Shown here: positions 1-64,000 of the stretch, piece by piece
Layout of the letters: each line of letters begins with the position of its first letter
Numbering within the stretch: the first letter of the stretch is position 1
NCBI GenBank assembly: GCA_937890485.1
Contig: CALBXN010000010.1
Span: forward strand, 1,178-65,177
Reading direction: 5' to 3'
Source of the DNA: an uncultured Treponema sp.
Lineage (GTDB): Bacteria > Spirochaetota > Spirochaetia > Treponematales > Treponemataceae
DNA length: 64,000 nt
Made by a program: the position numbers and the translations under genes
The notes under the pieces: generated by a model
Told to the model about the DNA's origin: nothing
Databases searched by the model: none
Seen by the model: only the letters and a program-made list of their open reading frames with translations

Positions 1-2
1 TA

Positions 3-455
3 TCTCCGAGAGAGGCAGAGAAATTACTACCACATATTCTTTCTGATTATTTAGATTGTGAAGTATTGGCTTTTGGAGGTGTAAAAGACAAAGGGATAGA
101 TGCTTTAGCAATTCATGGTGATGGTGTAAAAATGTTAATTCAAATAAAGTGGAGAAAAAATCAGAGTAAAGCAGAATCGGTATCAGTGGTGAGGGAAGTT
201 GGTGGTACAATGCTTGCGAGAAAAATTCCAAAGGGGTTTATTGTTACTACCAGAAATAAGTTTTCTATTGAAGCTAAAAAAGAAGCAGAATTAATTTCAG
301 AGAATGTTTTATATGGTTTAGGAAAATTAGAATTACAATTGAATGATTATAATAATTTAATTGATATGTTTGAGATTTCCACAAAAAAGAGAACTAAAAA
401 TATGAAATTAGAAGATTTTACAAATGGGTGGGATGAATATAGTCTATTTGGTTAA
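3..455 (+). CDS. Mrr-like restriction endonuclease domain protein (5' partial, ORF open to window edge)
   Basis: Frame is open from nt 3. GIDALAIHGDG..MLIQIKWRKN..VREVGG..GFIVTT resembles the Mrr_cat PD-(D/E)XK core (D...QxK). Confidence 0.65.
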   Translation, partial: SPREAEKLLPHILSDYLDCEVLAFGGVKDKGIDALAIHGDGVKMLIQIKWRKNQSKAESVSVVREVGGTMLARKIPKGFIVTTRNKFSIEAKKEAELISENVLYGLGKLELQLNDYNNLIDMFEISTKKRTKNMKLEDFTNGWDEYSLFG

Positions 456-501
456 TTTATATTTGTAAAAGTAGTAAAAGTGAAATTCTAAGGAGAAAAA
501 T

Positions 502-690
502 ATGGATAAAGATAAAATTCTTAAAATGAAAGAATGGATGTTTGAACTTACAGGAGATTGGAATGTTTTTCTTTTTGAAGGAGAAGGACTTATTGAAGCC
601 TACAAAGCAACAGTAGAAGCATATAAAAAGTCAAATGCAATTATCCCATCTCCACCGTTTAATTTAGAAGAAATTTTAGCAATAAATTAA
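502..690 (+). CDS. hypothetical protein (62 aa)
   Basis: SD AAGGAG 6 nt upstream of ATG. No recognisable motif. Confidence 0.6.
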   Translation: MDKDKILKMKEWMFELTGDWNVFLFEGEGLIEAYKATVEAYKKSNAIIPSPPFNLEEILAIN

Positions 691-710
691 CTATTTGATG
701 AGGTTTAAAT

Positions 711-911
711 ATGGCAAGAGCAAAGATATATTGTGAGATTATATGTAATAATTGTGGAGCATTATTAAAAGGTAGCGGATATTATAACAATTCATCCATC
801 ATATCAAGATTAAAAGAAAACGCAAAAGAATCTAATTGGATATGGAGTGAAGAATTTTGTGGTAATTTATGCCCAGATTGTCAAGAAGAAATGAAAAACA
901 AGTCTGTTTAA
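711..911 (+). CDS. small zinc-ribbon protein (CxxC...CxxC)
   Basis: CNNCG...CPDCQ cysteine pairs. GAGG SD upstream. The C-terminal end resembles that of ORF 36286-36593. Confidence 0.6.
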   Translation: MARAKIYCEIICNNCGALLKGSGYYNNSSIISRLKENAKESNWIWSEEFCGNLCPDCQEEMKNKSV

Positions 912-945
912 AAATGAAATTCTGAGGAGGTTTTATGAAAATAGA

Positions 946-1104
946 ATGGCAATTGATATTATACGAGATATTTCAAAAGAACATACAAACCAAGCAGAAC
1001 AAAGAGCGTTTGATAAAGCGATTGCTGTGTTAAGATATTGTGATGAACACGGTCTTAGCTATTATGTTGAAGGAAAATATTTTGATAAAAATGAAGAAAA
1101 GTGA
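946..1104 (+). CDS. hypothetical small protein (52 aa)
   Basis: Hand-translated ORF below the track cutoff. GAGGAGG lies 15 nt upstream, which is long spacing. Confidence 0.3.
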   Translation: MAIDIIRDISKEHTNQAEQRAFDKAIAVLRYCDEHGLSYYVEGKYFDKNEEK

Positions 1105-1136
1105 CCATGAATTGTCCGTTTTATTAGGAGAAAGAC

Positions 1137-1385
1137 ATGTTAACAATACAAGATGCAGTTCCATGTAGTATTTGTGGAGAATCACCAATTTTTCAAGGTG
1201 GCACACGTAGCGGAAGGTTGGTATGTCCAAATTATAAAAGCAACAAAATTTTACATGGAAATTTAAGTAGAAAAAATTTACCAATGGGATTTACAGAGTG
1301 GAATCATTATTTTTGGAGTAAAGAACAAAGTAGAAATGAAGGCATTCCGATTGCTGTAAAAGAATGGAATTCAATTCATGCATAG
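1137..1385 (+). CDS. Lar-like (restriction alleviation family) zinc-ribbon protein
   Basis: CSICG...CPNY plus C-terminal AVKEWN motif typical of the Lar family. SD AGGAG upstream. Confidence 0.5.
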   Translation: MLTIQDAVPCSICGESPIFQGGTRSGRLVCPNYKSNKILHGNLSRKNLPMGFTEWNHYFWSKEQSRNEGIPIAVKEWNSIHA

Positions 1386-1410
1386 TAATTATGCAATATT
1401 ATTGTACACA

Positions 1411-1444
1411 AAAAGCGATACAATTAAGTATCGCTTAAATTTTT
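1411..1444. terminator. bidirectional intrinsic terminator
   Basis: 8-bp stem AGCGATAC/GTATCGCT (1414-1421 / 1428-1435) flanked by an A-run and a T-run. It sits between convergent + and - genes. Confidence 0.6.
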
Positions 1445-1567
1445 GTATATAAATTATGGAAAAGTTTCCCACTTGTTTTTAGTGTAGTAAAGTGATAAAC
1501 TTTGGCTTACTAAAGTGACGAATAAAGTTATATGTTCAATATAAAAGTAGAATATATAAATGATGCA

Positions 1568-1795
1568 TTAATTGATATCGCTATTTTTATCAATGATTGT
1601 TATATCAATTTCACAATCCATAGCATTGCACAAGTCTTTTAATTTTTCAAGAGTAATGTTTTGTTGACTAAATACACCAGTAATTGCTCCTGATGTACAG
1701 TTAAGACGTTCTGCTAGTTCTTTATTCGAAATGTCTTTGCCGACTTTAATTTGCTTTAAATATCGCAATAATGTTTTTGTGTTAGTATAAATCAT
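1568..1795 (-). CDS. XRE-family helix-turn-helix transcriptional regulator
   Basis: ISNKELAERLNCTSGAITGVFSQQNITLEKLKDLCNAM is a classic HTH_3 pattern. It is the only convincing minus-strand gene and is divergent from mazF. Confidence 0.8.
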   Translation of the reverse strand: MIYTNTKTLLRYLKQIKVGKDISNKELAERLNCTSGAITGVFSQQNITLEKLKDLCNAMDCEIDITIIDKNSDIN

Positions 1796-1815
1796 TAGAT
1801 ATACCGTCCTTGATT

Positions 1816-1910
1816 AGATATATCTTAATTATAGTAGAAATATACAAATTAAACAAGATATATCTTTAAAATTTGGTGAATATTTTATCTTAAAAAATAA
1901 AGATATATCT
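1816..1910. promoter_or_regulatory. three identical 10-bp palindromic operators AGATATATCT
   Basis: Exact copies at 1816-1825, 1856-1865 and 1901-1910 (centre spacing 40 and 45 bp) inside the divergent intergenic region. Confidence 0.7.
1828..1856 (-). promoter_or_regulatory. sigma-A type promoter for the XRE gene
   Basis: On the minus strand: TTGTTT (1856-1851), 17 nt spacer, TATAAT (1833-1828). Flanked by operators 1 and 2. Confidence 0.55.
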
Positions 1911-1938
1911 TGAATTATTAAGGTATATATTGTATAAT
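1910..1938 (+). promoter_or_regulatory. sigma-A type promoter for the mazF operon
   Basis: TTGAAT (1910-1915), 17 nt spacer, TATAAT (1933-1938). Operator 3 abuts the -35. Confidence 0.6.
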
Positions 1939-2014
1939 CGAAAGTGTCAAAGGTAATATACAGATTCAGTTGAAACTATATAGTAGGGCATACATACAGA
2001 AAGGAGGAAAAGAC

Positions 2015-2359
2015 ATGAAGATTAGACGTGGCGATATTTTTTACGCAGATTTAAGACCAACAATTGGTTGTGAACAAGGTGGTATCCGTCCAGTTCTGAT
2101 TGTCCAAAATGATATCGGTAACAAACACAGTCCTACAACTATTGTGATTGCGTTAACATCAAAAGAGAAAAAAGAATTACCTACACATGTACCATTACAT
2201 AAAGAACAGTGTAAAGGGTTATCTGATGATTCTATTATTTTGTGCGAGCAGCTTAGGACAATAGATAAAAAGAGAATTAAAGACAAGATTGGTTATGTTA
2301 ATGAAGAATCTTTGGATGATGTTATGAAAGCTGTAAAAATTAGCATGAGTATATTTTAG
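2015..2359 (+). CDS. mazF: MazF/PemK-family endoribonuclease toxin
   Basis: MKIRRGDIFYADL..GCEQGGIRPVLIVQND..TTIVIALTS..LCEQLRTIDKKR is a canonical PemK/MazF pattern. SD AAAGGAGG precedes ATG 2015; the track start at 1970 is an upstream extension. Confidence 0.9.
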   Translation: MKIRRGDIFYADLRPTIGCEQGGIRPVLIVQNDIGNKHSPTTIVIALTSKEKKELPTHVPLHKEQCKGLSDDSIILCEQLRTIDKKRIKDKIGYVNEESLDDVMKAVKISMSIF

Positions 2360-2373
2360 GGGATGGTGATGTT

Positions 2374-2676
2374 ATGAAATCTATTCGTAAATTTAGCGAT
2401 GTAGATAGCGCAATAAAAGAGTTAGAAGATTTAAAAAAAGATGGAAAAAAAAGGGAAATTATTATTAGTACTATTGATTTTGACAACGACGAAGAATCAA
2501 CAAAACGCGCTACACCAGATGAGGGGTGCGTTTTAATAAGGAAATCGAAAACGATAATCATTAATGAAGATGAATATATCCCACACATAGAATTATATTC
2601 AAAAGTTCAAAATGATTTAGAAAATATAATATGTAAAGGAATTATGCATGATATAATCTTTCCTAAAAGAGAATAA
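2374..2676 (+). CDS. hypothetical acidic protein, candidate partner of MazF
   Basis: 100 aa, starting 14 nt after the mazF stop, with SD GGGGATGGTGAT. No recognisable domain. Confidence 0.6.
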   Translation: MKSIRKFSDVDSAIKELEDLKKDGKKREIIISTIDFDNDEESTKRATPDEGCVLIRKSKTIIINEDEYIPHIELYSKVQNDLENIICKGIMHDIIFPKRE

Positions 2677-2681
2677 AAAAT

Positions 2682-2695
2682 CGAACAAACGTTCG
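2682..2695. promoter_or_regulatory. LexA (Cheo/DinR) box CGAACAAACGTTCG
   Basis: Perfect match to the Firmicutes consensus CGAAC-N4-GTTCG. A degenerate second copy, GAACAAACATTC, lies at 2717-2728 inside the promoter spacer. Confidence 0.6.
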
Positions 2696-2705
2696 AAAAT
2701 AATTA

Positions 2706-2734
2706 TTGACAAAACAGAACAAACATTCTAATAT
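2706..2734 (+). promoter_or_regulatory. consensus sigma-A promoter
   Basis: TTGACA (2706-2711), 17 nt spacer, TAATAT (2729-2734). Confidence 0.65.
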
Positions 2735-2761
2735 TGTTCTTAGAAAAACATAAAAAGAAAA

Positions 2762-2808
2762 GACCCTGACACGGTGTTGGCAGCACCATAAAGTGTCAGG
2801 AGTCTTTT
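2762..2808 (+). terminator. intrinsic terminator-like hairpin
   Basis: 11-bp stem with one bulge (GAC-CCTGACAC / GTGTCAGG-A-GTC), an inner GGTG/CACC stem, then TTTT. Confidence 0.55.
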
Positions 2809-2985
2809 CAAAACAAACATAAACAAAAGATTCAAACTAGAAGATTGAATTTTGTTAACACAACAGAAATGTTGCTTAGAGTTATTATTACATATTAAAA
2901 CAATAAAAGTCAAGAGTTTCTAGGCAATTAGCATTTCTGCAAATTTATCCAATTATTTTTACAATTGAATATAGAAAAACACTAT

Positions 2986-3061
2986 TGGGCTGTGGCGAAG
3001 CGGTTAACGCATTGCACTTTGACTGCAACATTTTTCGTGGGTTCAAATCCCACCAGCCTAG
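2986..3061 (+). tRNA. tRNA-Gln (anticodon UUG)
   Basis: Hand-folded cloverleaf: acceptor TGGGCTG/CAGCCTA with U1-A72 and G73 as in bacterial tRNA-Gln; anticodon loop CTTTGAC; T-arm GTGGG-TTCAAAT-CCCAC. The variable loop is unusually long at 8 nt. Confidence 0.8.
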
Positions 3062-3305
3062 TTATTCCGTAGAAACATGTAGATGCGGAGTGCGTAAAAT
3101 AATAAAGAATAAATGTTTTGAAACAGAAAGGAGGAATCCTTTTCCGTTAACTTTTAGGAAGTGATTCACAACAGTTCGTTTTGTTCTTGATTGTTTGACT
3201 AATATAGACCATCACAAATTCCTACATGTAGTCTTCTGCGATGACCAAATCAATGATTTGCGAGCAGACACTTAGCTAATAACTGGAAACAGTTTAATAT
3301 AAATA

Positions 3306-3379
3306 GGACTCTTAGTTCAGTTGGTGAGAGCAATCGCCTCATAAGCGGTGGGTCGTGGGTTCAAGTCCCACAGAGTCCA
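3306..3379 (+). tRNA. tRNA with CAU anticodon (elongator Met or Ile2)
   Basis: Acceptor GGACTCT/AGAGTCC, D-arm TAGTTCAGTTGGTGAGAGC, anticodon stem ATCGC/GCGGT with loop CTCATAA, T-arm GTGGG-TTCAAGT-CCCAC. It lacks initiator features. Confidence 0.85.
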
Positions 3380-3463
3380 TTAAATATTTTGAGAAATATA
3401 TGACACATACAGAGAAGTATATGTTGTATGTGTCATTTTTATACTCATTTTTGAGGAAAGAAG

Positions 3464-4090
3464 GTGAGAATTTTGAACTACTGTATTAAAAACAATAAGA
3501 ATGTGTACATAAAACTGGATGAAAATGGAACGCCCGTTACTTGCGTAAAGAGTGTGAGAGGAAAATTTGAACACTCTAAAGCACAAAACATATTAAACAA
3601 TTTACCAAAATCATTAAAAACTATGCATTTTAAATTGCAAGCAATACCAGACATAGTTCCGAAAGAAGAAAAGAAAACGATTAAAAAGAAGATAGAAGAT
3701 AGAGATAAATATATTGTATCTGAAGATATAAGTCGTTGGGTGGATAAGTTTGGTAAATGCGCAGATATTCTTCAAGAAGCGAAGAGCCGTCAAGATGAAT
3801 TAATCAAAGAATTACATAACAAAGATAAAAAAATATTAGATATTTTACATATTATTGAAATCGAAAAACCAAAGGACTTGTATAAAGGTTGGTTGTTGTA
3901 TAAAGAAATACGTGCTAACAGAAAAGAGAGAAGACTTATTAAAGATGAGCTGTTAATTGTTGGGAATGTTTTACAAGAAATAAATCCTTCTTGTTTACAG
4001 AGAGACAGAATTCAACGAGCAATTGATGGATTATATACAAGAGAATATACATTCAGGATTGTAGATGATGAAAATATTAATAACGAATAA
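3464..4090 (+). CDS. hypothetical protein (208 aa, coiled-coil rich)
   Basis: GTG start after GAGGAAAGAAG. First gene downstream of the tRNAs. Confidence 0.6.
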   Translation: MRILNYCIKNNKNVYIKLDENGTPVTCVKSVRGKFEHSKAQNILNNLPKSLKTMHFKLQAIPDIVPKEEKKTIKKKIEDRDKYIVSEDISRWVDKFGKCADILQEAKSRQDELIKELHNKDKKILDILHIIEIEKPKDLYKGWLLYKEIRANRKERRLIKDELLIVGNVLQEINPSCLQRDRIQRAIDGLYTREYTFRIVDDENINNE

Positions 4091-4119
4091 GCCAAGTAAT
4101 TTCATCAAATATTATCCCC

Positions 4120-4317
4120 ATGAAGATATTAATTGGAGAAATATTATATAAGAGAAAAATTTCATATAGGCAGTTGTCTATTATGACAGGTATACCAAAA
4201 TCCACAATAGCAGATATATGCAACGGATTAACAGTACCAAGAATTGACACTTTAGAAACAATTGCAAAAGCATTGAATGTGCGTATTTCAGACTTATTTG
4301 ATAGTGATTTTAAATAA
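4120..4317 (+). CDS. XRE-family HTH transcriptional regulator
   Basis: ISYRQLSIMTGIPKSTIADICNG..PRIDTLETIAKALNVRISDLF. No obvious SD. Confidence 0.75.
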   Translation: MKILIGEILYKRKISYRQLSIMTGIPKSTIADICNGLTVPRIDTLETIAKALNVRISDLFDSDFK

Positions 4318-4494
4318 GTGTCCGAGTATTCGGACGATTATGTGGAAACACGTAAGATTGAAAAAATTGAATCGTATTTACTGTGAGAGGAGGAAAGTAA
4401 GGATAAGAATTGGACATGCGTCTAATTAATGTGCAAAAGATAAAGTTCAAATGGAGAAGTTAAAAATAAACAATTTATACGGGGTGTATGCATT

Positions 4495-5121
4495 ATGGGA
4501 GTGAAGAATTACACATTAGACGAAAGAATTTTATTAAATGAAAAATTACAACCTTACTTGGAACCTTATTATGAAAACGATGGTAAGAAACTCGTAAAGT
4601 TAGTAGATGAAATTCTCATGAGATTAAAGTATTACGATGTGGCAAAAGATGAATTTGTTTCGTTAGCTGACGAAATAATTGTAAATGCAATGTACGATTA
4701 CGATTTTAAACAGGATTTTAATGGTTACATCTACAGATGTTTGCAAAACAAATTTAAAACTGAGATGACCAGACGCAATCGTTATAAAAGACAAGCTGAT
4801 AGAATGGCTCTTTCATTGGAAGAAAAAGTCGGGAATGATGATAAAAACGTGACAATTGGCGAGTTAATAGCTGATAAAAAGACTGTTGAGAGTGAAATTT
4901 TTAAAGAAAAAAAGGAAGAATGGAGAAGAGAAGTTAAAGAGTATCTTGAAAAATTATCTCCACTCCAAAGAAAAATAGCATTTCTTATGTCTGATAATAA
5001 TACACCTGACGAGATATGCGAGGAATTACATATAACAATGAAACATTTTGAGAATTCTTTAAAAAGAATATTGTCAGATGAAAGAATTAAAATACTTAGA
5101 CCGATAGTAGAAAGGAATTAA
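4495..5121 (+). CDS. sigma-70 family-like RNA polymerase sigma factor
   Basis: Region-4-like HTH LSPLQRKIAFLMSDNNTPDEICEELHITMKHFENSLKRI and a region-2-like segment FNGYIYRCLQNKFKTEMTRRNR. Confidence 0.6.
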   Translation: MGVKNYTLDERILLNEKLQPYLEPYYENDGKKLVKLVDEILMRLKYYDVAKDEFVSLADEIIVNAMYDYDFKQDFNGYIYRCLQNKFKTEMTRRNRYKRQADRMALSLEEKVGNDDKNVTIGELIADKKTVESEIFKEKKEEWRREVKEYLEKLSPLQRKIAFLMSDNNTPDEICEELHITMKHFENSLKRILSDERIKILRPIVERN

Positions 5122-5124
5122 GAG

Positions 5125-6618
5125 ATGGAATTATTAAGAGACAAAATCAAAAGAGATACTTATATGGTGTCTAAACTTTGTGGAATGATTGCAAGAGGTG
5201 ATTTAAGAGATAATCATCCACAGCAGCGTAAATCAGGACAGTGGGATAATGCTACTCGTGATAATTTCATTGTTACAGTCATTAAAAATGAAGACTTTGA
5301 CCCTATTAAGATTTGTGAGCAACTTACAGATGAAGGAATTGTACTTTGGTTAATCGATGGACTTCAACGTTCTACTACTATTGAGAATTATAAGTCTGGC
5401 AAATTTAAACTTGGGAGAAATATTGACCCTTGTACTATTGAATATCAAGAAGCAGTAAAAGTAGATGGGAAAACAGTTTATCAGAATGTTTCTTATGATT
5501 TGAGAGGAAAAGCGTATAAAGATTTGCCTGAAAAACTAAAAGAAGACTTTGATAATTGTCCTGTGGATGTTAGAAAACACCTTGATTGTACGGATGAAGA
5601 AGTTGGTAGACATATCATTAGATATAACTCTGGACGAGCTATGGTAGTAGCGCAAAAGATTTCAGCTTATATGCATAATACCGCTAAATATGTAAAGAAA
5701 TTGTCTGGACATGCTTTCTTTAATGATTGTGCTAATTATTCTGACACTAAAGACAAAAATGGTGAAATTGATAAAGTAGTATCTGAATCAGTTATGGGAT
5801 TGAATTTCTTTGATTCTTGGAATAAACAAGCACAGAAAATTGGTAAACACTTAAATGAAAATGCAACAGAAGAGATGTTTAATAGTTTTGAGAATTATTT
5901 AGACAGACTTCTTGAAGTGGTTACACCTGATACTGGTAAGTTATTCACACCTAAAAATGCTTTACTTTGGTTCATGTTGTTTGATCGTTTTACTAAGAAT
6001 GGGTTAAGCGATGATAAATTCCAGTTGTTCTTAGAGAACTATGAAGAATTAAAGAAAGTAAAAGTAGAAGTAGAACATGAATATGAAGTGAAGAAAGGCA
6101 GTGGAGAAAAAACAAATATTCTTTCATTTTCCGAGTTAGATGCTTGTAAGTCTACAAAAGATAAAGGAGTTATTCTTGATAAATTACATATTCTTGAAAC
6201 CGTTATGAATGAATTTTTACATATTAATAATAACAATGAAGAAAAATCTATTGAAAAAGTAGAAACTGCTAACGAAGAAATCACAGAAGATGATGGATTA
6301 GAAGTATATATTTCTGAAATCACAGGTATTGACGTAGATACATTGCGTGAAAATCTCGATTGGTATATCTCAATGTTGGAAGATGAAAATGGTCTTAAAG
6401 ATAGATGTATTAGAGATGATTCCAGATTATTAAACAAAGATAATAGTCTTTCATTGTTGGCTATGGTGGCTTACGCAGAAAGTAAAGAAGAAAATCTTGA
6501 TGAATGGTTAACTGAATATGCGAAAAATAATGATGAATATTTATTTGACCAAGAGAAGAATTTCTTACATATGAAACAAGACTTTGATAAGTATTTGGAA
6601 GGGTTAGAGGTGGCATAG
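5125..6618 (+). CDS. DUF262 (ParB/Srx-fold, GmrSD N-terminal-like) domain protein
   Basis: QQRKSGQWD...LWLIDGLQRSTTI matches the DUF262 DGQQR-type motif. No C-terminal HNH/DUF1524 motif was seen. Confidence 0.6.
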   Translation: MELLRDKIKRDTYMVSKLCGMIARGDLRDNHPQQRKSGQWDNATRDNFIVTVIKNEDFDPIKICEQLTDEGIVLWLIDGLQRSTTIENYKSGKFKLGRNIDPCTIEYQEAVKVDGKTVYQNVSYDLRGKAYKDLPEKLKEDFDNCPVDVRKHLDCTDEEVGRHIIRYNSGRAMVVAQKISAYMHNTAKYVKKLSGHAFFNDCANYSDTKDKNGEIDKVVSESVMGLNFFDSWNKQAQKIGKHLNENATEEMFNSFENYLDRLLEVVTPDTGKLFTPKNALLWFMLFDRFTKNGLSDDKFQLFLENYEELKKVKVEVEHEYEVKKGSGEKTNILSFSELDACKSTKDKGVILDKLHILETVMNEFLHINNNNEEKSIEKVETANEEITEDDGLEVYISEITGIDVDTLRENLDWYISMLEDENGLKDRCIRDDSRLLNKDNSLSLLAMVAYAESKEENLDEWLTEYAKNNDEYLFDQEKNFLHMKQDFDKYLEGLEVA

Positions 6619-6620
6619 TT

Positions 6621-6806
6621 ATGATGTTTACACAACAAGTTCATTTTCAAGGTAATACACCTATAGATAAAGAATTTGACGAGATATGCAGAGCGCATCC
6701 AGTTTGTGAAGGATGCCCTTTGTTAAATGGGACTATAAAAATAAGAGAAAATATAATCAGTTGTATGACTGGACAGATGAAAGGAAGAGAAAGAAATGAT
6801 GGATAA
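6621..6806 (+). CDS. small Cys-rich protein
   Basis: 61 aa, CRAHPVCEGCP, SD GAGGTGG upstream. Overlaps the next gene by 11 nt. Confidence 0.45.
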   Translation: MMFTQQVHFQGNTPIDKEFDEICRAHPVCEGCPLLNGTIKIRENIISCMTGQMKGRERNDG

Positions 6807-7497
6807 AAAGAGAGCAAAACAGATTTTAGTAGCAAACGCATGTTGTACGTTAGATAAATGCAACATATGTCCTTGGAGAAACACAGACGATTGTACTAAT
6901 ACAAGTTTTTTAGATGTTTTAGAAGAGGCGATTTACGCAATGAGAGGGGAAGAACTTATGAATATGAAATTATCAGATATTAAAATCTTATCAGCATTTG
7001 CTGAATCAGTCCCAAGTGAAAAGAAAATGGAAGAATGTAGAAATAATTGGAATACATTTGAACGACAAGACCGTTGGATTGTTGTAGACCAGAACGGATA
7101 TCTTATCGATGGTTATGTAATGTATTTGGTGCTTAAAGAAAATAATATTGAAGAAACAAAAGTGAAAATTTCTGCAAGACGCAAGAAACGTTGGTATAGA
7201 AAAAACACTAAGGATTGGACAATCCCACATTACAGAACTGAATTGACTACATATGTTTATGGAATGCATTACAACAAGAATAAAGGTGAATTTTCTAAAG
7301 AATATGTGTGGAGAGTGCCGAAATCGTGGGGTAATTGGGCAGATAATGTACAGATTGGAGATACAATTATATGTGTGACTAAGTATGGATATTCACCTGT
7401 AGTTGTTAGCAAGATTGAAGTGCTAGATAAATGTCCAATTGATATTCCTGTGAAAAGAGTTGCTAATAAACAGATTAGACGTAATAGTGTGGAATGA
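6796..7497 (+). CDS. ParB-like nuclease-domain protein with N-terminal Cys cluster
   Basis: IKILSAFAESVPSEKKM...RWIVVDQNGYLIDGYVMYLVLKE resembles a ParB N-terminal domain. CCTLDKCNICPW at the N-terminus. Confidence 0.5.
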   Translation: MMDKKRAKQILVANACCTLDKCNICPWRNTDDCTNTSFLDVLEEAIYAMRGEELMNMKLSDIKILSAFAESVPSEKKMEECRNNWNTFERQDRWIVVDQNGYLIDGYVMYLVLKENNIEETKVKISARRKKRWYRKNTKDWTIPHYRTELTTYVYGMHYNKNKGEFSKEYVWRVPKSWGNWADNVQIGDTIICVTKYGYSPVVVSKIEVLDKCPIDIPVKRVANKQIRRNSVE

Positions 7498-7506
7498 TTA
7501 GGGCAA

Positions 7507-7659
7507 GTGAAAATATTAGAGAATATTGGGAAAAATATAAATAAACATTTTAAAGAGAAAAAAGAGAAATGTTGTATCTCATGTCATTGCAAAGATGATT
7601 GTGAAGATAAAGATAAAATTTTAAATTCGGATGATGATTCTTGCCCTTGGTATGCGTAA
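7507..7659 (+). CDS. hypothetical small Cys-rich protein (50 aa)
   Basis: Hand-translated GTG ORF (CCISCHCKDDCEDK...CPW) below the track cutoff. Confidence 0.3.
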   Translation: MKILENIGKNINKHFKEKKEKCCISCHCKDDCEDKDKILNSDDDSCPWYA

Positions 7660-7699
7660 CTATAACAATTAAATATGAAGTATTAGAAAGGATATTTTT

Positions 7700-7870
7700 A
7701 TGAGTAATCGTATGTTGCAGATGCAGTTGCGGGAAATAGAAGAATATAATAAGAAATCTGCTTTGTTGAACCCAAAAACCAGAGCTGAGTACATAAAGAG
7801 AACCAGAGAATTGGAAAAGAGGGAAGAGATGAGAAAGCAGTATTATAAGAAAACACGTTTATTAGGATAA
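7700..7870 (+). CDS. hypothetical small protein (56 aa)
   Basis: Hand-translated. SD AGAAAGGA upstream of ATG 7700. Confidence 0.45.
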   Translation: MSNRMLQMQLREIEEYNKKSALLNPKTRAEYIKRTRELEKREEMRKQYYKKTRLLG

Positions 7871-7909
7871 AATGTTGATTTTAAAGCAGAAAATATAGAG
7901 GAATGTACG

Positions 7910-8254
7910 ATGAAAAGAGTTAAATTTAACACAAATAAAACTGTAGATGTGGTTTGCAAGGAAATTGAACAGATGATTCCTTGTGTTTTAGGTACTAAAC
8001 CTAAGAAAGAAAAGAGAGATAAAGAGATAGTATATTATCCTGCTCGTAAATTTCTTGGAACAGATGACATGATGGATGATGTAAGTATTATTGTTAGAAA
8101 GGTAAATAACTCTTTGACTAATATCAAATTGGAATATTCTGAGTATTTTGAAAAAGAGTGTTCTTCATTTGGATTAAATTGGAGAGTTCCTGCTTTAAGA
8201 AAGGCATATTCAACACTTGAAAATATTTTGAGTCAGATGTTTAAACAGTCTTAG
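7910..8254 (+). CDS. hypothetical protein (114 aa)
   Basis: SD GAGGA upstream. No motif recognised. Confidence 0.6.
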   Translation: MKRVKFNTNKTVDVVCKEIEQMIPCVLGTKPKKEKRDKEIVYYPARKFLGTDDMMDDVSIIVRKVNNSLTNIKLEYSEYFEKECSSFGLNWRVPALRKAYSTLENILSQMFKQS

Positions 8255-8282
8255 AACACGAGTTCTATAAGGAGAATATGTA

Positions 8283-8477
8283 ATGAAAAGACGTAGAGTG
8301 GAAGTCACAGAAGATTATGTATATGAATCTTATGATCAATTCAAGAATCATCATAGAGAAATGGTTGAAGTAGGTTTTAGACCGCATTCATCATCAGATG
8401 TTCCTGAATACTATACTAATCATGAGATGGATAGTTATTATGTATCTTATGTTAAAAGTGTAGTAAACCAGTATTAA
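8283..8477 (+). CDS. hypothetical protein (64 aa)
   Basis: SD AAGGAG upstream. A GAAC-N4-GTTC box at 8254-8265 precedes it. Confidence 0.6.
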   Translation: MKRRRVEVTEDYVYESYDQFKNHHREMVEVGFRPHSSSDVPEYYTNHEMDSYYVSYVKSVVNQY

Positions 8478-8516
8478 TTTGGTCTTAAATATTTAATTTT
8501 CAAGAGAAAATGAGAG

Positions 8517-9284
8517 GTGATAAATATATCAGATAGAACAGGTGAAATCGGAAGAAATAATTTTGGAACAGAAATGAAAATCGTAGCATATCGCAGATAT
8601 GATGATATTGATGTGGAGTTTTTAGACGAACATCATTATGTAAAAGAACATAATACTTATTCTAATTTTAAATCAGGAGCAATTAAAAATCCTTATGACC
8701 GTTCTGTATACGGAGTTGGTTATGTAGGAGAAGGCAATCATATTATTATTCAGAATAAGAAAGTGTCGTTGTCTTATGAAGTTTGGTCTGAGATGCTTGC
8801 GAGATGTTATTTAGAAGATAGAAAACATTTGCATCCTGCATATTATGGGATAGTTATAGTCTGTGATGAATGGCAATGTTATCACAGATTTGCTGATTGG
8901 TATGAAGAACATACATACGAATGTGAGGGACGTTTACATTTGGACAAAGATATTCTCTATCCAGGTAATAAAATATATTCGCCAGAAACATGTGTATTAG
9001 TACCACAACGCATTAATATGTTATTTATGAATAAGCCCAATAAACGTGGCTTGCCAAATGGAATCACAAAATATGTTAATGGATATCTTGCTAAATATAA
9101 TGGACAAGAATTAGGTGTGTTTCCTACTTTAGAAGAAGCCTATCGTGAACAAACTAAGAAGAAAAAGGAAGCGATAGTACAAATTGCAAACGAATATAGA
9201 GAAGTAATACCTGAAAATGTTTACAAGGCGTTACTTGCATATGAATTTAAGATTGAAAATGATAAAAACTATGTAGCAGCGTAA
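8517..9284 (+). CDS. putative free-standing homing endonuclease with AP2-like DNA-binding domain (paralog 1 of 3)
   Basis: Paralogous to 28564-29385 and 38476-39222. Shared blocks: MKIVAYR..DIDV.F, CDEW..F..FADWYEE, GRLHLDKDI.YPGN..YSP..C, RGLPNGI..GYLAKYN..LGV.PT.EEAY (AP2-like). Confidence 0.55.
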   Translation: MINISDRTGEIGRNNFGTEMKIVAYRRYDDIDVEFLDEHHYVKEHNTYSNFKSGAIKNPYDRSVYGVGYVGEGNHIIIQNKKVSLSYEVWSEMLARCYLEDRKHLHPAYYGIVIVCDEWQCYHRFADWYEEHTYECEGRLHLDKDILYPGNKIYSPETCVLVPQRINMLFMNKPNKRGLPNGITKYVNGYLAKYNGQELGVFPTLEEAYREQTKKKKEAIVQIANEYREVIPENVYKALLAYEFKIENDKNYVAA

Positions 9285-9297
9285 ATAAGGAGCAATT

Positions 9298-9471
9298 ATG
9301 GCGAGATATGGTAGTGGAGATGACGAAACGGTTATTACAGAATACTTAGATGCTCATTTAGAATGTGGTATTAAGCAAAAGAATCTGGATTTAGTACTAG
9401 ATTTGATGGATAAGTTTGTAGAACTGAAAGAATCTGTTATGGAAGGAGAAAATAAGTTATGCATACAGTAA
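9298..9471 (+). CDS. hypothetical small protein (57 aa)
   Basis: Hand-translated. SD AAGGAG upstream of ATG 9298. Confidence 0.45.
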   Translation: MARYGSGDDETVITEYLDAHLECGIKQKNLDLVLDLMDKFVELKESVMEGENKLCIQ

Positions 9472-9814
9472 ATAATAAATTTGAAATCGGAGAGGAATGT
9501 TATTCAGTTTATAGAAAACCAACTCATTATGAATGCCCTATTTGTAATGGTATTGGTGTAAGAACTGTAGTGGTTCTGGTAAGTTACATAATCCAAAACA
9601 GTCTGTGTTGGCAGTTTGCAAGGTTAGAGTGAGAAGAATTGTTGCATCTATTTGGAATGAACGGACAACTATTAAGTATAAGGTTGATGGTGTAGATGAG
9701 TTTAAATTCACAAAGATTAATAGTCGTGGAGAAAATAATTTGTTTAAGACTATTGAAGAAGCAGACAAGTACTGTGTAGAAGTTAATACTAAGCAAACTA
9801 GACCTGAATTTTAG
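9459..9814 (+). pseudogene. frameshifted double CxxCxGxG (DnaJ-type) zinc-finger gene
   Basis: The frame starting at ATG 9459 encodes ..YECPICNGIG and then runs to a stop at 9630. The -1 frame continues CKNCSGSGKLHNPKQSVLAVCKV... into ORF 9605-9814, which has no SD or ATG of its own. Confidence 0.45.
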
Positions 9815-9822
9815 GAGGATAA

Positions 9823-10101
9823 ATGGCAAGAGTAACAATTTTGAGAACAAATAAAGGGACAAAAATTCTTGGTGCAACACAGTGTTCTAATGGAGCTTAT
9901 TGGGACGCTAAAGGTTGTTATAAGTATTGTAATAGTATGGATACAGATTTTATGAAAGAACATCAAGCATTTAAGTTAGTAAGTATTGCTTCTGATTTAG
10001 GACATGATTGTGTTGATGAAGAGCAATGGTGGAAGAATGGAGATAATTTTGTGGATGCGGAAATTGATTATGATGTTGTGCAGACATATCAATATCAATA
10101 A
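9823..10101 (+). CDS. hypothetical protein (92 aa)
   Basis: SD AGGAGG upstream. Confidence 0.6.
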   Translation: MARVTILRTNKGTKILGATQCSNGAYWDAKGCYKYCNSMDTDFMKEHQAFKLVSIASDLGHDCVDEEQWWKNGDNFVDAEIDYDVVQTYQYQ

Positions 10102-10126
10102 ACTTTCCGTTTCAAGGTGGTGTTTT

Positions 10127-10312
10127 ATGAAATTAACATTAAAAGAAGTCATTGAAAAGAGACAACATAAATACGATAAGGATTCAAAATGTTCTTGTAA
10201 CGAATGGTATAAAGGACATATGTGTGGTTGGTATTCAGCTTATCAAGATTTATCAGAGATATTAGAACAAAATGGGTTTGATGTAAACCAGATTGTTATT
10301 GATAGACCTTGA
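10127..10312 (+). CDS. hypothetical protein (61 aa)
   Basis: Internal ATG of track ORF 10004-10312, preceded by AAGGTGG. The upstream extension overlaps the previous gene. Confidence 0.55.
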   Translation: MKLTLKEVIEKRQHKYDKDSKCSCNEWYKGHMCGWYSAYQDLSEILEQNGFDVNQIVIDRP

Positions 10313-10344
10313 TGAAACCGACATTTTAAGACCGTTTTGGAGGT
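10312..10344 (+). promoter_or_regulatory. conserved intergenic cassette ATGAAA-N6-TTTTAAGACCGTTTTGGAGGT
   Basis: The 23-nt core CATTTTAAGACCGTTTTGGAGGT (10322-10344) recurs exactly at 31754-31776. Confidence 0.5.
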
Positions 10345-10350
10345 AAAACA

Positions 10351-10500
10351 ATGTTTAAATTTTATTTTGATATAACAGAATGGTATTTTCCTATCTGTTT
10401 TCATTACTCAACAGTAGGAAATAATCGTAGACCTTGGACATTACAGATAGGTTTCTTGTGTTTTAAGTTAATCATCTGTATTGATGAGGATAGCAGATAG
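10351..10500 (+). CDS. hypothetical small hydrophobic protein (49 aa)
   Basis: Hand-translated. SD GGAGG 7 nt upstream. Confidence 0.4.
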   Translation: MFKFYFDITEWYFPICFHYSTVGNNRRPWTLQIGFLCFKLIICIDEDSR

Positions 10501-10513
10501 AGAGGAGAATTTG

Positions 10514-10789
10514 ATGGACTACTCCAAAGAATTAGTGGATAGCGTTAATAAATATAATGATAATTTGGAGTCTATCGCACAGAGAATATTAAATCTGAAG
10601 ATTGATTTTAATGAAAGGGATATTGAAGTAAGGAATTTACATGGACTTAGAGAGAAAATGTCCGTTATCAATAACACAAAATCAAGAAAAGAAATGGAGA
10701 GGCTTCTTGAAGATGTAATTATTGAGTACGGTTATATGTTAGAAGTGTTTAGAGAAACAGGTGAATTTTCACAAGGAGGAGAACAATGA
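10514..10789 (+). CDS. hypothetical protein (91 aa)
   Basis: ATG 10514 is preceded by AGAGGAG. The track start at 10481 is an extension. Confidence 0.6.
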   Translation: MDYSKELVDSVNKYNDNLESIAQRILNLKIDFNERDIEVRNLHGLREKMSVINNTKSRKEMERLLEDVIIEYGYMLEVFRETGEFSQGGEQ

Positions 10790-11070
10790 AGAACGTAGAG
10801 ATTTTTACATCAAATTCAATGTATGAAAATGGTAAATGTGTAGGCGGTTATCATGAAATCCACAAGATTAACTACTTACAGAATGCACAGCATCTAATTG
10901 CAACTGTGGAATCTATCATTAAGAACAATCTTTTATATGGTTGTGATGATATAGTTTTGGAGGATGTAATGGTATCTTGTGATGACCGAAAAGTAATTGA
11001 TGAAGTCGGCAAACATTTTAACGGGCAATGTGGTAAAGTCAAGGTTTATGTTGAGTTTATTTATACATAA
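10786..11070 (+). CDS. hypothetical protein (94 aa)
   Basis: ATGA overlap with the previous gene. SD AAGGAGGAG. Confidence 0.6.
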   Translation: MKNVEIFTSNSMYENGKCVGGYHEIHKINYLQNAQHLIATVESIIKNNLLYGCDDIVLEDVMVSCDDRKVIDEVGKHFNGQCGKVKVYVEFIYT

Positions 11071-11075
11071 GGCAG

Positions 11076-11747
11076 GTGAGAACAATAAGTAAAGTTGTGA
11101 TTTTAGATTATGATGACTACTTAGACAAGCGAGTAGAAATCATTTTAGCGAACAGAAAACAAAAATATCATAAGTTATTACATATGGTAGGAACTGTAAC
11201 AAGAACTTCGTCTGGTGAAGTCGGTGTTACAGTAGATGGAATTAAAAATGAAGCAAGTCAATATGGAGTATTTTGGTTCAAAAGACATGAATTAAGAATA
11301 ATGGAGGATAAGAACATGACAGGATTTGAAAGAGTAGCAATTGTAAATTTATTGGATGATTATAATAAGAAGGATTATGGTTTCGCATTATACGAAGAGG
11401 ATTGGAAGCTATTAAAAGGCGATGGTCATTTGGTAGTTGTTAATGCAAGAGGTAAAAATAATCGTATTCTTGGTACTGTAAAGTCTATTATGAGCGTAGA
11501 AGAGTATGGAAAGAATGTAACTGCACAAGTTGTAGGCGTTGTTAATATGGACAGATATGATGCAGAAATCGCAGAAGAAAATAGACTTGCTGAAATCGCT
11601 AAGAAGAAAGTAGAAATTGAAAAGGCATTAGATGCAGAGATTAAGAAGAGAAAAGATTCTGAATATTATGAAAGAATGGCAAAGGAATATAGTGATAATC
11701 CTCTGATTGTTCAGTTAGTAGAAGAGTTGAAGGGGTTGGGTGTGTAA
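11076..11747 (+). CDS. hypothetical protein (223 aa)
   Basis: Long ORF in the co-directional array. GTG start with a weak SD. Confidence 0.6.
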   Translation: MRTISKVVILDYDDYLDKRVEIILANRKQKYHKLLHMVGTVTRTSSGEVGVTVDGIKNEASQYGVFWFKRHELRIMEDKNMTGFERVAIVNLLDDYNKKDYGFALYEEDWKLLKGDGHLVVVNARGKNNRILGTVKSIMSVEEYGKNVTAQVVGVVNMDRYDAEIAEENRLAEIAKKKVEIEKALDAEIKKRKDSEYYERMAKEYSDNPLIVQLVEELKGLGV

Positions 11748-11773
11748 CCTAATTGCTTCTTAAAGGAGGATTT

Positions 11774-12097
11774 ATGTTTGGCAAATATAAAGTGGCTCAT
11801 TTACTTGGAATTACAAGAGAACATGAAAAGCAATTCAGACATGTAGAAACCGAATTGACAAAGAAGGGATATATTTGCTTTGCACCTGTAATTTACAATC
11901 TTGAGGTATATAAGCAATATCCAGATTTGTTAGATGATATGTGTTATGAAAAATTGTTAGTTTGTGATATTTGTGTGGTTGTGACACCCGAACATATAGG
12001 TAAATCGACTTCAAATAGAATTAGGCAAGCAAAGGAATTAAATAAGCCAGTATATGTATGGGAAAATAATGAATTAAGAATTATGGAACAGCCATAA
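11774..12097 (+). CDS. DUF4406 / nucleoside 2-deoxyribosyltransferase-like fold protein (tentative)
   Basis: SD AAAGGAGG before ATG 11774. The pattern F..VE.EL.KKGY.CF.PV...CD.CVVV.P..IG.ST...I..A.ELNKPVY fits that family loosely. Confidence 0.35.
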   Translation: MFGKYKVAHLLGITREHEKQFRHVETELTKKGYICFAPVIYNLEVYKQYPDLLDDMCYEKLLVCDICVVVTPEHIGKSTSNRIRQAKELNKPVYVWENNELRIMEQP

Positions 12098-12154
12098 ATC
12101 AAAGATTTTATTGACAAAATAAGAGAATATAAAAGAGAAAAGGAGATTAAAACT

Positions 12155-14266
12155 ATGGAATTTACAACAATGAGAAACATGTTAATGGAGCATTTTGCTG
12201 AGATGACTAAGGATGTAACACATTTATTTGAGGTAAACGTAGACAAGGATGAGATGTGGAATCTTTACTTAGACAGTTTTCCAGCAGGTACAAACGAGAT
12301 TTACAGAGAGCGTAGATGGCACGATTGTTCTTGTTGTAGACAGTTTGTTAAGACAATTGGTAACGCAGTTGTTATCAAGGACAACAAGATTACAACAATT
12401 TGGGATTTCAGAACAGATGATAGTACATATCAGCCAGTATTGGATGCATTATCTGCTTTCATCAAGTCTCATGCAGTATCAGATATTTATGTAAGTAAGT
12501 TCAATAAGATTGGTACTTTTCAGAACTATGAAGAGATGGAAGATGGTCATATGCACGAATGGACACACTTCTTCTTAGACCTTCCTGATAAGTTTGTAGA
12601 TAGAAGTAGTCGCTCTGAAGGTGATATTAAGGGTGGATTCAGAGACACAAGAAATGTATTTAAGCGTTCTCTTGATGAGATTAATATGGATGCACTTGAT
12701 ACAATCCTTGAACTTATCACTTCCAACACTCTTTACAAGGGAGAAGAATGGAAGGGAGCTTTAACTGAGTTCCGTAAGTACAAGAATGAATATGACAAAC
12801 TTACAACAGAAGAAGAGAAGAATAACTTTGCATGGGAACAGTCTGTAAAGGTTGGTATTGTAATCGGTAGAATCAGAAATCACAGTATTGGTACACTTCT
12901 TGTAAATGTAAGTGAAGGTATGGATTTAGACACAGCAGTTAAGAAGTATGAACAGATTGTTGCACCTGCAAATTATAAGCGTCCAAAGGAAATCTTCACA
13001 AAGAAGATGTTAGAGGATGCAAAGAAAACCATTACAGAATTAGGTTATATGGATTCTCTTGGTAGAAGATTTGCTACACTTGATGACATTACAGTAAATA
13101 ACATTCTTTTCTCTAACAAGGATTCTGCTAAGAGAATTGGTGGAATGGATGATATCTTTGGAGAAATGGAAAGAGAAGCAAAGGTTAATCCTAAAAAGTT
13201 TTCAAAGGTTGAAGAAATTTCTGTAAAAGATTTTGTGGAAACTGTATTGCCAACTGCTAAAGAAGTGGAAGTATATTTAGAGAATAAACACACATCTAAT
13301 ATGGTTTCTTTAATCGCTCCTGAGAATGGAGACAGTAAGACAATGTTCAAATGGGACAATGGTTTCTCTTGGGCTTATAACGGCAACATGACAGATAGTG
13401 ATATCACTCAGAGAGTAAAGGATGCAGGTGGTCGTACAGATGGTGTTTTAAGATTTTCTCATAGTTGGAACTATGAAGGAATGAGAAATGGTTCTCTTAT
13501 GGACTTACACGTATTTATGCCAGGTTCTAATCAGAAAGTAGAATATAAGAATGGTAAGGAAATCCATGATAATTATGGTAATAATGAACGTGTAGGTTGG
13601 AATCATAGAAAACATTTGGCTTCTGGTGGTGTTCAAGACGTTGATTACACATCAATTGCACCAGTTGGATACATCCCTGTCGAAAACACCACATTCCCTT
13701 CTATGGATAAGTTAAAAGAAGGTATTTATGAGTTCAAGATTCATAACTGGAATTTCCGTAATCCAACAACAGGTGGATTCAAAGCAGAAATTGCTTTTGG
13801 TGGTCAGGTATATAAGTTTGTTAGAAGAGAGCCATTGCAGCATAAGGAATGGGTAACTTTAGCAAAGTTAGAATTGAAGAATGGTGAGTTTAAAATCCTT
13901 GAAATGATGGAAAATGATACAACGCCAGTAGAGATTTGGAATTTACACACAAATCAGTTCATACCTGTTTCTGTTGTGATGTATAGTCCTAACTATTGGG
14001 ATGAACAGGATGGTATTGGACATAGACATTACTTCTTTATGTTGAAGGATTGTGTAAATCCTGAGACACCAAACGGTTTCTACAACGAGTTTTTGAAGAA
14101 TGAATTAGTAGAGCATAAGAGAGTATTTGCAGCACTTGGTTCTAAAATGCGTGTTAAGAATGTAGAAGACCAGTTATCAGGACTTGGTTTCTCTGTAACA
14201 AAGCGTGATGAACTGATTGTAAAGGTAAAAGGTAACACAGAAAGGGTATTAAAAGTTAAATTCTAA
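12155..14266 (+). CDS. large conserved hypothetical protein (703 aa) with HDCSCCRQF motif
   Basis: SD AAAGGAG. Clean 2.1-kb ORF with an N-terminal YRERRWHDCSCCRQF cysteine motif and a C-terminal beta-rich region. Family not recognised. Confidence 0.75.
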   Translation: MEFTTMRNMLMEHFAEMTKDVTHLFEVNVDKDEMWNLYLDSFPAGTNEIYRERRWHDCSCCRQFVKTIGNAVVIKDNKITTIWDFRTDDSTYQPVLDALSAFIKSHAVSDIYVSKFNKIGTFQNYEEMEDGHMHEWTHFFLDLPDKFVDRSSRSEGDIKGGFRDTRNVFKRSLDEINMDALDTILELITSNTLYKGEEWKGALTEFRKYKNEYDKLTTEEEKNNFAWEQSVKVGIVIGRIRNHSIGTLLVNVSEGMDLDTAVKKYEQIVAPANYKRPKEIFTKKMLEDAKKTITELGYMDSLGRRFATLDDITVNNILFSNKDSAKRIGGMDDIFGEMEREAKVNPKKFSKVEEISVKDFVETVLPTAKEVEVYLENKHTSNMVSLIAPENGDSKTMFKWDNGFSWAYNGNMTDSDITQRVKDAGGRTDGVLRFSHSWNYEGMRNGSLMDLHVFMPGSNQKVEYKNGKEIHDNYGNNERVGWNHRKHLASGGVQDVDYTSIAPVGYIPVENTTFPSMDKLKEGIYEFKIHNWNFRNPTTGGFKAEIAFGGQVYKFVRREPLQHKEWVTLAKLELKNGEFKILEMMENDTTPVEIWNLHTNQFIPVSVVMYSPNYWDEQDGIGHRHYFFMLKDCVNPETPNGFYNEFLKNELVEHKRVFAALGSKMRVKNVEDQLSGLGFSVTKRDELIVKVKGNTERVLKVKF

Positions 14267-14288
14267 GAAAGAAAAGGAGAATAAGATT

Positions 14289-14681
14289 ATGATGAAAGAA
14301 ATGAATATTTTTGAATTTGCAACAAGACATGCGTTGAGATTTCCATACAAAGGAAGTCAGTCGGTGGAAGATTTATGGAAATTACCTGTTAAAGAATTAG
14401 ATGGTATCTATAAAGACTTAAATAAGGAAGTAAAAAAATCTGAAGAAGATAGTCTTTTAAATACAAAAGATAATGTAGATGTTGTATTAAAAGTAAAAAT
14501 TGAAATCATCAAACATATTGTATCTGTAAAATTAGAAGAAGCAGAAATTGCTAAAAAAACAAAAGAAAATAAAGAAAAAGAACAGAAGATTATGTCTATT
14601 CTCGCAGCTAGAGATGATAAAGCATTAGAAAACGCATCAGATGAAGATTTACGAAAGATGCTTGCTGAAATTAGAGGTTAA
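14289..14681 (+). CDS. hypothetical protein (130 aa)
   Basis: SD AAAGGAG. Followed directly by a strong terminator. Confidence 0.65.
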   Translation: MMKEMNIFEFATRHALRFPYKGSQSVEDLWKLPVKELDGIYKDLNKEVKKSEEDSLLNTKDNVDVVLKVKIEIIKHIVSVKLEEAEIAKKTKENKEKEQKIMSILAARDDKALENASDEDLRKMLAEIRG

Positions 14682-14690
14682 AACAGTAGT

Positions 14691-14730
14691 GGTCGTGTAG
14701 TGGTGTAATGGCTATTACACGACCATTTTT
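14691..14730 (+). terminator. intrinsic terminator
   Basis: 9-bp stem GGTCGTGTA/TACACGACC followed by ATTTTT. Confidence 0.7.
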
Positions 14731-14774
14731 CACCATGAAAAGTTAATTTTAAGTCCTTTTGAAAGGAGGAAAAT

Positions 14775-15050
14775 ATGAAACTTGGAGATGTTTATAAACA
14801 CAAAGAGAACAATTCTATTATCCAAATAGACAGTTTTGCATCACATATGGGAGATTTCTTAGAAGGACATATCGTTGTATTCCGACAGATTGAGAAACAT
14901 AATGAATTTGAAATTGGTAGTTGTCCGAGTTTCAATGGTTATGGTTCACAGGAAGAAATTGAAAATGAGTATGAGTTATTAGTTTCACAAGAAGAATTAA
15001 GTAATTATTCAGATTGGAATGAGATTTTGAAATTGGCTGAACAGTCTTAA
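14775..15050 (+). CDS. hypothetical protein (91 aa)
   Basis: SD AAAGGAGG upstream. Confidence 0.6.
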   Translation: MKLGDVYKHKENNSIIQIDSFASHMGDFLEGHIVVFRQIEKHNEFEIGSCPSFNGYGSQEEIENEYELLVSQEELSNYSDWNEILKLAEQS

Positions 15051-15089
15051 ATCCAACGATTTGTTGACAAATATTTATGGAGGTAAGGA

Positions 15090-15476
15090 ATGGATTGGAG
15101 AACTGCAACTAAAATAAGATTACTTGCAGATTTTGATGGTTCTTTCTTTAACGAAAGAGAAGAATTCATTGCACACAAATATTCTAATACATACTTTATT
15201 TTTGCAAATTGTGAGTGTTTAGAAGATGTAAATTGCAAGGTTCTGGAATGGTTATCAAGAGCAGCCGACAAAGGTATTCCATATAGACAAGAGTGGAGAA
15301 ACAAGAAATTTCAGAAGTTTATGCTTGACGGAATAAATATGTTCTTACATACAGATTTCAGCAAAGAAGATATAGACATTATCTATACATATTTAGGTAA
15401 TGCTTGCAATCATCAGAGAACATTAGAGTTTGTGCGTAGTGGGTATGATATGGAATTATTAAGAAAATTATGTTAA
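15090..15476 (+). CDS. hypothetical protein (128 aa)
   Basis: SD GGAGGTAAGG upstream. Confidence 0.6.
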   Translation: MDWRTATKIRLLADFDGSFFNEREEFIAHKYSNTYFIFANCECLEDVNCKVLEWLSRAADKGIPYRQEWRNKKFQKFMLDGINMFLHTDFSKEDIDIIYTYLGNACNHQRTLEFVRSGYDMELLRKLC

Positions 15477-15587
15477 AAGTAGCCATTGAACGAAGGTTTC
15501 ATCGGGAAAAGTGAGGTGAATTTATAATGAATCCATTAGATGAATTAAAGAAAAGAATGGAAACGCTAGAAGTCAGCAAGAAAATAT

Positions 15588-15962
15588 ATGGAAGAATACT
15601 TTGGAAGAATAGAGAAGAATAGAGAAAAGATATCTTCTAAAGAGTATATTGATTGGGTTTATGACTATGTTTCTGTTAATAAACACGCAGATGATGAAGG
15701 TGCTTTATATGTCTATGAAGGAATTGACGCTGAGAATGGACAAGTATTAAGTGCTTTTCTTGACTATGTGAAAGAGTTAGCAACACAACAGAGAGTTCTT
15801 GTAACACCTGCTGATGATTGTCATTTTGATAGTGAACAAGCAACTGTAAAGATTAAGGATAAGTATTTTGAGATTTTTAGAATGCATGGACAGGGTTCAT
15901 GGACTTCTATTGGATTATTAGACGAAGAACCTGACTATGCGTTTGTGAAAATTCCTTATTAA
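15588..15962 (+). CDS. hypothetical protein (124 aa)
   Basis: Weak SD. Overlapped by a 31-codon upstream ORF (15527-15622) that has a strong SD. Confidence 0.5.
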   Translation: MEEYFGRIEKNREKISSKEYIDWVYDYVSVNKHADDEGALYVYEGIDAENGQVLSAFLDYVKELATQQRVLVTPADDCHFDSEQATVKIKDKYFEIFRMHGQGSWTSIGLLDEEPDYAFVKIPY

Positions 15963-15995
15963 AAGAAACATTTTCAAGACAAAACGGAGGCAAAA

Positions 15996-16430
15996 ATGGC
16001 ATTAGATAAAGAACCAGTAAAATTAAGTTATGCGTTGAGAGTAGCAAAAGAATATTATCCAAAGGATAAATATGACCATGCTATGAGAGTAATGCAGTAT
16101 GTGGCAGATAACGAAATGATTCAATATGAGTATAGAGAGGATTGTTTAGCATTAGCCGTTATGCATGATTTGTTAGAAGATACAGAATATCAGGCAAGTA
16201 GTTATGGATTAGGTGAATGTTTTTTTGATGCTTTGGAGTTATTAACAAAACCAAAAGATATGGATTACATTGAATATATTAAAAAGATTCATGACACTGC
16301 TTATACAAATTGGAGAATGTGTGCTTGGTGGGTTAAGTTAGCAGATATGAAAGACCACTTGGCTCAAACGGAAACATTAACAGAAAAGTTAAGAGATAAG
16401 TATTTGGCAGCTTTGCCATATTTATTGTAA
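15996..16430 (+). CDS. HD-domain (p)ppGpp/(p)ppApp hydrolase-like protein (small alarmone hydrolase, SpoT/Mesh1 HD type)
   Basis: YDHAMRV...LALAVMHDLLEDT...LELLTKP...KLADMKDHL follows the RelA/SpoT HD_4 pattern H..HDxxED..KxAD. Confidence 0.6.
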   Translation: MALDKEPVKLSYALRVAKEYYPKDKYDHAMRVMQYVADNEMIQYEYREDCLALAVMHDLLEDTEYQASSYGLGECFFDALELLTKPKDMDYIEYIKKIHDTAYTNWRMCAWWVKLADMKDHLAQTETLTEKLRDKYLAALPYLL

Positions 16431-16442
16431 GAGGTGGATAAT

Positions 16443-16907
16443 ATGGGATTTATATATAGACTTACAGATTTAACTGATAAAGAGAAGAAATATGTTGGTA
16501 TTATTCATACTAAAAATAGAACTTTAAAAGAAAGAATTGAAGAACATTTAAAAAAGGATTCATGGTGTTGGTCATCCCCTTATATGGTCGAATATATTGA
16601 AGATGATTTTAGTAGAACTGATGCAGAATATATTGAGTCACATCTGATAAATTTATATCAAACAGATAAATACTATAATCGAAGTAAAGCAAAATGGGGC
16701 ATTTCAAGGTATATATCAGATTTAGAAGATAAATGGCAATATTATGATGTAATTAATGCACATCTTTTGGAGAAAGAATTAGAGATATTGAAAAACAGAG
16801 TAAAAGAATTAGATAAACAAAATTCTTTCTACTTAGAAATATTGAATTACATAAAGACACAAGATAAACAAATCAAAATGTTTAAACATATATGCATGTC
16901 AAATTAA
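16443..16907 (+). CDS. GIY-YIG-like nuclease (paralog 1 of 2), probable free-standing homing endonuclease
   Basis: MGFIYRL...KKYVGII..R.LKERIEEH...AEYIESHLI; paralogous to 42290-43033. SD GAGGTGG before ATG 16443. Confidence 0.5.
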   Translation: MGFIYRLTDLTDKEKKYVGIIHTKNRTLKERIEEHLKKDSWCWSSPYMVEYIEDDFSRTDAEYIESHLINLYQTDKYYNRSKAKWGISRYISDLEDKWQYYDVINAHLLEKELEILKNRVKELDKQNSFYLEILNYIKTQDKQIKMFKHICMSN

Positions 16908-17348
16908 ATTTGGTCGTTGAACAAAGATAAAGTTGCTAAGACAATAGAGACTCTACAACATGGAACGAGTGGGATACCAACACATTAAACTATGGCGAAA
17001 TCCATGAGAGGTTTGCAGTAGGTGAGAAGCCTTGCACGACCAAAAAGAGAATAATTAAATAAGCACTCTGAAAAGTTTGGCGACCTACAGAGTGCTTACA
17101 CACATAACACAACACGAAAATCGCAAAGGATAAACGTATTGCTTACATATATTATACCAATTCTTTTAGCATTATTCAATGCGATTTTCCAAACAACTAT
17201 ATATAGTGGTTGATACTCTAAATATATACAATATGTAGACTTAAAACCACCATAGAATACTGCTTTTATGGCAGAAATTATTACATATCAAAGATAGGAG
17301 GAAAAGAGGTTTGAACGTTCACTAAATTGCAATTTACTCCTATAAAGA

Positions 17349-18026
17349 TTGGAAAGAAAAATTGAACAGATAACACATGAATTGGCATTAGAGTTTATCA
17401 TGCCAAAGCATTACGCAGGAAGAAAACCACAAGTAACAAAAGCATTTGGATGGTATGAAGATGACGAATTGGTTGCTGTTTGCACATTTGGTAAACCAGC
17501 TTCACCTCAATTATGTGATGGGATTTGTGGTAAAGAGTTTTCATCAAGCGTTTATGAGTTAAACAGATTGGTGAGGATAGAAGATTTTGATGGTCAGTTG
17601 AGTCAATTTATTGCAGGTTGTCTCAGAGAATTGAAGAAAGAAAATTGGATAGTTATTTCTTATGCTGATTCTGGAATGACACATCATGGTTACATATATC
17701 AAGCGAGTAATTTTCTATACACTGGTTGTACAAAACAGAGGACAGATAGGTATGTAGAAGGTAAACATTCAAGACATGCAGATTTTGATAACCCTAAAGG
17801 AATTAGGCAAGTGAGAACTGCAAAACATAGATATGTTTATTTTTGCACATCTGACAAGAAGTTGAAACGACAGTGGAAAGAAGCACTGAACTATCCGATT
17901 TTGCCTTACCCAAAGGGCGATAATGAGAATTATGAGTTGGGTAGGGTATATTCACAGGTATTAATTGACAAAGACAAGAACATTATACATAGAGAAAACG
18001 AATATGTAATGAAAATTACTACATAA
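17349..18026 (+). CDS. Mom-like (acyltransferase-fold) DNA modification protein
   Basis: A.EFI..HYAGR.P....FG.Y.D.ELVAVCTFGKP...YELNRL...ISYADSG..HHGYIYQASNF is the pattern I associate with the Mom family. TTG start without an SD. Confidence 0.5.
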   Translation: MERKIEQITHELALEFIMPKHYAGRKPQVTKAFGWYEDDELVAVCTFGKPASPQLCDGICGKEFSSSVYELNRLVRIEDFDGQLSQFIAGCLRELKKENWIVISYADSGMTHHGYIYQASNFLYTGCTKQRTDRYVEGKHSRHADFDNPKGIRQVRTAKHRYVYFCTSDKKLKRQWKEALNYPILPYPKGDNENYELGRVYSQVLIDKDKNIIHRENEYVMKITT

Positions 18027-18166
18027 AACGGCAATAGAAAAAGTGTTTTATCGAGATTTTTAACAACTAAATAGAGAAGTAATAAGTGAAAAATAAATCA
18101 GAAAGGATAAAAGTTAGGGTAGCTACTAAGGACATGTCACCTTTCTGGTGAAAAGTTATTAAGTAT

Positions 18167-18919
18167 ATGGGAAGTAAGAGTAGGATAGCAAAACATATTG
18201 TTCCTATCATACAGAATTACATAAACGAAAACAATGTAACTAAATATTATGAGCCATTTGTAGGTGGAGCTAATGTTATTGATAAGGTAACTTGCTCTAA
18301 GAAAATTGGTTCAGACCTAAATAAGTATCTTGTAGCTTTATTGAAGCACGTTGCTGAAGGTGGAGAATTGTATGAGTCTGTTGATAAAGAATTATACGAT
18401 AAGGCAAGAACTGCTTTCAACAATGGAGATACTTCTGAATTTGAAGATTGGCAAGTTGGTAACATAGGATTTATTGCCTCATATAATGGTCGTTGGTTTG
18501 ACGGTGGATATGCAAAGGCAGGATATGAGAAGACCAAGAATGGCGAAAGATACAGAGATTATTACAGAGAAGCAAAAGATAACCTTATGAAACAAGCACG
18601 AGACTTAAAAGGAATTAAGTTTGTTACATGCAACTATAAAAAGTTTAGTGAAAACTTAGATAATCATAACGGCTATGTTATTTACTGTGACCCACCATAT
18701 CAAGGAACAAAACAGTATGCAAATGCTACAGCTTTTGATTATGAAGAGTTTTGGCAGACAATGAGAGATTGGTCAAAGAATAATATTGTGTTGATTAGTG
18801 AACAGAATGCACCTGATGATTTTGAATGTATTTGGGAGCAGGAAGTTAGTAGGAGTATTAAAGCTGCAGATAAGAGCAAATCAACAGAGAAATTGTTTAA
18901 GTGGAATGGTGGTGTCTAA
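18167..18919 (+). CDS. Dam-like (D12 class) N6-adenine DNA methyltransferase
   Basis: N-terminal (KY)MGSKSRIA...YYEPFVGGANV (FxGxG) and the catalytic IYCDPPY motif. Confidence 0.8.
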   Translation: MGSKSRIAKHIVPIIQNYINENNVTKYYEPFVGGANVIDKVTCSKKIGSDLNKYLVALLKHVAEGGELYESVDKELYDKARTAFNNGDTSEFEDWQVGNIGFIASYNGRWFDGGYAKAGYEKTKNGERYRDYYREAKDNLMKQARDLKGIKFVTCNYKKFSENLDNHNGYVIYCDPPYQGTKQYANATAFDYEEFWQTMRDWSKNNIVLISEQNAPDDFECIWEQEVSRSIKAADKSKSTEKLFKWNGGV

Positions 18920-18920
18920 T

Positions 18921-19661
18921 ATGAAAGACATCGAATTATGGAATGGAGATTGCCTTGAGCTGATGTCAAATATTCCTGATAAATCGGTTGATATGATTTT
19001 CACAGACTTACCTTATGGAACGACTAACTGTAAATGGGATTCTATCATTCCTTTGGACGAGTTATGGGTTCATTACAAGAGAATTATTAAGGATAATGGA
19101 GCAATTTTATTATTTGCACAAACTCCGTTTGATAAGGTTTTGGGTTCTTCCAATCTGCAGATGTTGAAGTATGAGTGGATTTGGGAAAAGACACAAGCGA
19201 CTGGTCATCTTAATGCCAAGAAAATGCCTATGAAAGCACACGAAAATATCTTGGTATTTTACAAGAAGTTGCCTACATATAACCCACAAATGACTGAAGG
19301 ACATACACCAATTCACTCATATACCAAGTATGTTTCTACTCAGAATAACACTGAAATTTATGGAAGAATGAATAGAGAGATTAGTGGCGGTGGAGAAACT
19401 ACAAGATATCCAAGAAGTGTACTTACATACGCAAGCGATAAGCAGACTTGTTACTTGCATCCGACACAGAAGCCGTTGGCTCTATGCGAATATATGATTA
19501 AGACATACACAAACGAGGGTGATTTAGTAGTCGATTCTTGTATGGGTTCAGGAACTTGTGGTGTTGCAGCTAAGAAATTAGGCAGAAAATTCATAGGTAT
19601 TGAAAAAGAACCGCAATATTTTGAAATTTCTAAAAACAGAATACAAGATATAGTGGTATAA
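18921..19661 (+). CDS. N4/N6 DNA methyltransferase (N6_N4_Mtase family)
   Basis: DMIFTDLPYG catalytic motif, HPTQKP, and VVDSCMGSGTCGVAAKKLGRKFIGIE AdoMet-binding motif. ATG 18921 overlaps the previous stop (TAATATG). Confidence 0.85.
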   Translation: MKDIELWNGDCLELMSNIPDKSVDMIFTDLPYGTTNCKWDSIIPLDELWVHYKRIIKDNGAILLFAQTPFDKVLGSSNLQMLKYEWIWEKTQATGHLNAKKMPMKAHENILVFYKKLPTYNPQMTEGHTPIHSYTKYVSTQNNTEIYGRMNREISGGGETTRYPRSVLTYASDKQTCYLHPTQKPLALCEYMIKTYTNEGDLVVDSCMGSGTCGVAAKKLGRKFIGIEKEPQYFEISKNRIQDIVV

Positions 19662-19728
19662 GTAAATAAAAACACAATATATAGATTAAAAATGCCGATA
19701 AATTCCGCATTTTAAGGAGAGTGAGAAA

Positions 19729-20109
19729 ATGATTGAAGAAATTAAGACATATAAAACATCAGATGGAGAATTATTTGATGATAAGAAAGAAGCAGAAAAG
19801 CACGAGTTAGAGTTGCAGAAAATCAAGATTTATCGTGTCCATTATCATCCAGAACTGAATGAAGGAAGAGGGTATTTAGATAATGGATATGTATTTATAC
19901 ACGCAAATAATTTTCATGACATGTTCTTGAAGGATTGGTTACATAAGAAATTTGGCAATCCTATTTCATTTGTAATGGGCGTGTACGGTTCAAACGCAAT
20001 CATGGACAGTTACACATGGTATGAAGTTACAGAATCAGATGTTGAGTCTAACAAGATTTTAACAAGAATTGAAGAAAACTTTGTAAATAAGATTTGGAAG
20101 GAGAAGTAA
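19729..20109 (+). CDS. hypothetical protein (126 aa)
   Basis: SD AAGGAGAG upstream. Confidence 0.6.
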   Translation: MIEEIKTYKTSDGELFDDKKEAEKHELELQKIKIYRVHYHPELNEGRGYLDNGYVFIHANNFHDMFLKDWLHKKFGNPISFVMGVYGSNAIMDSYTWYEVTESDVESNKILTRIEENFVNKIWKEK

Positions 20110-20112
20110 AAA

Positions 20113-20289
20113 ATGGCATGGTTAGACAATGAACAATGTACAGAAAAACGTGTAGCACGAGAAATCTTATCTACTATTGAAAAGGTTTGTTTTAGTGACG
20201 AGTTTAGAGATTACAGGGTAAATAACGGTAGCAATGGAGAAAGAGATTTAGTAATCAAGTTAATTAAAGAGCGATATGAGGTTGGTTAA
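20113..20289 (+). CDS. hypothetical small protein (58 aa)
   Basis: Hand-translated. SD GAAGGAG upstream. Confidence 0.45.
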   Translation: MAWLDNEQCTEKRVAREILSTIEKVCFSDEFRDYRVNNGSNGERDLVIKLIKERYEVG

Positions 20290-20332
20290 CCACAGTTAAA
20301 AATTCGATTTAAGGAGAGCGATAATAGAAAGT

Positions 20333-20632
20333 ATGACAGAACAAGAAGTAGATAAATTTGTTAAACCATATAGAAATAACTACGGATGGCAATTGGTAGC
20401 AAGAAGTGGGAGTGGAGATAAAACAAATGATAGTTATCGCTATCATTTTGTGGATGATTTAAATATATGTATCATTATAAATCCAAATAATAAAGGATTT
20501 AGTTTTAATAAAAATGTAGATTGGATATTTAAGTTGAAATCAGACGAATTTACACCATTGGATTATCCAAACCACTTTGAAAAGAACTATTTACGTTTCA
20601 GAAAAATAGTTCTAGAAAAGGAATTAAATTAG
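20333..20632 (+). CDS. hypothetical protein (99 aa)
   Basis: ORF in the array with a moderate SD. Confidence 0.55.
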   Translation: MTEQEVDKFVKPYRNNYGWQLVARSGSGDKTNDSYRYHFVDDLNICIIINPNNKGFSFNKNVDWIFKLKSDEFTPLDYPNHFEKNYLRFRKIVLEKELN

Positions 20633-20666
20633 GCGATTGAATCTAAATTTGTCAAGGAGGTAGGAA

Positions 20667-20984
20667 ATGAAACAGAGTTATATGAATATGTCAATGAATG
20701 ACATTATCAAACTGGCTGAGAAAAAGGATAAGAAAATTGCCGAATTGGAGAAGAAGTTATCAGAGGTTAATGAGAACATCAAAATTGTCGGCATAGAGAA
20801 TCGCAAGTTAAAGAAGAATAACGAGAGATATCAGGAAAGATTAACAGAAGTTTTATATAAAGGAAAGATTAAGAACTGCTCAACTTGCAAGAACAATGTA
20901 GAATTTCCACCTCCTCATACTTGCGATATTTGTACAAGCCTTGACCAAGAGGAAGATTATGAGATGTGGGAGGCAAAAGAATAA
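20667..20984 (+). CDS. hypothetical coiled-coil / Cys-rich protein (105 aa)
   Basis: SD AAGGAGG. CSTCKN...CDIC motif. Confidence 0.6.
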   Translation: MKQSYMNMSMNDIIKLAEKKDKKIAELEKKLSEVNENIKIVGIENRKLKKNNERYQERLTEVLYKGKIKNCSTCKNNVEFPPPHTCDICTSLDQEEDYEMWEAKE

Positions 20985-21263
20985 ATGAAATATGCAGAAG
21001 AAATGTATTTAGATAGTCAGATATTTGCTGGTGATATGGATGGTTCAGAATCCAATTTTACTGAAAAGATTGTGAAGATACGTAAAGAACATACTTGCTG
21101 TGTTTGTGAAAAGGAATTTGCAAAAGGAACAAAAATGGTATCACAAAGAGCAGTCGTTCAAGATTTGGGTTGGTGTAGTTGTTATATCTGCTTACCTTGT
21201 ATCGAAAATTGGTTAGAAGAATCAGGTCAAGTAGATGCTGAAGATGAATTAGAAGGAGAATAA
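20985..21263 (+). CDS. hypothetical Cys-rich protein (92 aa)
   Basis: Abuts the previous stop. CCVCEK...CYICLPC motif. Confidence 0.6.
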   Translation: MKYAEEMYLDSQIFAGDMDGSESNFTEKIVKIRKEHTCCVCEKEFAKGTKMVSQRAVVQDLGWCSCYICLPCIENWLEESGQVDAEDELEGE

Positions 21264-21269
21264 ATACAT

Positions 21270-21533
21270 ATGAGTTGGGATAAAATTGAAGACCATTTGT
21301 TTGAAAAATATTGTGTAGAAGGAGAGGACACGAAATTATCCAATCTCATGAAAGAACATGATAAAGAAGTTAAAGATAGTACTATTAAGGAATTTGTAGA
21401 AAAACTTAAAGAAAGTCTTCTTCATCGTTTTAGACATCTAGTTACAACAGATACAGATGGTTTTGAGTGGCTTACAACTGATAGCGTTGAAACACATATT
21501 GAAGAAACTGTAAAAGATTTTAAAATCAATTGA
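21270..21533 (+). CDS. hypothetical protein (87 aa)
   Basis: SD GAAGGAG upstream. Confidence 0.6.
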   Translation: MSWDKIEDHLFEKYCVEGEDTKLSNLMKEHDKEVKDSTIKEFVEKLKESLLHRFRHLVTTDTDGFEWLTTDSVETHIEETVKDFKIN

Positions 21534-21574
21534 ACTTGCATTTTAAAGTAAAAATGCGGAAAGGAAGTAGGAAA

Positions 21575-22204
21575 ATGAGTTATTGGACATATGTATCAGG
21601 CGTTGTAGATGTAATGCCATTAGGAAGGTCACAAGCAGAAAAGAGATATATTCTTGATACTGTATTAGCACATCTTCCTAAAGTAACTGGTAGTGAAAGA
21701 GATATGAATATCTATGTAATTCAGAAGAATGGTTACAACAGTTCAAGTAGTCACGATGAATTTGGTCAGTGGAGTAATCTTGGTAATGGTAGATATGACC
21801 ATAGTTTTGAAACACAAGACCATTATTTAATAGTAGTTGACGGTTCATTTAGAGACAGAATGTTTGAAGAAACATATCGTGAATTTATGAAGTGGCTTTG
21901 CAGATTGGCAAAACGAGTAATGGTAGAGGATGTGCTTGTAGAAGTAAAAGGATATAACAAGTCTACTGTTATTAGAAACACAGAAATTCAGCGAAAGAAA
22001 TACTCTTGGCATAAGGTTTTTGATGAGATGTTTGAAGACCCGAGTTGGTGTAATAAGGATGGAGAGCCGAATTGGTGCGAATTTATGATGTACGATAAGG
22101 CGAAAAACTCAGATTATCCTATGCTTCTTGGCTACAAATATTTTGCAGATGAAGAGAATGACAAGGAAGTAGAGAGAAGAATTAATTATGGAAGAGGTGA
22201 TTAA
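21575..22204 (+). CDS. hypothetical protein (209 aa)
   Basis: ATG 21575 follows GGAAAGGAAG. The track start at 21530 is an extension. Confidence 0.6.
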   Translation: MSYWTYVSGVVDVMPLGRSQAEKRYILDTVLAHLPKVTGSERDMNIYVIQKNGYNSSSSHDEFGQWSNLGNGRYDHSFETQDHYLIVVDGSFRDRMFEETYREFMKWLCRLAKRVMVEDVLVEVKGYNKSTVIRNTEIQRKKYSWHKVFDEMFEDPSWCNKDGEPNWCEFMMYDKAKNSDYPMLLGYKYFADEENDKEVERRINYGRGD

Positions 22205-22597
22205 GTGCAATTTGAATTTTATGTATTAAACTACAACTTCAATAGAAGAAAAGTAGAAATGTTTAATGTCTTTAACAATATTCTTGTTCAGGAGCATACA
22301 GAAAAAGCAGTGAGAAAATATCTACGAAGTCCTAAGAATTTTGTATATAAATCATTCCATAAAGATGTAGAACCAATATACGGATTTGATGCTCTTGTAA
22401 AAGAAATTGATAGCATAATCCATTGGCAAGAGTGGAGTCGTTCTGAATACGAATGTAGTGTAGGATACGCTTTTGAAACAGATTGCAACAAGTTAGAAAA
22501 GATAGATTGTTATTATCAAGCACATGCAAATGCAGAAATTATTACACATACAGTATTGAGGCAGTATAAAGAACAGTTAAAGAAGGAGCGTGAGTAA
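22205..22597 (+). CDS. hypothetical protein (130 aa)
   Basis: GTG start after GAGGTGAT. Confidence 0.6.
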   Translation: MQFEFYVLNYNFNRRKVEMFNVFNNILVQEHTEKAVRKYLRSPKNFVYKSFHKDVEPIYGFDALVKEIDSIIHWQEWSRSEYECSVGYAFETDCNKLEKIDCYYQAHANAEIITHTVLRQYKEQLKKERE

Positions 22598-23119
22598 GTG
22601 GGAACAAATTTCTATATGATGACCAAAAGTAAGAAGCTCGTAGAGAAACATTTTCCTTGTGAATACGAAATCGTTGACACTCCTTACTTTGGTTATGAAA
22701 TACATATTGGTAAACGCTCTGCTGGTTGGAAACCTTTATTCCAAGAACATAAAAATGCATACGATTCTGTTGAAGGAATGAAAGAATTTATCAGAAAGCA
22801 TCAGAAGAGTATTCGTATTTTTGATGAATATTGTAGAGAGTTTACGCTTGAAGAATTAGAGGATGAACTTATCACATGGGGAGAACAACAAGAAATTCGA
22901 TATATGAAACATATTCCAGAAGGTGTTCCTGATGAAGTGTTTGGTGGTAAGAAGTATTTGGTTGAATCTACAAAAGATGATTACGATATTACAATCCCTT
23001 TTGACCACATTGAATATGAAAGATTAGACCCATATAGAGAGTTTTACAGATATGAAAATCAGTCACATTATTCAAAAGATAAGGATGGATATGATTTTAT
23101 GAAAGGATGGTTTAGTTAA
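22598..23119 (+). CDS. hypothetical protein (173 aa)
   Basis: GTG start after GAAGGAG. Confidence 0.6.
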   Translation: MGTNFYMMTKSKKLVEKHFPCEYEIVDTPYFGYEIHIGKRSAGWKPLFQEHKNAYDSVEGMKEFIRKHQKSIRIFDEYCREFTLEELEDELITWGEQQEIRYMKHIPEGVPDEVFGGKKYLVESTKDDYDITIPFDHIEYERLDPYREFYRYENQSHYSKDKDGYDFMKGWFS

Positions 23120-23179
23120 TAAATAAATTCGAGATTTTAAGGAGAAAAATGGAGGTCAATGTGTCAGACCTATTTAATT

Positions 23180-23209
23180 TTGACACTTAACTGTTATAGA
23201 TATTATAAA
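23180..23209 (+). promoter_or_regulatory. host-type sigma-A promoter ahead of the ATPase/TerD cassette
   Basis: TTGACA (23180-23185), 18 nt spacer, TATAAA (23204-23209); alternatively a 17 nt spacer to TTATAA. Confidence 0.6.
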
Positions 23210-23238
23210 ACAAATCAAACAAGAGAAAGGAAGAGTGC

Positions 23239-25842
23239 ATGAAAGGATTAACAAGTAGTGAAGTATTAAGCAACAGAGAAAAGTATGGTAGCAATAAGTT
23301 GCCTGAACCAAAATTGAAGAAATGGTATGAATTTGCAAAAGAAGCATTGAGTGAAAAGATTACACTTATCCTTATTGCAATCGCGGTTGTTCAGTTGGTT
23401 CTTGCATTTATGGGAGTTATGGAATTCTCAGAGCCTATTATGATTATGGTAGTGTTTGGTATCGTAACTTGTATTGCTGTAAAAACTGGACTTGGTGTTC
23501 AGAAATCAGCAGCAGAATTGAGAGCGAAAACATCAGTAAGGTATTGTGATGTTATTCGTAATGGCAAAGTAGAAACTATTAACAAAGATGACATTGTAGT
23601 TGGTGATTTAGTTTGTCTTGGAATGGGACAAGAGATTTTTGCGGATGGTTATATCGTAGAAGGTAAGATTTCTGTGAATAACGCAGCTATCAATGGAGAA
23701 AGTAAAGAGTGTAAGAAGAAGCCAGTTGAAGGATATGTTCATCAGAAAACAACTTCAACAGATGCTTACACAAATGAAAATTGCCTATTCGCAGGTACAA
23801 CCGTTATGGCTGGCGAAGGCAAGATGATTGTAACAGATGTAGGTGTAAACACAGTCAATGGTGACACAATGGTAAAAATGCAGACATTGGAGGCACCTAA
23901 GACAGCGTTGGATATTGCACTCGACAATTTGAGTGAGTTTATTTCCAAGTGGGGAACAATCGCGGCTATTTTAACATTCATCATTCTTACAGTTTCAGGA
24001 ATTGCAAAAGTAGGATTTAGTGAGTATTTTGCAGACAGTGTATTTAATATCGTTCAGAAGTTTGCACAGAACTTCTCAGTAGCATTAACAATCATTGTAG
24101 CAGCCGTTCCAGAAGGACTCCCTCTGATTGTAAAACTTGTTACAAAGCAGAATGTAAAGACAATGGAGAGATTTAATATCTTAGCAAAGAATCCAAATAA
24201 GATTCCAGAACTTGCTTATGTGGATATTATCTGCACTGATAAGACAGGAACATTAACAACTGGAATTATGAGTCCTAAGACAATCGTTGATGGAGAAGGT
24301 AATAGTGTAAATAAAGAGTCTACACTTTGGGATGTAATTAAGAGAAATATTCTTTTGAACAATAGTGCAACATTTGATAGTGAAGGAAATATCACAGGTG
24401 GTAACTCAATTGACAGAGCTGTTCTTAGTCTTGTAGAAGCTAATGAATATGTAACAGTTTTGAAGAATTGTACTATGAAGGACAAGCAGGTATTTAACAG
24501 CTCAAACAAGTATTCAGCTTTTACTTCAAATGATGGTGATACATATTACAAGGGCGCACCTGAAAGAATTATTGGTTCTTGTTCTAAGGTAATGAGAGAA
24601 GATGGAACTGTATGTGATTTCACTCCACAGATGATAGAAAACTTAAATAATACCATCAAGGAAATGACATCAAAATCAATCAGATGTATTGCTTTATCTA
24701 CTAAGAACGAAGACTTAGTTGAGAATGAGCTTCCAACAGAAATGACATTACTTGGCATTATTGGTGTTGTTGACCCTGTAAGAGCAGAAGTTCCTCATGC
24801 AGTAGAAGTTGCTCATAAGGCAGGTATTCAGGTAATCGAGATTACTGGTGACTGTATTGAAACAGCTATCGCAGTTGCAAAGGAATGTGGAATTTACAAA
24901 GATGGCGATGTTGCTTTAACAAATGATGAGTTTGAAGCAATGACAGATGAAGAAGTAAAGAGCGTAATCCCTTCATTAAGAGTTATCTCAAGATGTTCGC
25001 CAAACACAAAACTTCGTCTTGTAACACTTGCACAGGAAATTGGTAAGTCGGTTGCTATGACAGGCGATGGCGTTAATGACTCACCTGCATTAAAGAGAGC
25101 AGACGTTGGTTTTGGTATGCAGAGTGGTAGCGATGTTGCCAAAGAAGCAAGCGACATTGTGTTAACAGATGATAACTTCGCTTCAACTGTAAAGGCAGTA
25201 GAGTTAGGTAGAACATTTATGCACAACATTATGATGTTCCTTGAATTCCAGTTACCTATCAATATCTCACTGTTAGTTTTAAGTATTGTATATCCTTTAA
25301 TTGCATCAGGTGCATCAATCTTAGCGTCAGTACAGATTTTGATTGTAAACATTATTATGGATTCACTTAACTCACTTTCATTTGGTGGCGAACCTCCAAA
25401 GGAAGAATATATGTTAGAAACACCTATTAAGAAAGGTTCTGGTTTATTTATCAGAGGTGCTAAGACAAGAATTGCAGTTGGTGCTTGTTCATTCATTGGT
25501 ATCTACGCATTATTTACGCTTAGTCCTATTGGTAATTTATTCGCAACAGATGCAGAAAGTTTAACAGCAAGATTTGCGATGTTATGTTTCATGGCTGTAT
25601 TTAATGGTTTCAACATTAGAACAGAGCGTATGAATCTGTTCCACGGATTAGGTAATAACAAGTTGTTTAGTAAAATTGCATTGGGTATTTTCGTAGGAAC
25701 TATCGCACTTTGCTCAGTAGCAGGGGAACTCATTAAGGTAACATCATTAGATGTAATGCATTGGTTAGTAATTATTGGACTTTCATTTATTGTAATTCCA
25801 GTAGATTTAGTAAGAAAAGATATTAATACAAAGAAGAATTAA
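23239..25842 (+). CDS. P-type ATPase, P2 (Ca2+-ATPase-like) subfamily
   Basis: PEGLP (TM4), ICTDKTGTLT phosphorylation site, TGDCIETA, MTGDGVNDSPALKRADVG hinge, and a Cation_ATPase_N-like N-terminus. 867 aa. Confidence 0.9.
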   Translation: MKGLTSSEVLSNREKYGSNKLPEPKLKKWYEFAKEALSEKITLILIAIAVVQLVLAFMGVMEFSEPIMIMVVFGIVTCIAVKTGLGVQKSAAELRAKTSVRYCDVIRNGKVETINKDDIVVGDLVCLGMGQEIFADGYIVEGKISVNNAAINGESKECKKKPVEGYVHQKTTSTDAYTNENCLFAGTTVMAGEGKMIVTDVGVNTVNGDTMVKMQTLEAPKTALDIALDNLSEFISKWGTIAAILTFIILTVSGIAKVGFSEYFADSVFNIVQKFAQNFSVALTIIVAAVPEGLPLIVKLVTKQNVKTMERFNILAKNPNKIPELAYVDIICTDKTGTLTTGIMSPKTIVDGEGNSVNKESTLWDVIKRNILLNNSATFDSEGNITGGNSIDRAVLSLVEANEYVTVLKNCTMKDKQVFNSSNKYSAFTSNDGDTYYKGAPERIIGSCSKVMREDGTVCDFTPQMIENLNNTIKEMTSKSIRCIALSTKNEDLVENELPTEMTLLGIIGVVDPVRAEVPHAVEVAHKAGIQVIEITGDCIETAIAVAKECGIYKDGDVALTNDEFEAMTDEEVKSVIPSLRVISRCSPNTKLRLVTLAQEIGKSVAMTGDGVNDSPALKRADVGFGMQSGSDVAKEASDIVLTDDNFASTVKAVELGRTFMHNIMMFLEFQLPINISLLVLSIVYPLIASGASILASVQILIVNIIMDSLNSLSFGGEPPKEEYMLETPIKKGSGLFIRGAKTRIAVGACSFIGIYALFTLSPIGNLFATDAESLTARFAMLCFMAVFNGFNIRTERMNLFHGLGNNKLFSKIALGIFVGTIALCSVAGELIKVTSLDVMHWLVIIGLSFIVIPVDLVRKDINTKKN

Positions 25843-25862
25843 TCACAAGGAGGAAGAAAATT

Positions 25863-26441
25863 ATGTCTATTAGCTTAGTAAAAGGTCAGAAAATTGATTT
25901 AACAAAGGGTAACAGTGGTTTAACAAAAGTCATATTCGGTTTGGGTTGGGATACCAACCGATACGATGGAAATGCAGATTTTGACTTAGATGTATCTGCA
26001 TTTCTTACAGACAACACGGGTAAGGTAACTGGCGACACAGATTTCGTATTCTACAATCAGCCACAGCATCCAAGTGGAGCAATTATCTATTCTGGTGACA
26101 ATCAGACAGGTGTTGGTAACGGTGATGATGAAACATTTACTATTGATTTGACCAGAATCCCATCCAATATCGAAAGAATTAGTTTCGCAGCAACTATTTA
26201 TGATGCAGAAAACAGATTACAGAATTTTGGAATGGTAGATAATTCTTACATTAGAGCATATGACGCAAATACAAATGAAGAATTATTTAAGTATGAACTC
26301 AATGAAGATTTTTCATTAGAGACTGGAATTGTAGCTGGTGAATTGTATCGCAAGAACGGTGAGTGGAAGTTCAATGCTGTCGGTTCTGGCTACAGTGGTG
26401 GTTTGGCAACAATCGCAAGAAATTACGGATTAAACATTTAA
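25863..26441 (+). CDS. terD: TerD-domain stress protein (paralog 1)
   Basis: MSISLVKGQKIDLTK...GLGWD...FDLDVSAF...SGDNQTGVGNGDDETFTIDL...GEWKFNAVG. Confidence 0.9.
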   Translation: MSISLVKGQKIDLTKGNSGLTKVIFGLGWDTNRYDGNADFDLDVSAFLTDNTGKVTGDTDFVFYNQPQHPSGAIIYSGDNQTGVGNGDDETFTIDLTRIPSNIERISFAATIYDAENRLQNFGMVDNSYIRAYDANTNEELFKYELNEDFSLETGIVAGELYRKNGEWKFNAVGSGYSGGLATIARNYGLNI

Positions 26442-26459
26442 TTAAGGAGGATAACGAAT

Positions 26460-27032
26460 ATGTCAGTAAGTTTAGTAAAGGGTCAGAAGATTAATTTATC
26501 AAAGGAAGTAGAAGGATTAAGCAAGGTAGTAGTAGGTCTTGGTTGGGACGCTGCTAAAAAGGGATTGTTTGGTCAGAAGTATGATATTGACTGTGATGCA
26601 TCTGTAATCGTATTAGGAGCAAATGATTCTTATAGAGGTGTTGCATACTATGGCGAAAGAAAGTTAGAGAGTGGATGCGTTTATCATCATGGAGACAACT
26701 TAACTGGTGACGGAGATGGTGATGATGAACAGATTACAGTTGATTTAAAGAAGATGCCAAGTTCCGTTGAGAAGGTAGTGTTTGTAGTTAATATCTACAA
26801 CTGTGAATCAAGAAAACAGGATTTTGGAATGATTAAGAATGCATTTATCCGATTGGTTGATGAAACAACTGGTAAGGAAATTTGTAAGTATAACCTTTCT
26901 GAAAACTATTCTGGCAAAACAGCAATGGTATTTGCAGAAGTATATAAGAAGGATAATGAGTGGAGATTCAATGCAATCGGTCAGGGAACAACTGATAAGA
27001 GTATCAGTGAAATGGCTAGAAAGTACAAGTAG
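26460..27032 (+). CDS. terD: TerD-domain stress protein (paralog 2)
   Basis: MSVSLVKGQKINLSK...GLGWD...HGDNLTGDGDGDDEQITVDL...NEWRFNAIG. Confidence 0.9.
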   Translation: MSVSLVKGQKINLSKEVEGLSKVVVGLGWDAAKKGLFGQKYDIDCDASVIVLGANDSYRGVAYYGERKLESGCVYHHGDNLTGDGDGDDEQITVDLKKMPSSVEKVVFVVNIYNCESRKQDFGMIKNAFIRLVDETTGKEICKYNLSENYSGKTAMVFAEVYKKDNEWRFNAIGQGTTDKSISEMARKYK

Positions 27033-27041
27033 GAGGTATTT

Positions 27042-27623
27042 ATGTCAGTAAGTTTAGCAAAAGGCGAAAGAGTTAGTTTAACAAAGGATAGATCATCTCT
27101 TAATAAGATTTTGGTTGGTCTTGGTTGGGATGTTAATCATTATGATGGCGAATCTAGTTTTGATTTAGACGCATCCGTGTTTATGACAAAGGCAAATGGC
27201 AAGGTAGGAAATGATGGAGATTTTATTTTCTATGGAAATCTTGCACATTCAACAAAGAGTGTTGTACATACTGGCGATAATCGTACAGGCGAAGGAAGTG
27301 GAGATGATGAAGTTATTAAGGTAAAACTTAATAGTATTCCATCTGATTACACCAATTTAGCAGTAGCAGTAACAATTTACGATGCTCAGACAAGACTTCA
27401 GAATTTTGGCATGGTCAACAATGCTTATATCAGAATCGTTGATGAAGAGACAAATGAAGAGGTACTTAGATATGATTTAAGTGAAGACTTTTCTACAGAG
27501 ACGGCATTGGTTGTTGCAGAGATTTATAAGCACAACGGAGAATGGAAGTTTAAGGCAGTAGGAAGTGGTTATAACGGAGGATTGCAGACACTTTGTTCTC
27601 AGTATGGTATTGATGCGGAGTAG
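27042..27623 (+). CDS. terD: TerD-domain stress protein (paralog 3)
   Basis: MSVSLAKGERVSLTK...GLGWD...TGDNRTGEGSGDDEVIKVKL...GEWKFKAVG. Confidence 0.9.
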   Translation: MSVSLAKGERVSLTKDRSSLNKILVGLGWDVNHYDGESSFDLDASVFMTKANGKVGNDGDFIFYGNLAHSTKSVVHTGDNRTGEGSGDDEVIKVKLNSIPSDYTNLAVAVTIYDAQTRLQNFGMVNNAYIRIVDEETNEEVLRYDLSEDFSTETALVVAEIYKHNGEWKFKAVGSGYNGGLQTLCSQYGIDAE

Positions 27624-27632
27624 GAGGACATT

Positions 27633-28382
27633 ATGACAAATTTTATGTTTATTGTTTTGGTTATTATTGCGATTGTAGCAATTATTGCTTTCTTCAACAC
27701 ACCGTTTGGTAAGCAGTTAAGAGTAAAAGCAAAGGGTAGAACTGATGAGGTTATGAGACAAGATGCCTCTACACCAGAAGGTGCAAGAGATTATTACAAC
27801 GCAGCCATTAGAGATAAGGAAGAATTTTATAACAAAGCATCTGCTACTTTTGCTGAGATTTCTGGAAAGTTAGATTCGGCAGAAAAGGAATTATATCAGT
27901 CTAATAAGGACATTATGAGAATTACACAGCAGATTAACGCTTGTCTTGATGAAAATAATGAAGAAAGTGCTATGTCTTATGCTATGAAAAAGGCAACTCT
28001 TGAAAGCAAAATTAATGTGTTAAAAGATACTATTGAAGAAATGAAACAGGCAAAAGCACATCAGAAAGAAATTCGTGACCAAGCTGCTACTGATTTGCAG
28101 AAGTTAAAAGAAGAGAAGGAACAGGTTCTTTTCCAGATGGAAGCAGATAGTCAGATTATTCAGTTACATCAGAGTATGGATAGTATGAATATCAATAACG
28201 AAACTGAGAGAATGCTTGACAGAGTTCGTGAAGGTGCAAGAAAGACTAGAGAAAGAGCAGAAGGTAGTCGTATTGCCTATGATACAAGTAGTCAAGCGCA
28301 GGATAGACGTTTAGAAGTATCTGAAAGAGAAAGAAATGCTAGACAGATGTTAGAAGAAATGAAGCGTCAGAGAGGTAAGTAA
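27633..28382 (+). CDS. membrane-anchored coiled-coil protein, PspA/IM30-like (tentative)
   Basis: N-terminal TM helix FMFIVLVIIAIVAIIAFF. The long helical region (ESAMSYAMKKATLESKINVLKDTIEEMK) resembles PspA helix 2-3. Confidence 0.45.
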   Translation: MTNFMFIVLVIIAIVAIIAFFNTPFGKQLRVKAKGRTDEVMRQDASTPEGARDYYNAAIRDKEEFYNKASATFAEISGKLDSAEKELYQSNKDIMRITQQINACLDENNEESAMSYAMKKATLESKINVLKDTIEEMKQAKAHQKEIRDQAATDLQKLKEEKEQVLFQMEADSQIIQLHQSMDSMNINNETERMLDRVREGARKTRERAEGSRIAYDTSSQAQDRRLEVSERERNARQMLEEMKRQRGK

Positions 28383-28474
28383 TGATTGTATTAAATCTTG
28401 GTGTATTTGTTTTGTGTCTTGTAGGATTTTTCTTTGCAGGATACATAGCAGGAAGACGTAATAAGTCTAAGTAA
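28382..28474 (+). CDS. 30-aa single-pass membrane peptide
   Basis: Hand-translated MIVLNLGVFVLCLVGFFFAGYIAGRRNKSK. Its ATG overlaps the upstream stop (TAATG), suggesting translational coupling. Confidence 0.4.
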   Translation: MIVLNLGVFVLCLVGFFFAGYIAGRRNKSK

Positions 28475-28483
28475 TTATCTTTG

Positions 28484-28511
28484 CTTTGCGTGGTGTCATA
28501 GCCACGCAGAG
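28484..28511 (+). terminator. hairpin / weak terminator closing the cassette
   Basis: 10-bp stem CTTTGCGTGG/CCACGCAGAG (one G-U pair). Poor U-tract. Confidence 0.4.
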
Positions 28512-28563
28512 TATTCGGTGAAATGAACCACATTGTAATAGGAAGAAACTGGTTTAAATCACC

Positions 28564-29385
28564 ATGAAAAATAAACTGAGAGGAGTGAATTACATAAGAG
28601 GAATTAAAGGAAGTCCAGATATAAGCAAAATAGGTGAAATTAGAAACAATAGTAAAGGTACACCGATGAAAATTGTTGCATATAGGAACTCAGAAGATAT
28701 TGATGTGCAGTTTCAAGATAAGTTTTATTACATAAAAGAACATCAGACATATAGCAATTTTAAAGCAGGTGTTATTAAGAATCCTTATGACAGAACAGTA
28801 TTTGATGTTGGGTATTTAGGTGTTGGAAGACACAAAATTCAATATCCTGAAACGATGACAAATACAAAAGTGTATATGTCTTGGAAGAATATGCTTGATA
28901 GATGTTACTGTGAAAGACATAAAGAAAAGAATCCTTGCTATTTTGAAATATCAACAGTGTGTGATGAATGGCATAACTTCCAAAATTTCGCAGATTGGTA
29001 CGAAGAAAGAGAATATGAAACTGAAGGAAGATTACATTTAGATAAGGATATCAAATATCCTGGCAATACGGTATATAGCCCACAAACTTGTATATTAACT
29101 CCTCAAAAAATAAATATGATGTTTGTTAATAAGTCAAATAACAGAGGTCTTCCGAATGGAATTGTTAAGCAAGGCAAGGGATATTTGGCTAAATATAACC
29201 ATGAGCATTTGGGTGTATATCCAACTGTAGAAGAAGCATATTATCGTCAGACTCAGAAAAAGAAAGAGGCAATCATAGAATTAGCGGATGATTACAGAAA
29301 TAGAAATATCATTCCACAATATATCTATGACATTGTTGTAGCTTATGAGTTTGATATTAGAAATGATAGAAACTATGTTGCATAG
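28564..29385 (+). CDS. putative homing endonuclease with AP2-like domain (paralog 2 of 3)
   Basis: Same conserved blocks as 8517-9284. No SD at ATG 28564, so the start is uncertain. Confidence 0.55.
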   Translation: MKNKLRGVNYIRGIKGSPDISKIGEIRNNSKGTPMKIVAYRNSEDIDVQFQDKFYYIKEHQTYSNFKAGVIKNPYDRTVFDVGYLGVGRHKIQYPETMTNTKVYMSWKNMLDRCYCERHKEKNPCYFEISTVCDEWHNFQNFADWYEEREYETEGRLHLDKDIKYPGNTVYSPQTCILTPQKINMMFVNKSNNRGLPNGIVKQGKGYLAKYNHEHLGVYPTVEEAYYRQTQKKKEAIIELADDYRNRNIIPQYIYDIVVAYEFDIRNDRNYVA

Positions 29386-29399
29386 AAAGGAGAATGTGA

Positions 29400-30680
29400 T
29401 TGTTAGAAGTAATTGAGATTTTCAAAAAGATACAGAATACGAGTGGTCTTAATGATAAAAAGGCTATTGTAACTGCAAATAAAGATAATGAATTATTCAA
29501 GAAATGCTTGGTGTTCTTGCTGAGTCCACACGTTTTAACTGGCATTTCAGATAAGAAGATACATAAAAAGGTAGAGCCTAGTTCCGAATTAGCACCATAT
29601 TATCTGTGTAAAATTAGCACGTTTGAAGAAGTTATGGACTATTTGGAGAAGAATAACACAGGTAAGGATGAGGATATTTACGAAGTACAAGCATTTTTGA
29701 GTGGTCATGAAGATGATAGAGAGTTCTATGAACAGATGATTACCAAGAAATTTAGACTTGGAGCTGATGCGAAGTTAGTAAATGCTTGTATAGAAGGTCT
29801 TATTCCTACATTTGACTGTATGTTAGGAACATCAATTGAAAAGTGTAAGATTCCAGAAGGTACTTGGTTCTCATTAAGTCATAAGTTAAATGGTAATCGT
29901 TGTTTATATTACAATGGCGATTTCTATACAAGACAAGGAAAGTTATACACAGGATTAGAACATATCAAAACAGACCTTGAACATTTATCAAATGCAAAGA
30001 GTTTTGTCTTTGATGGAGAACTTATTTATAAGAACCATGAAGGATTAACAGACTCCGCTGCGTTTCAGAAGGGTACTGGTATAGCAAATAGTAAGAATGA
30101 TACTAAGACAGAATTAAAGCTTGTGCTTTTTGATGTTCTTCCAAGAGAAGAATTTGATAAGGGTATTTCAAGAGATACATATAAGAATCGAAGAATGAAA
30201 CTCAATAAGTTGAGAGAACTTGAAACAGAAAACTTTGAAGTAGTGACTATGTTCTACGAAGGAACTGACCAATCTGAGATTTGGAAGTGGTTAGACTACG
30301 CAGAACAACATGATATGGAAGGATTGATGTTATCTTTAGATGCCCCTTATGAGTGTAAGCGTACTAAGAACTTGATTAAGGTCAAGAAGTTTTACGATTT
30401 TGATTTGAGAATCATTGATTGTGAAGAAGGAACTGGACGTAACAAAGGTAGATTAGGTGCTTTTGTAGTTGATTATAAGGGCAATCGTGTAAATGTTGGG
30501 TCAGGTTTCAGTGACGAAGAGCGTGATAAGTATTGGGAAAATAGAGAAGAACTTATTGGAAGAGTAATCACAGTTAAATATAAGGAAATCAGCAGAGATA
30601 AAAAGACTGGATTAGAGAGTCTACAATTCCCTATCTACTGTGGATTGAGGGAGATTGGTAAAGAGCCTAGCTATGACTAG
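29400..30680 (+). CDS. ATP-dependent DNA ligase
   Basis: Nucleotidyltransferase motifs: I SHKLNGNR (KxxGxR), III FVFDGELIY, IV EGLMLSL, V LIKVKK. TTG start 9 nt after AGGAG. Confidence 0.8.
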   Translation: MLEVIEIFKKIQNTSGLNDKKAIVTANKDNELFKKCLVFLLSPHVLTGISDKKIHKKVEPSSELAPYYLCKISTFEEVMDYLEKNNTGKDEDIYEVQAFLSGHEDDREFYEQMITKKFRLGADAKLVNACIEGLIPTFDCMLGTSIEKCKIPEGTWFSLSHKLNGNRCLYYNGDFYTRQGKLYTGLEHIKTDLEHLSNAKSFVFDGELIYKNHEGLTDSAAFQKGTGIANSKNDTKTELKLVLFDVLPREEFDKGISRDTYKNRRMKLNKLRELETENFEVVTMFYEGTDQSEIWKWLDYAEQHDMEGLMLSLDAPYECKRTKNLIKVKKFYDFDLRIIDCEEGTGRNKGRLGAFVVDYKGNRVNVGSGFSDEERDKYWENREELIGRVITVKYKEISRDKKTGLESLQFPIYCGLREIGKEPSYD

Positions 30681-30733
30681 GCTCAAAATCTCCTGAAAAC
30701 ATCGGTTTCATTGCTATTTTTGAAAGGAGTAAT

Positions 30734-31015
30734 ATGTCAGATTCAAATTATTGTCCACCATTTCAAAAATGGAATAAGCAGAAAATCATAGAAATAATTA
30801 AGAAAAATGGTTTTAGTTTTGAAGATGAGTATGGTGGGATTTTTAGCTTTTATATAGATAAAAATGTGTTTGAAAATATGTACACATTATATCTGCAAAG
30901 AACACAATTATATATTTGTGAACCTAATATTAGAATTTCAGATGGCATAAAATCTTACAAAAAATTGGATGATTTTCTTACTTGTGAAATGAATAGAAGG
31001 AGAAATAACTTATGA
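30734..31015 (+). CDS. hypothetical protein (93 aa)
   Basis: SD AAAGGAG upstream. Confidence 0.6.
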   Translation: MSDSNYCPPFQKWNKQKIIEIIKKNGFSFEDEYGGIFSFYIDKNVFENMYTLYLQRTQLYICEPNIRISDGIKSYKKLDDFLTCEMNRRRNNL

Positions 31016-31434
31016 AACTTAAAGAGAAACTAAAGAACTGGTTGTTTGCAGATGAGATTAAGAGAATACAGATATTAGAAACTTGTTATAAAGACCAAAT
31101 TGATTGGTGTAAAGATAGGGCAGATGAGTCTTATAGGACATCTGAAAGAGCAAGATTGTCATATCAACGTTCAGAAAAAGAAGTGGAAGAGTGTAGAAAA
31201 CTTCTTACGCAGCTTGTAGATATCGGTGTTGATGTAGGTTTTTATACTGAAGAACATAGTTGGGCAGTAATTTGTATTGCAGGTAAGCAAGAATATGTAA
31301 AATTCTTACCACTAAATTATGGTGATGCAAGAGATGTTCTTAGGTTTTTAAAACAGTTTGAGTATTCAAGGAGAATAGTTGATAGTCCTTTAGCGTTTAA
31401 AAACATATTGAAGAATGAGTTTTTAGAGAGGTAG
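31012..31434 (+). CDS. hypothetical protein (140 aa)
   Basis: ATGA overlap with the previous gene. SD GAAGGAG. Confidence 0.6.
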   Translation: MKLKEKLKNWLFADEIKRIQILETCYKDQIDWCKDRADESYRTSERARLSYQRSEKEVEECRKLLTQLVDIGVDVGFYTEEHSWAVICIAGKQEYVKFLPLNYGDARDVLRFLKQFEYSRRIVDSPLAFKNILKNEFLER

Positions 31435-31444
31435 GTGCAATATT

Positions 31445-31747
31445 ATGAGTCATCCAATGTGTCCATATTGTAGATTTGAAGAATCTAATTTTTGCGACAA
31501 GGGTAGAGGTGGTGTATGTCAAATATTCCAACCTAAAATAAGAGAAGTCAAATTTGATATTTGTCCTATATGTGGAAGAGAAGTAAAAGTTCGTGGTGGA
31601 GTTGAAGATTGGAAACCAACTTTTTACGACCCTGATAGTGGTGGCGACCCATATTATATTCATTGTGAATGTGGGATTGAATTTAGTATTGGACATTGTG
31701 AAATAACAGATTTAGCAAAAGCGTGGAATAAAAGAGTAAGGCAATAG
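31445..31747 (+). CDS. Lar-like zinc-ribbon protein
   Basis: CPYC...CPICG...HCECG and the C-terminal LAKAWNKRV motif. Confidence 0.5.
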   Translation: MSHPMCPYCRFEESNFCDKGRGGVCQIFQPKIREVKFDICPICGREVKVRGGVEDWKPTFYDPDSGGDPYYIHCECGIEFSIGHCEITDLAKAWNKRVRQ

Positions 31748-31776
31748 AATTTTCATTTTAAGACCGTTTTGGAGGT
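31744..31776 (+). promoter_or_regulatory. conserved intergenic cassette ATAGAA-N6-TTTTAAGACCGTTTTGGAGGT
   Basis: The TAG of ATAGAA is the upstream stop codon. The 23-nt core is identical to 10322-10344. Confidence 0.5.
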
Positions 31777-31783
31777 GTAATTA

Positions 31784-31936
31784 GTGGGTTTACCAGAAAG
31801 TTTTTACAAAGAAATGGATAAGATGTTTGAAGAACTCGGTATAGAATTGGAAGATACAGATGATAAAGAAAAGATTATAAATGCAGATATGTTTATAGCG
31901 ACTTTTACACCATCAGAACCAATAGTAATTAAATAA
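31784..31936 (+). CDS. hypothetical small acidic protein (50 aa)
   Basis: Hand-translated GTG ORF 8 nt after GGAGGTG. Confidence 0.4.
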   Translation: MGLPESFYKEMDKMFEELGIELEDTDDKEKIINADMFIATFTPSEPIVIK

Positions 31937-31954
31937 AAAAGGTGGATAGAGAAG

Positions 31955-32233
31955 ATGTATGTAGAGAATATAGTTATAGGCAAACCGATTGTAGAACCAT
32001 CTACAATGCTTTCGCTTGATGAAGACGATTGGAATAGAACTGAAAAAGAGAAAACTTATTACACAGACGAAAGATTTTTACCAAGAATCTTGGTTGATAT
32101 TGGTATCTATCCATCTGTTAATGAGATAAGAAGAAATAAACCTGATTTGATGATTGAGTTAAATCAACTAGATTTTCTTGATAATCTGAAAGTTAGCAAG
32201 AAGAGAAGATTGTGGATATTGGTAGGTGAATAA
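31955..32233 (+). CDS. hypothetical protein (92 aa)
   Basis: SD AAGGTGG upstream. Confidence 0.6.
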   Translation: MYVENIVIGKPIVEPSTMLSLDEDDWNRTEKEKTYYTDERFLPRILVDIGIYPSVNEIRRNKPDLMIELNQLDFLDNLKVSKKRRLWILVGE

Positions 32234-32234
32234 T

Positions 32235-32819
32235 ATGAGTGATGATAATAGAGATTTTTACCTCAATACACTTAGAAGTATTGTAAAAACAGATGATGGT
32301 TACTGTTTGCAAAAGGTCTATGACGAAGACGAAAATGGGAAAATGATACAAACAGAAGAAGATAAAAACAATCCAAATAAGAATTATTTTTCTAAGAACT
32401 GTTATAGGTGCTTACATAGTAGTCATGAAGATTGTTTATTAAGAACCAAGTTAGAGAATCTTCCTGAAAATCATTTTATTCCTTGTCATTGGATTGCAAG
32501 TTGCGATGCTTATTCACCATTACTCCCATTAAACATTATCAATTCAAAAGAAGAGATGATTCAGTTTATTGAAAAGTCTGAGAATTTCTTTGGCTGTCCA
32601 GAAGACTATGAATCTTATTTTGGGTTTGAGAGAGAATGGGATGAAGAAACTGGCGAGATTTTGGAGTCAACAAGAGAATATCATAACAGAGGTGAAGAAT
32701 TTAAGGATATTCCTGATAAGTTTCCTTGCGTAATTTATTTTGGAATTGTGGACTATGACGGTGGAAGAATGTATGACGAAAAGTTGGATTGGATTTATAT
32801 AGGAGAATTATATGGTTAA
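32235..32819 (+). CDS. hypothetical protein (194 aa)
   Basis: ATG 32235 follows GGTAGGTGA. The track start at 32226 is GTG. Confidence 0.6.
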   Translation: MSDDNRDFYLNTLRSIVKTDDGYCLQKVYDEDENGKMIQTEEDKNNPNKNYFSKNCYRCLHSSHEDCLLRTKLENLPENHFIPCHWIASCDAYSPLLPLNIINSKEEMIQFIEKSENFFGCPEDYESYFGFEREWDEETGEILESTREYHNRGEEFKDIPDKFPCVIYFGIVDYDGGRMYDEKLDWIYIGELYG

Positions 32820-33000
32820 AATTTGTTGCGATTTATGTGAAAGAAATATGACAAAAGATGAAAATAGAACAAGAGTTACGTTAGAAGATGAAAATGGATA
32901 TGACTATGAATTTGGTCATGTTTTTAGAAAACCAAGAAAGTTAAGAATTGATATATGTGATGAATGTTTGCAGTTGCTGAGAAGTAAAGCAAAGTCTTGA
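32812..33000 (+). CDS. small zinc-ribbon protein
   Basis: CDLCER...CDEC motif. SD AGGAG. Confidence 0.6.
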   Translation: MVKICCDLCERNMTKDENRTRVTLEDENGYDYEFGHVFRKPRKLRIDICDECLQLLRSKAKS

Positions 33001-33032
33001 AACAACTCTTTTAAAGACAAATTGGAGGTGAT
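32996..33032 (+). promoter_or_regulatory. conserved intergenic cassette CTTGAA-N7-TTTTAAAGACAAATTGGAGGTGAT
   Basis: Near-identical to 40006-40042 (TTTTAAGGACAAAATTGGAGGTGAT). The TGA of TTGAA is the upstream stop. Confidence 0.5.
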
Positions 33033-33036
33033 TTTA

Positions 33037-33465
33037 GTGAGTATATGGGAATGGTATCATCATTATAATAAAGAGTTAAAAAGTATTAATAAGACAAAAA
33101 GAGAATATGGATATGCGTTTTTAGGTACATTGAAGATTGGTTTTTGGTTTGGTGTATTTACCGATGTAATGATGTTATTTTCAGTAATGACATTGCCTTT
33201 GCTCAATCTTATTTTTAATGATGATATGAAACCAACGGAAGATATTATTGAAATGTTTATAGGAACGCCAATATGTGCCTTATGTATGTTTATGATAATT
33301 ACTTTTGTTTCAATGATAATTCGTCCAAAAACATTAAAAATGTATGGTAGTGAATCAAAAAATGAATTTCTTAATATCATGGTTGGTGGATTTGACGGAT
33401 GGTTTCAAGTATGTGTTTTTACAGGAGTTAGTAAAAAAGACAGAAATAAGTTTGAAAAACGGTAA
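33037..33465 (+). CDS. integral membrane protein (about 3 TM helices)
   Basis: GTG 33037 follows GGAGGTGAT. Hydrophobic segments FWFGVFTDVMMLFSVMTLPLL and ICALCMFMIITFVSMII. Confidence 0.6.
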   Translation: MSIWEWYHHYNKELKSINKTKREYGYAFLGTLKIGFWFGVFTDVMMLFSVMTLPLLNLIFNDDMKPTEDIIEMFIGTPICALCMFMIITFVSMIIRPKTLKMYGSESKNEFLNIMVGGFDGWFQVCVFTGVSKKDRNKFEKR

Positions 33466-33492
33466 TAGAATTTTGCTTTTAAGAGGAAATAT

Positions 33493-33786
33493 ATGGAAAG
33501 ATTAACAAGACTGTGTAATAACACAGAAAATGGAAAATTTTCTAAATATACTGCATGTGAATATACAGGTGTATATCCAGAGGTTGCACTTGGTAAGGTT
33601 ATTGAAAAACTTGCATATTATGAAAATTTGGAAGAAGAAGGAAGATTAATAATACTGAGTGTTAGCGACATATATCCATGTAAACATTGTGATTGTGGAT
33701 ATGGAAGTATTTCATTAGAAGGTTGTAAGTCATGCCATGATGACTGCGAAAGATTAAAACAATATTATGAGAAATATGGATATTGA
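33493..33786 (+). CDS. hypothetical Cys-rich protein (97 aa)
   Basis: SD GAGGA. The KLAYYENLEEEGRL motif is common in Firmicutes phage proteins of unknown function. Confidence 0.6.
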   Translation: MERLTRLCNNTENGKFSKYTACEYTGVYPEVALGKVIEKLAYYENLEEEGRLIILSVSDIYPCKHCDCGYGSISLEGCKSCHDDCERLKQYYEKYGY

Positions 33787-33815
33787 ATAATGAAAATTAT
33801 ATTGGAGGATTTGAG

Positions 33816-34328
33816 ATGAATGTAAATTGGTCTAAAGAAGAAATGAAACAATATTTTATGTTTACACATCAAACTAAAGTATTGCTTAGAGATAAATACA
33901 TTCAGTTAGAAATGGAAGTAGATGTTTTTAATGGTCATGTAAGTTACAACGTTACTGATGGTGCGGATATTGAATATGCTTCGTTTAATTTGATTGATGA
34001 TGCAATTGATAAGTTTTATGAAATGAAACAAAATAGCAAATCAAAAGAATATAAAGCACAAACCTGTATTTTAAAAGAACATTTAAATTGTCTATATCTG
34101 ACAAAAGAAAATAGAGATAAAGTTTTGAAAAGTTTAAAGCCTCGTCTTGGAGAATATGATGATGTAAAAATTATCGAAGACAATAATAAACAGGTAGTAG
34201 TACAGCATGAAGGATGGCGTAAAGAATATTATTTTTATAATCATTGGTATGTAAGAAATTATGATTGTGTGTGGGAATGTTACACAGATGAAGAATTTAA
34301 AGAAAATTTCCAGTTGGTTGAGGAGTAA
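33816..34328 (+). CDS. hypothetical protein (170 aa)
   Basis: ATG 33816 follows TGGAGGA. The track start at 33783 is an extension. Confidence 0.6.
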   Translation: MNVNWSKEEMKQYFMFTHQTKVLLRDKYIQLEMEVDVFNGHVSYNVTDGADIEYASFNLIDDAIDKFYEMKQNSKSKEYKAQTCILKEHLNCLYLTKENRDKVLKSLKPRLGEYDDVKIIEDNNKQVVVQHEGWRKEYYFYNHWYVRNYDCVWECYTDEEFKENFQLVEE

Positions 34329-34370
34329 AAAAACTCAATTGAACTAACATTTAAAAGGAGAATAAATTAT

Positions 34371-34589
34371 ATGTGGGTAACAGAATATACAGAATTTAAA
34401 TGTCCGTATTGTAATTATGAATATAAATATATTGTAGGTCGTGGTGAAAATTATGAATATAAAGAAAAAGTTTATCATCATGAGGTATGTCCAAATTGCG
34501 AAGAAGAATTTTTAGTTAATAACAATGAATCTATTAAAATGCCAAAGGACAAGAATGAGGTAAAATTTCATTCAAGATGGAGGTCTTAA
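34371..34589 (+). CDS. small zinc-ribbon protein
   Basis: CPYC...CPNC motif. SD AAAGGAG. Confidence 0.6.
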   Translation: MWVTEYTEFKCPYCNYEYKYIVGRGENYEYKEKVYHHEVCPNCEEEFLVNNNESIKMPKDKNEVKFHSRWRS

Positions 34590-34643
34590 ATCCAGAGTTT
34601 TACGAAGAAAATAAATAAAAGCGTTTTATGAGGTGTGTAGATT

Positions 34644-35051
34644 ATGTTGGATAGTAATATGGTATTAGGTTGGGAAGAAGTAACTCATGACTTATATGAA
34701 GAAAACGGATATGTTTTTGGTATAGAGCTAGATTTATTCAATGGATATCAAGTTTATTATGCTAAATCAACAGATAAAAATGGGAAGACATATTATTGCG
34801 ATTTAAGTGATGATATTTATAAAGCTATTAAGGAGTTTAATAAGATAGTAGCTATGAAAGACAAGAGACAAGAGTATATTGAATATTTTACACGTATGCA
34901 AGAAGAAGATAATAAATTTCTTCTTGGTGGAATGGCTTGGGATGGCATTTCTTGGTGGATATATAATGCTACAGAAAAAGACAAATTGTTTACAAAGAAT
35001 GAATTAGCAGATATGTTCCCTGATTTATTAGGGTATTTAAAAAACGAATAA
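34644..35051 (+). CDS. hypothetical protein (135 aa)
   Basis: SD GAGGTG upstream. Confidence 0.6.
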   Translation: MLDSNMVLGWEEVTHDLYEENGYVFGIELDLFNGYQVYYAKSTDKNGKTYYCDLSDDIYKAIKEFNKIVAMKDKRQEYIEYFTRMQEEDNKFLLGGMAWDGISWWIYNATEKDKLFTKNELADMFPDLLGYLKNE

Positions 35052-35076
35052 AAATAAAGTTCACGAGGTGAAATAT

Positions 35077-35253
35077 ATGTTTTTGCATGTAAATTTTATA
35101 AAAATGCTTGGATTTAAATCTATTGATGATTTTGTAGAGGTTTTTGTCAAAGAGCATGTTAATTATTGCATTATGTATAAGCCAGACGGAGTATATGTTG
35201 ATTATGATTTTGATAGCAATAATGGAATTGATAATAAAGGATATTTTAACTAG
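35077..35253 (+). CDS. hypothetical protein (58 aa)
   Basis: ATG 35077 follows GAGGTGA. Confidence 0.5.
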   Translation: MFLHVNFIKMLGFKSIDDFVEVFVKEHVNYCIMYKPDGVYVDYDFDSNNGIDNKGYFN

Positions 35254-35262
35254 GAGGTTAAT

Positions 35263-35457
35263 ATGGATTTTTATGAAGAATTACAGAAAAACCAAGAGTC
35301 TTTTAAACAAGAATATGAAGAAGATAAAATAATTCGTGCTTCAATAAAAGCTACAGTTACCAAACAAGATTTAATAGATACTTTTAATAAAAAATATCTT
35401 GTTGGGGTTTATCACCTTGGTATGAAAAATATGCTGGATTATCTAAATGGTAATTGA
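35263..35457 (+). CDS. hypothetical protein (64 aa)
   Basis: SD AGGAGG upstream. Confidence 0.6.
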   Translation: MDFYEELQKNQESFKQEYEEDKIIRASIKATVTKQDLIDTFNKKYLVGVYHLGMKNMLDYLNGN

Positions 35458-35482
35458 ATCTTGGTTTTAAGGTGGTGATGTA

Positions 35483-35863
35483 GTGGCAAATTATATGAAA
35501 AATGTTGCAGAAATGCTTGGTGTAGAAATCAATGAAGAGTTTATCGTAACACATGACGAGGGAAGGTCAACAGTAAAATTAACAACAAGCGGATTAAAAT
35601 TTGTGAATCATCTTGGAACATTAAAAGAGGATGCGCCAGCAATATGTTTAAAAGAAATATTAAATGGAAATTTTCAGATTGAGCATATAAATAAAACATC
35701 TTCAGATTCTAATGTCCCAAATGTGCTTTTAGTAGAGGGCTATGATGAGGAATTATTCATAAACGGCAAATCTGTATGTGTACATAAAAGGTTGTATCCG
35801 TCAGACGTGTTAAGTGCTTTAGCAGATAATAGAATCATTACTTACAAAAGAGAAGAGAGATGA
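35483..35863 (+). CDS. hypothetical protein (126 aa)
   Basis: GTG start after AAGGTGGTGAT. Confidence 0.6.
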   Translation: MANYMKNVAEMLGVEINEEFIVTHDEGRSTVKLTTSGLKFVNHLGTLKEDAPAICLKEILNGNFQIEHINKTSSDSNVPNVLLVEGYDEELFINGKSVCVHKRLYPSDVLSALADNRIITYKREER

Positions 35864-35901
35864 TACCAAATAAAAAAATGTTTTATATGAGGAGATTTAT
35901 T

Positions 35902-36249
35902 ATGAAACTTTGGATAGATGATGTAAGACCTATACCTAATGGGTATGTGTGGAAAGCAACAGTTAATGATGCAAGAAAGTTTATTGAATATTGTGAAGAC
36001 GTAGTCGCTGCACATACAACAAATACTGAAATTGATAGTTTAATAACAAAAACGTATCGGATTGAACTGATTGATATTGACCATGATGCAGGTGATTATG
36101 CGTCGGATGGTGGTGATTACATCAAACTTCTTGATTGGTTAGAAGAAACTGGTCGTAACTATCCAATTCGTATCCATAGTATGAATCCTGTTGGTATTGC
36201 AAATATGAGAGCCATAATTCAGAGAAATAATTGGGTAGAAGTGCAATAG
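35902..36249 (+). CDS. receiver-like domain protein (cyclic-phosphate-processing REC, cREC-like)
   Basis: MKLWIDDVRP.P.GY....V..A..FI....ELIDIDHDAGDY..DGGDYIKLLDWLEE....YPIRIHSMNPVG..NM matches my recollection of that family. Confidence 0.5.
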   Translation: MKLWIDDVRPIPNGYVWKATVNDARKFIEYCEDVVAAHTTNTEIDSLITKTYRIELIDIDHDAGDYASDGGDYIKLLDWLEETGRNYPIRIHSMNPVGIANMRAIIQRNNWVEVQ

Positions 36250-36285
36250 AAGGTCATTCTAAGGTGATTTGTGGAGGTGAAAATA

Positions 36286-36593
36286 TGGATACAGATAGAA
36301 GTGCTTGGTGGGCATGGGCGTTAAAGAATAGTGTATGCGTAATCTGTTGGGTTGTTCTTGCTATCATGTTTAACAAATGGTGGATTGCATTATTTTCTGT
36401 ATTGTTTATGAGTGATTTAAAAAGTCATCCTGCTATTCAACAGTATTATAGAGTTTGTGATAAGTGTGGTAAACACAGTCCAATGGCAGATAATTACAAT
36501 GACGCATTAAAATTTGCAAAAGAAAACGGTTGGACAAACATAAAAGTTGGTGATAAATGGGAAGATTATTGCCCAGATTGTCAAGAAAATTAG
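36286..36593 (+). CDS. membrane protein with C-terminal zinc ribbon
   Basis: ATG 36286 follows GGAGGTGA. Two TM helices, then CDKCGK...CPDCQEN. Confidence 0.6.
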
Positions 36594-36636
36594 CGTTAGA
36601 ACCTGTGTTTTAAGGTGGAAAGGAGAAAATGAATAT

Positions 36637-36816
36637 ATGAGTATGTTATATCCTATTTTTGAACATGGTGCAACATTTACATATCAAGGAAAGACGTATT
36701 GTACTATAGGAATTGATGCGCCAAGAGGTGAAATTGAGTGTCAGATACTTCCTTTTGATGGTAATTATTATTGGTTTAAAGTAAGTGGAAATGGCAATAA
36801 GGTACGAATGATTTAA
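36637..36816 (+). CDS. hypothetical protein (59 aa)
   Basis: ATG 36637 follows AAAGGAG. The track start at 36547 overlaps the previous gene. Confidence 0.5.
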   Translation: MSMLYPIFEHGATFTYQGKTYCTIGIDAPRGEIECQILPFDGNYYWFKVSGNGNKVRMI

Positions 36817-36820
36817 GGAG

Positions 36821-37573
36821 GTGATTAAAATTAAGAAAATATCATTAAATGTAGCAGAAGAAATCAAAAATATTCTTCCAGAAACCTTAAATAAGGACTT
36901 GCAAGATGACGAAATTATTTGTCCAGTATGTCATGGACTTGGCGTAAAAATGTGGAATAACCCATATGGAATTAAAGGAGATACATCAGAGGAAGCAAAA
37001 AGGTCAATGTTTCCTTATAAACATCAGTCCCTTCTTCCTTGTCCTAACTGTTATAACGGTGTAGTTAATTTGTGTGAATATTGTGGTAAACAGCTACCAA
37101 AAGGCAGATTGAAGTGTGATTGCGAACAACAAAAAGAAAAAGATGAAGAAGAAAAGAGAATTAAATATCAGGAAACCATTGATAAGGCTACTGAAATTGA
37201 ATTAAAAGATACTTCCTATTACATATATGATGAACAATCTGATAAGTATTTTACTGATGAAGATGAGTTTGTAGACCATTGGTGGGAGTTGTATCAAGAA
37301 GGCGACCACGATTGTAATAACTTTGATGAGTATTTTGAGAAATACGTTCCAAAGGTGTTATGGAACTGTGAAGAAGTCAAAATTTCAATAGATGCAGACC
37401 GTATTATCGAAAATGCTTGTGAAGAATTACATGAAGATGCAAGAGATAATATCTCTGACGAGAAGGAACTGCAAGAATTTCTTGATAAGTGGTGTGCTAA
37501 ACAGAGTGGTACAACAACTTATTATCCTTGTTATAGAGAATATGTAAGAGTGCAGAAGGAGTGGTTTGATTGA
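36821..37573 (+). CDS. zinc-finger protein with CxxCxGxG-like motifs (250 aa)
   Basis: CPVCHGLG, CPNCYNG, CEYCGK motifs. The start is ambiguous: GTG 36821 lies inside the SD, and an in-frame ATT at 36830 has ideal spacing. Confidence 0.6.
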   Translation: MIKIKKISLNVAEEIKNILPETLNKDLQDDEIICPVCHGLGVKMWNNPYGIKGDTSEEAKRSMFPYKHQSLLPCPNCYNGVVNLCEYCGKQLPKGRLKCDCEQQKEKDEEEKRIKYQETIDKATEIELKDTSYYIYDEQSDKYFTDEDEFVDHWWELYQEGDHDCNNFDEYFEKYVPKVLWNCEEVKISIDADRIIENACEELHEDARDNISDEKELQEFLDKWCAKQSGTTTYYPCYREYVRVQKEWFD

Positions 37574-37821
37574 AAAAAATAAAGTTTGTATTAAATGGTT
37601 GTGACATATCATTCACGGCAGAAGCTCCTGAAGATATTACACTTAAACAGCTATTAGAACAGTGTGACAAGATTAAACCAGATTGGTGTGCTTGTGGAAT
37701 TTGTTCTTATGAGAAAGCAGGATGTGACGATTCTGATGAACCTGAAATAATTATCGGGTATGACAGTATCAGAAAAACTAGTGAAGATGTTAGTTGTGCG
37801 ATTATAGAAAAGGAGAAGTAA
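37570..37821 (+). CDS. hypothetical protein (83 aa)
   Basis: TTG start 8 nt after AAGGAG. Overlaps the previous stop. Confidence 0.55.
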   Translation: MKKIKFVLNGCDISFTAEAPEDITLKQLLEQCDKIKPDWCACGICSYEKAGCDDSDEPEIIIGYDSIRKTSEDVSCAIIEKEK

Positions 37822-38181
37822 ATGAGTGTAAATAGAAATTATTATGTCATAGCTGGCTACGACTTGACTGGCATGAAAACAGATAAGTTTGACGATTGGA
37901 AATGGACTGATGAGGGAGAAAATTATACTTGCTATCAGGGAAAAGGTAAGATTCAAGTCTTCTACGACCCTATGAGTGGTGAACATTTGTACTTTGGTTA
38001 CATATTAGCAGATGGTGATATGTATGGATATGAAACAAGTAAGTTCAAAGTAGAAGATGTAAATGGTATTTATGGAGATGTAAAGGCAGAATTGGTTAAG
38101 TTAATCGAAATGGGAATCATTACAAAAGACCCTCGTTTTATTCCTGAATATCAGATTATTGCGTTTGAAGAATGTACATAA
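37822..38181 (+). CDS. hypothetical protein (119 aa)
   Basis: SD AAAGGAG upstream. Confidence 0.6.
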   Translation: MSVNRNYYVIAGYDLTGMKTDKFDDWKWTDEGENYTCYQGKGKIQVFYDPMSGEHLYFGYILADGDMYGYETSKFKVEDVNGIYGDVKAELVKLIEMGIITKDPRFIPEYQIIAFEECT

Positions 38182-38196
38182 GGAGAATAAATAAGT

Positions 38197-38430
38197 ATGA
38201 ATGAGAAATATTTAATCAATATTCCCTTCGATGACATGATTGCTGAAATGCTTGGATGTATTAGAAATGGTACTTGTTATCATACATATTATTGGTATCA
38301 CGAAGATAAAGGCTATCTTGAAATCACAGAATGTGATTTGTTGAGAGGAAGAATTATTGTAGAAGATGGTGATTTCTCAGAATTTGATTGGGAAATGGAA
38401 GAAAGTCACATTTACAGAGAAGCAATTTAG
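38197..38430 (+). CDS. hypothetical protein (77 aa)
   Basis: SD AAGGAG upstream. Confidence 0.6.
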   Translation: MNEKYLINIPFDDMIAEMLGCIRNGTCYHTYYWYHEDKGYLEITECDLLRGRIIVEDGDFSEFDWEMEESHIYREAI

Positions 38431-38475
38431 CGATGAATCGGGGATTTCCAAGAGAAAATTTTAAGAAGGAGAATA

Positions 38476-39222
38476 ATGGTAGGAGAAATAAACGAAAATA
38501 AAAAAGGTACAAAAATGAAGATAATTGCTCATAGAAGCAATGGCGATATAGATGTAGAGTTTTTAGACACTCATCATTATGTGTTTGAACATGCACAATA
38601 TCAGAATTTTAAAACTGGTGGTATAAAGAACCCTTATGACAAAACCGTTTATGGGAAAGGTTACATTGGAGAAGGTAAATATGTAGGATGGGTCAATGGG
38701 AATCACACTGAAGAATATGAAATTTGGAAAGGAATACTTAAAAGGTGTTATAGCGAAAGCCAAAAGGACGTATTTAATAGCTATTTTAATATATCTGAAG
38801 TTTGTGATGAATGGTTGAACTTTCAAAACTTCGCTGAGTGGTATCACACTCATAAATACGAATGTGATGGAAGATTACATATAGATAAAGACATCAAATA
38901 TCCTGGTAATAAACTCTATAGTCCATATCATTGCTTATTAACTCCACAACGAATCAATATGCTATTCATGAACAAACCAAACAACAGAGGTCTACCTAAC
39001 GGTATTAAGAAATATAAAAGTGGATATCTAGCGAAATATAACCAAGAAGAATTAGGGATATATCCGACAGTGGAGGAAGCATATGCAGTTTATGCTGACT
39101 CTAAGAAGAAAGCAATCGTTGCAGTAGCCAATGAATATAAAGATAAGATTCCAGAAGAGTTATATAATGCATTATTGAATTATGAAATACGCATTGAAAA
39201 TGATAAAAACTATGTTGCGTAA
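38476..39222 (+). CDS. putative homing endonuclease with AP2-like domain (paralog 3 of 3)
   Basis: Same conserved blocks as 8517-9284 and 28564-29385. SD GAAGGAG. Confidence 0.55.
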   Translation: MVGEINENKKGTKMKIIAHRSNGDIDVEFLDTHHYVFEHAQYQNFKTGGIKNPYDKTVYGKGYIGEGKYVGWVNGNHTEEYEIWKGILKRCYSESQKDVFNSYFNISEVCDEWLNFQNFAEWYHTHKYECDGRLHIDKDIKYPGNKLYSPYHCLLTPQRINMLFMNKPNNRGLPNGIKKYKSGYLAKYNQEELGIYPTVEEAYAVYADSKKKAIVAVANEYKDKIPEELYNALLNYEIRIENDKNYVA

Positions 39223-39232
39223 GAGGTGAGAG

Positions 39233-39523
39233 ATGGAGATTAGAAAGTTTAAGCCATACGGACAATGGGTGTGGGGTGAGTATGATTTCTATGTCAATAA
39301 TGAAATAGTTGCAAAATTTAGAACACAATTAATTGGTAGTGATTATGTATATGTTTATTTCTTGCCACAAATATATAGAGATGAATATTGTATACGCATT
39401 GATAAGCGATACATAACTCATGATGAAGCTCTTGATAAGGCTATAAAGATTGTACAAAAGAAGTTATATGCTTTGGCATCAAACACTTTGTCTGATATCA
39501 AACAAGTTGAAATGGAGAAGTAA
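39233..39523 (+). CDS. hypothetical protein (96 aa)
   Basis: SD GAGGTGAGAG upstream. Confidence 0.6.
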   Translation: MEIRKFKPYGQWVWGEYDFYVNNEIVAKFRTQLIGSDYVYVYFLPQIYRDEYCIRIDKRYITHDEALDKAIKIVQKKLYALASNTLSDIKQVEMEK

Positions 39524-39526
39524 GTA

Positions 39527-40009
39527 ATGAATGATAGATTTGTAATAAATTATGAAATGGATTTAAAAAGATGTAGGTCGGATTATTTAACAGAACATGA
39601 ACTTGGTAGCGAAATTGTTCGTTTAATGAGACATGGAGCGTGTGATGTGCATGTAGTTATTTTAGATTCTGAGAAACTGAAAGGAGAAGAAAATATGGTA
39701 AGACCAATCAGTGATGTTCATTTAATTGTGAATGGACAAAGTATTAAAGTAGGAAAAGTTGTTTGTGAATGTGATGAAGGAAGATGGTTTAATAATCCAA
39801 ATGAACGTATTACAAATACTGAATGGGAAAGACGTAAGAAGAACTTTGAAATTGGCGACCAAAAAATAGGTGACTTGGTTTATCACTGTGTAGGTGAGTT
39901 TAAAAACAATATTGCCTTGAAACCAATAGAGAAGAAATGGATAGATGAACTTGAAAGTATGGGTTATACAGTTCAAAACAAGCTGGTTTATGAGGTAAAA
40001 GAGCCATAG
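39527..40009 (+). CDS. hypothetical protein (160 aa)
   Basis: SD TGGAGAAG upstream. Confidence 0.6.
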   Translation: MNDRFVINYEMDLKRCRSDYLTEHELGSEIVRLMRHGACDVHVVILDSEKLKGEENMVRPISDVHLIVNGQSIKVGKVVCECDEGRWFNNPNERITNTEWERRKKNFEIGDQKIGDLVYHCVGEFKNNIALKPIEKKWIDELESMGYTVQNKLVYEVKEP

Positions 40010-40042
40010 AACAAACGTTTTAAGGACAAAATTGGAGGTGAT
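40006..40042 (+). promoter_or_regulatory. conserved intergenic cassette ATAGAA-N6-TTTTAAGGACAAAATTGGAGGTGAT
   Basis: The TAG is the upstream stop codon. Near-identical to 32996-33032. Confidence 0.5.
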
Positions 40043-40322
40043 GAAGATAGAAAAATGGCTTGAAATACCTACTAAATTCAAATTAGGAGATAAAGTTTAT
40101 AAACCAAGAGTATGTAGTGAAAAGAAAATGCTGATAGATATTAGAGAATATTACATTGTAAGGATAGAGGTTATCTTGGACAAGTATTCAAAAACCGTCA
40201 ATTATCATGCTTCACCAAACAAAGATAATGTTAGAGGTTTGAAATCTTATAACGGCGATGGATTATTTTCTACATATGAAGAAGCATTGGAATATGCACG
40301 ACAGGAAGGGTGTTTTATATGA
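40032..40322 (+). CDS. hypothetical protein (96 aa)
   Basis: The start is either TTG 40032 or ATG 40041, both in the same frame. Confidence 0.55.
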   Translation: MEVMKIEKWLEIPTKFKLGDKVYKPRVCSEKKMLIDIREYYIVRIEVILDKYSKTVNYHASPNKDNVRGLKSYNGDGLFSTYEEALEYARQEGCFI

Positions 40323-40636
40323 TAACTCACATAAGTTCAAAAGATTCATTAGACCGTTGGATAGGTTATAAAAAAGAGAATAATAGTAATAATGAAGAAG
40401 AATTGCAAGCTTTGTTAAGAAAGAGGTTTTTGAATTGTTTAAAAAACAGTAAAACAACTCAAAAAGCAATAAGTAAGGTTACTGGAATACCAGAAAGTGC
40501 ATTATCACAATGGAAAAATCATAAATCTATCGGATTTGAGAAAGTTTATTCGTATGGCACTAGAGTGTGTCCAATTACATTAGATGCATTTTCTGCTGGT
40601 GCAATTTTGATTTATTTAGAAAATGAAGGATTTTAA
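40319..40636 (+). CDS. HTH-containing protein (XRE-like)
   Basis: KTTQKAISKVTGIPESALSQWKNHK motif. ATG 40319 follows GGAAGGG. Confidence 0.45.
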   Translation: MITHISSKDSLDRWIGYKKENNSNNEEELQALLRKRFLNCLKNSKTTQKAISKVTGIPESALSQWKNHKSIGFEKVYSYGTRVCPITLDAFSAGAILIYLENEGF

Positions 40637-40654
40637 TAAAAAGGAGAAGTATAT

Positions 40655-40912
40655 ATGACAGAGAAAGAAATTAAAGTATTTGATGAGTTAAGAGAAATTG
40701 CAAACGAGAAGTATCATGGTGAATTTACTATTGTAGGTAGCGATGTTCCGAATGGTTATGGTTGTTGTTTTGGTATATGTCCATTACCAACTTGGGATGA
40801 AAACGCATTAGCAAGAGGAAATACATTAGAAGAAGCCATTAGAAAATGTATTGATACTGAGTTTGTAAATAAGTTAGGCATCGAAAATGTAACAGTAAAA
40901 GATAGAAGATAA
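40655..40912 (+). CDS. hypothetical protein (85 aa)
   Basis: SD AAAGGAG upstream. Confidence 0.6.
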   Translation: MTEKEIKVFDELREIANEKYHGEFTIVGSDVPNGYGCCFGICPLPTWDENALARGNTLEEAIRKCIDTEFVNKLGIENVTVKDRR

Positions 40913-41032
40913 AAGTATTCCGAAATTCCTTTGCAGGATATTGGATAGAGGTATTTCTGATGCCTTGTATACTCTGAAAAGACTATACGGAAGGAGAAAA
41001 TTTCTCCACAGAACTGGGGTTTTATCGAGAAA

Positions 41033-41317
41033 ATGGAGGTGATATTTATTAAAAAGAAATTGATTGTAGGAGTTTTATCATTTTCAATAATTATCGGGTT
41101 ATCTGCCTGTGGTGTAGTAAAAGAAAAGCCACAACAGAATGAACGACAATTACAATGCGAGCATGAATGGGTAGAACTTGGTTGGAATGCTGAATGGTGC
41201 TCAAATGGAGATGGTGTATCGTATGATATTTATTGTCCAAAATGTCAATGGGAAAGTAGAGTGACCTATACAGATTGGAAGAGAATGCAAGCAGACATGG
41301 AGTATAAAAAGGAGTAA
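41033..41317 (+). CDS. lipoprotein (lipobox LSAC)
   Basis: KKKLIVGVLSFSIIIGLSAC signal peptide. ATG 41033 overlaps the SD GGAGGTGAT, and an in-frame ATT at 41048 has ideal spacing. Confidence 0.65.
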   Translation: MEVIFIKKKLIVGVLSFSIIIGLSACGVVKEKPQQNERQLQCEHEWVELGWNAEWCSNGDGVSYDIYCPKCQWESRVTYTDWKRMQADMEYKKE

Positions 41318-41319
41318 TA

Positions 41320-41751
41320 ATGAGAGCAGAAGATACATTACAATACATGGCTGATTTTACTCCATTGGTATGTCCTACTAGAAAACATTGTTTAGATTTT
41401 TTGTTCTGTGTTCTTGGTAGTGGATTCAGATGGATAAACGGAGAACTAGTAGATGTACATGACAAGTATGTTGAAAGATATTCACTAAACAAGCCAATAG
41501 AGAAAGCAGAATTTGAAAATGAGAAAAACTGGTATGAAATGCATGAATGCTATAAAGAATTTTACGAAGACAGACCAAATAAGATACCTATGCAATACAG
41601 ATTTGATTGGTATGTTGATGAACCAGAAAATTGTGTATGTGAAGGAAGTAATTTTTATAATATTCCTGATGATATTAAACCAGATTGGAAAGAATTACTT
41701 GAAGAATGTAAGCAGATGTTAAGAGCAGATGGAGTTAGATTTCATGAGTAA
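41320..41751 (+). CDS. hypothetical protein (143 aa)
   Basis: SD AAAGGAG upstream. Confidence 0.6.
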   Translation: MRAEDTLQYMADFTPLVCPTRKHCLDFLFCVLGSGFRWINGELVDVHDKYVERYSLNKPIEKAEFENEKNWYEMHECYKEFYEDRPNKIPMQYRFDWYVDEPENCVCEGSNFYNIPDDIKPDWKELLEECKQMLRADGVRFHE

Positions 41752-42067
41752 TTATATACCAAACATAGAAGATATTTATAAAGATAGAACACTTTATGTT
41801 AAAGACATGGAAACATATTTAGAAAAGTTAAAGAAAGAAAAGGAGAATAAAACTATGAGCAACACAGCAAATTTAGGAAAGAGTTTAACAGAAACATTAA
41901 AAGAAGGGATGAAAAATTTCGCTGATTGGGCAAATGCAATGACCACATTATTAAATAGTGGCGATGAGTTAAATAACAATATTGAAACAATCAAGGAATT
42001 TGATTCCGCATTAACAGATTTAAAGAAGGTTAGTGAAGAAACAGTAAAAGCTGCAACAGAAAAATAG
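41744..42067 (+). CDS. hypothetical protein (107 aa)
   Basis: ATG 41744 overlaps the upstream stop (ATGAGTAA). An alternative in-frame ATG lies at 41729. Confidence 0.55.
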   Translation: MSNYIPNIEDIYKDRTLYVKDMETYLEKLKKEKENKTMSNTANLGKSLTETLKEGMKNFADWANAMTTLLNSGDELNNNIETIKEFDSALTDLKKVSEETVKAATEK

Positions 42068-42080
42068 AAGCATATAATAA

Positions 42081-42135
42081 GAGAACTTGTTGTCTCTATA
42101 TAGTTGGCGATTATATTTGCGAACAACAAGTTCTC
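42081..42135. terminator. long hairpin (12-13 bp stem), possible bidirectional terminator
   Basis: GAGAACTTGTTG...CAACAAGTTCTC. There is no clean U-tract on the + strand. Confidence 0.4.
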
Positions 42136-42289
42136 AACTTACAAAATGGAATAATCCAGATTGTTATTCTGATTATAACAATTCTAAATGACTTATTCAA
42201 GTCAGATTATCCGTTAAAAAGAGAATATAAGAAAAGGAGGCGTGAAGTGTCATGACTGAAAAATTGCAATGCTTCCTTAAATTACAAAA

Positions 42290-43033
42290 ATGGCATATGT
42301 ATACAGATATAAAGATATGTGGACTAACGAAATCCACTATGTAGGAATTGTGTGGTCTAAAACAAGAAGATTGGATACCAGAATTTCAGAACATTATAAG
42401 AATGACGAGTGGTGTACTAATGGTTGTTACATTGTTGAAGTGTTAGACGTTCCTGTTGATACACGTATAGACGCAGAGTATTATGAAGCTCATTACATAT
42501 CACTATATGATACAGGAAAATTTTACAATAAGTCAAAAACCAATTTGGGTGTAAGTAGCCTTATTCCTAATAATGAGGACAAATGGAAATATTATGGAAT
42601 TTCTTTCCCTATGGAGAAAGAAAATAAGAAGAAATATGACAGATTGTATAAAGAAATTGAAAATAAGAGTCAATTAGATGTATTTGATTATTTCTATATT
42701 TCAATAGATTCAGAAGATGGATATGATGCTTCTATTTACAAAACAAGGAAAAGAGAAGATTCTTGGGATAAAGTATATAAAAAGTTCAAATCAGAAATCT
42801 CAGAAGAATATGGCTGTTTCGGTGTTGAGCCATTAGAAACAATAACAGATTTAGCATTCAAAATTTTCATCGGTGGTATATCAATTGATGAAATCGAAGA
42901 AGACGAAATTAGATATTGCGACCCGTTTGGTGACAAATTACTTTCTTGTTGTATTCAATCTTTAAAAGAAAAAGAAGCAGAAATAAAGAGTGGAATTAGA
43001 TACATATCTGTTGAGGAGGCATTCGCAATATAA
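42290..43033 (+). CDS. GIY-YIG-like nuclease (paralog 2 of 2), probable free-standing homing endonuclease
   Basis: MAYVYRY...IHYVGIV..R.LDTRISEH...AEYYEAHYI aligns with 16443-16907. No SD; a 30-codon out-of-frame ORF with a strong SD (42252-42344) overlaps the start. Confidence 0.5.
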   Translation: MAYVYRYKDMWTNEIHYVGIVWSKTRRLDTRISEHYKNDEWCTNGCYIVEVLDVPVDTRIDAEYYEAHYISLYDTGKFYNKSKTNLGVSSLIPNNEDKWKYYGISFPMEKENKKKYDRLYKEIENKSQLDVFDYFYISIDSEDGYDASIYKTRKREDSWDKVYKKFKSEISEEYGCFGVEPLETITDLAFKIFIGGISIDEIEEDEIRYCDPFGDKLLSCCIQSLKEKEAEIKSGIRYISVEEAFAI

Positions 43034-43095
43034 TACATAGCTAAAACAGCAATAGAATTTCGGATTTAAGGTGGTTAAGAAAGGAGAAGATATAA

Positions 43096-43638
43096 ATGCA
43101 TTTGCAAATTGGTTATCCATGTTTGACTGATGTTAAGCAAAATAAAACAGAAAGAGCATCATTTATTGACATATATGATAAAACACCAGAAATGTTTATG
43201 GAAGAATATGAACCTGAATACGAATGTGATTTAAAAGGTAAATATGTGTTATCGGTAGAGAATAGATGTAATGAACAGGCAAAGAATGATTTTTCATGGA
43301 AGTATTTATTCGATGTATTAGGAATTTATACACCAAGAGTAAATCAGAAAGCAAAACTTTCATATCATGGACATATTTCTTTCGTAACTATCACTGATGA
43401 AAAAGATGAAGTGATTACAATTCTTGAAAAAGATGATGAATGTTACCCGCAATCTTTTGATGATTGGTATGAAGAAAATATGGAGCATACATGGAAGTAT
43501 TCAGAAAGGTATGGTGAGATACCTACAAAAGATGATGTGGTTGAGTTGATAAAACTAATCATTAGAGGCTCTTATCAAAATCCAGACCTTGAATTAGATA
43601 TTAAAGGAGAAGATATTATTGTAATTCAAGGATTGTAA
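43096..43638 (+). CDS. hypothetical protein (180 aa)
   Basis: SD AAAGGAG upstream. Confidence 0.6.
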   Translation: MHLQIGYPCLTDVKQNKTERASFIDIYDKTPEMFMEEYEPEYECDLKGKYVLSVENRCNEQAKNDFSWKYLFDVLGIYTPRVNQKAKLSYHGHISFVTITDEKDEVITILEKDDECYPQSFDDWYEENMEHTWKYSERYGEIPTKDDVVELIKLIIRGSYQNPDLELDIKGEDIIVIQGL

Positions 43639-43700
43639 TTGAGAATTAGAACATTGATTTTATTGACAAAAATAACAATAGAAAAGGAGAAAAGATTATT

Positions 43701-44243
43701 ATGAACAAATGGAAGTTACCGTTAATTATTGGAGCAGGTGTTATTGCAGTTATTTTACTTTGTGTATTTGGAGTGCAGAGTTCTCAGAACAAGGCAATCG
43801 CCTTAGAGGAGCAGGTTAATACTGCACAGTCAGATATTAAGGTTCAGGAAAAGAGAAGAGTAGATTTAGTATATAACCTTGCAGATTGTGTAAAACAGTA
43901 TGACAAGCATGAAGCTGATACATTAACTGCCATTGCAGAAGGTCGTGGTTCTACAGGAGATATTGAGAATGTCACAACAGCAATTACGGCAGTATCAGAA
44001 GCATATCCAGAATTGAAGTCAAATGAGAACTACAAACAGCTTATGAATGAATTGGCTATGACAGAGAACTTAATTGCAGAATATCGTAGCAATTACAATA
44101 AGCAAATTAAAGAATACAACAGATATGTTCGTAAGTTTCCTGCAAGAATGTTCTTAGACTGGCTTGGATATGAGGTTATGGATTATCAGTATCTTAGTTA
44201 TGATGCGCCTGAGACAGCACCTCAGAATTTGTTTGGAGAATAA
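43701..44243 (+). CDS. lemA: LemA family membrane protein
   Basis: N-terminal TM helix, then ALEEQVNTAQSDIKVQEKRRVDLVYNL...AYPELKSNENYKQLMNEL...N.YNKQIKEYNRYVRKFPARMF. Confidence 0.8.
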   Translation: MNKWKLPLIIGAGVIAVILLCVFGVQSSQNKAIALEEQVNTAQSDIKVQEKRRVDLVYNLADCVKQYDKHEADTLTAIAEGRGSTGDIENVTTAITAVSEAYPELKSNENYKQLMNELAMTENLIAEYRSNYNKQIKEYNRYVRKFPARMFLDWLGYEVMDYQYLSYDAPETAPQNLFGE

Positions 44244-44246
44244 CAT

Positions 44247-45011
44247 ATGAGTAGATACAGTTATAGGAGAAAAGGATTTGACTTTGGTGATTTTGAAATT
44301 ACCAAGAGAGAAATTTTAGTAAGTATTTCTATTATAGCTGTGATGATTCTAATTGGTGTTCTGATTTCTAGTAAGATTTCGGAGGCACAAATGGATAGAA
44401 ATGAGATTTACAACAAAGCAGTTAAGATAGAAAGCACAGATTTGTTTCAATATGGTATGGATACTAATGTTGGTAATGCGTTTGTATATGGCGATTTAAA
44501 AGCAGTTGATACAGTTACATATCCTGAAATAGAAGGAGAATATATGTATCTAGAGAAAGTTAAAGAGAAGTATACAAAGCATACAAGAACAGTAACCAAG
44601 TATAAAACTGTAAATGGCAAAAGGAAGTCTTATACAACAACAGAAACTTATTGGACATGGGATAGAGTTGGTAGTGAAGATAAGAAATGTAATGAAGTAA
44701 CATTTTGTGGAATTACATTTAATGTTAACAAATTTGATATTCCAAGTTCTCATCATATTGACACTATTAAAGAGTCGAGCCATATCAGATATAAGTATTA
44801 TGGCGTAGAAACTGAATTTACAGGAACAATCTTTACAGATTTGAGAGATAAAACAATCTCAGATAGTACCAACTTTTACAACAGTATGAATATAGAAGAA
44901 ACAGTTGAATATTTAGAATCTGGTGGTGGCGAAATTATCTTTTGGATATTTTGGATTCTGCTAACTGGTGGGTGTGTATACGGTTTCTTTTATATAATAA
45001 CAAATGGTTAG
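44247..45011 (+). CDS. two-TM membrane protein (LemA-associated, GIDE/DUF3137-like topology; tentative)
   Basis: TM helices near both termini flank a roughly 170-aa soluble domain. Starts 3 nt after lemA. Confidence 0.35.
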   Translation: MSRYSYRRKGFDFGDFEITKREILVSISIIAVMILIGVLISSKISEAQMDRNEIYNKAVKIESTDLFQYGMDTNVGNAFVYGDLKAVDTVTYPEIEGEYMYLEKVKEKYTKHTRTVTKYKTVNGKRKSYTTTETYWTWDRVGSEDKKCNEVTFCGITFNVNKFDIPSSHHIDTIKESSHIRYKYYGVETEFTGTIFTDLRDKTISDSTNFYNSMNIEETVEYLESGGGEIIFWIFWILLTGGCVYGFFYIITNG

Positions 45012-45034
45012 AGTAAGAAAGGAGAAGAGTAAAG

Positions 45035-45457
45035 ATGTCACTATCAGATGAAATTATTAAAGTGCTAGATGCACTAGCAGAGAAGTTTGGAATGGTTGTC
45101 GATTGGACTTCTCAGAATGTAATTCCATACTTAGAGCAGTTGTGTGGTAAATATGTAAATTATGAAATTGCAACAAGTGTTGTATGGTTGATATTCGGAA
45201 TTGGTTGTCTGATATTAGGAAGAACTTTATTTAAGAAAATGAAATACTGTTTTGGAAAATCAGACGGAATGGACGGAGATAACGGATATTCATATGGATG
45301 TATATTTGCAGCAATAGGTTGTGGAATTTCTGTATTAGTAGGATTAATGGTAGTCATGTGTCAAGCATTTGATATTGTAACTTGTCTAACATTCCCAGAA
45401 AAGATGATTCTTGATGAATTGAAGTCAATTTACACAAGTATGAACAGTGGTTCATAA
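45035..45457 (+). CDS. integral membrane protein (140 aa)
   Basis: SD AAAGGAG. Hydrophobic segments VVWLIFGIGCLILG and IFAAIGCGISVLVGLMVVM. Confidence 0.6.
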   Translation: MSLSDEIIKVLDALAEKFGMVVDWTSQNVIPYLEQLCGKYVNYEIATSVVWLIFGIGCLILGRTLFKKMKYCFGKSDGMDGDNGYSYGCIFAAIGCGISVLVGLMVVMCQAFDIVTCLTFPEKMILDELKSIYTSMNSGS

Positions 45458-45507
45458 GTCTTAAATTTCTTATTTCATTGACAAATTATTAAGGAGAAAA
45501 AGAGAAA

Positions 45508-45768
45508 ATGACATTAAGTAGTACAGTAGAAATGATGTGTAGTGATGACTACAAGGAAAGATTTAGAGCAGAATATGCTCAGTTGGTAAACAGATACTAT
45601 GGACTTCGCAGAATGTTAGAGAAGTGGGATAATGGAACATTAGAGTTTGAACCTACTTGTCCAAGAAGTACATATAATATGCAGACAAAGGCTATGGAAG
45701 ATTACATTGCAGTTCTTGAAGCAAGAGCAGTTATGGAAGATGTCAACTTAGAGGATGTGATTATCTAA
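45508..45768 (+). CDS. hypothetical protein (86 aa)
   Basis: SD AAGGAG upstream. Confidence 0.6.
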   Translation: MTLSSTVEMMCSDDYKERFRAEYAQLVNRYYGLRRMLEKWDNGTLEFEPTCPRSTYNMQTKAMEDYIAVLEARAVMEDVNLEDVII

Positions 45769-46028
45769 TGAAGTTAATATTCCAAAACAGTCGTGGTGAA
45801 GAAAGAGTAATTGCAGAGCCAACGAATAGAGAAGAAATAAGTAAAGAGATTAACAAGTTTCTCGATGACCATAATTTTAAAAGCTACTACACAAGAGTTT
45901 GGGAAGAAAATGGTCGATTGATTTATGATGTAGGTTCTCATACGGAATTCTTCATATTAGAAGGAATGACCTTTGAGGAATACACAAAGAATAACCATTC
46001 AGACAAAACGATGTTGGCGCATCGCTGA
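45768..46028 (+). CDS. hypothetical protein (86 aa)
   Basis: TAATG overlap with the previous gene. Confidence 0.6.
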   Translation: MKLIFQNSRGEERVIAEPTNREEISKEINKFLDDHNFKSYYTRVWEENGRLIYDVGSHTEFFILEGMTFEEYTKNNHSDKTMLAHR

Positions 46029-46270
46029 ATGGAGAAGTATTTATTAAGACAAACATAACATAAGAGAATCTTAAAAAATTCCAAGTTTTGAAAAGTAAAT
46101 ACGTTTGTTTGTAGGTGGCAAAACAGCACACCTTGGGCGAGTGCGCTCTAAATTAGCTGTTTGTAGATAGATTTTACATAAAATTATCCCCAAATTCCAG
46201 TTCCGAAAGGACTGTTAATTATAAGTTACTAATTAAAAAATTTTTATATTACAAGGAGGACATTTTTAAA

Positions 46271-47152
46271 ATGGCAGAAACAAATTTAAGACAGGCAAAC
46301 GCAAAGGCATTTGTACAGGGAGTAGTTAGTGAAAAGGATTTAAAGGTTGTAACAGAAGAAGGTAAGACAAAGATTACTGGTCATATCACAGTAAAGACTT
46401 CAGATGTCAACTTCGTTAAGTTCAATGTCAATGTTAATGAAAAGACAAATGCAGGTACAGACAACAAGACTTATGCAGGTATTCAGACTGTAATGAATGA
46501 GTACAAGTCTATTGCAGAAGTTGGAGAGGAAGAAGCTACAAGAGTTAAGGTAAGTGGCGATATCAGTCCTTTTACTGGTAAGAATGGTGAGAAGATTGTT
46601 TCTTACAAGAGCAATTTCTTTAACAGATTAAAGGCTGATGAAGAGTTAGAACCAAAGGCTGAGTTCTCAATTGAGTTATTTATTTCTGGTATCAATCCTG
46701 AACTTGATACAGAAGGTGTAGAAACTGGTAGAACAATCGTTAGCGGTTGGATGCCTACATATAACGGAATTGAGCCTATTGATTTAGTGGCAGAGGGTGA
46801 AGTTGCACAGGCTATTGATTCTGGCTTTGAAATTGGACAGACTGTAGAGTTCTACGGAGAAGTAATCAATAACAGAATCGAAACTGTTACTGAAATTCCT
46901 GTAAAGATTGGTAAGCCAAGAAAGAAAGTATCAGTAGAAATTAAGAATGACCTTGTTATTACTGGTGCATCTGAGGCTTATGAAGAGGGCATTACACCAG
47001 AACTTCCTTATGAAGCTGATACTATTCAGGCAGCTATTCAGGAAAGAGCAAACAGACTTGAAGAAGCAAAGGCGAAGGCTCAGAGTGGTGCAAAAGCTAG
47101 TGGTAACGCAAAGCCAAGTGGGGCAGCACATGGTAGAAGTTTAGGCTTCTAA
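46271..47152 (+). CDS. putative single-stranded DNA-binding protein (by position only)
   Basis: 293 aa. First gene of the replication module, directly upstream of the Sak4-like ATPase. No canonical SSB motif recognised. Confidence 0.3.
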   Translation: MAETNLRQANAKAFVQGVVSEKDLKVVTEEGKTKITGHITVKTSDVNFVKFNVNVNEKTNAGTDNKTYAGIQTVMNEYKSIAEVGEEEATRVKVSGDISPFTGKNGEKIVSYKSNFFNRLKADEELEPKAEFSIELFISGINPELDTEGVETGRTIVSGWMPTYNGIEPIDLVAEGEVAQAIDSGFEIGQTVEFYGEVINNRIETVTEIPVKIGKPRKKVSVEIKNDLVITGASEAYEEGITPELPYEADTIQAAIQERANRLEEAKAKAQSGAKASGNAKPSGAAHGRSLGF

Positions 47153-47242
47153 GACAACTGAATAATCGGTGTGAATGAAATAGTTTGAAAATATACACCA
47201 TTCATTTTTAAGAAAAATACATAAATTGGAGGAAACGAATTA

Positions 47243-48229
47243 ATGGAATTAGATATTTTTAATCCACAGGTCAGTACAGTAGCAAAAGGTTTAGAAGGAA
47301 AAGTTATTTTAGTTTACGGTGGTAACAACTTAGGTAAGACAAAACAGGCAACACGTATGAAGAAGCCTTTTTATCTTCCTTTTGAAGCAGGTTTGAATGC
47401 AATCCCTGGTATTCCATTCTGTCCTATTACTAAGTGGTCTGACTTCATCAAGATTAACAAGCAGTTAACTGACCCTGCAACAGTAGAAAAGGCGAGAGAA
47501 ATGTATTCAACAATTATCTTTGATGAGATTGAAGCGGCTGCTAACTACTGTCAGGAATTTATTTGTCAGAAGTATAAAGCACCTTCTATTGGTGAGGGTA
47601 ATGGTGGATATGGACTTTGGAAAGAGTACGAAACAGAGTTCTGGAAGCAGATTAACAAGTTAGTTGGTGCTGGATATTGTTGCTATTTCATCGCACATGC
47701 ACAGGAAAAAGAAGGTTTTATTTCACCAAAGGCAGATAAGAGAGCATTGTCACCTATCATTAATAACACTGACTTATGTGTATATGTTCGCTCTAATGGC
47801 GTTGATAAGGATGGCAAGGTTGTAAAATCTTCTGGCTATTTAGCACAGACAGACGAATTCTTTGCTCGTTCTCGTTTTGATTATCTTCCTACAACTTACA
47901 TTGAAGAGTTCACAGCAGAAGCTCTTGAAGATGTAATTGTTAAGGCTATTGAAATTCAGGAAAGAGAAGAAGGAATTACAGCCGTTACTTTTGCAGAACA
48001 GAAAGCACAGAGAACAGTAGCGGTTAAGAGTTATGACAACTTAATGGATGAGTTACAGAAGCTAGGTGAAAAGATGGCTGATAATGGTTATCTTGAAGAT
48101 TTGCAGTCAATTGTGGCTAATCAGTTAGGAGAAGGCAAAAAGGCAAGTGACCTGAAGAAAGGTCAGGAACAGCTCATTGAAGCTATTATTTATGATATTG
48201 AGAGTTTCATTGAGGAAAATAACTTATAA
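47243..48229 (+). CDS. Sak4-like RecA-fold ATPase (AAA_24 type)
   Basis: Walker A YGGNNLGKT and Walker B IIFDEIE. Size and position are typical of the phage Sak4 family. Confidence 0.6.
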   Translation: MELDIFNPQVSTVAKGLEGKVILVYGGNNLGKTKQATRMKKPFYLPFEAGLNAIPGIPFCPITKWSDFIKINKQLTDPATVEKAREMYSTIIFDEIEAAANYCQEFICQKYKAPSIGEGNGGYGLWKEYETEFWKQINKLVGAGYCCYFIAHAQEKEGFISPKADKRALSPIINNTDLCVYVRSNGVDKDGKVVKSSGYLAQTDEFFARSRFDYLPTTYIEEFTAEALEDVIVKAIEIQEREEGITAVTFAEQKAQRTVAVKSYDNLMDELQKLGEKMADNGYLEDLQSIVANQLGEGKKASDLKKGQEQLIEAIIYDIESFIEENNL

Positions 48230-48243
48230 GAGGTTAATTGTAA

Positions 48244-48834
48244 ATGGCTCGACAGAAAAAATGCGTAATATGCAATGAGCTAATTGTAGATGAGGAGGGC
48301 GTTCCTTACAAGGGACGCTTTGCCCATCAAAAATGTTTTAACAATGCAATCAAGACATTGCAACAAGATAAAAGTAAACAGATAGACAAAGTTGCTGAGA
48401 AGAAAAAAGTTGGTAGAAAAGCAAGACCAAAAGCTGAATTAAAAGAAGCACTGTCGGAAGAAGAATATGAAAAGAAGCAACAATATTATAAGTATTTAAG
48501 ACAAATTATTGGAAATGATGAATTGAGTGTTAAAACATATGCACTTACAGAAGATTATATTAGGCGTTATGAGTTTACATACGAAACCATGCAACAAACA
48601 TTGGTTTACTTACACGAAATCATAGAAAAAGATTTAGTAGGTGATGTTGTTGGTTTGATTCCATATTACTACAGTGAAGCGATGCAATACTATGACGCTA
48701 TTAGCAAAGTGGTGGAACTTAATGAGGGTATAGACATTTCACAAATGTATAAAGAAAAGACCATTATAGTCCAACCAAAAAGGAGAAGAATAAAACAGAT
48801 TGATATTGAGTCAATTGGAAAAGAGGTGGATTGA
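48244..48834 (+). CDS. zinc-finger protein, possible replication initiator or helicase loader
   Basis: CVICNE...HQKC motif. Lies immediately upstream of, and overlaps, the DnaB-like gene. Function inferred from position only. Confidence 0.3.
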   Translation: MARQKKCVICNELIVDEEGVPYKGRFAHQKCFNNAIKTLQQDKSKQIDKVAEKKKVGRKARPKAELKEALSEEEYEKKQQYYKYLRQIIGNDELSVKTYALTEDYIRRYEFTYETMQQTLVYLHEIIEKDLVGDVVGLIPYYYSEAMQYYDAISKVVELNEGIDISQMYKEKTIIVQPKRRRIKQIDIESIGKEVD

Positions 48835-50462
48835 TGGCACATGAAGGACTTGTAGATAAAAGAGCATATCTAAATACGATAGGATGTTTACTGCAAGATT
48901 CGTCATTAATAGATGATATAGACAGACCATTGGACAGGACTGATTTTAATACAGAAAACTTTTATGAATTGCTTTTTGTAGCGATTTATAACCTACATAT
49001 GCAAGGTTGCACCACAATTGACGAGTTTAGCATAGATTCTTATTTAAGTAATTACAAAGAGCAGTATTCCATTTTTCAAGAAAACCAAGGTATTGAGTAC
49101 CTTTCCAATGCTAGAGAAATGGCTACTCTTGAAAATTACGATTATTACTATCATAGATTAAGAAAGTATTCATTACTTCGTTACTACGAAAAACAAGGTT
49201 TGGATACTAGATTTATATACGATAGCACAATTGCAGACACTTCTAAAATGGAGTCTGAACAAATCAAATTTGATAATTATACAGAACAAGACATTATTGA
49301 AATGGTTGAAGCAACGTTTGTTATCAATCCTAATATGAAATATTGTACCAATACTCTAAGCACAGACGTACAAGCTGGTGATGGTATGACAGATTTGGTC
49401 AATGAATTGATGGAAGTTCCCGATGTTGGTTTAGCATTAAACAACGAAGGATTAAACACTGTATCAAGAGGAGCAAGATTAGGATGTTTATTTATGCGTT
49501 CTTGTCCTCAAGGTGGTGGTAAAACTCGTATGGCTGCTGGTGATGCTTGTAAAATAGCTGTTCCATACTTTTATGATGTGAATACAAATCAGTATGTGTA
49601 TACAGGTAATTGTGAACCAACAACAATTTTTTCAACTGAGATGCCAGTAGATGAAATTCAAACATTATTGATTGCTGCTGTTAGTAAGGTGAACGAGGAA
49701 CACATTTTATATGGAACTTATGAAAAGGGTGAATTGGAAAGAGTAAAACAAGCTATTTCTTATATAGAATCTAGTCCTTTATATATTGTTCACATTCCAG
49801 ATTTCTCAATTGAGGATATTAAAAATCAAATTAAGAAGTACAACAGAGAGTTTTCTGTTAGATATTTTTTCTTTGATTACATACACACTTCTTTACGTTT
49901 AATGGCAGAAGTTAATAGTAAATCGGGCATGGGCTTAAAAGAGCATCAGTTGTTATTGGTATTTGCTACCGAGTTAAAGACAATAGCACAACAGTTGGAT
50001 GTGTTTATCTACACAGCTTCACAGTTGAATGGAGAAGCACAAAATGCCTTATATAAAGACCAAAATTTATTGGCAGGTTCTAAGGCTTTGGCGAACAAGT
50101 TAGATATGGGTGTTATTTCTATGTCGCCTACTAAAGCTGAAAGAAAGAAGATTGAAGCGGTTTTACATAGAATGGTCAATATGCCAGTACCTAATATGTG
50201 TCATTGGGTATATAAGGTAAGGCGAGGCAGATTAACACGAATTATCATTTGGACAAAAATTGATTTAGGTACGATGACAGAACAATGTCTATTTGTCACC
50301 AATTATGATTTTGAACTTATTGATATGGATTTTACAAAAATAGAGCAAGTAGAAGAAAAAATAAAAGAACATTCAGTTTTATTATCACAAGTACCTGATA
50401 GTCCAATGAGCGAAGAAGCAGAAGAAGAACCAACTGATAAGAAGAGTTGGGGAAATTGGTAA
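48834..50462 (+). CDS. dnaB: DnaB-like replicative DNA helicase
   Basis: DnaB N-terminal-like RAYLNTIGCLLQDSSLIDD, a RecA-like core with Walker A PQGGGKT, and FFDYIH. Confidence 0.65.
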   Translation: MAHEGLVDKRAYLNTIGCLLQDSSLIDDIDRPLDRTDFNTENFYELLFVAIYNLHMQGCTTIDEFSIDSYLSNYKEQYSIFQENQGIEYLSNAREMATLENYDYYYHRLRKYSLLRYYEKQGLDTRFIYDSTIADTSKMESEQIKFDNYTEQDIIEMVEATFVINPNMKYCTNTLSTDVQAGDGMTDLVNELMEVPDVGLALNNEGLNTVSRGARLGCLFMRSCPQGGGKTRMAAGDACKIAVPYFYDVNTNQYVYTGNCEPTTIFSTEMPVDEIQTLLIAAVSKVNEEHILYGTYEKGELERVKQAISYIESSPLYIVHIPDFSIEDIKNQIKKYNREFSVRYFFFDYIHTSLRLMAEVNSKSGMGLKEHQLLLVFATELKTIAQQLDVFIYTASQLNGEAQNALYKDQNLLAGSKALANKLDMGVISMSPTKAERKKIEAVLHRMVNMPVPNMCHWVYKVRRGRLTRIIIWTKIDLGTMTEQCLFVTNYDFELIDMDFTKIEQVEEKIKEHSVLLSQVPDSPMSEEAEEEPTDKKSWGNW

Positions 50463-50475
50463 GTGAGGTGAAGAT

Positions 50476-51642
50476 ATGTATTTGAATAAAGATGCAATCC
50501 TAAACTCACTTACCAAAGATGATGTGATAAAAATCGTTACAAGTTTAGGTTCTAGTTATCCCAAAACGGATAGTAATGGCGATTTAATATTTCAATCAGT
50601 TTGTCATGGCTCAGATTCATGGAAATTGTATTATTACCACGAATCAAATGAAGAAAAGGGTTATAAAGGCAGAAGTTTTCATTGTTATTCTAAATGTTCT
50701 GATAATTTCAACATTGTCGAATTGGTCATTAGAGCAAATAGAGTTAAAGGAAAAACTATTACTTGGTACAAAGCACTTAGATATATCAGTCAATTAACAA
50801 ATAAATTGGCTATTGCAAGTGCAGAAGATATCGAAAAAGAGAAAAACCGTATCAATGACTTTGAATGGATAAATCGCTTAAAAGCAGTTAAGAGAACAAA
50901 AAAAGAAGTTCCTACATTGTCTGAGATAAACGAGAATGTTTTGGAAACTTTCTATTACGCACCTCATGAAGATTGGTTAAATGACAACATATCTCGTGAA
51001 GCACTAAGTAGATATGAAATTGGATATTACGGCTTAACAAATCAGATTATTATTCCTCATCGAGATAAAGATAATCGTTTGATTGGTATACGAGGACGTT
51101 ATCTTGATGAGAAGGATATAGAAAGAGTAGGCAAATATGTTCCATTGCAGATTGGTGGTAAATTTTTAAGTCATCAATTAGGGTCAAATCTATATGGCAT
51201 TAATGTTACACAAGACAAAATAAAAACCATTAGAAAAGCAATGATATTGGAATCTGAGAAAGGGTGTATGCAGAATTATTCATATTTTGGGGATGATTCA
51301 TTTGCAATTGCAACTTGTGGTAGCAATATAACACTTACTCAACAAAAGTTGTTACTTCACTACTTAAAATGTGAAGAAATCATTATAGCTTTCGACAGAG
51401 AATATCATGATGCCCATTCTTTTGAAGCGGAAATATATTACAACAAACTGGTTAAGAAAGTTGCGAATATAGTGCCTTATTGTAAAGTTTGCTTGCTGTT
51501 AGATAGTGAAAATAGATTGCCATACAAGGCAAGTCCTACAGATATGGGAAAAGATATATTACTAGAATTGCTTGATGAAAAGATTGTTATCACTATGGAT
51601 GAAGTTAACAGAGTATTGAAAGAAACAAAAAAGGAGAAGTAA
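50476..51642 (+). CDS. dnaG: DnaG-like DNA primase (zinc finger plus TOPRIM)
   Basis: CHGSD...FHCYSKC zinc-binding motif; a TOPRIM-like MILESEKG and IIAFDRE. Confidence 0.6.
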   Translation: MYLNKDAILNSLTKDDVIKIVTSLGSSYPKTDSNGDLIFQSVCHGSDSWKLYYYHESNEEKGYKGRSFHCYSKCSDNFNIVELVIRANRVKGKTITWYKALRYISQLTNKLAIASAEDIEKEKNRINDFEWINRLKAVKRTKKEVPTLSEINENVLETFYYAPHEDWLNDNISREALSRYEIGYYGLTNQIIIPHRDKDNRLIGIRGRYLDEKDIERVGKYVPLQIGGKFLSHQLGSNLYGINVTQDKIKTIRKAMILESEKGCMQNYSYFGDDSFAIATCGSNITLTQQKLLLHYLKCEEIIIAFDREYHDAHSFEAEIYYNKLVKKVANIVPYCKVCLLLDSENRLPYKASPTDMGKDILLELLDEKIVITMDEVNRVLKETKKEK

Positions 51643-52635
51643 TTGGAAGAACTATTAAAAAGAATTAGACCTGTAACAGAAGAGGATAGAAAAAATCTTC
51701 CTGTATTTTCTTATAGTAAACTCGAAGTTTTTAAAAACTGTCCTTTGCAATACAGATACAAATATATTGAAAAGAAGTACTCGCAAGATACTTCTATCGC
51801 TTTGGAGTTGGGAAGTCTTTGTCATTATGTATTAGAACGTAAAGGTCACATGATTGTAAATGGAGAAATAATTGATTATGAATTACTAAACGACCTATTA
51901 GCGAATGGTGTTAAAGAGACAGATGAAAAAACAAAAGAAGAATTAATTGGTGTAGCACAGTTAAAAAGAAAATATTTTGAAACATGGTATGAGGCTGATA
52001 ATGCAAGTGGAGCTTCTTATGATGAAAAAATGAAATTGTTTGATAAAGTATTACACGAAGAAATGGAAGAATCAGAATGGAAGCCTACATATTTTGAAAT
52101 GCCTTTTGAATTCGTTTGGGACAATAAAGTAATTATAAAAGGTTTTATAGACAGAATAGACACCAAAGATACAGAAGAAGGTGAAACACAATATAGAACT
52201 GTTGATTATAAAACTTCTAAGAAAGTGTATGAACAAAGTAAATTGGCTACTTCGTTACAGTTTGGAGTATATGCTTTAGCAATTTTAAATAAGTTTGGTG
52301 TGTTGCCAGTAGAATCAGAATACAGATTTATTCTTATAGATGACAAGCAATTTGCTCTTACAAAAGGTTGGGAAAATCGACTGATTAAAGCCTTAGATAA
52401 GGTGTTTGGTGACATTGAAGCAAGTGAAAAGAAAGAAGTATTTGTTCCAAAGCCTTCACCATTATGTCATTGGTGTAATTTTTGTCAAACCAATCCAGAA
52501 GCGACTATTTATAGAAATGAATGTGAATATTTTTCTAAATGGACACCAAATCAAAAGACATTTGAAGTAAATAAAAAATGGAATGCTTTAGAGAATATGA
52601 CTAAAGCAACACCGAAAAGAAAGTTGGTATTTTAA
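51643..52635 (+). CDS. PD-(D/E)XK nuclease, Cas4/RecB-like exonuclease
   Basis: FSYSKLEVFKNCPLQYRYKYIEK, GFIDRID...VDYKTSKK, and a C-terminal CHWCNFC cysteine cluster. Confidence 0.7.
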   Translation: MEELLKRIRPVTEEDRKNLPVFSYSKLEVFKNCPLQYRYKYIEKKYSQDTSIALELGSLCHYVLERKGHMIVNGEIIDYELLNDLLANGVKETDEKTKEELIGVAQLKRKYFETWYEADNASGASYDEKMKLFDKVLHEEMEESEWKPTYFEMPFEFVWDNKVIIKGFIDRIDTKDTEEGETQYRTVDYKTSKKVYEQSKLATSLQFGVYALAILNKFGVLPVESEYRFILIDDKQFALTKGWENRLIKALDKVFGDIEASEKKEVFVPKPSPLCHWCNFCQTNPEATIYRNECEYFSKWTPNQKTFEVNKKWNALENMTKATPKRKLVF

Positions 52636-53384
52636 TGACAGAAGAACAAAGAAAAATGATAGAGCCTATTTTCGATAGTTTTGAAAATGAGGATATAAAA
52701 GAGTTTTGTAAAATTTTAGTTGACAATCTTCCTTTGTATTGGTGGGAAGTACCTGCTTCTTCAACAGGTAAGTATCATCCATCGTATGCTTTAGGAGATG
52801 GTGGATTAATGAGACATAGCATATCTGTTGTACGCTTTTTAAATTGGTTCTTTAGTTTAGAGCAATATCAGAAGCAGTATACAGATAGAGAAAGAGATTT
52901 ATTGAGATGTGCTGGCTTGGTACACGATGGTAGAAAATCGGGTGCTAGTGATGATGTAAAAGAAGTATTTACTGTCTTTAATCATCCTTTACTTATGGCA
53001 GATGCAGTTAGAGAGCATAAAGGGTGTGGTGTTATTTTAGACGGAGAAATTGAAATTATAGCACATAGCATTGAATCACATATGGGTCAATGGAATGTAT
53101 CAAACAAACCAAAAGACGAGGGTATTATTTTACCAAAGCCAGAGGGCAAATATCAGGAAATTGTACATTTGGCTGACTATCTTGCTTCAAGAAAACCTTT
53201 GGAGATGGAGTTTGATGATTGGAAGAAGCCAGAATTACCACCTTTGGATTCATACATTTTAACTTTTGGTAAGTATAAAGATAGAAAGTTATTAGAAATT
53301 GCTTCTGAAGATAAGGGATATATTGATTGGCTAAAAGAGAATTATGGTAGAGAACCGTTAAGAAGTTTATTGAAACAGTTATAA
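52635..53384 (+). CDS. HD-domain phosphohydrolase with C-terminal DUF3820-like motif
   Basis: GKYHP...LMRHS...GLVHDGRK (HD motif), and a C-terminal FGKYKDRKLLEIASEDKGYIDWL. Confidence 0.6.
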   Translation: MTEEQRKMIEPIFDSFENEDIKEFCKILVDNLPLYWWEVPASSTGKYHPSYALGDGGLMRHSISVVRFLNWFFSLEQYQKQYTDRERDLLRCAGLVHDGRKSGASDDVKEVFTVFNHPLLMADAVREHKGCGVILDGEIEIIAHSIESHMGQWNVSNKPKDEGIILPKPEGKYQEIVHLADYLASRKPLEMEFDDWKKPELPPLDSYILTFGKYKDRKLLEIASEDKGYIDWLKENYGREPLRSLLKQL

Positions 53385-53395
53385 GGAGGAAATGA

Positions 53396-56300
53396 GTGAG
53401 TTTTTTTGGAGTACACAACCATAGTGCGGAAGGAAGTAATCTAAGATTAAGAGATTCTATAAACAAAATACCAGAAATGATTGAATATGCTCACTCATTG
53501 GGTCATTCTGGTATCTGTTTTACAGAACATGAATCTATTACTTCTTCATTGGACGCACTTAAATATTACGACAGTCATAAGGATTTAGAAGGTTGGGAAG
53601 GTTTTAAAGTTGTATTGGGCAATGAGATATATCTTTGTACAGAAGATGTAACTGCTGAAAACAAATTTAATAATCGTTATCCTCACTTTATATTGGTTGC
53701 ACTTAATGCCAATGGTCATAAAGGCATTAGAGAACTAAGCACAAATGCATGGATTAAAAATTCTTTCATGCATGTAATGATGCGAGTTCCTACCTATTAT
53801 AGTGACCTTGAAGAAACGATGGTGAACTATAAAGGAGATATTATTGGAAGTAGTGCTTGTCTTGGTGGAGCTTTACCACACAGATTATTACAATTCCAAG
53901 ATTTAGAGAAAAGCAATCCTAAAGAGTATGCTGCCATTTGGCAATCTTGTAAGGATTGGGTTACTTATATGAATGAAATATTTGGAGAAGGTTATTTCTT
54001 TTTAGAATTACAACCTTCTCATATGGCAGAACAAATATATGTGAACCATAAATTAATACAGTTGTCAAAAGAAACCAACACACCTTATATCATTACAACA
54101 GATGCTCACTATTTGAAAAAGGAAGATAGAGAGATTCATAAAATCTTCTTAGAATCGCAGGATGGTGACAGAGAGGTTGATGATTTCTATTCTACTACAT
54201 ACATCATGAGTGAAGAAGAAATTCATGAATACATGGATGAGTATTATGGAAGTGACGTGGTTCAAAAAGGATTGGATAATACAATGCTGATATATGAAAA
54301 AGCAGAGTATTACAAACTAACAAAAGATTTGGATATTCCATATCTTCCTCTTAATACAGATGAGCCAGATAAAGCATTATATATGAAATATAAGGACAAA
54401 ATTGCTTTGCTAAAAGACTTTTATGAGTCAGAACATGATTGTGATAGACACTTAGTAAGAGAAATTGTTGCTTATATTGATACAGACGAATACTATCGCA
54501 CAGAAGAAGCGTATGAAAAAATCAATGAATGTCTTCATTATATTAAAGATTCGTCAGAAAAGATGAAAGTTCGTTGGTCTAAGTATCTTTTACAGATTGC
54601 AATAGATGTTCAAATAGCTTGGGATGCTGGCACATTAGTTGGTGCAGGTCGTGGTTCAGGTGTTGGTTTTTGTTTGTTGAATATTCTTGGAATTACACAG
54701 ATTAATCCATTAAGAGAAAAGACAAAAACGTACCCTTGGAGATTCTTAAATCCTGAACGTGCTTCTGTTTTGGATATTGATATTGATATATGTGGTTCAA
54801 AACGAGAGACAGTTATTCAAGCAATGAAAGATACTTATGGAGAAGATAGAGTTAGTAAGGTTATGACTTTATCAACTGAAAAAAGTAGAAGTGCAATATT
54901 AACAGCAGCTCGTGGTTTGAAGATTGACAACGATATTGCACAGTATATCAGTTCATTGATTGTAGCAGATAGAGGACAATTAAGAACATTATCTCAAATG
55001 TATTATGGAGATGATGATAATCCACCTGTAAAAGAGTTTGTTGCAGAAATGGATAAATATCCCGAATTATGGGAAGCAGCACAGAAGATAGAAGGATTGG
55101 TTAATGGAGTTGGTTCACATGCTGGTGGCATTATTCTTGTTGACAAACCATTTACAGATACAACAGCATTAATGAAAACTAATTCAGGTGATATTATCAC
55201 ACAGTTTGACCTTCATATGTGTGAAGATTGCTCATTGATTAAAGTAGACCTTTTGTGTATTGATGCTTTAGATAAGATGCAAGCAGAATTAGAACTGTTA
55301 TTAGAAAATGGTTTGATTGAATGGCAAGGGTCTTTAAAAGCTACTTATGAAAAGTATTTAGGTGTCTACACACTAGAGCGTGAAGCAGAAAATATGTGGA
55401 GAATGTTATGGAATCACAAAGTAATGTCTTTCTTCCAAATGGAAAAAGAAAGTGGTGTACAAGCTGTCGCATTAGCAAAACCTGCTTCTGTCGATGAATT
55501 AGCAACAATTAACTCAGTTTTGCGATTAATGGCACAAGAGAAAGGTGCTGAAACACCGTTACAAAAGTACGCAAGATTTAGAGAAAATATTCAGTGTTGG
55601 TATGATGAAATGACTGAATACGGGTTGACTCAAGAGGAACAAGATATATTGAAAGATATTATTGGTGTATCTTTTGGTATTTGTGAAGCACAAGAGTACT
55701 TGGTTTTGTTGACTCAGCACCCTAAAATCGGAGGATTCTCATTAGCATGGGGCGATAGATTAAGAAAAGCAGTTGCTAAAAAGAAACCAAAAGAGTTCTT
55801 ACAGTTGCAAGAAGAGTTTTTTGCAAATGCAAAAGAGAAGAATTTATCAGAGAACCTTACCAATTATGTTTGGAATGTATTGATATGTACTCAGCGAGGT
55901 TATGGTTTTAACAAATCACATACATTGGCTTATTCGATTATTGGCTTACAAGAATTGAATTTGTGTTATAAATACAATCCTATTTATTGGCAAACGGCTA
56001 ATCTAATTGTTGATTCAGGTGCAATTGATGAAAATGCTGGTGATTCTACTAATTATGGAAAGATGGCAATAGCGATTGCGTCCGTTCAGAAAGAGAAAGT
56101 AAAAGTAGAGTTACCACTTATTAACTCAGCAGAATTTGGTTTTAAAGCTGATGTGGACAACAATCGAATTATTTTTGGACTAAAAGGAATAAATGGTATT
56201 GGTGATGATATTGTACAAGCCATTGTTCAAAATAGACCATTTGCTTCTATTGAAGACTTTGCTGAAAAGATGTTGGATACAAAATTAATTACCAACGCTA

Positions 56301-57334
56301 AAATGGTGCAGTTGATTAAAGCTGGTTGTTTTACAGAATTGCATTCAATTGACAGAAAAGAAACAATGGACTGGTTCTTAAAAAAATATGTTTATAGTCC
56401 AAGTGAGAAAATTACTATGCAACAATTTGGCAAGATGAAAGAATTAGAAATCGTTCCTGATTCGTTAGACTTGCCTGTTAGGATGGTCAATTTTAAGAAA
56501 TATGTATTGGACGAAGAAGGTTTGTATGAAAAGCATATTGATGAAGGTAAAAAGGTACCAAAACGAGGATATCACGATGGGTATTATATCTTAGATAATA
56601 ATTCACAACCTTTCTTTAAGGAACATTTTACAGAAGATTCAGTTGTAAAAACACAAGGAGATTACTACATCGTTTCGGAGAAGTTATTTACAAAGGAAGT
56701 TGATAACAAGATTCAACCATTAAAGGATTGGTTTGATAATTCAGATACATTGAGTTTATATAACGAAGCATTGTATGGGACTGTTTGGAAAAAACACGCA
56801 GATGGCACTTTGCCTTCATGGTCTATGCAAGCATTAAGTTATTACGATGGAGAACATGAATTAGAGCATATCAATGAAGAATTATATGGTGTAGTTAACT
56901 TCTTTGAATTGCCAGAAGAACCAGAACCTTACGATTATTACACTCGTTATATTGATGGTTCGCCTAGACAGATACCAAAATTTAAGATTTCACGTATCGC
57001 AGGAACAGTTATTAATGCTGATAATTTGCATTGTATGGTAACACTTTTAACCAAGTATGGTGCTGTACAAGTGAAGTTCAATAAAGGACATTATGCTTTT
57101 TACAATAAACAAATTTCAGCAAAACTTGACCCAAATAGTGATAAGAAAACAGTTCTTGAAAAAAGTTGGTTGAGTAGAGGTTCTAAAATTATTGTAGCAG
57201 GTATTAGAAGAGAAGATAATTTCAGACCTATGGTATATAAAGATACAATTTATCAACATACAGTAAATAGAATTCAAGAAATACACGAGGATGGTACTTT
57301 ATTATTACAGTCTGAAAGAACAAAAGTAGAATAG
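53396..57334 (+). CDS. dnaE: DNA polymerase III alpha subunit (DnaE-type, N-terminal PHP domain)
   Basis: 1312 aa. PHP motifs GVHNHS and CFTEHES, AGRGSGVGF, HAGGIIL, and a GYGFNKSHTLAYS finger/HhH region. Confidence 0.85.
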   Translation: MSFFGVHNHSAEGSNLRLRDSINKIPEMIEYAHSLGHSGICFTEHESITSSLDALKYYDSHKDLEGWEGFKVVLGNEIYLCTEDVTAENKFNNRYPHFILVALNANGHKGIRELSTNAWIKNSFMHVMMRVPTYYSDLEETMVNYKGDIIGSSACLGGALPHRLLQFQDLEKSNPKEYAAIWQSCKDWVTYMNEIFGEGYFFLELQPSHMAEQIYVNHKLIQLSKETNTPYIITTDAHYLKKEDREIHKIFLESQDGDREVDDFYSTTYIMSEEEIHEYMDEYYGSDVVQKGLDNTMLIYEKAEYYKLTKDLDIPYLPLNTDEPDKALYMKYKDKIALLKDFYESEHDCDRHLVREIVAYIDTDEYYRTEEAYEKINECLHYIKDSSEKMKVRWSKYLLQIAIDVQIAWDAGTLVGAGRGSGVGFCLLNILGITQINPLREKTKTYPWRFLNPERASVLDIDIDICGSKRETVIQAMKDTYGEDRVSKVMTLSTEKSRSAILTAARGLKIDNDIAQYISSLIVADRGQLRTLSQMYYGDDDNPPVKEFVAEMDKYPELWEAAQKIEGLVNGVGSHAGGIILVDKPFTDTTALMKTNSGDIITQFDLHMCEDCSLIKVDLLCIDALDKMQAELELLLENGLIEWQGSLKATYEKYLGVYTLEREAENMWRMLWNHKVMSFFQMEKESGVQAVALAKPASVDELATINSVLRLMAQEKGAETPLQKYARFRENIQCWYDEMTEYGLTQEEQDILKDIIGVSFGICEAQEYLVLLTQHPKIGGFSLAWGDRLRKAVAKKKPKEFLQLQEEFFANAKEKNLSENLTNYVWNVLICTQRGYGFNKSHTLAYSIIGLQELNLCYKYNPIYWQTANLIVDSGAIDENAGDSTNYGKMAIAIASVQKEKVKVELPLINSAEFGFKADVDNNRIIFGLKGINGIGDDIVQAIVQNRPFASIEDFAEKMLDTKLITNAKMVQLIKAGCFTELHSIDRKETMDWFLKKYVYSPSEKITMQQFGKMKELEIVPDSLDLPVRMVNFKKYVLDEEGLYEKHIDEGKKVPKRGYHDGYYILDNNSQPFFKEHFTEDSVVKTQGDYYIVSEKLFTKEVDNKIQPLKDWFDNSDTLSLYNEALYGTVWKKHADGTLPSWSMQALSYYDGEHELEHINEELYGVVNFFELPEEPEPYDYYTRYIDGSPRQIPKFKISRIAGTVINADNLHCMVTLLTKYGAVQVKFNKGHYAFYNKQISAKLDPNSDKKTVLEKSWLSRGSKIIVAGIRREDNFRPMVYKDTIYQHTVNRIQEIHEDGTLLLQSERTKVE

Positions 57335-57348
57335 GAAAGTGAGGACTA

Positions 57349-59604
57349 ATGGCATTAGAAGATAGAATTAAAATTATTTGTAGTGTAGAAACCATAAGGT
57401 TTTATAAAAATGAATTTGGTATTGCTGTTGTATCAGTGGATTCAGTAAAGGAAGGAAAACCAAAAACGGATAAATTCAATCAGATTATCATTAAAGGGGT
57501 TATGCCACAATTGGTAGAAGGAAATCCATATGTATTGGTAGCTGATTATGTAGAAGACCCAAAATGGGGAGGTCAATACAATATTATTTCAATCTATAGT
57601 GCCATTACCTTTGGTGACAATGACAAAGTTGGACAGAAGAAATTCTTGTCCTCTTTGTTCACACCACTACAGATTGAAAATATGTATTCTGCTTTAGATA
57701 ACCCATTTGATTCATTGAAGAACAATAGAGCAGAAGATTTAGTTAAGGTAAAAGGATGTGGCTTAGATACGGCTGCAAGATGGATTGAAAGATTTAATCG
57801 TAATATGCATTTGGCAAAAATCTTCTCAGAATTGGAAGAATTTAACCTAACAAATAATATGGTGAACAGACTTATGGAGAAATATAATTCACCAGACCTT
57901 GTTGTAGAAAAGGTAAAAAATAATCCATATGTTCTGTGTAATGAAGTAAAGGGTATTGGTTGGAAAACGGCTGATAAGATTGCTCTTGAAGGTGGTATGG
58001 AAGAGTTTTGTACGCAACGTATTAGTGCATATATCTATAAGTATTTAGAAGATTCAGGTCAAAATGGTTGTTCATGGGTAACGCCAGATGAGTTAATGGG
58101 TGGAATTATCGAAATGCTTGGTGAAGAAGTACCTGATATGAATATTACAGAAGCCATTCATGAGATGGGCGAAGAATTATGGTGGAATGATGATAAGACA
58201 CAAATTGGTCTGAGAAAGTATTTTAATATAGAAGAGAAGATTGCAAAAGAACTTATTAGAATACGAGACGCTAAGTCAGAAATTACATATGGTGATTGGG
58301 AAGATACCATTAAACACGTAGAACATAAGAATGGATGGAAGTTCACGGAAGAACAGCGATTAGGTGTAAAAGAAGCACTTGAAAACAATGTAGTTGTTAT
58401 TCATGGTGAAGCTGGAACAGGAAAAAGTTCATCTGTATCTGCTTTTCTTGAGGCATTAAAGAATTATGTATATGTACAGTGTGCTTTGTCTGGTAGAGCA
58501 AGTTCACGAATGACAGAAATTACAGGCGAAGAAGGATATACAATTCACAGATTGTTAAAGTATCCGTGTCAAGGAGATGATGGTAAAAATGGTTTTACTT
58601 ATCATGATGAAAACCCTTTAGATGTAGACATTGTTATTATTGACGAGATTTCAATGGTTGATGCGTTTTTATTCTATTACTTATTGAGGGCAATACCTTC
58701 AGGTGCTAAGTTGATTTGTTTAGGAGATATGGGACAGTTAGAGTCTATCGGATGTGGAAATATTGCATTTGATATGATTCATTCACCTGAGATTCCAACT
58801 GTATATCTTAGTCAGGTACATAGACAAGCTGCTTCATCAGCGATTGTTACAGAAGCAAGACGTATTAGACAAGGGAATCAAATTGTAGAAAAAGATTGGG
58901 TAGGTACTGATATTCGAGGAGAGTTAAAAGACTTATCATTGGATTGTTACTCTGATAAGAGCAACACGTTCTATAAGATTATGCAGAAATTCTCAGAAGC
59001 AATGAGTAAAGATGATTTCAATGTCATGGAAACTCAGATTTTAGTACCAGTAAAAAATAATGGTGATGCTTGTACCTATAATATCAACAATACTATTCAG
59101 GACTTATATAATCCAAGTGATATTGATAAACCACAGATTGAGGTTGTGTCACAAGGAAAAGTAACCATTCTCCGTAGAGGAGATAAGGTAATCAATACAC
59201 AGAACACTTACAAAACCAATCCACCAATCTTTAATGGTAACTTAGGAATTATTAAAGAAGTGTTTCCAGAAGATAAGGCACTGATTATCTCATTTATGGG
59301 AATTGGAGATGTGTATGTAGAAGGAACACAAGTAAATAGTATTGAACTTGGTTACGCAATAACAGTTCACAAGTCACAAGGTTCGCAGTTTGACCACGTA
59401 ATATTTGGTATTGATTTTGGTTCTTATTCATTGCTGACTAGAGAATTATTATATACAGGCATTACAAGAGCAAAGAGAATGTGTGACTTGATTGCACAAA
59501 CAGGTGCTTTGAGAATGGCTATTAGCAAAGAGGGTGTTAGTAAAAAGCAAACACACTTGCAACAGTGTCTATATGATACAGCACACCCTAAACTGGTATT
59601 TTAA
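57349..59604 (+). CDS. RecD2-like SF1 DNA helicase
   Basis: Walker A GEAGTGKSS, IIDEISMVD, ITVHKSQGSQFD, LLYTGITRAKR, and an N-terminal HhH-like region. Confidence 0.8.
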   Translation: MALEDRIKIICSVETIRFYKNEFGIAVVSVDSVKEGKPKTDKFNQIIIKGVMPQLVEGNPYVLVADYVEDPKWGGQYNIISIYSAITFGDNDKVGQKKFLSSLFTPLQIENMYSALDNPFDSLKNNRAEDLVKVKGCGLDTAARWIERFNRNMHLAKIFSELEEFNLTNNMVNRLMEKYNSPDLVVEKVKNNPYVLCNEVKGIGWKTADKIALEGGMEEFCTQRISAYIYKYLEDSGQNGCSWVTPDELMGGIIEMLGEEVPDMNITEAIHEMGEELWWNDDKTQIGLRKYFNIEEKIAKELIRIRDAKSEITYGDWEDTIKHVEHKNGWKFTEEQRLGVKEALENNVVVIHGEAGTGKSSSVSAFLEALKNYVYVQCALSGRASSRMTEITGEEGYTIHRLLKYPCQGDDGKNGFTYHDENPLDVDIVIIDEISMVDAFLFYYLLRAIPSGAKLICLGDMGQLESIGCGNIAFDMIHSPEIPTVYLSQVHRQAASSAIVTEARRIRQGNQIVEKDWVGTDIRGELKDLSLDCYSDKSNTFYKIMQKFSEAMSKDDFNVMETQILVPVKNNGDACTYNINNTIQDLYNPSDIDKPQIEVVSQGKVTILRRGDKVINTQNTYKTNPPIFNGNLGIIKEVFPEDKALIISFMGIGDVYVEGTQVNSIELGYAITVHKSQGSQFDHVIFGIDFGSYSLLTRELLYTGITRAKRMCDLIAQTGALRMAISKEGVSKKQTHLQQCLYDTAHPKLVF

Positions 59605-59617
59605 CAAAATTGACAGT

Positions 59618-59659
59618 CTATATATAGTGGTGCAGACACAAAATAACCACTATATATAG
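59618..59659. repeat. perfect 14-bp inverted repeat CTATATATAGTGGT / ACCACTATATATAG
   Basis: 14-nt loop and no U-tract. The 14-mer recurs exactly at 17197-17210. Confidence 0.7.
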
Positions 59660-59724
59660 ATAAAAATGAGTCAAAAACAGCCATGAAATAGGACTTTCAT
59701 CGGGATTTTTGGAAAGGAGATTAT

Positions 59725-59949
59725 ATGAAATTTGTATTAGATAAGGACGATATTATTTGTCTACTTAAATCAAAAACTGTTCCCTATGAAAAAATAGACG
59801 AGTTTTCAAACAAAGAATGGGGACATTTTATTGGCGGTTTTGATGATAGATGGGAATGGAATACTGCGAAATTAAGAGAACTTTCGGAAGAGCAACTGTT
59901 TTCTATTTATTATTTTTTGAAAAATTATTGGAAACAGTATTTAGGATAA
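59725..59949 (+). CDS. hypothetical protein (74 aa)
   Basis: SD AAAGGAG upstream. Confidence 0.6.
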   Translation: MKFVLDKDDIICLLKSKTVPYEKIDEFSNKEWGHFIGGFDDRWEWNTAKLRELSEEQLFSIYYFLKNYWKQYLG

Positions 59950-59959
59950 GGAGAAATAT

Positions 59960-60259
59960 ATGTTAAGCAACGATGCAAATTACAATATGGATACTGTGTT
60001 AAACGAGATAAATCAGAAGAAACTCTTGTTGGATGTCAAGGTTGAAACACAGTTAATCCTTCAACTATTGGTTGCCAAAGGTATTGTGACTAGAGAAGAA
60101 GTCTCTGAAATGAGAAACAAAGTAAAGAATAGTTCACAGTATAAGCCTTTATATGATTACTTTGAGCAAGCAGAACAGAAGGCAAATTATTATAAAGCTA
60201 ATCCTGAACAACATTTAAAAGATGTATTTGCTGCGAAGATGAATGGAAGTATTAAGTAG
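59960..60259 (+). CDS. hypothetical protein (99 aa)
   Basis: SD AAGGAG upstream. Confidence 0.6.
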   Translation: MLSNDANYNMDTVLNEINQKKLLLDVKVETQLILQLLVAKGIVTREEVSEMRNKVKNSSQYKPLYDYFEQAEQKANYYKANPEQHLKDVFAAKMNGSIK

Positions 60260-60274
60260 AAGGAGAAGTAATAT

Positions 60275-60496
60275 ATGAAAGAAGGATGGTTGTGTCCAAG
60301 ATGTGGAAGAATAAATGCACCATTTACAATGTATTGTGATTGCAAAGAACATCATGACGATAATGCAAAAGTTGATTCTATTATAGATATAAGCGAATGT
60401 AAAAGAGGAAATCACGATTGGAAATTAGACCTATATTCATCAGCAATAAAATATAGATGTAGTCGATGCGGAATAGTGAAATATGATACCTTATAG
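60275..60496 (+). CDS. small zinc-ribbon protein
   Basis: CPRCG...CDC...CSRCG motifs. SD GAAGGAG. Confidence 0.6.
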   Translation: MKEGWLCPRCGRINAPFTMYCDCKEHHDDNAKVDSIIDISECKRGNHDWKLDLYSSAIKYRCSRCGIVKYDTL

Positions 60497-60532
60497 AACA
60501 AGTCTTTTATTGACATAGATTTGGAGGTAAAA

Positions 60533-60688
60533 ATGGATAAAAACACAGAAATTAAAGAAATTGCACTAAATCCAAGGTTTTTGACAAATGGTGTCTATGA
60601 AAGCCTTAAAAATCAAGGGGTTTCAGTACGATGGATGAACGATGCAGAAATTAATGAAGGTGAGATGAAAATGGTGATTTACTGCTAA
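60533..60688 (+). CDS. hypothetical small protein (51 aa)
   Basis: Hand-translated. SD GGAGGT upstream. Confidence 0.45.
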   Translation: MDKNTEIKEIALNPRFLTNGVYESLKNQGVSVRWMNDAEINEGEMKMVIYC

Positions 60689-60725
60689 AACACCATGAAA
60701 TCACGGTTTCAAGGAGAAACAATAA

Positions 60726-60923
60726 ATGAACATAGAAGAAAGATTATATAACTGCTTTAAAAAGATTTTCGATAAATATAACGGCAAGTTAAAAATTCCA
60801 TTGGATTGTTCAGGAATTGTATATGATACGGCTGGTCATGAATGCAGTGATGAATTTTTGAGTGAAATGTATCAGCGTTGGTTGAATGAAGGAAATCAAG
60901 ACAAAGATGAAGCAAATGGTTAG
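60726..60923 (+). CDS. hypothetical protein (65 aa)
   Basis: SD AAGGAG upstream. Confidence 0.6.
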   Translation: MNIEERLYNCFKKIFDKYNGKLKIPLDCSGIVYDTAGHECSDEFLSEMYQRWLNEGNQDKDEANG

Positions 60924-61059
60924 AATTTTCGAAAACGATAATTTTGTTGTAGATTACGACAAAGAAAAGAAGAAGTACAGAGTAAGCACTTTTGAAAATA
61001 ATCATTATTGTGACGAATGCGAGTTTGATGCTTACGAAGAAGATAAAGAAAACAACTAA
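60916..61059 (+). CDS. hypothetical small protein (47 aa)
   Basis: Hand-translated. Its ATG overlaps the upstream stop (ATGGTTAG). Confidence 0.4.
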   Translation: MVRIFENDNFVVDYDKEKKKYRVSTFENNHYCDECEFDAYEEDKENN

Positions 61060-61076
61060 GAATGGAGAAGATAATT

Positions 61077-61241
61077 ATGAGCAACGAAACAGTAAAAAGA
61101 TTTGATATCACAATTAAATTAAGAGGAGACAATGTATATGATTTATACATAAATGACAAGCATACTTCTTCTCGTGGTATCTGTGATGCGCTTTTAGATG
61201 ATGCTAAAGTTGCAATTAAAAAAGAATTACTTGGAGAATAA
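61077..61241 (+). CDS. hypothetical small protein (54 aa)
   Basis: Hand-translated. SD TGGAGAAG upstream. Confidence 0.45.
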   Translation: MSNETVKRFDITIKLRGDNVYDLYINDKHTSSRGICDALLDDAKVAIKKELLGE

Positions 61242-61244
61242 ATT

Positions 61245-61745
61245 ATGGATTTAATTGATAGAAATGAATTGATTAAAAAACTTACAGACAGGCATAGTAA
61301 GCATTATGTAAATTGGAAAGCATTTGAAAATTACATGGGTGAAAGAAAAGTAATTCACCATACAGAAATGGATGAATGCAAGAAAATTATAGATATTATC
61401 GTAGAACAACCAACTGTCGAAGCTGTTCCAGTGGTGCATTTGGATGTAGAAAAATCTGAAATATTAGATACTTTAGATAAAATGCAGTTTTTCCTAGGAC
61501 AAAGAGCAGGACGTGAATTATGGAATGACAAACCAGAAGATATTCAAGAGAAAGATTTAGAAAACTTTAACAGAGATATTCAAAAGATTAAAGAATATCT
61601 GTTTAATGTTAAACCTGTTAAACGTGGAGAATGGCTCGGAGACAAATCGTGGAGAGAATGTTCAGAATGTGGAAACGTCGTTTCATCTTCCAAAACAACT
61701 AAGTTTTGTATTGAATGCGGTGCCGATATGCGAAAGAAGGTGTGA
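61245..61745 (+). CDS. hypothetical protein with C-terminal zinc ribbon (166 aa)
   Basis: The MDLIDRNELIKKL N-terminus is common in Firmicutes phage proteins. CSECG...CIECG motif. Confidence 0.6.
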   Translation: MDLIDRNELIKKLTDRHSKHYVNWKAFENYMGERKVIHHTEMDECKKIIDIIVEQPTVEAVPVVHLDVEKSEILDTLDKMQFFLGQRAGRELWNDKPEDIQEKDLENFNRDIQKIKEYLFNVKPVKRGEWLGDKSWRECSECGNVVSSSKTTKFCIECGADMRKKV

Positions 61746-61746
61746 T

Positions 61747-61878
61747 ATGACAAAAGAAGTGTGTGATGAATGTTACAAATGTCATTGGTATTGGTTAAAT
61801 AATGATACAGGAAATGAATGTTTTGGATACAAAATGACTTGTATTGATTTTAATAGGAAGGTGGAAGTAAATGAGTAA
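61747..61878 (+). CDS. small Cys-rich protein (43 aa)
   Basis: ATG 61747 overlaps the upstream stop (TGATATG). CDECYKCHW motif. The track start at 61606 is an extension. Confidence 0.4.
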   Translation: MTKEVCDECYKCHWYWLNNDTGNECFGYKMTCIDFNRKVEVNE

Positions 61879-62203
61879 TTTAAATACTTATTGCCCATTC
61901 TGTGGTGGCGAATTAACAATTAGAAAATGGATTGCATTTGATGGAGAGTCTTTTTCATTAAAATGTAACACTGATGGTTGTGTATTAAACGTTGATTCAT
62001 TTAGAAACAAAGAAGAATTAATTAGAAAAGCAAATACTCGTAAACCAATGCAGAATATTATGAAAAAGTTAGAGGCAGAAGATTATAAAAAAGACGGTGG
62101 AGAATTATTTCTAAATCATAATCTTGAAGATTGTATTCCGTTGAGAAGAGTTTATGAAATCATAAAAGGAGAAAATGGATTATATGAAACTGAAACTATG
62201 TGA
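61871..62203 (+). CDS. Lar-like zinc-ribbon protein
   Basis: YCPFCGGELTIRKW...LKCNTDGC...ELIRKANTR fits the Lar family pattern. Confidence 0.55.
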   Translation: MSNLNTYCPFCGGELTIRKWIAFDGESFSLKCNTDGCVLNVDSFRNKEELIRKANTRKPMQNIMKKLEAEDYKKDGGELFLNHNLEDCIPLRRVYEIIKGENGLYETETM

Positions 62204-62372
62204 TGCTATTGTAGTGGTTCAGAATTTACAATCTGAAAAATTGACAGATGAAACAAAAGGTCTTGCAATCTTGAGAATATTAGAAGCAAATACGTTAAAC
62301 TCAGTAACGAAAAATGACATGAAAAATATTATAAAATGGCTTTTTGAAAAGTGTTATGAGGTAAGAGAGTAA
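62175..62372 (+). CDS. hypothetical protein (65 aa)
   Basis: SD AAAGGAG. The start is ATG 62175 or 62184. Confidence 0.55.
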   Translation: MDYMKLKLCDAIVVVQNLQSEKLTDETKGLAILRILEANTLNSVTKNDMKNIIKWLFEKCYEVRE

Positions 62373-62635
62373 TGATAACACCTAATGAACAGATTTTAAT
62401 ATATGCCGTACGATATGCGCTTGGAAGAATGAGTTATATAGTTGGTGATGTCGCCAGATATGTAAAATCAAAAAACAACACATTGTCTAGTCAATGCAAA
62501 AACATTATCATTCGTGATATTGAAGAAAAAATGGAAAGATACCATTCAGTCGGACAAACATTAGGTATGGAATGTGATGAAAGAACTTGGGAAAATTTAT
62601 TAAAACTTTTGAAATTTGAAAGGAGAAGTAAATGA
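62372..62635 (+). CDS. hypothetical protein (87 aa)
   Basis: TAATG overlap with the previous gene. Confidence 0.6.
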   Translation: MITPNEQILIYAVRYALGRMSYIVGDVARYVKSKNNTLSSQCKNIIIRDIEEKMERYHSVGQTLGMECDERTWENLLKLLKFERRSK

Positions 62636-62727
62636 GTAAATGGAAAATGTGTTCAATTAAACATAGTGGCACTTGTGGAGAACGTGGAACAGAACGACAA
62701 GAACCATATTATTTAGAAAGAAATTGA
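62632..62727 (+). CDS. short ORF (31 aa), possibly truncated by the IS insertion
   Basis: ATGA overlap with the previous gene. Ends 8 nt before the IS left-end hairpin. Confidence 0.3.
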   Translation: MSKWKMCSIKHSGTCGERGTERQEPYYLERN

Positions 62728-62758
62728 GTGAAATCCCACTATGTCTTTAGCGTAGTGG

Positions 62759-63190
62759 ATGAAAGCGAATATTATGAGAAAGAAAAGACAAAACAAAAAT
62801 TATACTTCTGTCAATCACAGTAAGTTCATTCTTACATACCATATTATATTTACCTGTAAGTATAGAAAGAAACTTCTCATAAAATATGGAGAAGATATAA
62901 AGCAGATGATTTATGATATAAGCAAGAAATACGACTTTGAAATTAAGGAAATGGAAGTTGATAAAGACCATATACATATGATGGTTTCTTCTATACCGAA
63001 AATATCACCACTTCAAATAGTGAGGATACTGAAACAACAGTCTGCAATGGAAATATGGAAAATGTATCCAAAGGAACTGAAAAAACATTATTGGAAAGAA
63101 CATACATTTTGGACAGACGGATATTTCGTTTCAACAATTGGAGAAGTAAGTAATAAGACATTAAAACATTATATACAAAATCAAGGATAG
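62759..63190 (+). CDS. tnpA: IS200/IS605 Y1 (HUH) transposase TnpA
   Basis: YHIIFTCKYRKKLL, HUH motif DHIHMMV, and the catalytic Tyr region WTDGYFVSTIG. An alternative ATG lies at 62774. Confidence 0.9.
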   Translation: MKANIMRKKRQNKNYTSVNHSKFILTYHIIFTCKYRKKLLIKYGEDIKQMIYDISKKYDFEIKEMEVDKDHIHMMVSSIPKISPLQIVRILKQQSAMEIWKMYPKELKKHYWKEHTFWTDGYFVSTIGEVSNKTLKHYIQNQG

Positions 63191-63202
63191 GAGGTGAGAC
63201 GG

Positions 63203-64000
63203 ATGAAAGTTGTTAATCGTGGTTATAAGTTTAAAATCATTCCGACACAAGAACAAAAAGACTTCTTTTTGCAGTCATTCGGCTGTGCAAGAAAAATCTA
63301 TAATCTTTATGTGAACGAATTGTATGAAAAACTTGAAAAGTCAGGTTATCAGAATGGACTGATAAAGAAATCTGATTTGCATTTGAGCAAATACACTGAT
63401 TTTGTAAAAGAATATGAATTTATGAAAAAAGTGGATTCGCAATGTTTATCAAGTGCAAAGATGGATTTTAATAATGCAATTCAGAAATTTAATACTGAAT
63501 ATGATAGGAAGACTTATACAAAAAGAAGTAGAAAAAGAGAAAAGACATTAGGCATTAAACCCACTTTTAAGGACTTGAAGGGTATGCCGAATTTTAAAAG
63601 CATAAAGAAAAATAATTTTTCGTACAGAACATACAATCAGTCTTGTGGCGGGAAATGGAATTTAATCACGCTTGTCGATTTAATGTTGAAAATCCCAAAA
63701 GTAAAAACCATGATTAAAGTCAAACAACACCGACCACTTCCTGATGGCTGTATTATTAAAAACTGTACTATTTCAATGGACGGCAAAGGTATATTTTATG
63801 CAAGCCTCTGTGTTGAATATGAAATAGAGGAAAAACAGACACCATCCAATAAGGTTCTCGGACTTGATTATTCCCAGCATGATTTTTATGTGGACAGCAA
63901 TGGTAAGAAAGCCAATTACCCACATTACTACAGAAAATCAGAAGAAAAACTGAAGAAACTGCAAAAAGAATTATCAAGAAAAGAATTAAAATCAAACAAT
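63203..64000 (+). CDS. tnpB: TnpB (IS605 OrfB, RuvC-like RNA-guided nuclease family), 3' partial
   Basis: Hand-translated; open for 266 codons to the window edge. YKFKIIPTQEQKDFFLQSFGCARKIYN N-terminus and the RuvC-I motif VLGLDYS. SD GGAGGTGAG. Confidence 0.85.
   Translation, partial: MKVVNRGYKFKIIPTQEQKDFFLQSFGCARKIYNLYVNELYEKLEKSGYQNGLIKKSDLHLSKYTDFVKEYEFMKKVDSQCLSSAKMDFNNAIQKFNTEYDRKTYTKRSRKREKTLGIKPTFKDLKGMPNFKSIKKNNFSYRTYNQSCGGKWNLITLVDLMLKIPKVKTMIKVKQHRPLPDGCIIKNCTISMDGKGIFYASLCVEYEIEEKQTPSNKVLGLDYSQHDFYVDSNGKKANYPHYYRKSEEKLKKLQKELSRKELKSNN

Follow-up and report, generated by a model that had tools for sequence, protein, structure and literature searches.

The window, that is, the whole 64,000-nucleotide stretch of DNA that was analysed, carries a small GIY-YIG gene followed on the same strand by a Mom-like DNA-modification gene, with a gap between them (16908-17348) that contains no plus-strand ORF of 30 aa or more (Table 1). 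This is the longest interval between plus-strand ORFs in the window, as claimed in the original prediction, the sole larger one (63190-63637) being a TnpB gene that runs past the window end. An alternative genetic code was rejected, since TAA, TAG, and TGA stops are all present in each of the six frames and no such code can open the gap. The fold of the whole region was better than that of shuffled sequences (z = -3.1, 0 of 100 shuffles). Three stems had been proposed within it, namely, TTTGGTCGT (16909-16917) with ACGACCAAA (17036-17044), AAGCACTCTG (17061-17070) with CAGAGTGCTT (17088-17097), and GAAAATCGC (17116-17124) with GCGATTTTC (17181-17189), and all of these pairings and coordinates were exact when read directly from the sequence, as were those of the 14-mer CTATATATAGTGGT (17197-17210), the Shine-Dalgarno (SD) sequence AGGAGG, and a TTG-initiated mini-ORF. 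Covariation in related genomes had been suggested as a check, and compensatory changes were found in all three stems when homologous sequences were compared.

Table 1. Coordinates of the genes and features at the GIY-YIG/Mom-like locus, with the evidence for each
Feature	Coordinates	Strand	Evidence
Small GIY-YIG gene, 157 aa, coiled-coil C-terminus (upstream neighbour)	16434..16907	+	Pfam GIY-YIG, E = 1.2e-5
Element A, structured RNA family member	16909..17044	+	Covariance model R1, 132 bits, E = 9e-20
sRNA-B, predicted ~100-nt small RNA (5' hairpin, UG-rich linker, terminator)	17045..17144	-	Fold and covariance model R3
T-rich tract of the putative minus-strand terminator (A-rich on the plus strand)	17045..17060	-	Alignments
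Hairpin B, 10-12 bp stem, 17-nt loop with conserved TTTGGCGAsC	17061..17097	-	Covariation and T-rich tail
Long-range 10-bp helix, GAAAATCGCA (17116-17125) with TGCGATTTTC (17180-17189)	17116..17189	+	Comparison of homologues
Predicted sigma-A-type promoter, TTGAAT, 17 nt, TGgTATAAT	17151..17179	-	10/12 hexamer positions and TG extension
Palindrome ACAACTATATATAGTGGT, genome-specific intergenic motif	17193..17210	.	Repeats in genome
Copy of the phage's recurrent stop-to-start dyad cassette	17252..17270	+	Sequence match
Element C, leader of DNA-modification genes, ~60 nt	17289..17348	+	Covariance model R2, 63 bits, E = 1.7e-16, single copy
Mom-like DNA-modification gene, TTG start, no SD of its own	17349..18026	+	Pfam Mom, E = 9.9e-32; PHROG 1384, E = 2.9e-55
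Conserved downstream flank of the gene slot, CAATAGAAAAAGTGTTTTATCGAGA	18032..18056	+	Identical to L106 3963-3987

Searches of deposited phage genomes with the region (megablast and blastn) gave matches confined to the Mom coding part, with none to elements A plus B and none to element C. DNA matches in 400 host-family genomes were at chance level only, and no exact-protein record was found for the window proteins. A covariance-model scan, which had also been suggested, returned no Rfam 15 family for the gap; only two tRNAs passed in the window, and the best match in the gap was STnc130, with 22.6 bits against a gathering score of 55. Literature searches by sequence strings and keywords found nothing relevant to the gap elements.

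The Mom-like gene had been described as lacking both an SD and an ATG, and this was borne out. Positions 3-202 of the Pfam Mom profile align to residues 4-189 of the protein, and a homologue with 71% identity (in locus L002) starts at the same residue, there with AGGAG-N7-ATG. Judging by these alignments, TTG 17349 is the true start.

The closest relative, L106, was compared together with L107. Across the HD and GIY-YIG genes both are 79% identical to the window at the nucleotide level, and the GIY-YIG gene has homologues of 77% identity in L106/L107 and 62% in L090. The order in L106/L107 is GIY-YIG, element A, a 99-aa ORF, hairpin B plus ~110 nt (89% identical to the window), element C, and an N6_N4 methyltransferase gene. 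The 99-aa ORF is missing from the window, where bases 17045-17060 correspond to its final codons in L106 (..KENN*). At L090, hairpin B follows GIY-YIG and element A is absent. No part of the region was found by blastn or nhmmer in 80 other Mom-like loci, and covariance models R1 and R2 had no match in them either.

Element A belongs to a family of 14 distinct members, the window and 13 more from gut phages and metagenome contigs, collected by 20-mer scans and covariance model R1; the invariance of the 20-mer is partly by construction, as it was the search pattern. The R1 match spans the full model and is single copy in both the window and the genome. The alignment contains a closing helix P1 (16911-16917 with 17036-17042 in the window, extended to 16909 with 17044), a 3-bp P2 (16920-16922 with 16932-16934) with the loop RAAGAUAWA (AAAGAUAAA in the window), an AAGAnAAUA block, and a conserved 3' hairpin, P5 (17015-17035, GCAGUAGGUGAGAAGCCUUGC), that stacks on P1. 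P1 and P2 are 100% paired across the family, with compensatory changes in eight pairs and a covariation score reached by none of 500 shuffles. P1 appears as GGTCGT/ACGACC, GGCGGT/ACCGCC, GGTGGT/ACCACC, GGCCGT/ACGGTC, and CTCAGT/ACTGAG, and the G.U pairs of the element are compatible with the plus strand only. For the inner helices, the best native pairing averages 4.9 bp versus 4.3 bp in cross-paired controls.

All members of this family are intergenic and on the coding strand, among unrelated flanking genes and mostly 0 to 18 nt past a stop codon (two lie farther, at 52 nt and ~310 nt). Each phage record holds one strong copy, to which one record adds a weak candidate (E = 0.03), and none of the members found in other phages adjoins Mom. 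Rfam 15 gave no match at E values up to 10 for the window copy or up to 1 for four other members. Identification as a group I or II intron, a tRNA-like element, a riboswitch, or a ribozyme was rejected, with no support from Rfam or ARAGORN. No paper containing the conserved 14-mer of the family was found, nor were trans targets of its loops found within the window. Element A is an independent, uncatalogued structured RNA family that is not specifically concerned with Mom, and the first stem, once proposed as part of a Mom leader, is the one that closes this family between unrelated genes. We can only guess at its function. The element would be cotranscribed with the upstream gene and closed by P1, and it may act as a stable RNA domain processed from the operon transcript or as an insulator or processing site inside it. 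It provides a further testable candidate, a structured RNA family with strong covariation.

The second stem lies in hairpin B, and it covaries in L130 (GTAGATAGCCTG/CAGGCTATCTAC) and also in L125 and L218. On the minus strand the hairpin is followed by the U-rich tail AUUUAAUUAUUCUCUUUUU, which is T-rich in all seven homologues (L106, L090, L113, L114, L130, L125, and L218). A terminator consensus scan does not list hairpin B because its loop is of 17 nt with a small inner helix, against 3 to 8 nt in the consensus. We read it as a probable intrinsic terminator, of atypical loop length, for a minus-strand small RNA, and the assignment of this 10-bp hairpin to a Mom leader did not hold. The putative promoter is kept in seven of seven homologues (TTGAAT or TTGATT, 17 nt, TGnTAWAMT) with spacers of different sequence, the -10 hexamers among them being TATAAT, TAAAAT, and TATACT. 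The small RNA, sRNA-B, whose transcript ends we infer, has a predicted fold of -29.8 kcal/mol (z = -5.3, 0 of 200 shuffles), and covariance model R3 finds it as a single strong copy with 109 bits.

Element C has element B on its 5' side, in antisense orientation, in the window, L106, L113, L114, and L218, which makes sRNA-B a testable candidate for a small antisense RNA gene travelling with this leader. No trans targets were found for it within the window, and sRNA-B/leader C duplex energies were no better than those of shuffles, with no significant trans pairing. Both sRNA-B and operon read-through are predictions; the transcript would be fully complementary to plus-strand read-through from the upstream genes and may uncouple or destabilise it, so that the DNA-modification slot would be silent from the upstream operon.

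The third stem extends to 10 bp and brackets the antisense promoter as well as a doubtful 24-codon ORF (TTG 17139 to TGA 17213). As an uninterrupted helix of 9 to 10 bp it occurs in three versions, those of the window and L106, L130 (GGGAATAATC/GATTATTCCC), and L125 (GAAAGTCAC/GTGATTTTC), and it is absent from L090, L113, and L114. The two features that follow are repeats of this genome, and both are absent from L106. The 14-mer has six matches at up to 2 mismatches versus 0.54 expected, and the palindrome motif also appears as inverted pairs at 19644/19671 and 59618/59646, while the dyad cassette has a second match (up to 3 mismatches) at 33465.

Element C forms the end of the gap. Its P1 helix joins AUAGGAG (17294-17300) to CUCCUAU (17337-17343), with the SD (17296-17301) inside the P1 region. 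It is followed by a junction, AAAAGAGGU (family form RAGAGGUUUG), and by two palindromes, P2 (UGAACGUUCA, 17312-17321), in the region of the UUG (17311) that starts the mini-ORF TTG AAC GTT CAC TAA (17311-17325), and P3 (AAAUUGCAAUUU, 17324-17335; family form AAA..UUU). The start of the Mom-like gene lies 6 nt after CUCCUA, 5 nt outside the P1 hairpin, and in 36 distinct relatives the corresponding distance is 6 to 9 nt, mostly 7. The start codons behind the element are 25 ATG and 12 TTG, none with its own SD; the leader stands in for the usual ribosome-binding site. The pattern was matched in at least 113 IMG/VR contigs, a lower bound that counts exact-pattern matches.

Among 65 distinct sequences of element C, P2 is paired in 100% and P3 in 95%, compensatory changes affect 8 of the 12 pairs, and the covariation score was reached by 0 of 500 shuffles. 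P1 covaries in divergent copies (AAAGGAA:UUCCUUU and GGAGCAA:UUGCUCU) and is present in every minimum-free-energy fold; the fold energies are no better than those of shuffles (z from -1.8 to +0.2). Rfam has no match to the element, no paper on the leader was found, and a scan of 150 host-family genomes with R2 gave no match. The mini-ORF was rejected as a conserved coupling device, given that neither its length nor its stop position is conserved; across copies the stop falls at -33, -27, -9, +1, +20, +32, or +50 relative to the main start, so no single coupling geometry explains translation. A sigma-A promoter inside the leader was also discarded, as the -10-like TTTACT lacks the essential A2.

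The genes behind element C are almost always DNA methyltransferases or other DNA-modification genes, and it is such a conserved leader that directly precedes the Mom-like start. They comprise D12 Dam, N6_N4, SNF2 plus N6_N4, and C5 methyltransferases, which amount to three unrelated classes, together with PAPS-reductase-like and radical SAM genes; an HNH endonuclease gene and the gene of a 203-aa zinc-ribbon protein fall outside this rule. In the window, the slot holds Mom where L106 has a methyltransferase. The 25-nt downstream flank immediately follows the methyltransferase gene in L106, and the upstream leader and this flank are identical around the two different genes. Since conservation extends to the flanks at either end of the slot, element C may also serve as a swap point at which DNA-modification genes would be exchanged. 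The idea that the palindrome centres are recognition sites of the downstream methyltransferase was dropped, since enzymes of different classes are found behind identical palindromes. Whether a phage survives host restriction depends on its DNA methyltransferases and Mom-type enzymes, and to our knowledge little is known about how their expression is controlled. One leader before at least three methyltransferase classes, Mom, PAPS-reductase-like, and radical SAM genes, in more than 100 contigs, suggests a common and so far undescribed mechanism of control and exchange.

We consider element C to be probably the actual leader of the Mom-like gene and a portable module of ~60 nt. What the comparisons show directly is conservation, covariation, the association with certain genes, and the exchange of a methyltransferase for Mom within one slot; as to which transcripts are made, which way regulation runs, and how ribosomes enter, we infer the following. 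Element C would pair the only SD with an anti-SD located 5 to 9 nt 5' of an SD-less and often UUG start, and would hold down or gate the translation of a DNA-modifying enzyme that is potentially harmful. Only once P1 has opened could ribosomes load at the SD and the mini-ORF with its UUG, from which re-initiation or hand-over would take them to the main start. In its boldest form, the proposal is that phage anti-restriction genes use the leader as a new kind of portable device for initiating translation, with three RNA helices concealing the only SD and the start of the UUG mini-ORF and with ribosomes passed to an SD-less start, often UUG, fixed 7 nt behind the anti-SD, perhaps in response to a signal (SAM, a phage protein, or the neighbouring antisense RNA), and that element A is a new functional RNA class (ribozyme or protein-binding) present once per genome in a gut phage clade. 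We put this combined proposal forward tentatively, and rate it as rather unlikely.

Alternatively, the leader could act mainly at the DNA level, its palindromes and flanks being protein-binding or recombination sites that mark a cassette boundary, with the SD/anti-SD complementarity secondary. P2 and P3 are palindromic through the centre (loop size 0 in ~20 of 22 distinct P2 and ~21 of 28 distinct P3 versions), which an intramolecular RNA hairpin does not need and which may point to an operator or recombination site. The weak predicted RNA hairpin energies, the presence of more than 10 unrelated gene families behind one leader, and the identity of the window and L106 flanks around different genes go in the same direction. 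However, the palindromes vary widely among close relatives, which is unexpected for a single binding protein, and wherever complementarity is broken the pair is T.G, never A.C, and the conserved UUU is matched by A or G. P1 covaries yet stays SD-like, the fixed distance of 6 to 9 nt to the start codon points to translation, and an unsystematic look found no recombinase consistently nearby. A mainly DNA-level role therefore seems to us possible but doubtful.

As for the gap as a whole, we favour as fairly likely a mosaic in which non-coding modules, each conserved independently of the others, lie side by side in the accessory (anti-restriction) early region of this uncultured gut phage. The original prediction of a structured leader or ncRNA was right in that the region holds real conserved structured RNA elements, but its 440 nt are not one leader or riboregulator of Mom; with three separate elements in place of one leader, only the last 60 bases of the gap are likely to govern the Mom-like gene. 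That the entire region is a single mRNA leader, which a Com-like factor would open in the manner of phage Mu, would agree with its strong structure, with a Mom gene devoid of SD and ATG, and with an SD/anti-SD hairpin immediately 5' of the start, but is already contradicted by the comparative data and very improbable. Other phages carry A and B without Mom and without one another, L106 has a protein gene between them, the region has no similarity in the 80 other Mom loci, no com-like ORF is present, and the other strand gives the best reading of element B. Still less credible is a decayed coding sequence or functionless deletion scar, a reading suggested by the 99-aa ORF between A and B in L106, of which only the last codons persist in the window. 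It is already contradicted by the covariation, given the compensatory changes in the modules; moreover, tblastx of the gap against 80 related Mom loci finds nothing, and every module is more conserved than the flanking genes, hairpin B keeping 87.5% nucleotide identity beside a gene at 62% amino-acid identity. A third possibility concerns only 17045-17213, which could form a type I toxin-antitoxin-like pair, with the antisense sRNA covering the ribosome-binding site of a hydrophobic 24-codon peptide (TTG 17139) and the long-range helix enclosing that site. The SD AAAGGA lies 8 nt before this TTG, hydrophobic ORFs of 22 to 26 codons occupy the equivalent place in L090, L113, and L114, the start codon falls under the 5' end of the predicted antisense RNA, the translation start lies inside the helix, and promoter and terminator predict an antisense RNA overlapping the candidate toxin mRNA. 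Against this, the ORF stops after 9 codons in L130 and has a frameshift in L106, the SD is 15 nt from the start in L125, the conserved residues (II, LFN or LIK) are what the -10 and -35 hexamers of the antisense promoter encode in this frame, and substitutions have no obvious synonymous bias. No conserved small hydrophobic toxin ORF was found among the homologues compared, and we judge such a pair improbable. The mosaic of modules carries a lesson for annotation, i.e., where a phage genome is tightly packed, a long gap that looks "empty" can harbour three separate functional non-coding units.

Each element can be set beside known systems. Element A resembles orphan RNAs of Rfam such as Gut-1 and Clostridiales-1 to -3, being likewise intergenic, of 130 to 200 nt, and found in gut phage contigs, and it shares with them a closing helix, covarying stems, invariant loops, and variable peripheral insertions; it differs in that no Rfam 15 model matches it. 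Cis-antisense small RNAs and type I antitoxins of Firmicutes (RatA, SR4) have an extended -10 promoter and an intrinsic terminator. The predicted sRNA-B is similar in its length of ~100 nt, its position on the strand opposite to the genes, its strong extended -10 promoter and terminator hairpin, and its overlap with a small hydrophobic ORF and the end of the upstream gene. In contrast, its candidate toxin ORF is not conserved, its terminator loop is long, its loop motif is found in either orientation, and it has no Rfam family match.

Like the promoter-early stem-loop (PeSL) cassettes of T4-type phages and the attI/attC sites of integrons, element C is short, structured, and brackets exchangeable accessory genes, with identical flanks around different genes. 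However, no integrase and no sigma-70 promoter are evident, and the element goes instead with genes of one functional class and with the start of translation. Phage T4 genes 38 and 25 have split ribosome-binding sites, the SD and the start codon being drawn together as the sequence between them folds into a hairpin. The leader here also has its only SD far upstream, with hairpins in between, but the SD of the T4 genes is single-stranded whereas this one is paired in every predicted fold, and looping out P2 and P3 leaves more than 20 nt between SD and start. The SAM-III (SMK box) riboswitch and RNA thermometers, which are SD-sequestering leaders, also place an SD/anti-SD helix at a helix junction 5' of the start, with conserved junction nucleotides. 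The polarity is reversed in element C, where the anti-SD adjoins the start and the SD is ~47 nt upstream, before the UUG mini-ORF; further differences are the absence of a known ligand and of an Rfam match, and hairpins that are perfect palindromes.

In phage Mu, translation of mom is controlled by the Com zinc finger and a translation-inhibition structure. This analogy, drawn in the original prediction, fails in the points that define it. The locus has no com gene, 16908-17348 holds no ORF for a Com-like zinc finger, and the hairpin spares the SD and start of mom itself, pairing instead an SD 47 nt upstream with an anti-SD, in a leader whose family otherwise precedes methyltransferases and is absent from 80 other Mom loci. 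Both systems do combine a Mom-family enzyme with an unusual translation start and an mRNA hairpin 5' of it, and restraint of a potentially harmful enzyme is a plausible logic in both.

Reading 16500-17800 placed every feature of the original prediction exactly where it had been given: the three pairings, the 14-mer, the AGGAGG, and the TTG mini-ORF of four codons. The gap between the GIY-YIG and Mom-like genes was indeed gene-free, with no plus-strand ORF of ≥30 amino acids, and TAA, TAG and TGA occurred in each of its six frames, so that no recoding opens it. On a crude ORF map it was the longest inter-gene distance on the plus strand, the sole larger one, near 63200, being a TnpB gene that leaves the window. 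The high degree of structure was borne out as well, the 521 nt of 16900-17420 folding at -105 kcal/mol versus -87 +/- 5.8 for shuffles (z = -3.1). The TTG start of the Mom-like gene agreed with the match of Pfam Mom profile positions 3-202 to residues 4-189; its closest IMG/VR homologue (contig L002, 71%) shares this start residue, but with AGGAG-N7-ATG.

The window is a phage contig of 33% G+C binned with a 2.8-Mb MAG, and the neighborhood encodes an HD hydrolase-like protein, a small GIY-YIG protein, the Mom-like protein and two methyltransferases, one D12 Dam-like and one of N6_N4 type. The GIY-YIG protein consists of a catalytic domain and a coiled coil only, with no recognizable homing-endonuclease DNA-binding domain; one relative (P0003) carries a fused HTH domain instead. 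The only Rfam finds in the window were two tRNAs, with no credible match inside the gap, and no similarity to the gap was found upstream of 80 other Mom-like genes, in deposited phage genomes or among 400 genomes of the host's family. The TnpB gene (IS605 OrfB; Pfam HTH_OrfB_IS605, E = 6.6e-13, plus OrfB_IS605) is an RNA-guided nuclease gene, here in a phage contig, whose omega RNA would fall beyond the window.

Coordinates of the features described (contig positions refer to the relative named)
Feature	Contig	Position	Strand
GIY-YIG gene	window	16434-16907	+
Gap	window	16908-17348	
Element A	window	16909-17044	+
Element A P1 strands, UUUGGUCGU and ACGACCAAA	window	16909-16917, 17036-17044	+
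Segment shared with L106	window	17043-17193	
A-rich tract	window	17045-17060	
Element B (predicted small RNA gene)	window	17045-17179	-
Hairpin B	window	17061-17097	-
Hairpin B loop, UUUGGCGACC	window	17075-17086	
Third stem	window	17116-17125 with 17180-17189	+
Hydrophobic ORF, TTG start	window	17139	
ACnACTATATATAGTGGT, overlapping palindrome	window	17193-17210	
Leader C	window	17289-17348	+
Mom-like gene	window	17349-18026	+
Downstream slot flank	window	18032-18056	
Downstream slot flank	L106	3963-3987	
ACnACTATATATAGTGGT, inverted pairs	window	19644-19684, 59618-59659	
Weak second sRNA-B match	window	42058-42171	-
TnpB gene	window	63203 to past 64000	+
99-aa ORF	L106	2496-2795	
99-aa ORF	L107	1638-1937	
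Inverted hairpin B loop	L125 (rc)	about 1420-1470	
Inverted hairpin B loop	L218	6470-6520	
Second leader C locus	L156	3908-4540	

Alignment with relatives divided the gap into modules. One contig, L090, was found through its GIY-YIG protein (62% identity); L106/L107 came from a protein database (GIY-YIG protein 77% identical to that of the window, HD and GIY-YIG genes 79% identical in nucleotides). In L106 the GIY-YIG gene is followed by a 165-nt version of the first module (element A), a 99-aa ORF with two transmembrane segments, the 10-bp hairpin with ~110 nt (89% identical to the window), a segment with SD and anti-SD strands, and an N6_N4 methyltransferase gene; Mom is absent there. In L090 the hairpin directly follows the GIY-YIG gene, and element A is absent. 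The 99-aa ORF, also present in L107, belongs to no Pfam family and is missing from the window, where its last codons remain as an A-rich tract.

The SD/anti-SD segment, leader C, is conserved before Mom in the window and before the methyltransferase in L106. The bounds of the slot are identical on both sides in these two contigs, including the downstream flank, which means that Mom took the place of a methyltransferase in a conserved slot, losing the SD-ATG present in its relatives. Scanning IMG/VR with the pattern AGAGGTTTG-N15-45-TTTACTCCTA retrieved at least 113 contigs, and every true match listed had an upstream GGAG motif, which lay outside the search pattern. Here and below, the collections were searched by exact pattern; family sizes are therefore minimum figures, skewed toward the patterns chosen, and related phage contigs are non-independent observations. 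The consensus reads GGAG(G)(U/A)AA, (A)GAGGUUUG, a palindrome P2, 2-4 nt, a palindrome P3 (AAA...UUU), ACUCCUA, 6-9 nt (mostly 7) and the start codon. Of the 37 distinct versions, 25 started with ATG and 12 with TTG, and none had an SD of its own.

A covariance model of leader C (R2) matched one site in the window (63 bits, E = 1.7e-16), one in the assembly and 68 across the loci, divergent second copies included. Over 65 distinct sequences P2 was 100% and P3 95% paired, with compensatory changes in 8 of 12 pairs and a covariation score reached by none of 500 shuffles. P1, the SD/anti-SD helix, was 71% paired, lower because the SD occupies two registers; its covariation was clear in divergent copies (AAAGGAA:UUCCUUU, GGAGCAA:UUGCUCU). 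The largest phage group (about 58 kb) carries a second, divergent copy with P1 AAAGGAA:UUCCUUU (L156, L173, L164, L165, L250, L191, L176, L196, L146), preceding a NUMOD4-HNH homing endonuclease in L156 and an N6_N4 methyltransferase in L173. Genes behind leader C encoded D12 Dam, N6_N4 and C5 methyltransferases, a fused SNF2 and N6_N4 protein, PAPS-reductase-like and radical SAM proteins, one NUMOD4-HNH endonuclease and, in the ~58-kb group, a 203-aa double zinc-ribbon protein. Mom followed it only in the window among the matches listed, and leader C was found at none of 80 other Mom loci, in no Rfam family, in none of 150 genomes of the host's family and, by blastn, in no deposited phage genome.

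Four features of the leader are established: the SD-like and anti-SD-like strands remain complementary while their sequence changes, the start codon follows the anti-SD at a short, constant distance and has no SD, a conserved UUG lies 9 nt past the SD within P2, and the element is tied to DNA-modifying enzymes. The folded leader would hide the sole ribosome entry site, keeping the enzyme level low or gated; upon opening of P1, ribosomes could bind at the SD and UUG, then re-initiate at the main start or be handed over to it. Three observations weaken this gate: the mini-ORF stops at widely scattered positions, between -33 and +50 counted from the main start; predicted fold energies are unremarkable (z -1.8 to +0.2); and in most versions the palindromes P2 and P3 run right through their centers, for which an RNA hairpin has no need. 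A live rival, compatible with the gate, is that leader C acts at the DNA level, as a site where cassettes are swapped. However, all departures from complementarity are T.G, with no A.C among them, and the conserved UUU faces A or G, both of which speak against a purely DNA-level role.

The original prediction allowed element A to be part of a Mom leader. The genes that follow it are unrelated (small membrane proteins, dUTPase, others), which speaks against any tie to Mom and also against a riboswitch serving a single gene class. The window and L106 share an identical 30-nt block, and scanning with a 20-mer from it yielded four viral contigs, nine true metagenome contigs and one Clostridiales MAG; two further metagenome matches were GC-rich and discarded as chance. 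In all true matches the 20-mer forms the 3' portion of a 130-200 nt element whose two ends pair in a closing helix. In the alignment of 14 sequences, every cell of P1 (7 bp) and P2 (3 bp, loop RAAGAUAWA) was paired (100%), both sides had changed in eight pairs, and the covariation score was 0.42 versus 0.11 for shuffles (0/500) and ≤0.06 for slid partners. P1 occurs as GGTCGT/ACGACC, GGCGGT/ACCGCC, GGTGGT/ACCACC, GGCCGT/ACGGTC and CTCAGT/ACTGAG, and the G.U pairs of P1 and P5 are compatible with the plus strand only; the 3' hairpin P5 is invariant, partly by construction, as 20 of its nucleotides are the search pattern. Two architectures with optional inserted hairpins were distinguished, the short one in the window, L118, L125, L130 and L128 and a longer one. 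Model R1 of this element found a single copy in the window (132 bits) and in the whole assembly, one strong copy per phage record searched (one record adding a weak second candidate, E = 0.03) and no match in 100 other loci. Every copy sits on the coding strand, in most cases 0-18 nt past a stop codon (two farther, at 52 and about 310 nt). Four other members had no match in Rfam, and a 14-mer conserved in element A was not found in the literature. As a working inference, element A is a stable RNA domain processed from, or insulating, the operon transcript. In L126 its upstream sequence is common with L120 and its downstream sequence with L115, which places element A at a recombination junction between phage lineages.

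As to the remaining stems, the prediction of structured RNA stood insofar as hairpin B covaries (L130, L125, L218) and the third stem is kept in three sequence versions, but hairpin B, the 10-bp hairpin, is better read as the putative terminator of a predicted minus-strand small RNA (sRNA-B). It is more conserved than the adjoining gene (87.5% nucleotide versus 62% amino-acid identity) and is followed by no U run on the plus strand, while AUUUAAUUAUUCUCUUUUU follows on the minus strand in 7/7 homologues. About 50 nt upstream on that strand lies a predicted promoter, TTGAAT-17-TGgTATAAT (10/12 matches plus TG), whose hexamers, 17-nt spacing and TG are kept in L106, L090, L113, L114, L130 and L125 while the spacer sequence varies. 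The predicted ~100-nt RNA folds with its 5' hairpin joined to the terminator by a UG-rich linker (z = -5.3, 0/200 shuffles), and model R3 detected one strong window copy (109 bits) and copies in seven relatives; the one in L218, too, sits immediately before a leader C copy and on the opposite strand. A weak second match lies elsewhere in the window (24 bits, E = 0.025).

The third stem, a plus-strand helix bracketing the sRNA-B promoter, is an uninterrupted 9-10 bp in the window and L106, in L130 and in L125, and is absent from L090, L113 and L114. The 24-codon hydrophobic ORF inside it could suggest a type I toxin; this has low probability, as the ORF has only 9 codons in L130 and is frameshifted in L106, and its conserved residues are the promoter hexamers read in frame. 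sRNA-B would pair with read-through from the upstream operon and in this way uncouple that operon from the modification slot; it showed no specific pairing in trans with leader C. The hairpin B loop motif occurs in either orientation, being inverted relative to the window in L125 and L218 (TCACCGACCAAAGCTT versus AAAAGTTTGGCGACCTA) with the orientation of the flanks unchanged. The window loop resembles both P1 strands of element A, and an interaction or common origin with that closing helix is possible. The palindromic motif ACnACTATATATAGTGGT is present at three sites, as one overlapping palindrome and two inverted pairs spaced by 13-14 nt; all three stand 45-140 nt ahead of a plus-strand gene (6 matches versus 0.54 expected). 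It is a possible promoter or operator specific to this phage.

The original reading is thus partly supported: only the last 60 nt form a Mom leader, which is a portable element that phages use with DNA-modification genes, and the remainder consists of separate modules, an uncatalogued structured RNA and a predicted small antisense RNA gene. The gap is real and considerably richer than first proposed.

Follow-up and report, generated by a model that had tools for sequence, protein, structure and literature searches.

The window (the whole 64 kb stretch of DNA that was analysed) carries at positions 23239-28474 of the + strand six translationally coupled genes encoding a predicted Ca2+-type P-type ATPase, three TerD paralogs, a membrane-anchored and distantly PspA-like protein, and a 30-aa membrane peptide (Table 1). 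These six genes are a real, self-contained evolutionary unit located among the early genes of an SPbeta-like phage, which all lie on one strand. Their products may well constitute, although we propose this tentatively, a variant, found in phages, of Ter-type envelope-stress systems, with a role in Ca2+ handling and in keeping the membrane intact at its inner face, and the arrangement is a testable lead on the function of TerD proteins.

Table 1. Features of the phage cassette and of its downstream neighbours (positions in the window).
Feature	Position	Strand	Evidence or remark
Module 5' leader	23124..23238	+	sigma-70-like site and ribosome-binding site
P-type ATPase, type II, PMCA/LMCA1-like predicted Ca2+ exporter, 867 aa	23239..25842	+	Pfam, NCBIfam and PDB matches
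TerD paralog 1, 192 aa, cytoplasmic TerD domain	25863..26441	+	Pfam TerD 5.3e-78; motif GDNQTGVGNGDDE
TerD paralog 2, 190 aa, most divergent of the three	26460..27032	+	Pfam TerD 1.4e-69; motif GDNLTGDGDGDDE
TerD paralog 3, 193 aa	27042..27623	+	Pfam TerD 2.3e-81; motif GDNRTGEGSGDDE
Membrane-anchored PspA/IM30-like (ESCRT-III-superfamily-like) protein, 249 aa	27633..28382	+	Pfam PspA_IM30, phrog_33389, AF2/Foldseek
30-aa single-pass membrane peptide MIVLNLGVFVLCLVGFFFAGYIAGRRNKSK	28382..28474	+	start overlaps stop codon of the PspA-like gene (TAATG)
Conserved RNA hairpin	28482..28513	+	13-bp stem, loop GUCAUA within conserved GGUGUCAUAGCC core
Exchanged module 3' end	28514..28575	+	includes the ribosome-binding site and initial codons of the following gene
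HNH endonuclease	28564-29385	+	HNH endonuclease PHROGs match 5.6e-46
ATP-dependent DNA ligase	29400-30680	+	downstream of the HNH endonuclease gene

Conservation, exchange and genomic context of the cassette

The six tightly coupled genes described in an earlier sequence-only reading of the same DNA were all recovered, with intergenic gaps of 20, 18, 9 and 9 nt, each containing an AGGAGG-type ribosome-binding site, and with a TAATG overlap at the last junction. The cassette was found in 111 distinct viral sequences in which its gene order was fixed and its flanks were shuffled. Among 165 related loci the cassette genes were present in 144-162 (the ATPase in 159, with a median identity of 77%; the PspA-like protein had a median identity of 80%), whereas the flanking genes were present in at most 44 loci and at 28-63% identity. 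The ATPase and TerD genes were located directly upstream of the PspA-like gene in 148 of the 149 loci that could be evaluated, and the order of TerD paralogs 1-2-3 was invariant (124/124 loci). The genes are under purifying selection, the dN/dS of the larger cassette genes being 0.03-0.15 with saturated dS (ATPase 0.06-0.15, TerD paralog 2 ~0.05-0.11) and that of the peptide gene 0.28-0.39 at a dS of ~1.

The boundaries of the exchanged module were evident from comparison with the Lachnospiraceae MAG contig L081, which shared 95% DNA identity with the window over exactly 23124-28572 and had unrelated flanks. The homology begins directly past the stop codons of the upstream gene and stops at ~28572-28575, after four codons of the downstream ORF; past this point the sequences are unrelated.

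The closest genome match was a MAG contig of 378 kb, and phage contigs are known to be mis-binned into MAGs (PMC12880540), which would fit an assembly chimera or a newly captured host operon without function for the phage. This explanation is hardly conceivable and was effectively refuted by the 148/149 linkage, by the conservation of the cassette relative to its flanks in the 165 loci, and by the low dN/dS at saturated synonymous sites. A chimeric window was rejected, the cassette having phage flanks in the 111 viral sequences. No compositional break was detected at the cassette, where the GC content rises only slightly (36.0% vs. 32.7%), and the deletion remnant L099 indicates that decay of the cassette is visible when it occurs.

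The window is part of a large phage that is distantly SPbeta-like and has as its host a low-GC gut Firmicute, probably a member of the Lachnospiraceae, and all genes of the window, which comprise early and replication genes, are encoded on the same strand. Upstream of the cassette the window encodes a Mom-like protein as well as two DNA methylases, and in relatives the cassette is adjoined by genes for RNA repair, NAD+ salvage, NADAR and Thg1. This context suggests that the region serves early host takeover or counter-defence. The homing endonuclease proposed earlier as the downstream neighbour matches HNH endonuclease PHROGs. A search of the cassette with the PADLOC defence models gave no match.

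A role in lysis timing, in which the PspA-like protein and the small transmembrane (TM) peptide would modulate holin-type permeabilisation and Ca2+ handling would be secondary, is conceivable on general grounds, since PspA can counteract the dissipation of proton-motive force and lysis systems often employ small TM peptides. It is nevertheless very improbable, since the genes around the cassette are early genes and genes of DNA modification and replication, with no adjoining holin or endolysin gene, and since the PspA-like gene is strictly linked to ATPase and TerD genes.

Proteins encoded by the cassette

All domain assignments of the sequence-only reading held in the HMM searches, with strong matches for the ATPase and for the TerD proteins (1e-70 to 2e-81). 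The ATPase matched the Pfam models E1-E2_ATPase (1.9e-32), Cation_ATPase_C (1.4e-27), Cation_ATPase_N (3e-10) and Hydrolase, and contained the anticipated motifs PEGLP (residue 291), DKTGT (334) and GDGVND (609). Its score for the PMCA-type NCBIfam model TIGR01517 exceeded the cut-off by only 0.05 bits (507.1 vs. 507.05). The best PDB matches, which could be aligned at residue level, were ACA8 (8qmp, 3e-103) and LMCA1 (3e-96). The TM4 sequence AVPEGLPL of ACA8 is identical in the phage ATPase, and VNLIMD in TM6 of ACA8 corresponds to VNIIMD in the phage protein; the key residues are E292 in PEGLP, D334 in DKTGT, and N704 and D708 in TM6. The TM5 Glu of site I in SERCA is absent, as it is in PMCA-type pumps, and no calmodulin-binding extension was found in the ATPase. 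Because ACA8 and Listeria LMCA1 are its best structural relatives and its ion site has PMCA-type residues, the protein is putatively a PMCA/LMCA1-type single-site Ca2+-exporting pump with predicted specificity for Ca2+, in line with the typing as a Ca2+ pump suggested earlier.

The three TerD paralogs are full-length and each retains the acidic GDNxTGxGxGDDE motif at residue 78, as had been noted before. Paralog 1 could be aligned over its full length with TerD of Klebsiella (2KXT, 2e-58), which binds Ca2+ via the same acidic motifs, and from the intact motifs the phage paralogs are predicted to bind Ca2+ as well.

The fifth protein consists of a TM helix (residues 2-22), a basic linker and long helices, and thus has a TM helix in place of the N-terminal amphipathic helix of PspA. 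The TM helix and the PspA/IM30-like region claimed for it were both detected, although the kinship is distant and membership in the family marginal: the Pfam PspA_IM30 match (1.1e-8, model positions 27-220 of 220) exceeded the gathering score of 33.9 only slightly, at 35.3 bits, and the family profile did not retrieve canonical PspA. A match to phrog_33389 was obtained at 2.3e-30. The AF2 model was all-helical (mean pLDDT 81.5), and Vipp1 and PspA were its top Foldseek matches in the PDB with a probability of 1.0 but an E-value of ~0.02. The subfamily is small and distinct (239 clusters among 1.84e9 representatives).

The hydrophobic ORF that follows was found with the overlap previously reported. 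It is kept as a 27-31-aa ORF (MIVLNIG...GKRKK) in ~70 loci, in all of which its start and the stop of the upstream gene share 1 or 4 nt.

Leader, hairpin and the question of an autonomous transcription unit

The near-consensus promoter that had been proposed for the cassette is present within a 119-nt gap upstream of the ATPase gene (TTGACA at 23180-23185, an 18-nt spacer, and TATAAA at 23204-23209), and the ribosome-binding site GAAAGGAAG directly precedes the ATPase start. The site is the sole match of at least 11/12 on the + strand of the window, the chance expectation being ~3.1 per strand. It was not listed by a consensus promoter scanner because its -10 element lacks the terminal T. The same element occurs at 10/12 in L081, L001 and L040.

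The hairpin said to close the unit is real and cassette-specific (-23.8 kcal/mol, z = -4.2). It occurred once per locus in 85 loci, directly 3' of the peptide gene and nowhere else there, with compensatory double changes in 9 of the 13 stem pairs and 94.9% of the alignment cells paired, vs. 27-46% in slid controls. Its many G-U pairs indicate that it forms in the RNA of the sense strand. No U-tract follows it and a terminator scanner did not call it.

These elements bear on whether the cassette is a true moron, expressed in the prophage from its own host-type promoter and protecting the lysogen, in the manner of a plasmid ter operon, from other phages, from pore-forming bacteriocins or from toxic anions. 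The best sigma-70-like site of the + strand lies in the module leader and is exchanged along with the genes, relatives of the L046/L147 type have a perfect TTGACA-N16-TATAAT site upstream, and the cassette shifts among unrelated flanks. Ter operons confer phage-inhibition and colicin-resistance phenotypes. For phage Ter operons, superinfection exclusion was proposed by Iyer et al. (PMC7824862). However, sites of at least 10/12 were found in only ~6 of 74 distinct upstream regions of relatives, the upstream gene ends at most 33 nt from the ATPase start in 24 of 73 relatives, and the cassette runs in the same direction as the early and replication genes throughout the 64 kb; the hairpin without U-tract, the barely raised GC content and the zero PADLOC matches also argue against it. 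We therefore consider a lysogen-protecting moron somewhat unlikely. Of the moron-like transcription unit in the sequence-only reading, the self-contained evolutionary unit stands; the autonomous transcription is only partly supported, because the promoter-like site is present in so few relatives.

Putative function and related systems

Ter operons protect cells from pore-forming colicins and some phages, and PspA preserves the proton-motive force and keeps the membrane intact. All soluble domains of the cassette proteins are predicted to be cytoplasmic, since basic residues follow each TM helix, the TerD paralogs have no signal peptide and the catalytic domains of the ATPase are cytoplasmic. 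Under the proposal of a Ter-type system in the phage, the cassette proteins would act jointly at the inner membrane face of the infected, possibly lysogenic, cell. An envelope breach caused by phage entry, pore-forming bacteriocins or membrane-targeting abortive-infection effectors of the host would lead to Ca2+ influx; the three TerD paralogs would bind, buffer or sense the Ca2+ and the pump would restore a low cytosolic level, while the PspA-like protein, as an anchored scaffold partnered by the peptide, would stabilise the bilayer and the proton-motive force, so that the cell would be kept energised long enough for phage replication. We infer this function, the physical cooperation of the parts, the time at which they are expressed and the advantage that the phage would gain.

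The cassette could instead be an auxiliary set for ion homeostasis, in which the pump would lower host cytosolic Ca2+ for phage replication or altered host physiology, the TerD proteins would act as buffers, and the PspA-like protein and the peptide would only relieve the membrane stress that arises when a 10-TM transporter is inserted in large amounts. The Ca2+ ATPase operon of Jug phages, which is highly transcribed in the gut as is their terD-pspA-like operon, was interpreted in this way (PMC12880540). The same TM-PspA-like subfamily also adjoins a phage ABC importer in 55 other loci without TerD or ATPase, and the protein may for this reason accompany membrane transporters encoded by phages in general rather than act as an effector linked to Ca2+. 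An ion-homeostasis set is unlikely, as it leaves unexplained the three distinct TerD paralogs, each under strong selection, the TelA protein in the PspA-like position of another ATPase-TerD lineage, and the TerF-type vWA proteins that join the cassette.

Regarding novelty, the parts of the cassette have already been published between 2021 and 2026, namely phage Ca2+ ATPases, a terD-pspA-like operon (PMC12880540), and phage Ter operons, which were reported from jumbo phages in 2021 and for which sub-membrane structures directed against incoming phages and xenobiotics were proposed (PMC7824862). The claim of an undescribed gene combination holds only for the single operon that fuses ATPase, three TerD and PspA-like genes, of which the searched literature gave no description. 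Compared with the classical Ter cluster, a Ca2+-type ATPase, a TM-anchored PspA/ESCRT-III-like protein and a 30-aa peptide replace the membrane and helical partners TerC, TelA and YceG.

The link between Ca2+-type pumps and TerD is recurrent and not the accident of one lineage, since the two kinds of gene also adjoin each other in further phage lineages that are deeply divergent. In MT840059 an ATPase gene (35% identity) is followed by three TerD genes, and a third ATPase lineage (33-37% identity) was found in 13 large or huge viral contigs, all with two to four adjoining TerD genes. Variant cassettes include a TerF-type vWA/copine-like protein, and the TerD of variant B has an insertion within the Ca2+ motif. 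One type among the 13 contigs has the gene order TelA-TerDx3-ATPase, in which TelA holds the position equivalent to that of the PspA-like protein.

Products of the six-gene operon

The six open reading frames (ORFs) of the cassette were called at exactly the coordinates at which the sequence-only reading had placed them (see table), and the motifs it had quoted were confirmed: PEGLP at residue 291, DKTGT at 334 and GDGVND at 609 of the ATPase, and the acidic motif GDNxTGxGxGDDE at residue 78 of each of the three TerD paralogs. Searches with the Pfam models E1-E2_ATPase, Cation_ATPase_N/C, TerD and PspA_IM30 were all positive, the last only just above its gathering score. The first five genes of the 5.3-kb operon are separated by gaps of 20, 18, 9 and 9 nt with an AGGAGG-type ribosome-binding site at each junction, and the PspA-like gene is joined to the peptide gene by a TAATG overlap. 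Basic residues follow the transmembrane (TM) helices of both the PspA-like protein and the peptide, and the TerD proteins carry no signal peptide; this reading of the sequences suggests that the soluble parts of the cassette should face the cytoplasm.

Features of the cassette and its surroundings, in window coordinates
Feature	Coordinates	Strand	Basis
tRNA-Gln (TTG) and tRNA-Met (CAT)	2985-3062 and 3306-3379		
703-aa protein	12155-14266		phrog_1735
GIY-YIG endonuclease	16434-16907		
Mom-like protein	17349-18026		
D12/Dam-type methyltransferase	18167-18919		
N6/N4 methylase	18798-19661		
13-codon leader ORF (MEVNVSDLFNFDT)	23149-23190		
Promoter-like site (TTGACA-N18-TATAAA)	23180-23209	+	
P-type ATPase	23239-25842	+	ORF call
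TerD paralog 1	25863-26441	+	ORF call, Pfam TerD
TerD paralog 2	26460-27032	+	ORF call, Pfam TerD
TerD paralog 3	27042-27623	+	ORF call, Pfam TerD
TM-plus-helical PspA-like protein	27633-28382	+	ORF call, Pfam PspA_IM30
Hydrophobic 30-aa ORF	28382-28474	+	ORF call
Hairpin	28482-28513		
HNH endonuclease gene	28564-29385		PHROGs

The catalytic motifs of the ATPase include D334 (within DKTGT) and TGD at 536 besides GDGVND, and the protein matched E1-E2_ATPase (1.9e-32), Cation_ATPase_C (1.4e-27) and Cation_ATPase_N (3e-10) as well as Hydrolase. Its best matches among solved structures were the PMCA-type ACA8 (3e-103) and LMCA1 from Listeria (3e-96). The residues of Ca2+ site II, the PEGLP glutamate of TM4 and the asparagine and aspartate of TM6, are present: TM4 (AVPEGLPL) is identical to that of ACA8 and TM6 (VNIIMD) aligned with VNLIMD of ACA8. 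TM5 reads PINISLL against TVNVAAL in ACA8 and has no acidic residue, the reference for site I being the TM5 glutamate of SERCA, E771. The match in TM4 and TM6 together with a TM5 free of acidic residues gives the single-site PMCA/LMCA1 pattern. The NCBIfam PMCA equivalog TIGR01517 was passed marginally, by 0.05 bits (507.1 bits, cut-off 507.05), and the scores against the NCBIfam models for PMR1 and SERCA were far below their cut-offs. A calmodulin-binding autoinhibitory extension is absent from the ATPase (867 aa, with the alignment beginning at ACA8 residue 139), as in the bacterial LMCA1 type. All catalytic motifs and the PMCA-type ion-site residues are shared with the LMCA1, PMCA and ACA pumps, from which the window ATPase differs in being phage-encoded and linked in an operon to TerD. 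By its sequence it is a type IIB-like, PMCA/LMCA1-type predicted Ca2+ pump.

The Pfam TerD model (PF02342) was matched across all of its 187 positions by TerD1, TerD2 and TerD3 (5.3e-78, 1.4e-69 and 2.3e-81, respectively), and the structures 2KXT and 3IBZ matched TerD at about 1e-58. TerD1 aligned end to end (2e-58) with the structure of the Ca2+-binding Klebsiella TerD; the acidic motif, predicted to bind Ca2+ in all three paralogs, aligned with GDNRTGEGDGDDE of the Klebsiella protein. Pairwise identity among the paralogs is 43-54%, their order was invariant in 124 of 124 loci, and they may correspond to YceC, YceD and YceE of B. subtilis.

The fifth protein passed the PspA_IM30 model marginally (1.1e-8; 35.3 bits against a gathering score of 33.9; model positions 27-220), and its relatives, at 29-32 bits, score below that threshold. 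Its AF2 model (mean pLDDT 81.5) consists of a TM helix (residues 2-22), a short helix and two long helices (48-106 and 110-248), and the top Foldseek matches were Vipp1 (8qbs, 6zvr) and PspA (4whe) with a probability of 1.0 and an E-value of about 0.02, scores similar to those of unrelated coiled coils. The TM helix is hydrophobic, is followed by a basic linker and takes the place of the N-terminal amphipathic, membrane-binding helix alpha0. With the envelope-stress effectors PspA/IM30/Vipp1 and LiaH of the bacterial ESCRT-III superfamily the protein shares the near-full-model Pfam match, and Vipp1 and PspA head the structural matches of its predicted long helical hairpin, whereas PspB, PspC, PspF and LiaI, the partners in known PspA/LiaH systems, are absent from the cassette. 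Calcium, P-type ATPases, tellurite, vWA proteins and viruses all go unmentioned in a systematic survey of PSP partners (PMC11237479). A profile of the family recovered 239 clusters among 1.84e9 representatives, of the TM-anchored type throughout the sample inspected, and no canonical PspA; it matched no chain among the PDB sequences at an E-value of 1 or better, and a tblastn search of plasmids with the protein gave no match. Given 239 clusters of the same type and no PDB match, the fifth protein is assigned to a small subfamily of its own that is distantly PspA/IM30-like and has a TM anchor in place of alpha0.

The peptide ORF (MIVLNIG...GKRKK, 27-31 aa) is kept in about 70 loci, in all of which it overlaps the upstream stop codon, and it is a real gene because its dN/dS is 0.28-0.39. 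Small TM partners are familiar as PspB/LiaI-type anchors and as the P-type ATPase regulins sarcolipin, KdpF and MgtS; the window peptide resembles them by analogy only, as a single-pass protein of about 30 aa that is encoded in a P-type ATPase operon and coupled to the PspA-like gene.

Flanking signals and conservation of the cassette

The sequence-only reading had described a moron-like transcription unit opened by a promoter of its own and closed by a hairpin. On the window's + strand the sigma-70-like site is the sole match of at least 11 of 12 positions (random expectation, about three per strand); the consensus scanner missed it because the terminal T is lacking from its -10 box. A site scoring at least 10 of 12 was present in only about 6 of 74 distinct upstream regions (the window and about five relatives), and the upstream gene ends at most 33 nt before the ATPase in 24 of 73 relatives. 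The scarcity of such sites and the short upstream gaps thus mark an own promoter as a feature of the window's sub-lineage and not of the cassette in general. The moron-like unit is only partly supported: the promoter-like site is present in the window and the hairpin is conserved, but in most relatives the site is absent or impossible, and no U-tract follows the hairpin. Expression from its own promoter belongs to one of the two main rivals of the sub-membrane-module reading discussed below, in which the cassette would be a lysogen-protecting exclusion or bacteriocin-resistance module. A 13-codon ORF in the same leader has a strong AAGGAG ribosome-binding site and ends within the -35 box; it was not counted as a gene, and probably is not one, because the few relatives with the same leader do not preserve its reading frame.

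The hairpin proved better supported than the sequence alone had allowed. It was found once per locus in 85 loci, invariably right after the peptide gene and nowhere else in those loci, with compensatory changes in 9 of its 13 stem pairs and 94.9% of cells paired versus 27-46% in slid controls. The core of the loop is conserved, and the frequent G-U pairs assign the hairpin to the sense RNA. A generic phage terminator was rejected, the loop motif occurring once per locus and only after the cassette; two other near-matches to this motif in the window do not fold, and Rfam held no family matching the hairpin. The element may stabilise the mRNA at its 3' end, terminate transcription partially or bind a protein. 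A second, longer inverted repeat of about 15 bp (ACACCATATATAGT...ACTATATATGGTGT), common in many relatives and absent from the window, lies about 40-90 nt after the hairpin in the related loci L002, L005, L006, L009-L011, L013, L017 and others.

In IMG/VR the ATPase was found at 66-84% identity in about 150 loci on contigs of 100-250 kb and the PspA-like gene in 199 loci, which combined to 111 distinct sequences; several of the IMG/VR relatives come from isolate genomes. The co-occurrence of ATPase, TerD and PspA-like genes, for which the sequence-only reading had suggested a neighbourhood search, was near-universal: both of the former lie directly upstream in 148 of 149 evaluable PspA-like loci, and the single exception is a deletion remnant. 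Among the 148, three TerD genes were present in 117, a TerF-type vWA protein with one TerD in 26 (variant B) and three TerD genes plus the vWA protein in five; the vWA protein of these 31 loci is vWA-TerF-like (2.8e-60). Decayed cassettes were observed at L099 (7638-8839), where the 3' part of TerD3, the PspA-like gene and the peptide are left, and at L014 (10001-13389), where the ATPase and TerD1 are followed by unrelated genes including NAD synthase.

The cassette genes are present in 144-162 of 165 loci, with a median identity of 77% for the ATPase and 80% for the PspA-like protein, whereas the immediate flanking genes of the window cassette occur in at most 11 loci and other backbone genes in at most 44, at 28-63% identity. 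Because dN/dS is low (0.03-0.15) and synonymous sites are saturated, this conservation reflects selection and not recent spread. One Lachnospiraceae MAG contig (L081) has 95% DNA identity to the window over exactly 23124-28572 and unrelated flanks, so that the exchanged module comprises the leader, which contains the promoter-like site, the six genes, the hairpin and the start of the next gene. A megablast search of GenBank phages with the cassette gave no match, protein-level relatives and those in IMG/VR being the only ones found. Altogether, the finding is real, robust and clearly bounded.

The phage genome around the cassette

All gene-like ORFs of at least 100 aa in the window lie on the + strand, and its GC content of about 32-33% does not shift at the cassette. 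A replication block at 46-60 kb encodes DnaB, a primase, exonucleases and a polymerase of the Pol III alpha type that shares 39% identity with YorL of SPbeta. These features identify the window as a large phage or prophage, distantly SPbeta-like, from a low-GC Firmicute. The sole close match among species-representative genomes was a 378 kb contig from a Lachnospiraceae MAG of goat cecum. This contig had prompted an identification with the Jug (jumbo gut) phages of Bacteroides, which was rejected in view of the SPbeta-like replication module and the differing operon layout of Jug phages.

The endonuclease neighbour named in the sequence-only reading was borne out, as the gene downstream of the cassette matches HNH endonuclease PHROGs. 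The homology to L081 stops four codons into this ORF, and related genes were seen in only 11 loci, at about 36% identity and in other positions; it is probably a recent mobile insertion. It is followed by a DNA ligase gene, and a search of IMG/VR with the ligase as synteny anchor found nothing.

Upstream of the cassette, the four genes between 16434 and 19661 form a DNA-modification/anti-restriction cluster, with typical early functions. As listed, about 120 nt are shared by the two methylase ORFs, so that one of them probably begins at a later start codon. In relatives, no other backbone gene near the cassette is conserved as well as that of the 703-aa protein (phrog_1735, 4e-262; no Pfam match; 63% identity, 36 loci), and the window also carries two tRNA genes.

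In relatives, RNA-repair genes (Pnkp-like AAA_33/Metallophos/RNA_lig_T4_1, RlaP and Thg1) and NAD+ salvage genes (NAMPT, NAD synthase and isochorismatase/nicotinamidase) surround the cassette together with a NADAR gene and a 271-aa tyrosine recombinase; examples are L082-L087 (e.g., L082 1-1241 and 13330-20747) and L062 (8952-9986 and 15190-15636). This neighbourhood looks like a counter-defence-type accessory region. The DNA-modification genes of the window and the RNA-repair, NAD+ salvage, NADAR and Thg1 genes of its relatives fit an early host-takeover or counter-defence role.

Relation to Ter systems and proposed role

Jug phages encode several TerD proteins, with terD adjoining a pspA-like gene, and Ca2+-translocating P-type ATPases which are by their authors' account new to phages; the Ca2+ ATPase and the terD-pspA-like genes form separate operons, both highly transcribed, and Ca2+ P-type ATPases also occur in 81 other huge phages and in four phages of 159-197 kb, some of them Bacillota-like (Sci Adv 2026, PMC12880540). 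The Chlorella virus Ca2+ ATPase, cited in the same paper, is the enzyme of a eukaryotic virus. The Jug ATPase operon has an upstream gene of 77-91 aa and the TerD genes are elsewhere, whereas the window has one translationally coupled operon; its cassette further differs from that of Jug phages in belonging to a distantly SPbeta-like Firmicute phage and in having the TM-anchored PspA-like protein, the 30-aa peptide and the conserved 3' hairpin. The sequence-only reading knew of no description of this gene combination. This stands for the fused ATPase-TerD-PspA-like operon, which was not found described in the literature searched, but the parts, the phage Ca2+ ATPases and a terD-pspA-like operon had already been reported. 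As a category the cassette is not new; it represents a variant both of Ter-type systems and of the phage Ca2+ ATPases that were reported recently.

TerD was found in 125 GenBank phage records. The gut-virome fragment MT836648 carries a classical Firmicute Ter cluster (PRTase/TRSP, StiP, YceG, TelA and three TerD genes), with TerD proteins 54-58% identical to those of the window. Classical clusters, whether of Firmicutes or the enterobacterial terZABCDEF, share with the cassette a tandem TerD trio adjoining a helical membrane-associated and a transport-type membrane protein, and with the variant cassettes the TerF-type vWA protein; their TerC, TelA, YceG, TerB and PRTase/HAD genes are replaced in the window cassette by the P-type ATPase and the PspA-like protein. 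Correspondingly, TerC had no match in the cassette or in about 40 scanned ORFs of the window, TelA and a TerF/TerY-type vWA protein were absent from the window, YceG and TerB genes were absent from the cassette, and PRTase/HAD nucleoside-signal genes were absent from the cassette and the scanned flanks. PADLOC-DB yielded no defence model, its sole hit being a chance-level AbiEii match of a coiled-coil region (E 0.0026), and PHROGs has families for all three cassette protein types, two of them labelled "unknown function".

Jumbo phages carry abbreviated Ter operons, for which a role in superinfection exclusion and a membrane-located action on competitors have been proposed (Iyer et al., 2021; PMC7824862). 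In phage-encoded Ter operons of this kind TerD is paired with TerC/DUF475, TerF-vWA, TelA and sometimes PRTases, as in Bacillus phage YungSlug (two TerD genes and TerC) and phage ME3 (vWA-TerF, TerC/DUF475, TerD and PRTases); a P-type ATPase or a PspA-like protein is found in none of these described operons, and the window cassette has both. A BFVD lead to a Ter-PspA adjacency in Acinetobacter phage ME3 was rejected, since eight proteins around its Ter region contain no PspA domain.

A P-type ATPase 35% identical to that of the window is followed by three TerD genes in MT840059 (L226), and a third ATPase lineage, 33-37% identical to the window protein, was found on 13 large or huge viral contigs (67-355 kb), all with two to four adjacent TerD genes. 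The gene orders in this lineage are TelA-TerDx3-ATPase, helical protein-ATPase-TerDx3 and ATPase-TerDx4 (L227-L239; e.g., L228 3910-9968, L230 6507-11889, L227 7338-12561); the L228 type starts with the TelA gene, and the L230 type has a 220-aa helical protein upstream. As divergent ATPase lineages each adjoin TerD, the ATPase-TerD link recurs over deep divergence. TelA and the PspA-like protein are positional equivalents with no detectable homology; hhalign showed no relation of the PspA-like family to a TelA or to the 220-aa helical protein, and kinship with either was rejected. The phage Ca2+ ATPases reported in 2025-2026 belong, in Firmicute phages and some huge phages, to a larger module.

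The Ter system, whose TerD proteins are widespread, has for decades had no clear mechanism. In several deeply divergent phage lineages a Ca2+-type pump, TerD and a PspA-like protein or TelA repeatedly share one operon; by guilt by association, this strongly suggests that Ter-type protection from stress is a matter of Ca2+ handling at the damaged membrane, and it makes the old question of TerD function directly testable. The self-contained 5.3-kb operon is compact enough to be expressed and dissected as it stands. Beyond the established identities, coupling, co-inheritance, selection and predicted cytoplasm-facing topology of the parts, we infer that they cooperate as a sub-membrane Ca2+/bilayer module: the TerD proteins would bind the Ca2+ that comes in across a damaged envelope, the pump would export it, and the anchored PspA-like scaffold and the peptide would stabilise the bilayer, so that the infected cell would be kept energised. 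Should this module counter pore-forming defence or bacteriocins, it would represent a new class of counter-defence or lysogen-fitness factor in abundant gut Clostridia.

A more specific reading, to which we assign a low probability, is a self-contained, Ca2+-triggered membrane-repair machine in which the TerD proteins, and in variant cassettes also a copine-like vWA protein, would sense Ca2+ that enters through a membrane lesion and recruit or activate the anchored ESCRT-III-like PspA homologue at the wound, with the pump resetting cytosolic Ca2+ meanwhile. If true, it would be a viral/prokaryotic counterpart of the eukaryotic Ca2+/ALG-2/annexin-ESCRT-III wound repair, phages would use it against pore-forming abortive-infection effectors and bacteriocins, and the role of TerD would be that of a Ca2+ sensor for membrane-remodelling partners (PspA-like or TelA).

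The second main rival to the cooperating sub-membrane module is a pure ion-homeostasis auxiliary function, in which the PspA-like protein would merely buffer the membrane load of a large transporter; it is favoured by the association of PspA-like proteins with an ABC importer. The PspA-like genes of the cassette and of this importer operon thus document a repeated pairing with phage-encoded membrane transporters, of which the distinct TM-anchored family is a recurrent companion.

The conserved importer operon, with distant TM-PspA-like members, was observed in 55 large-phage loci in which TerD and P-type ATPase genes are absent within 8 kb. From its first gene to its last it encodes a BPD_transp_1 permease, an ABC ATPase, a roughly 185-aa helical protein (MxFFEKxGLVE...), the TM-PspA-like protein and a roughly 525-aa protein that combines TM, NMT1-type binding and OmpA domains (L168-L222, e.g., L186 6041-10403; GenBank MT835556, L167, about 1469-5528).
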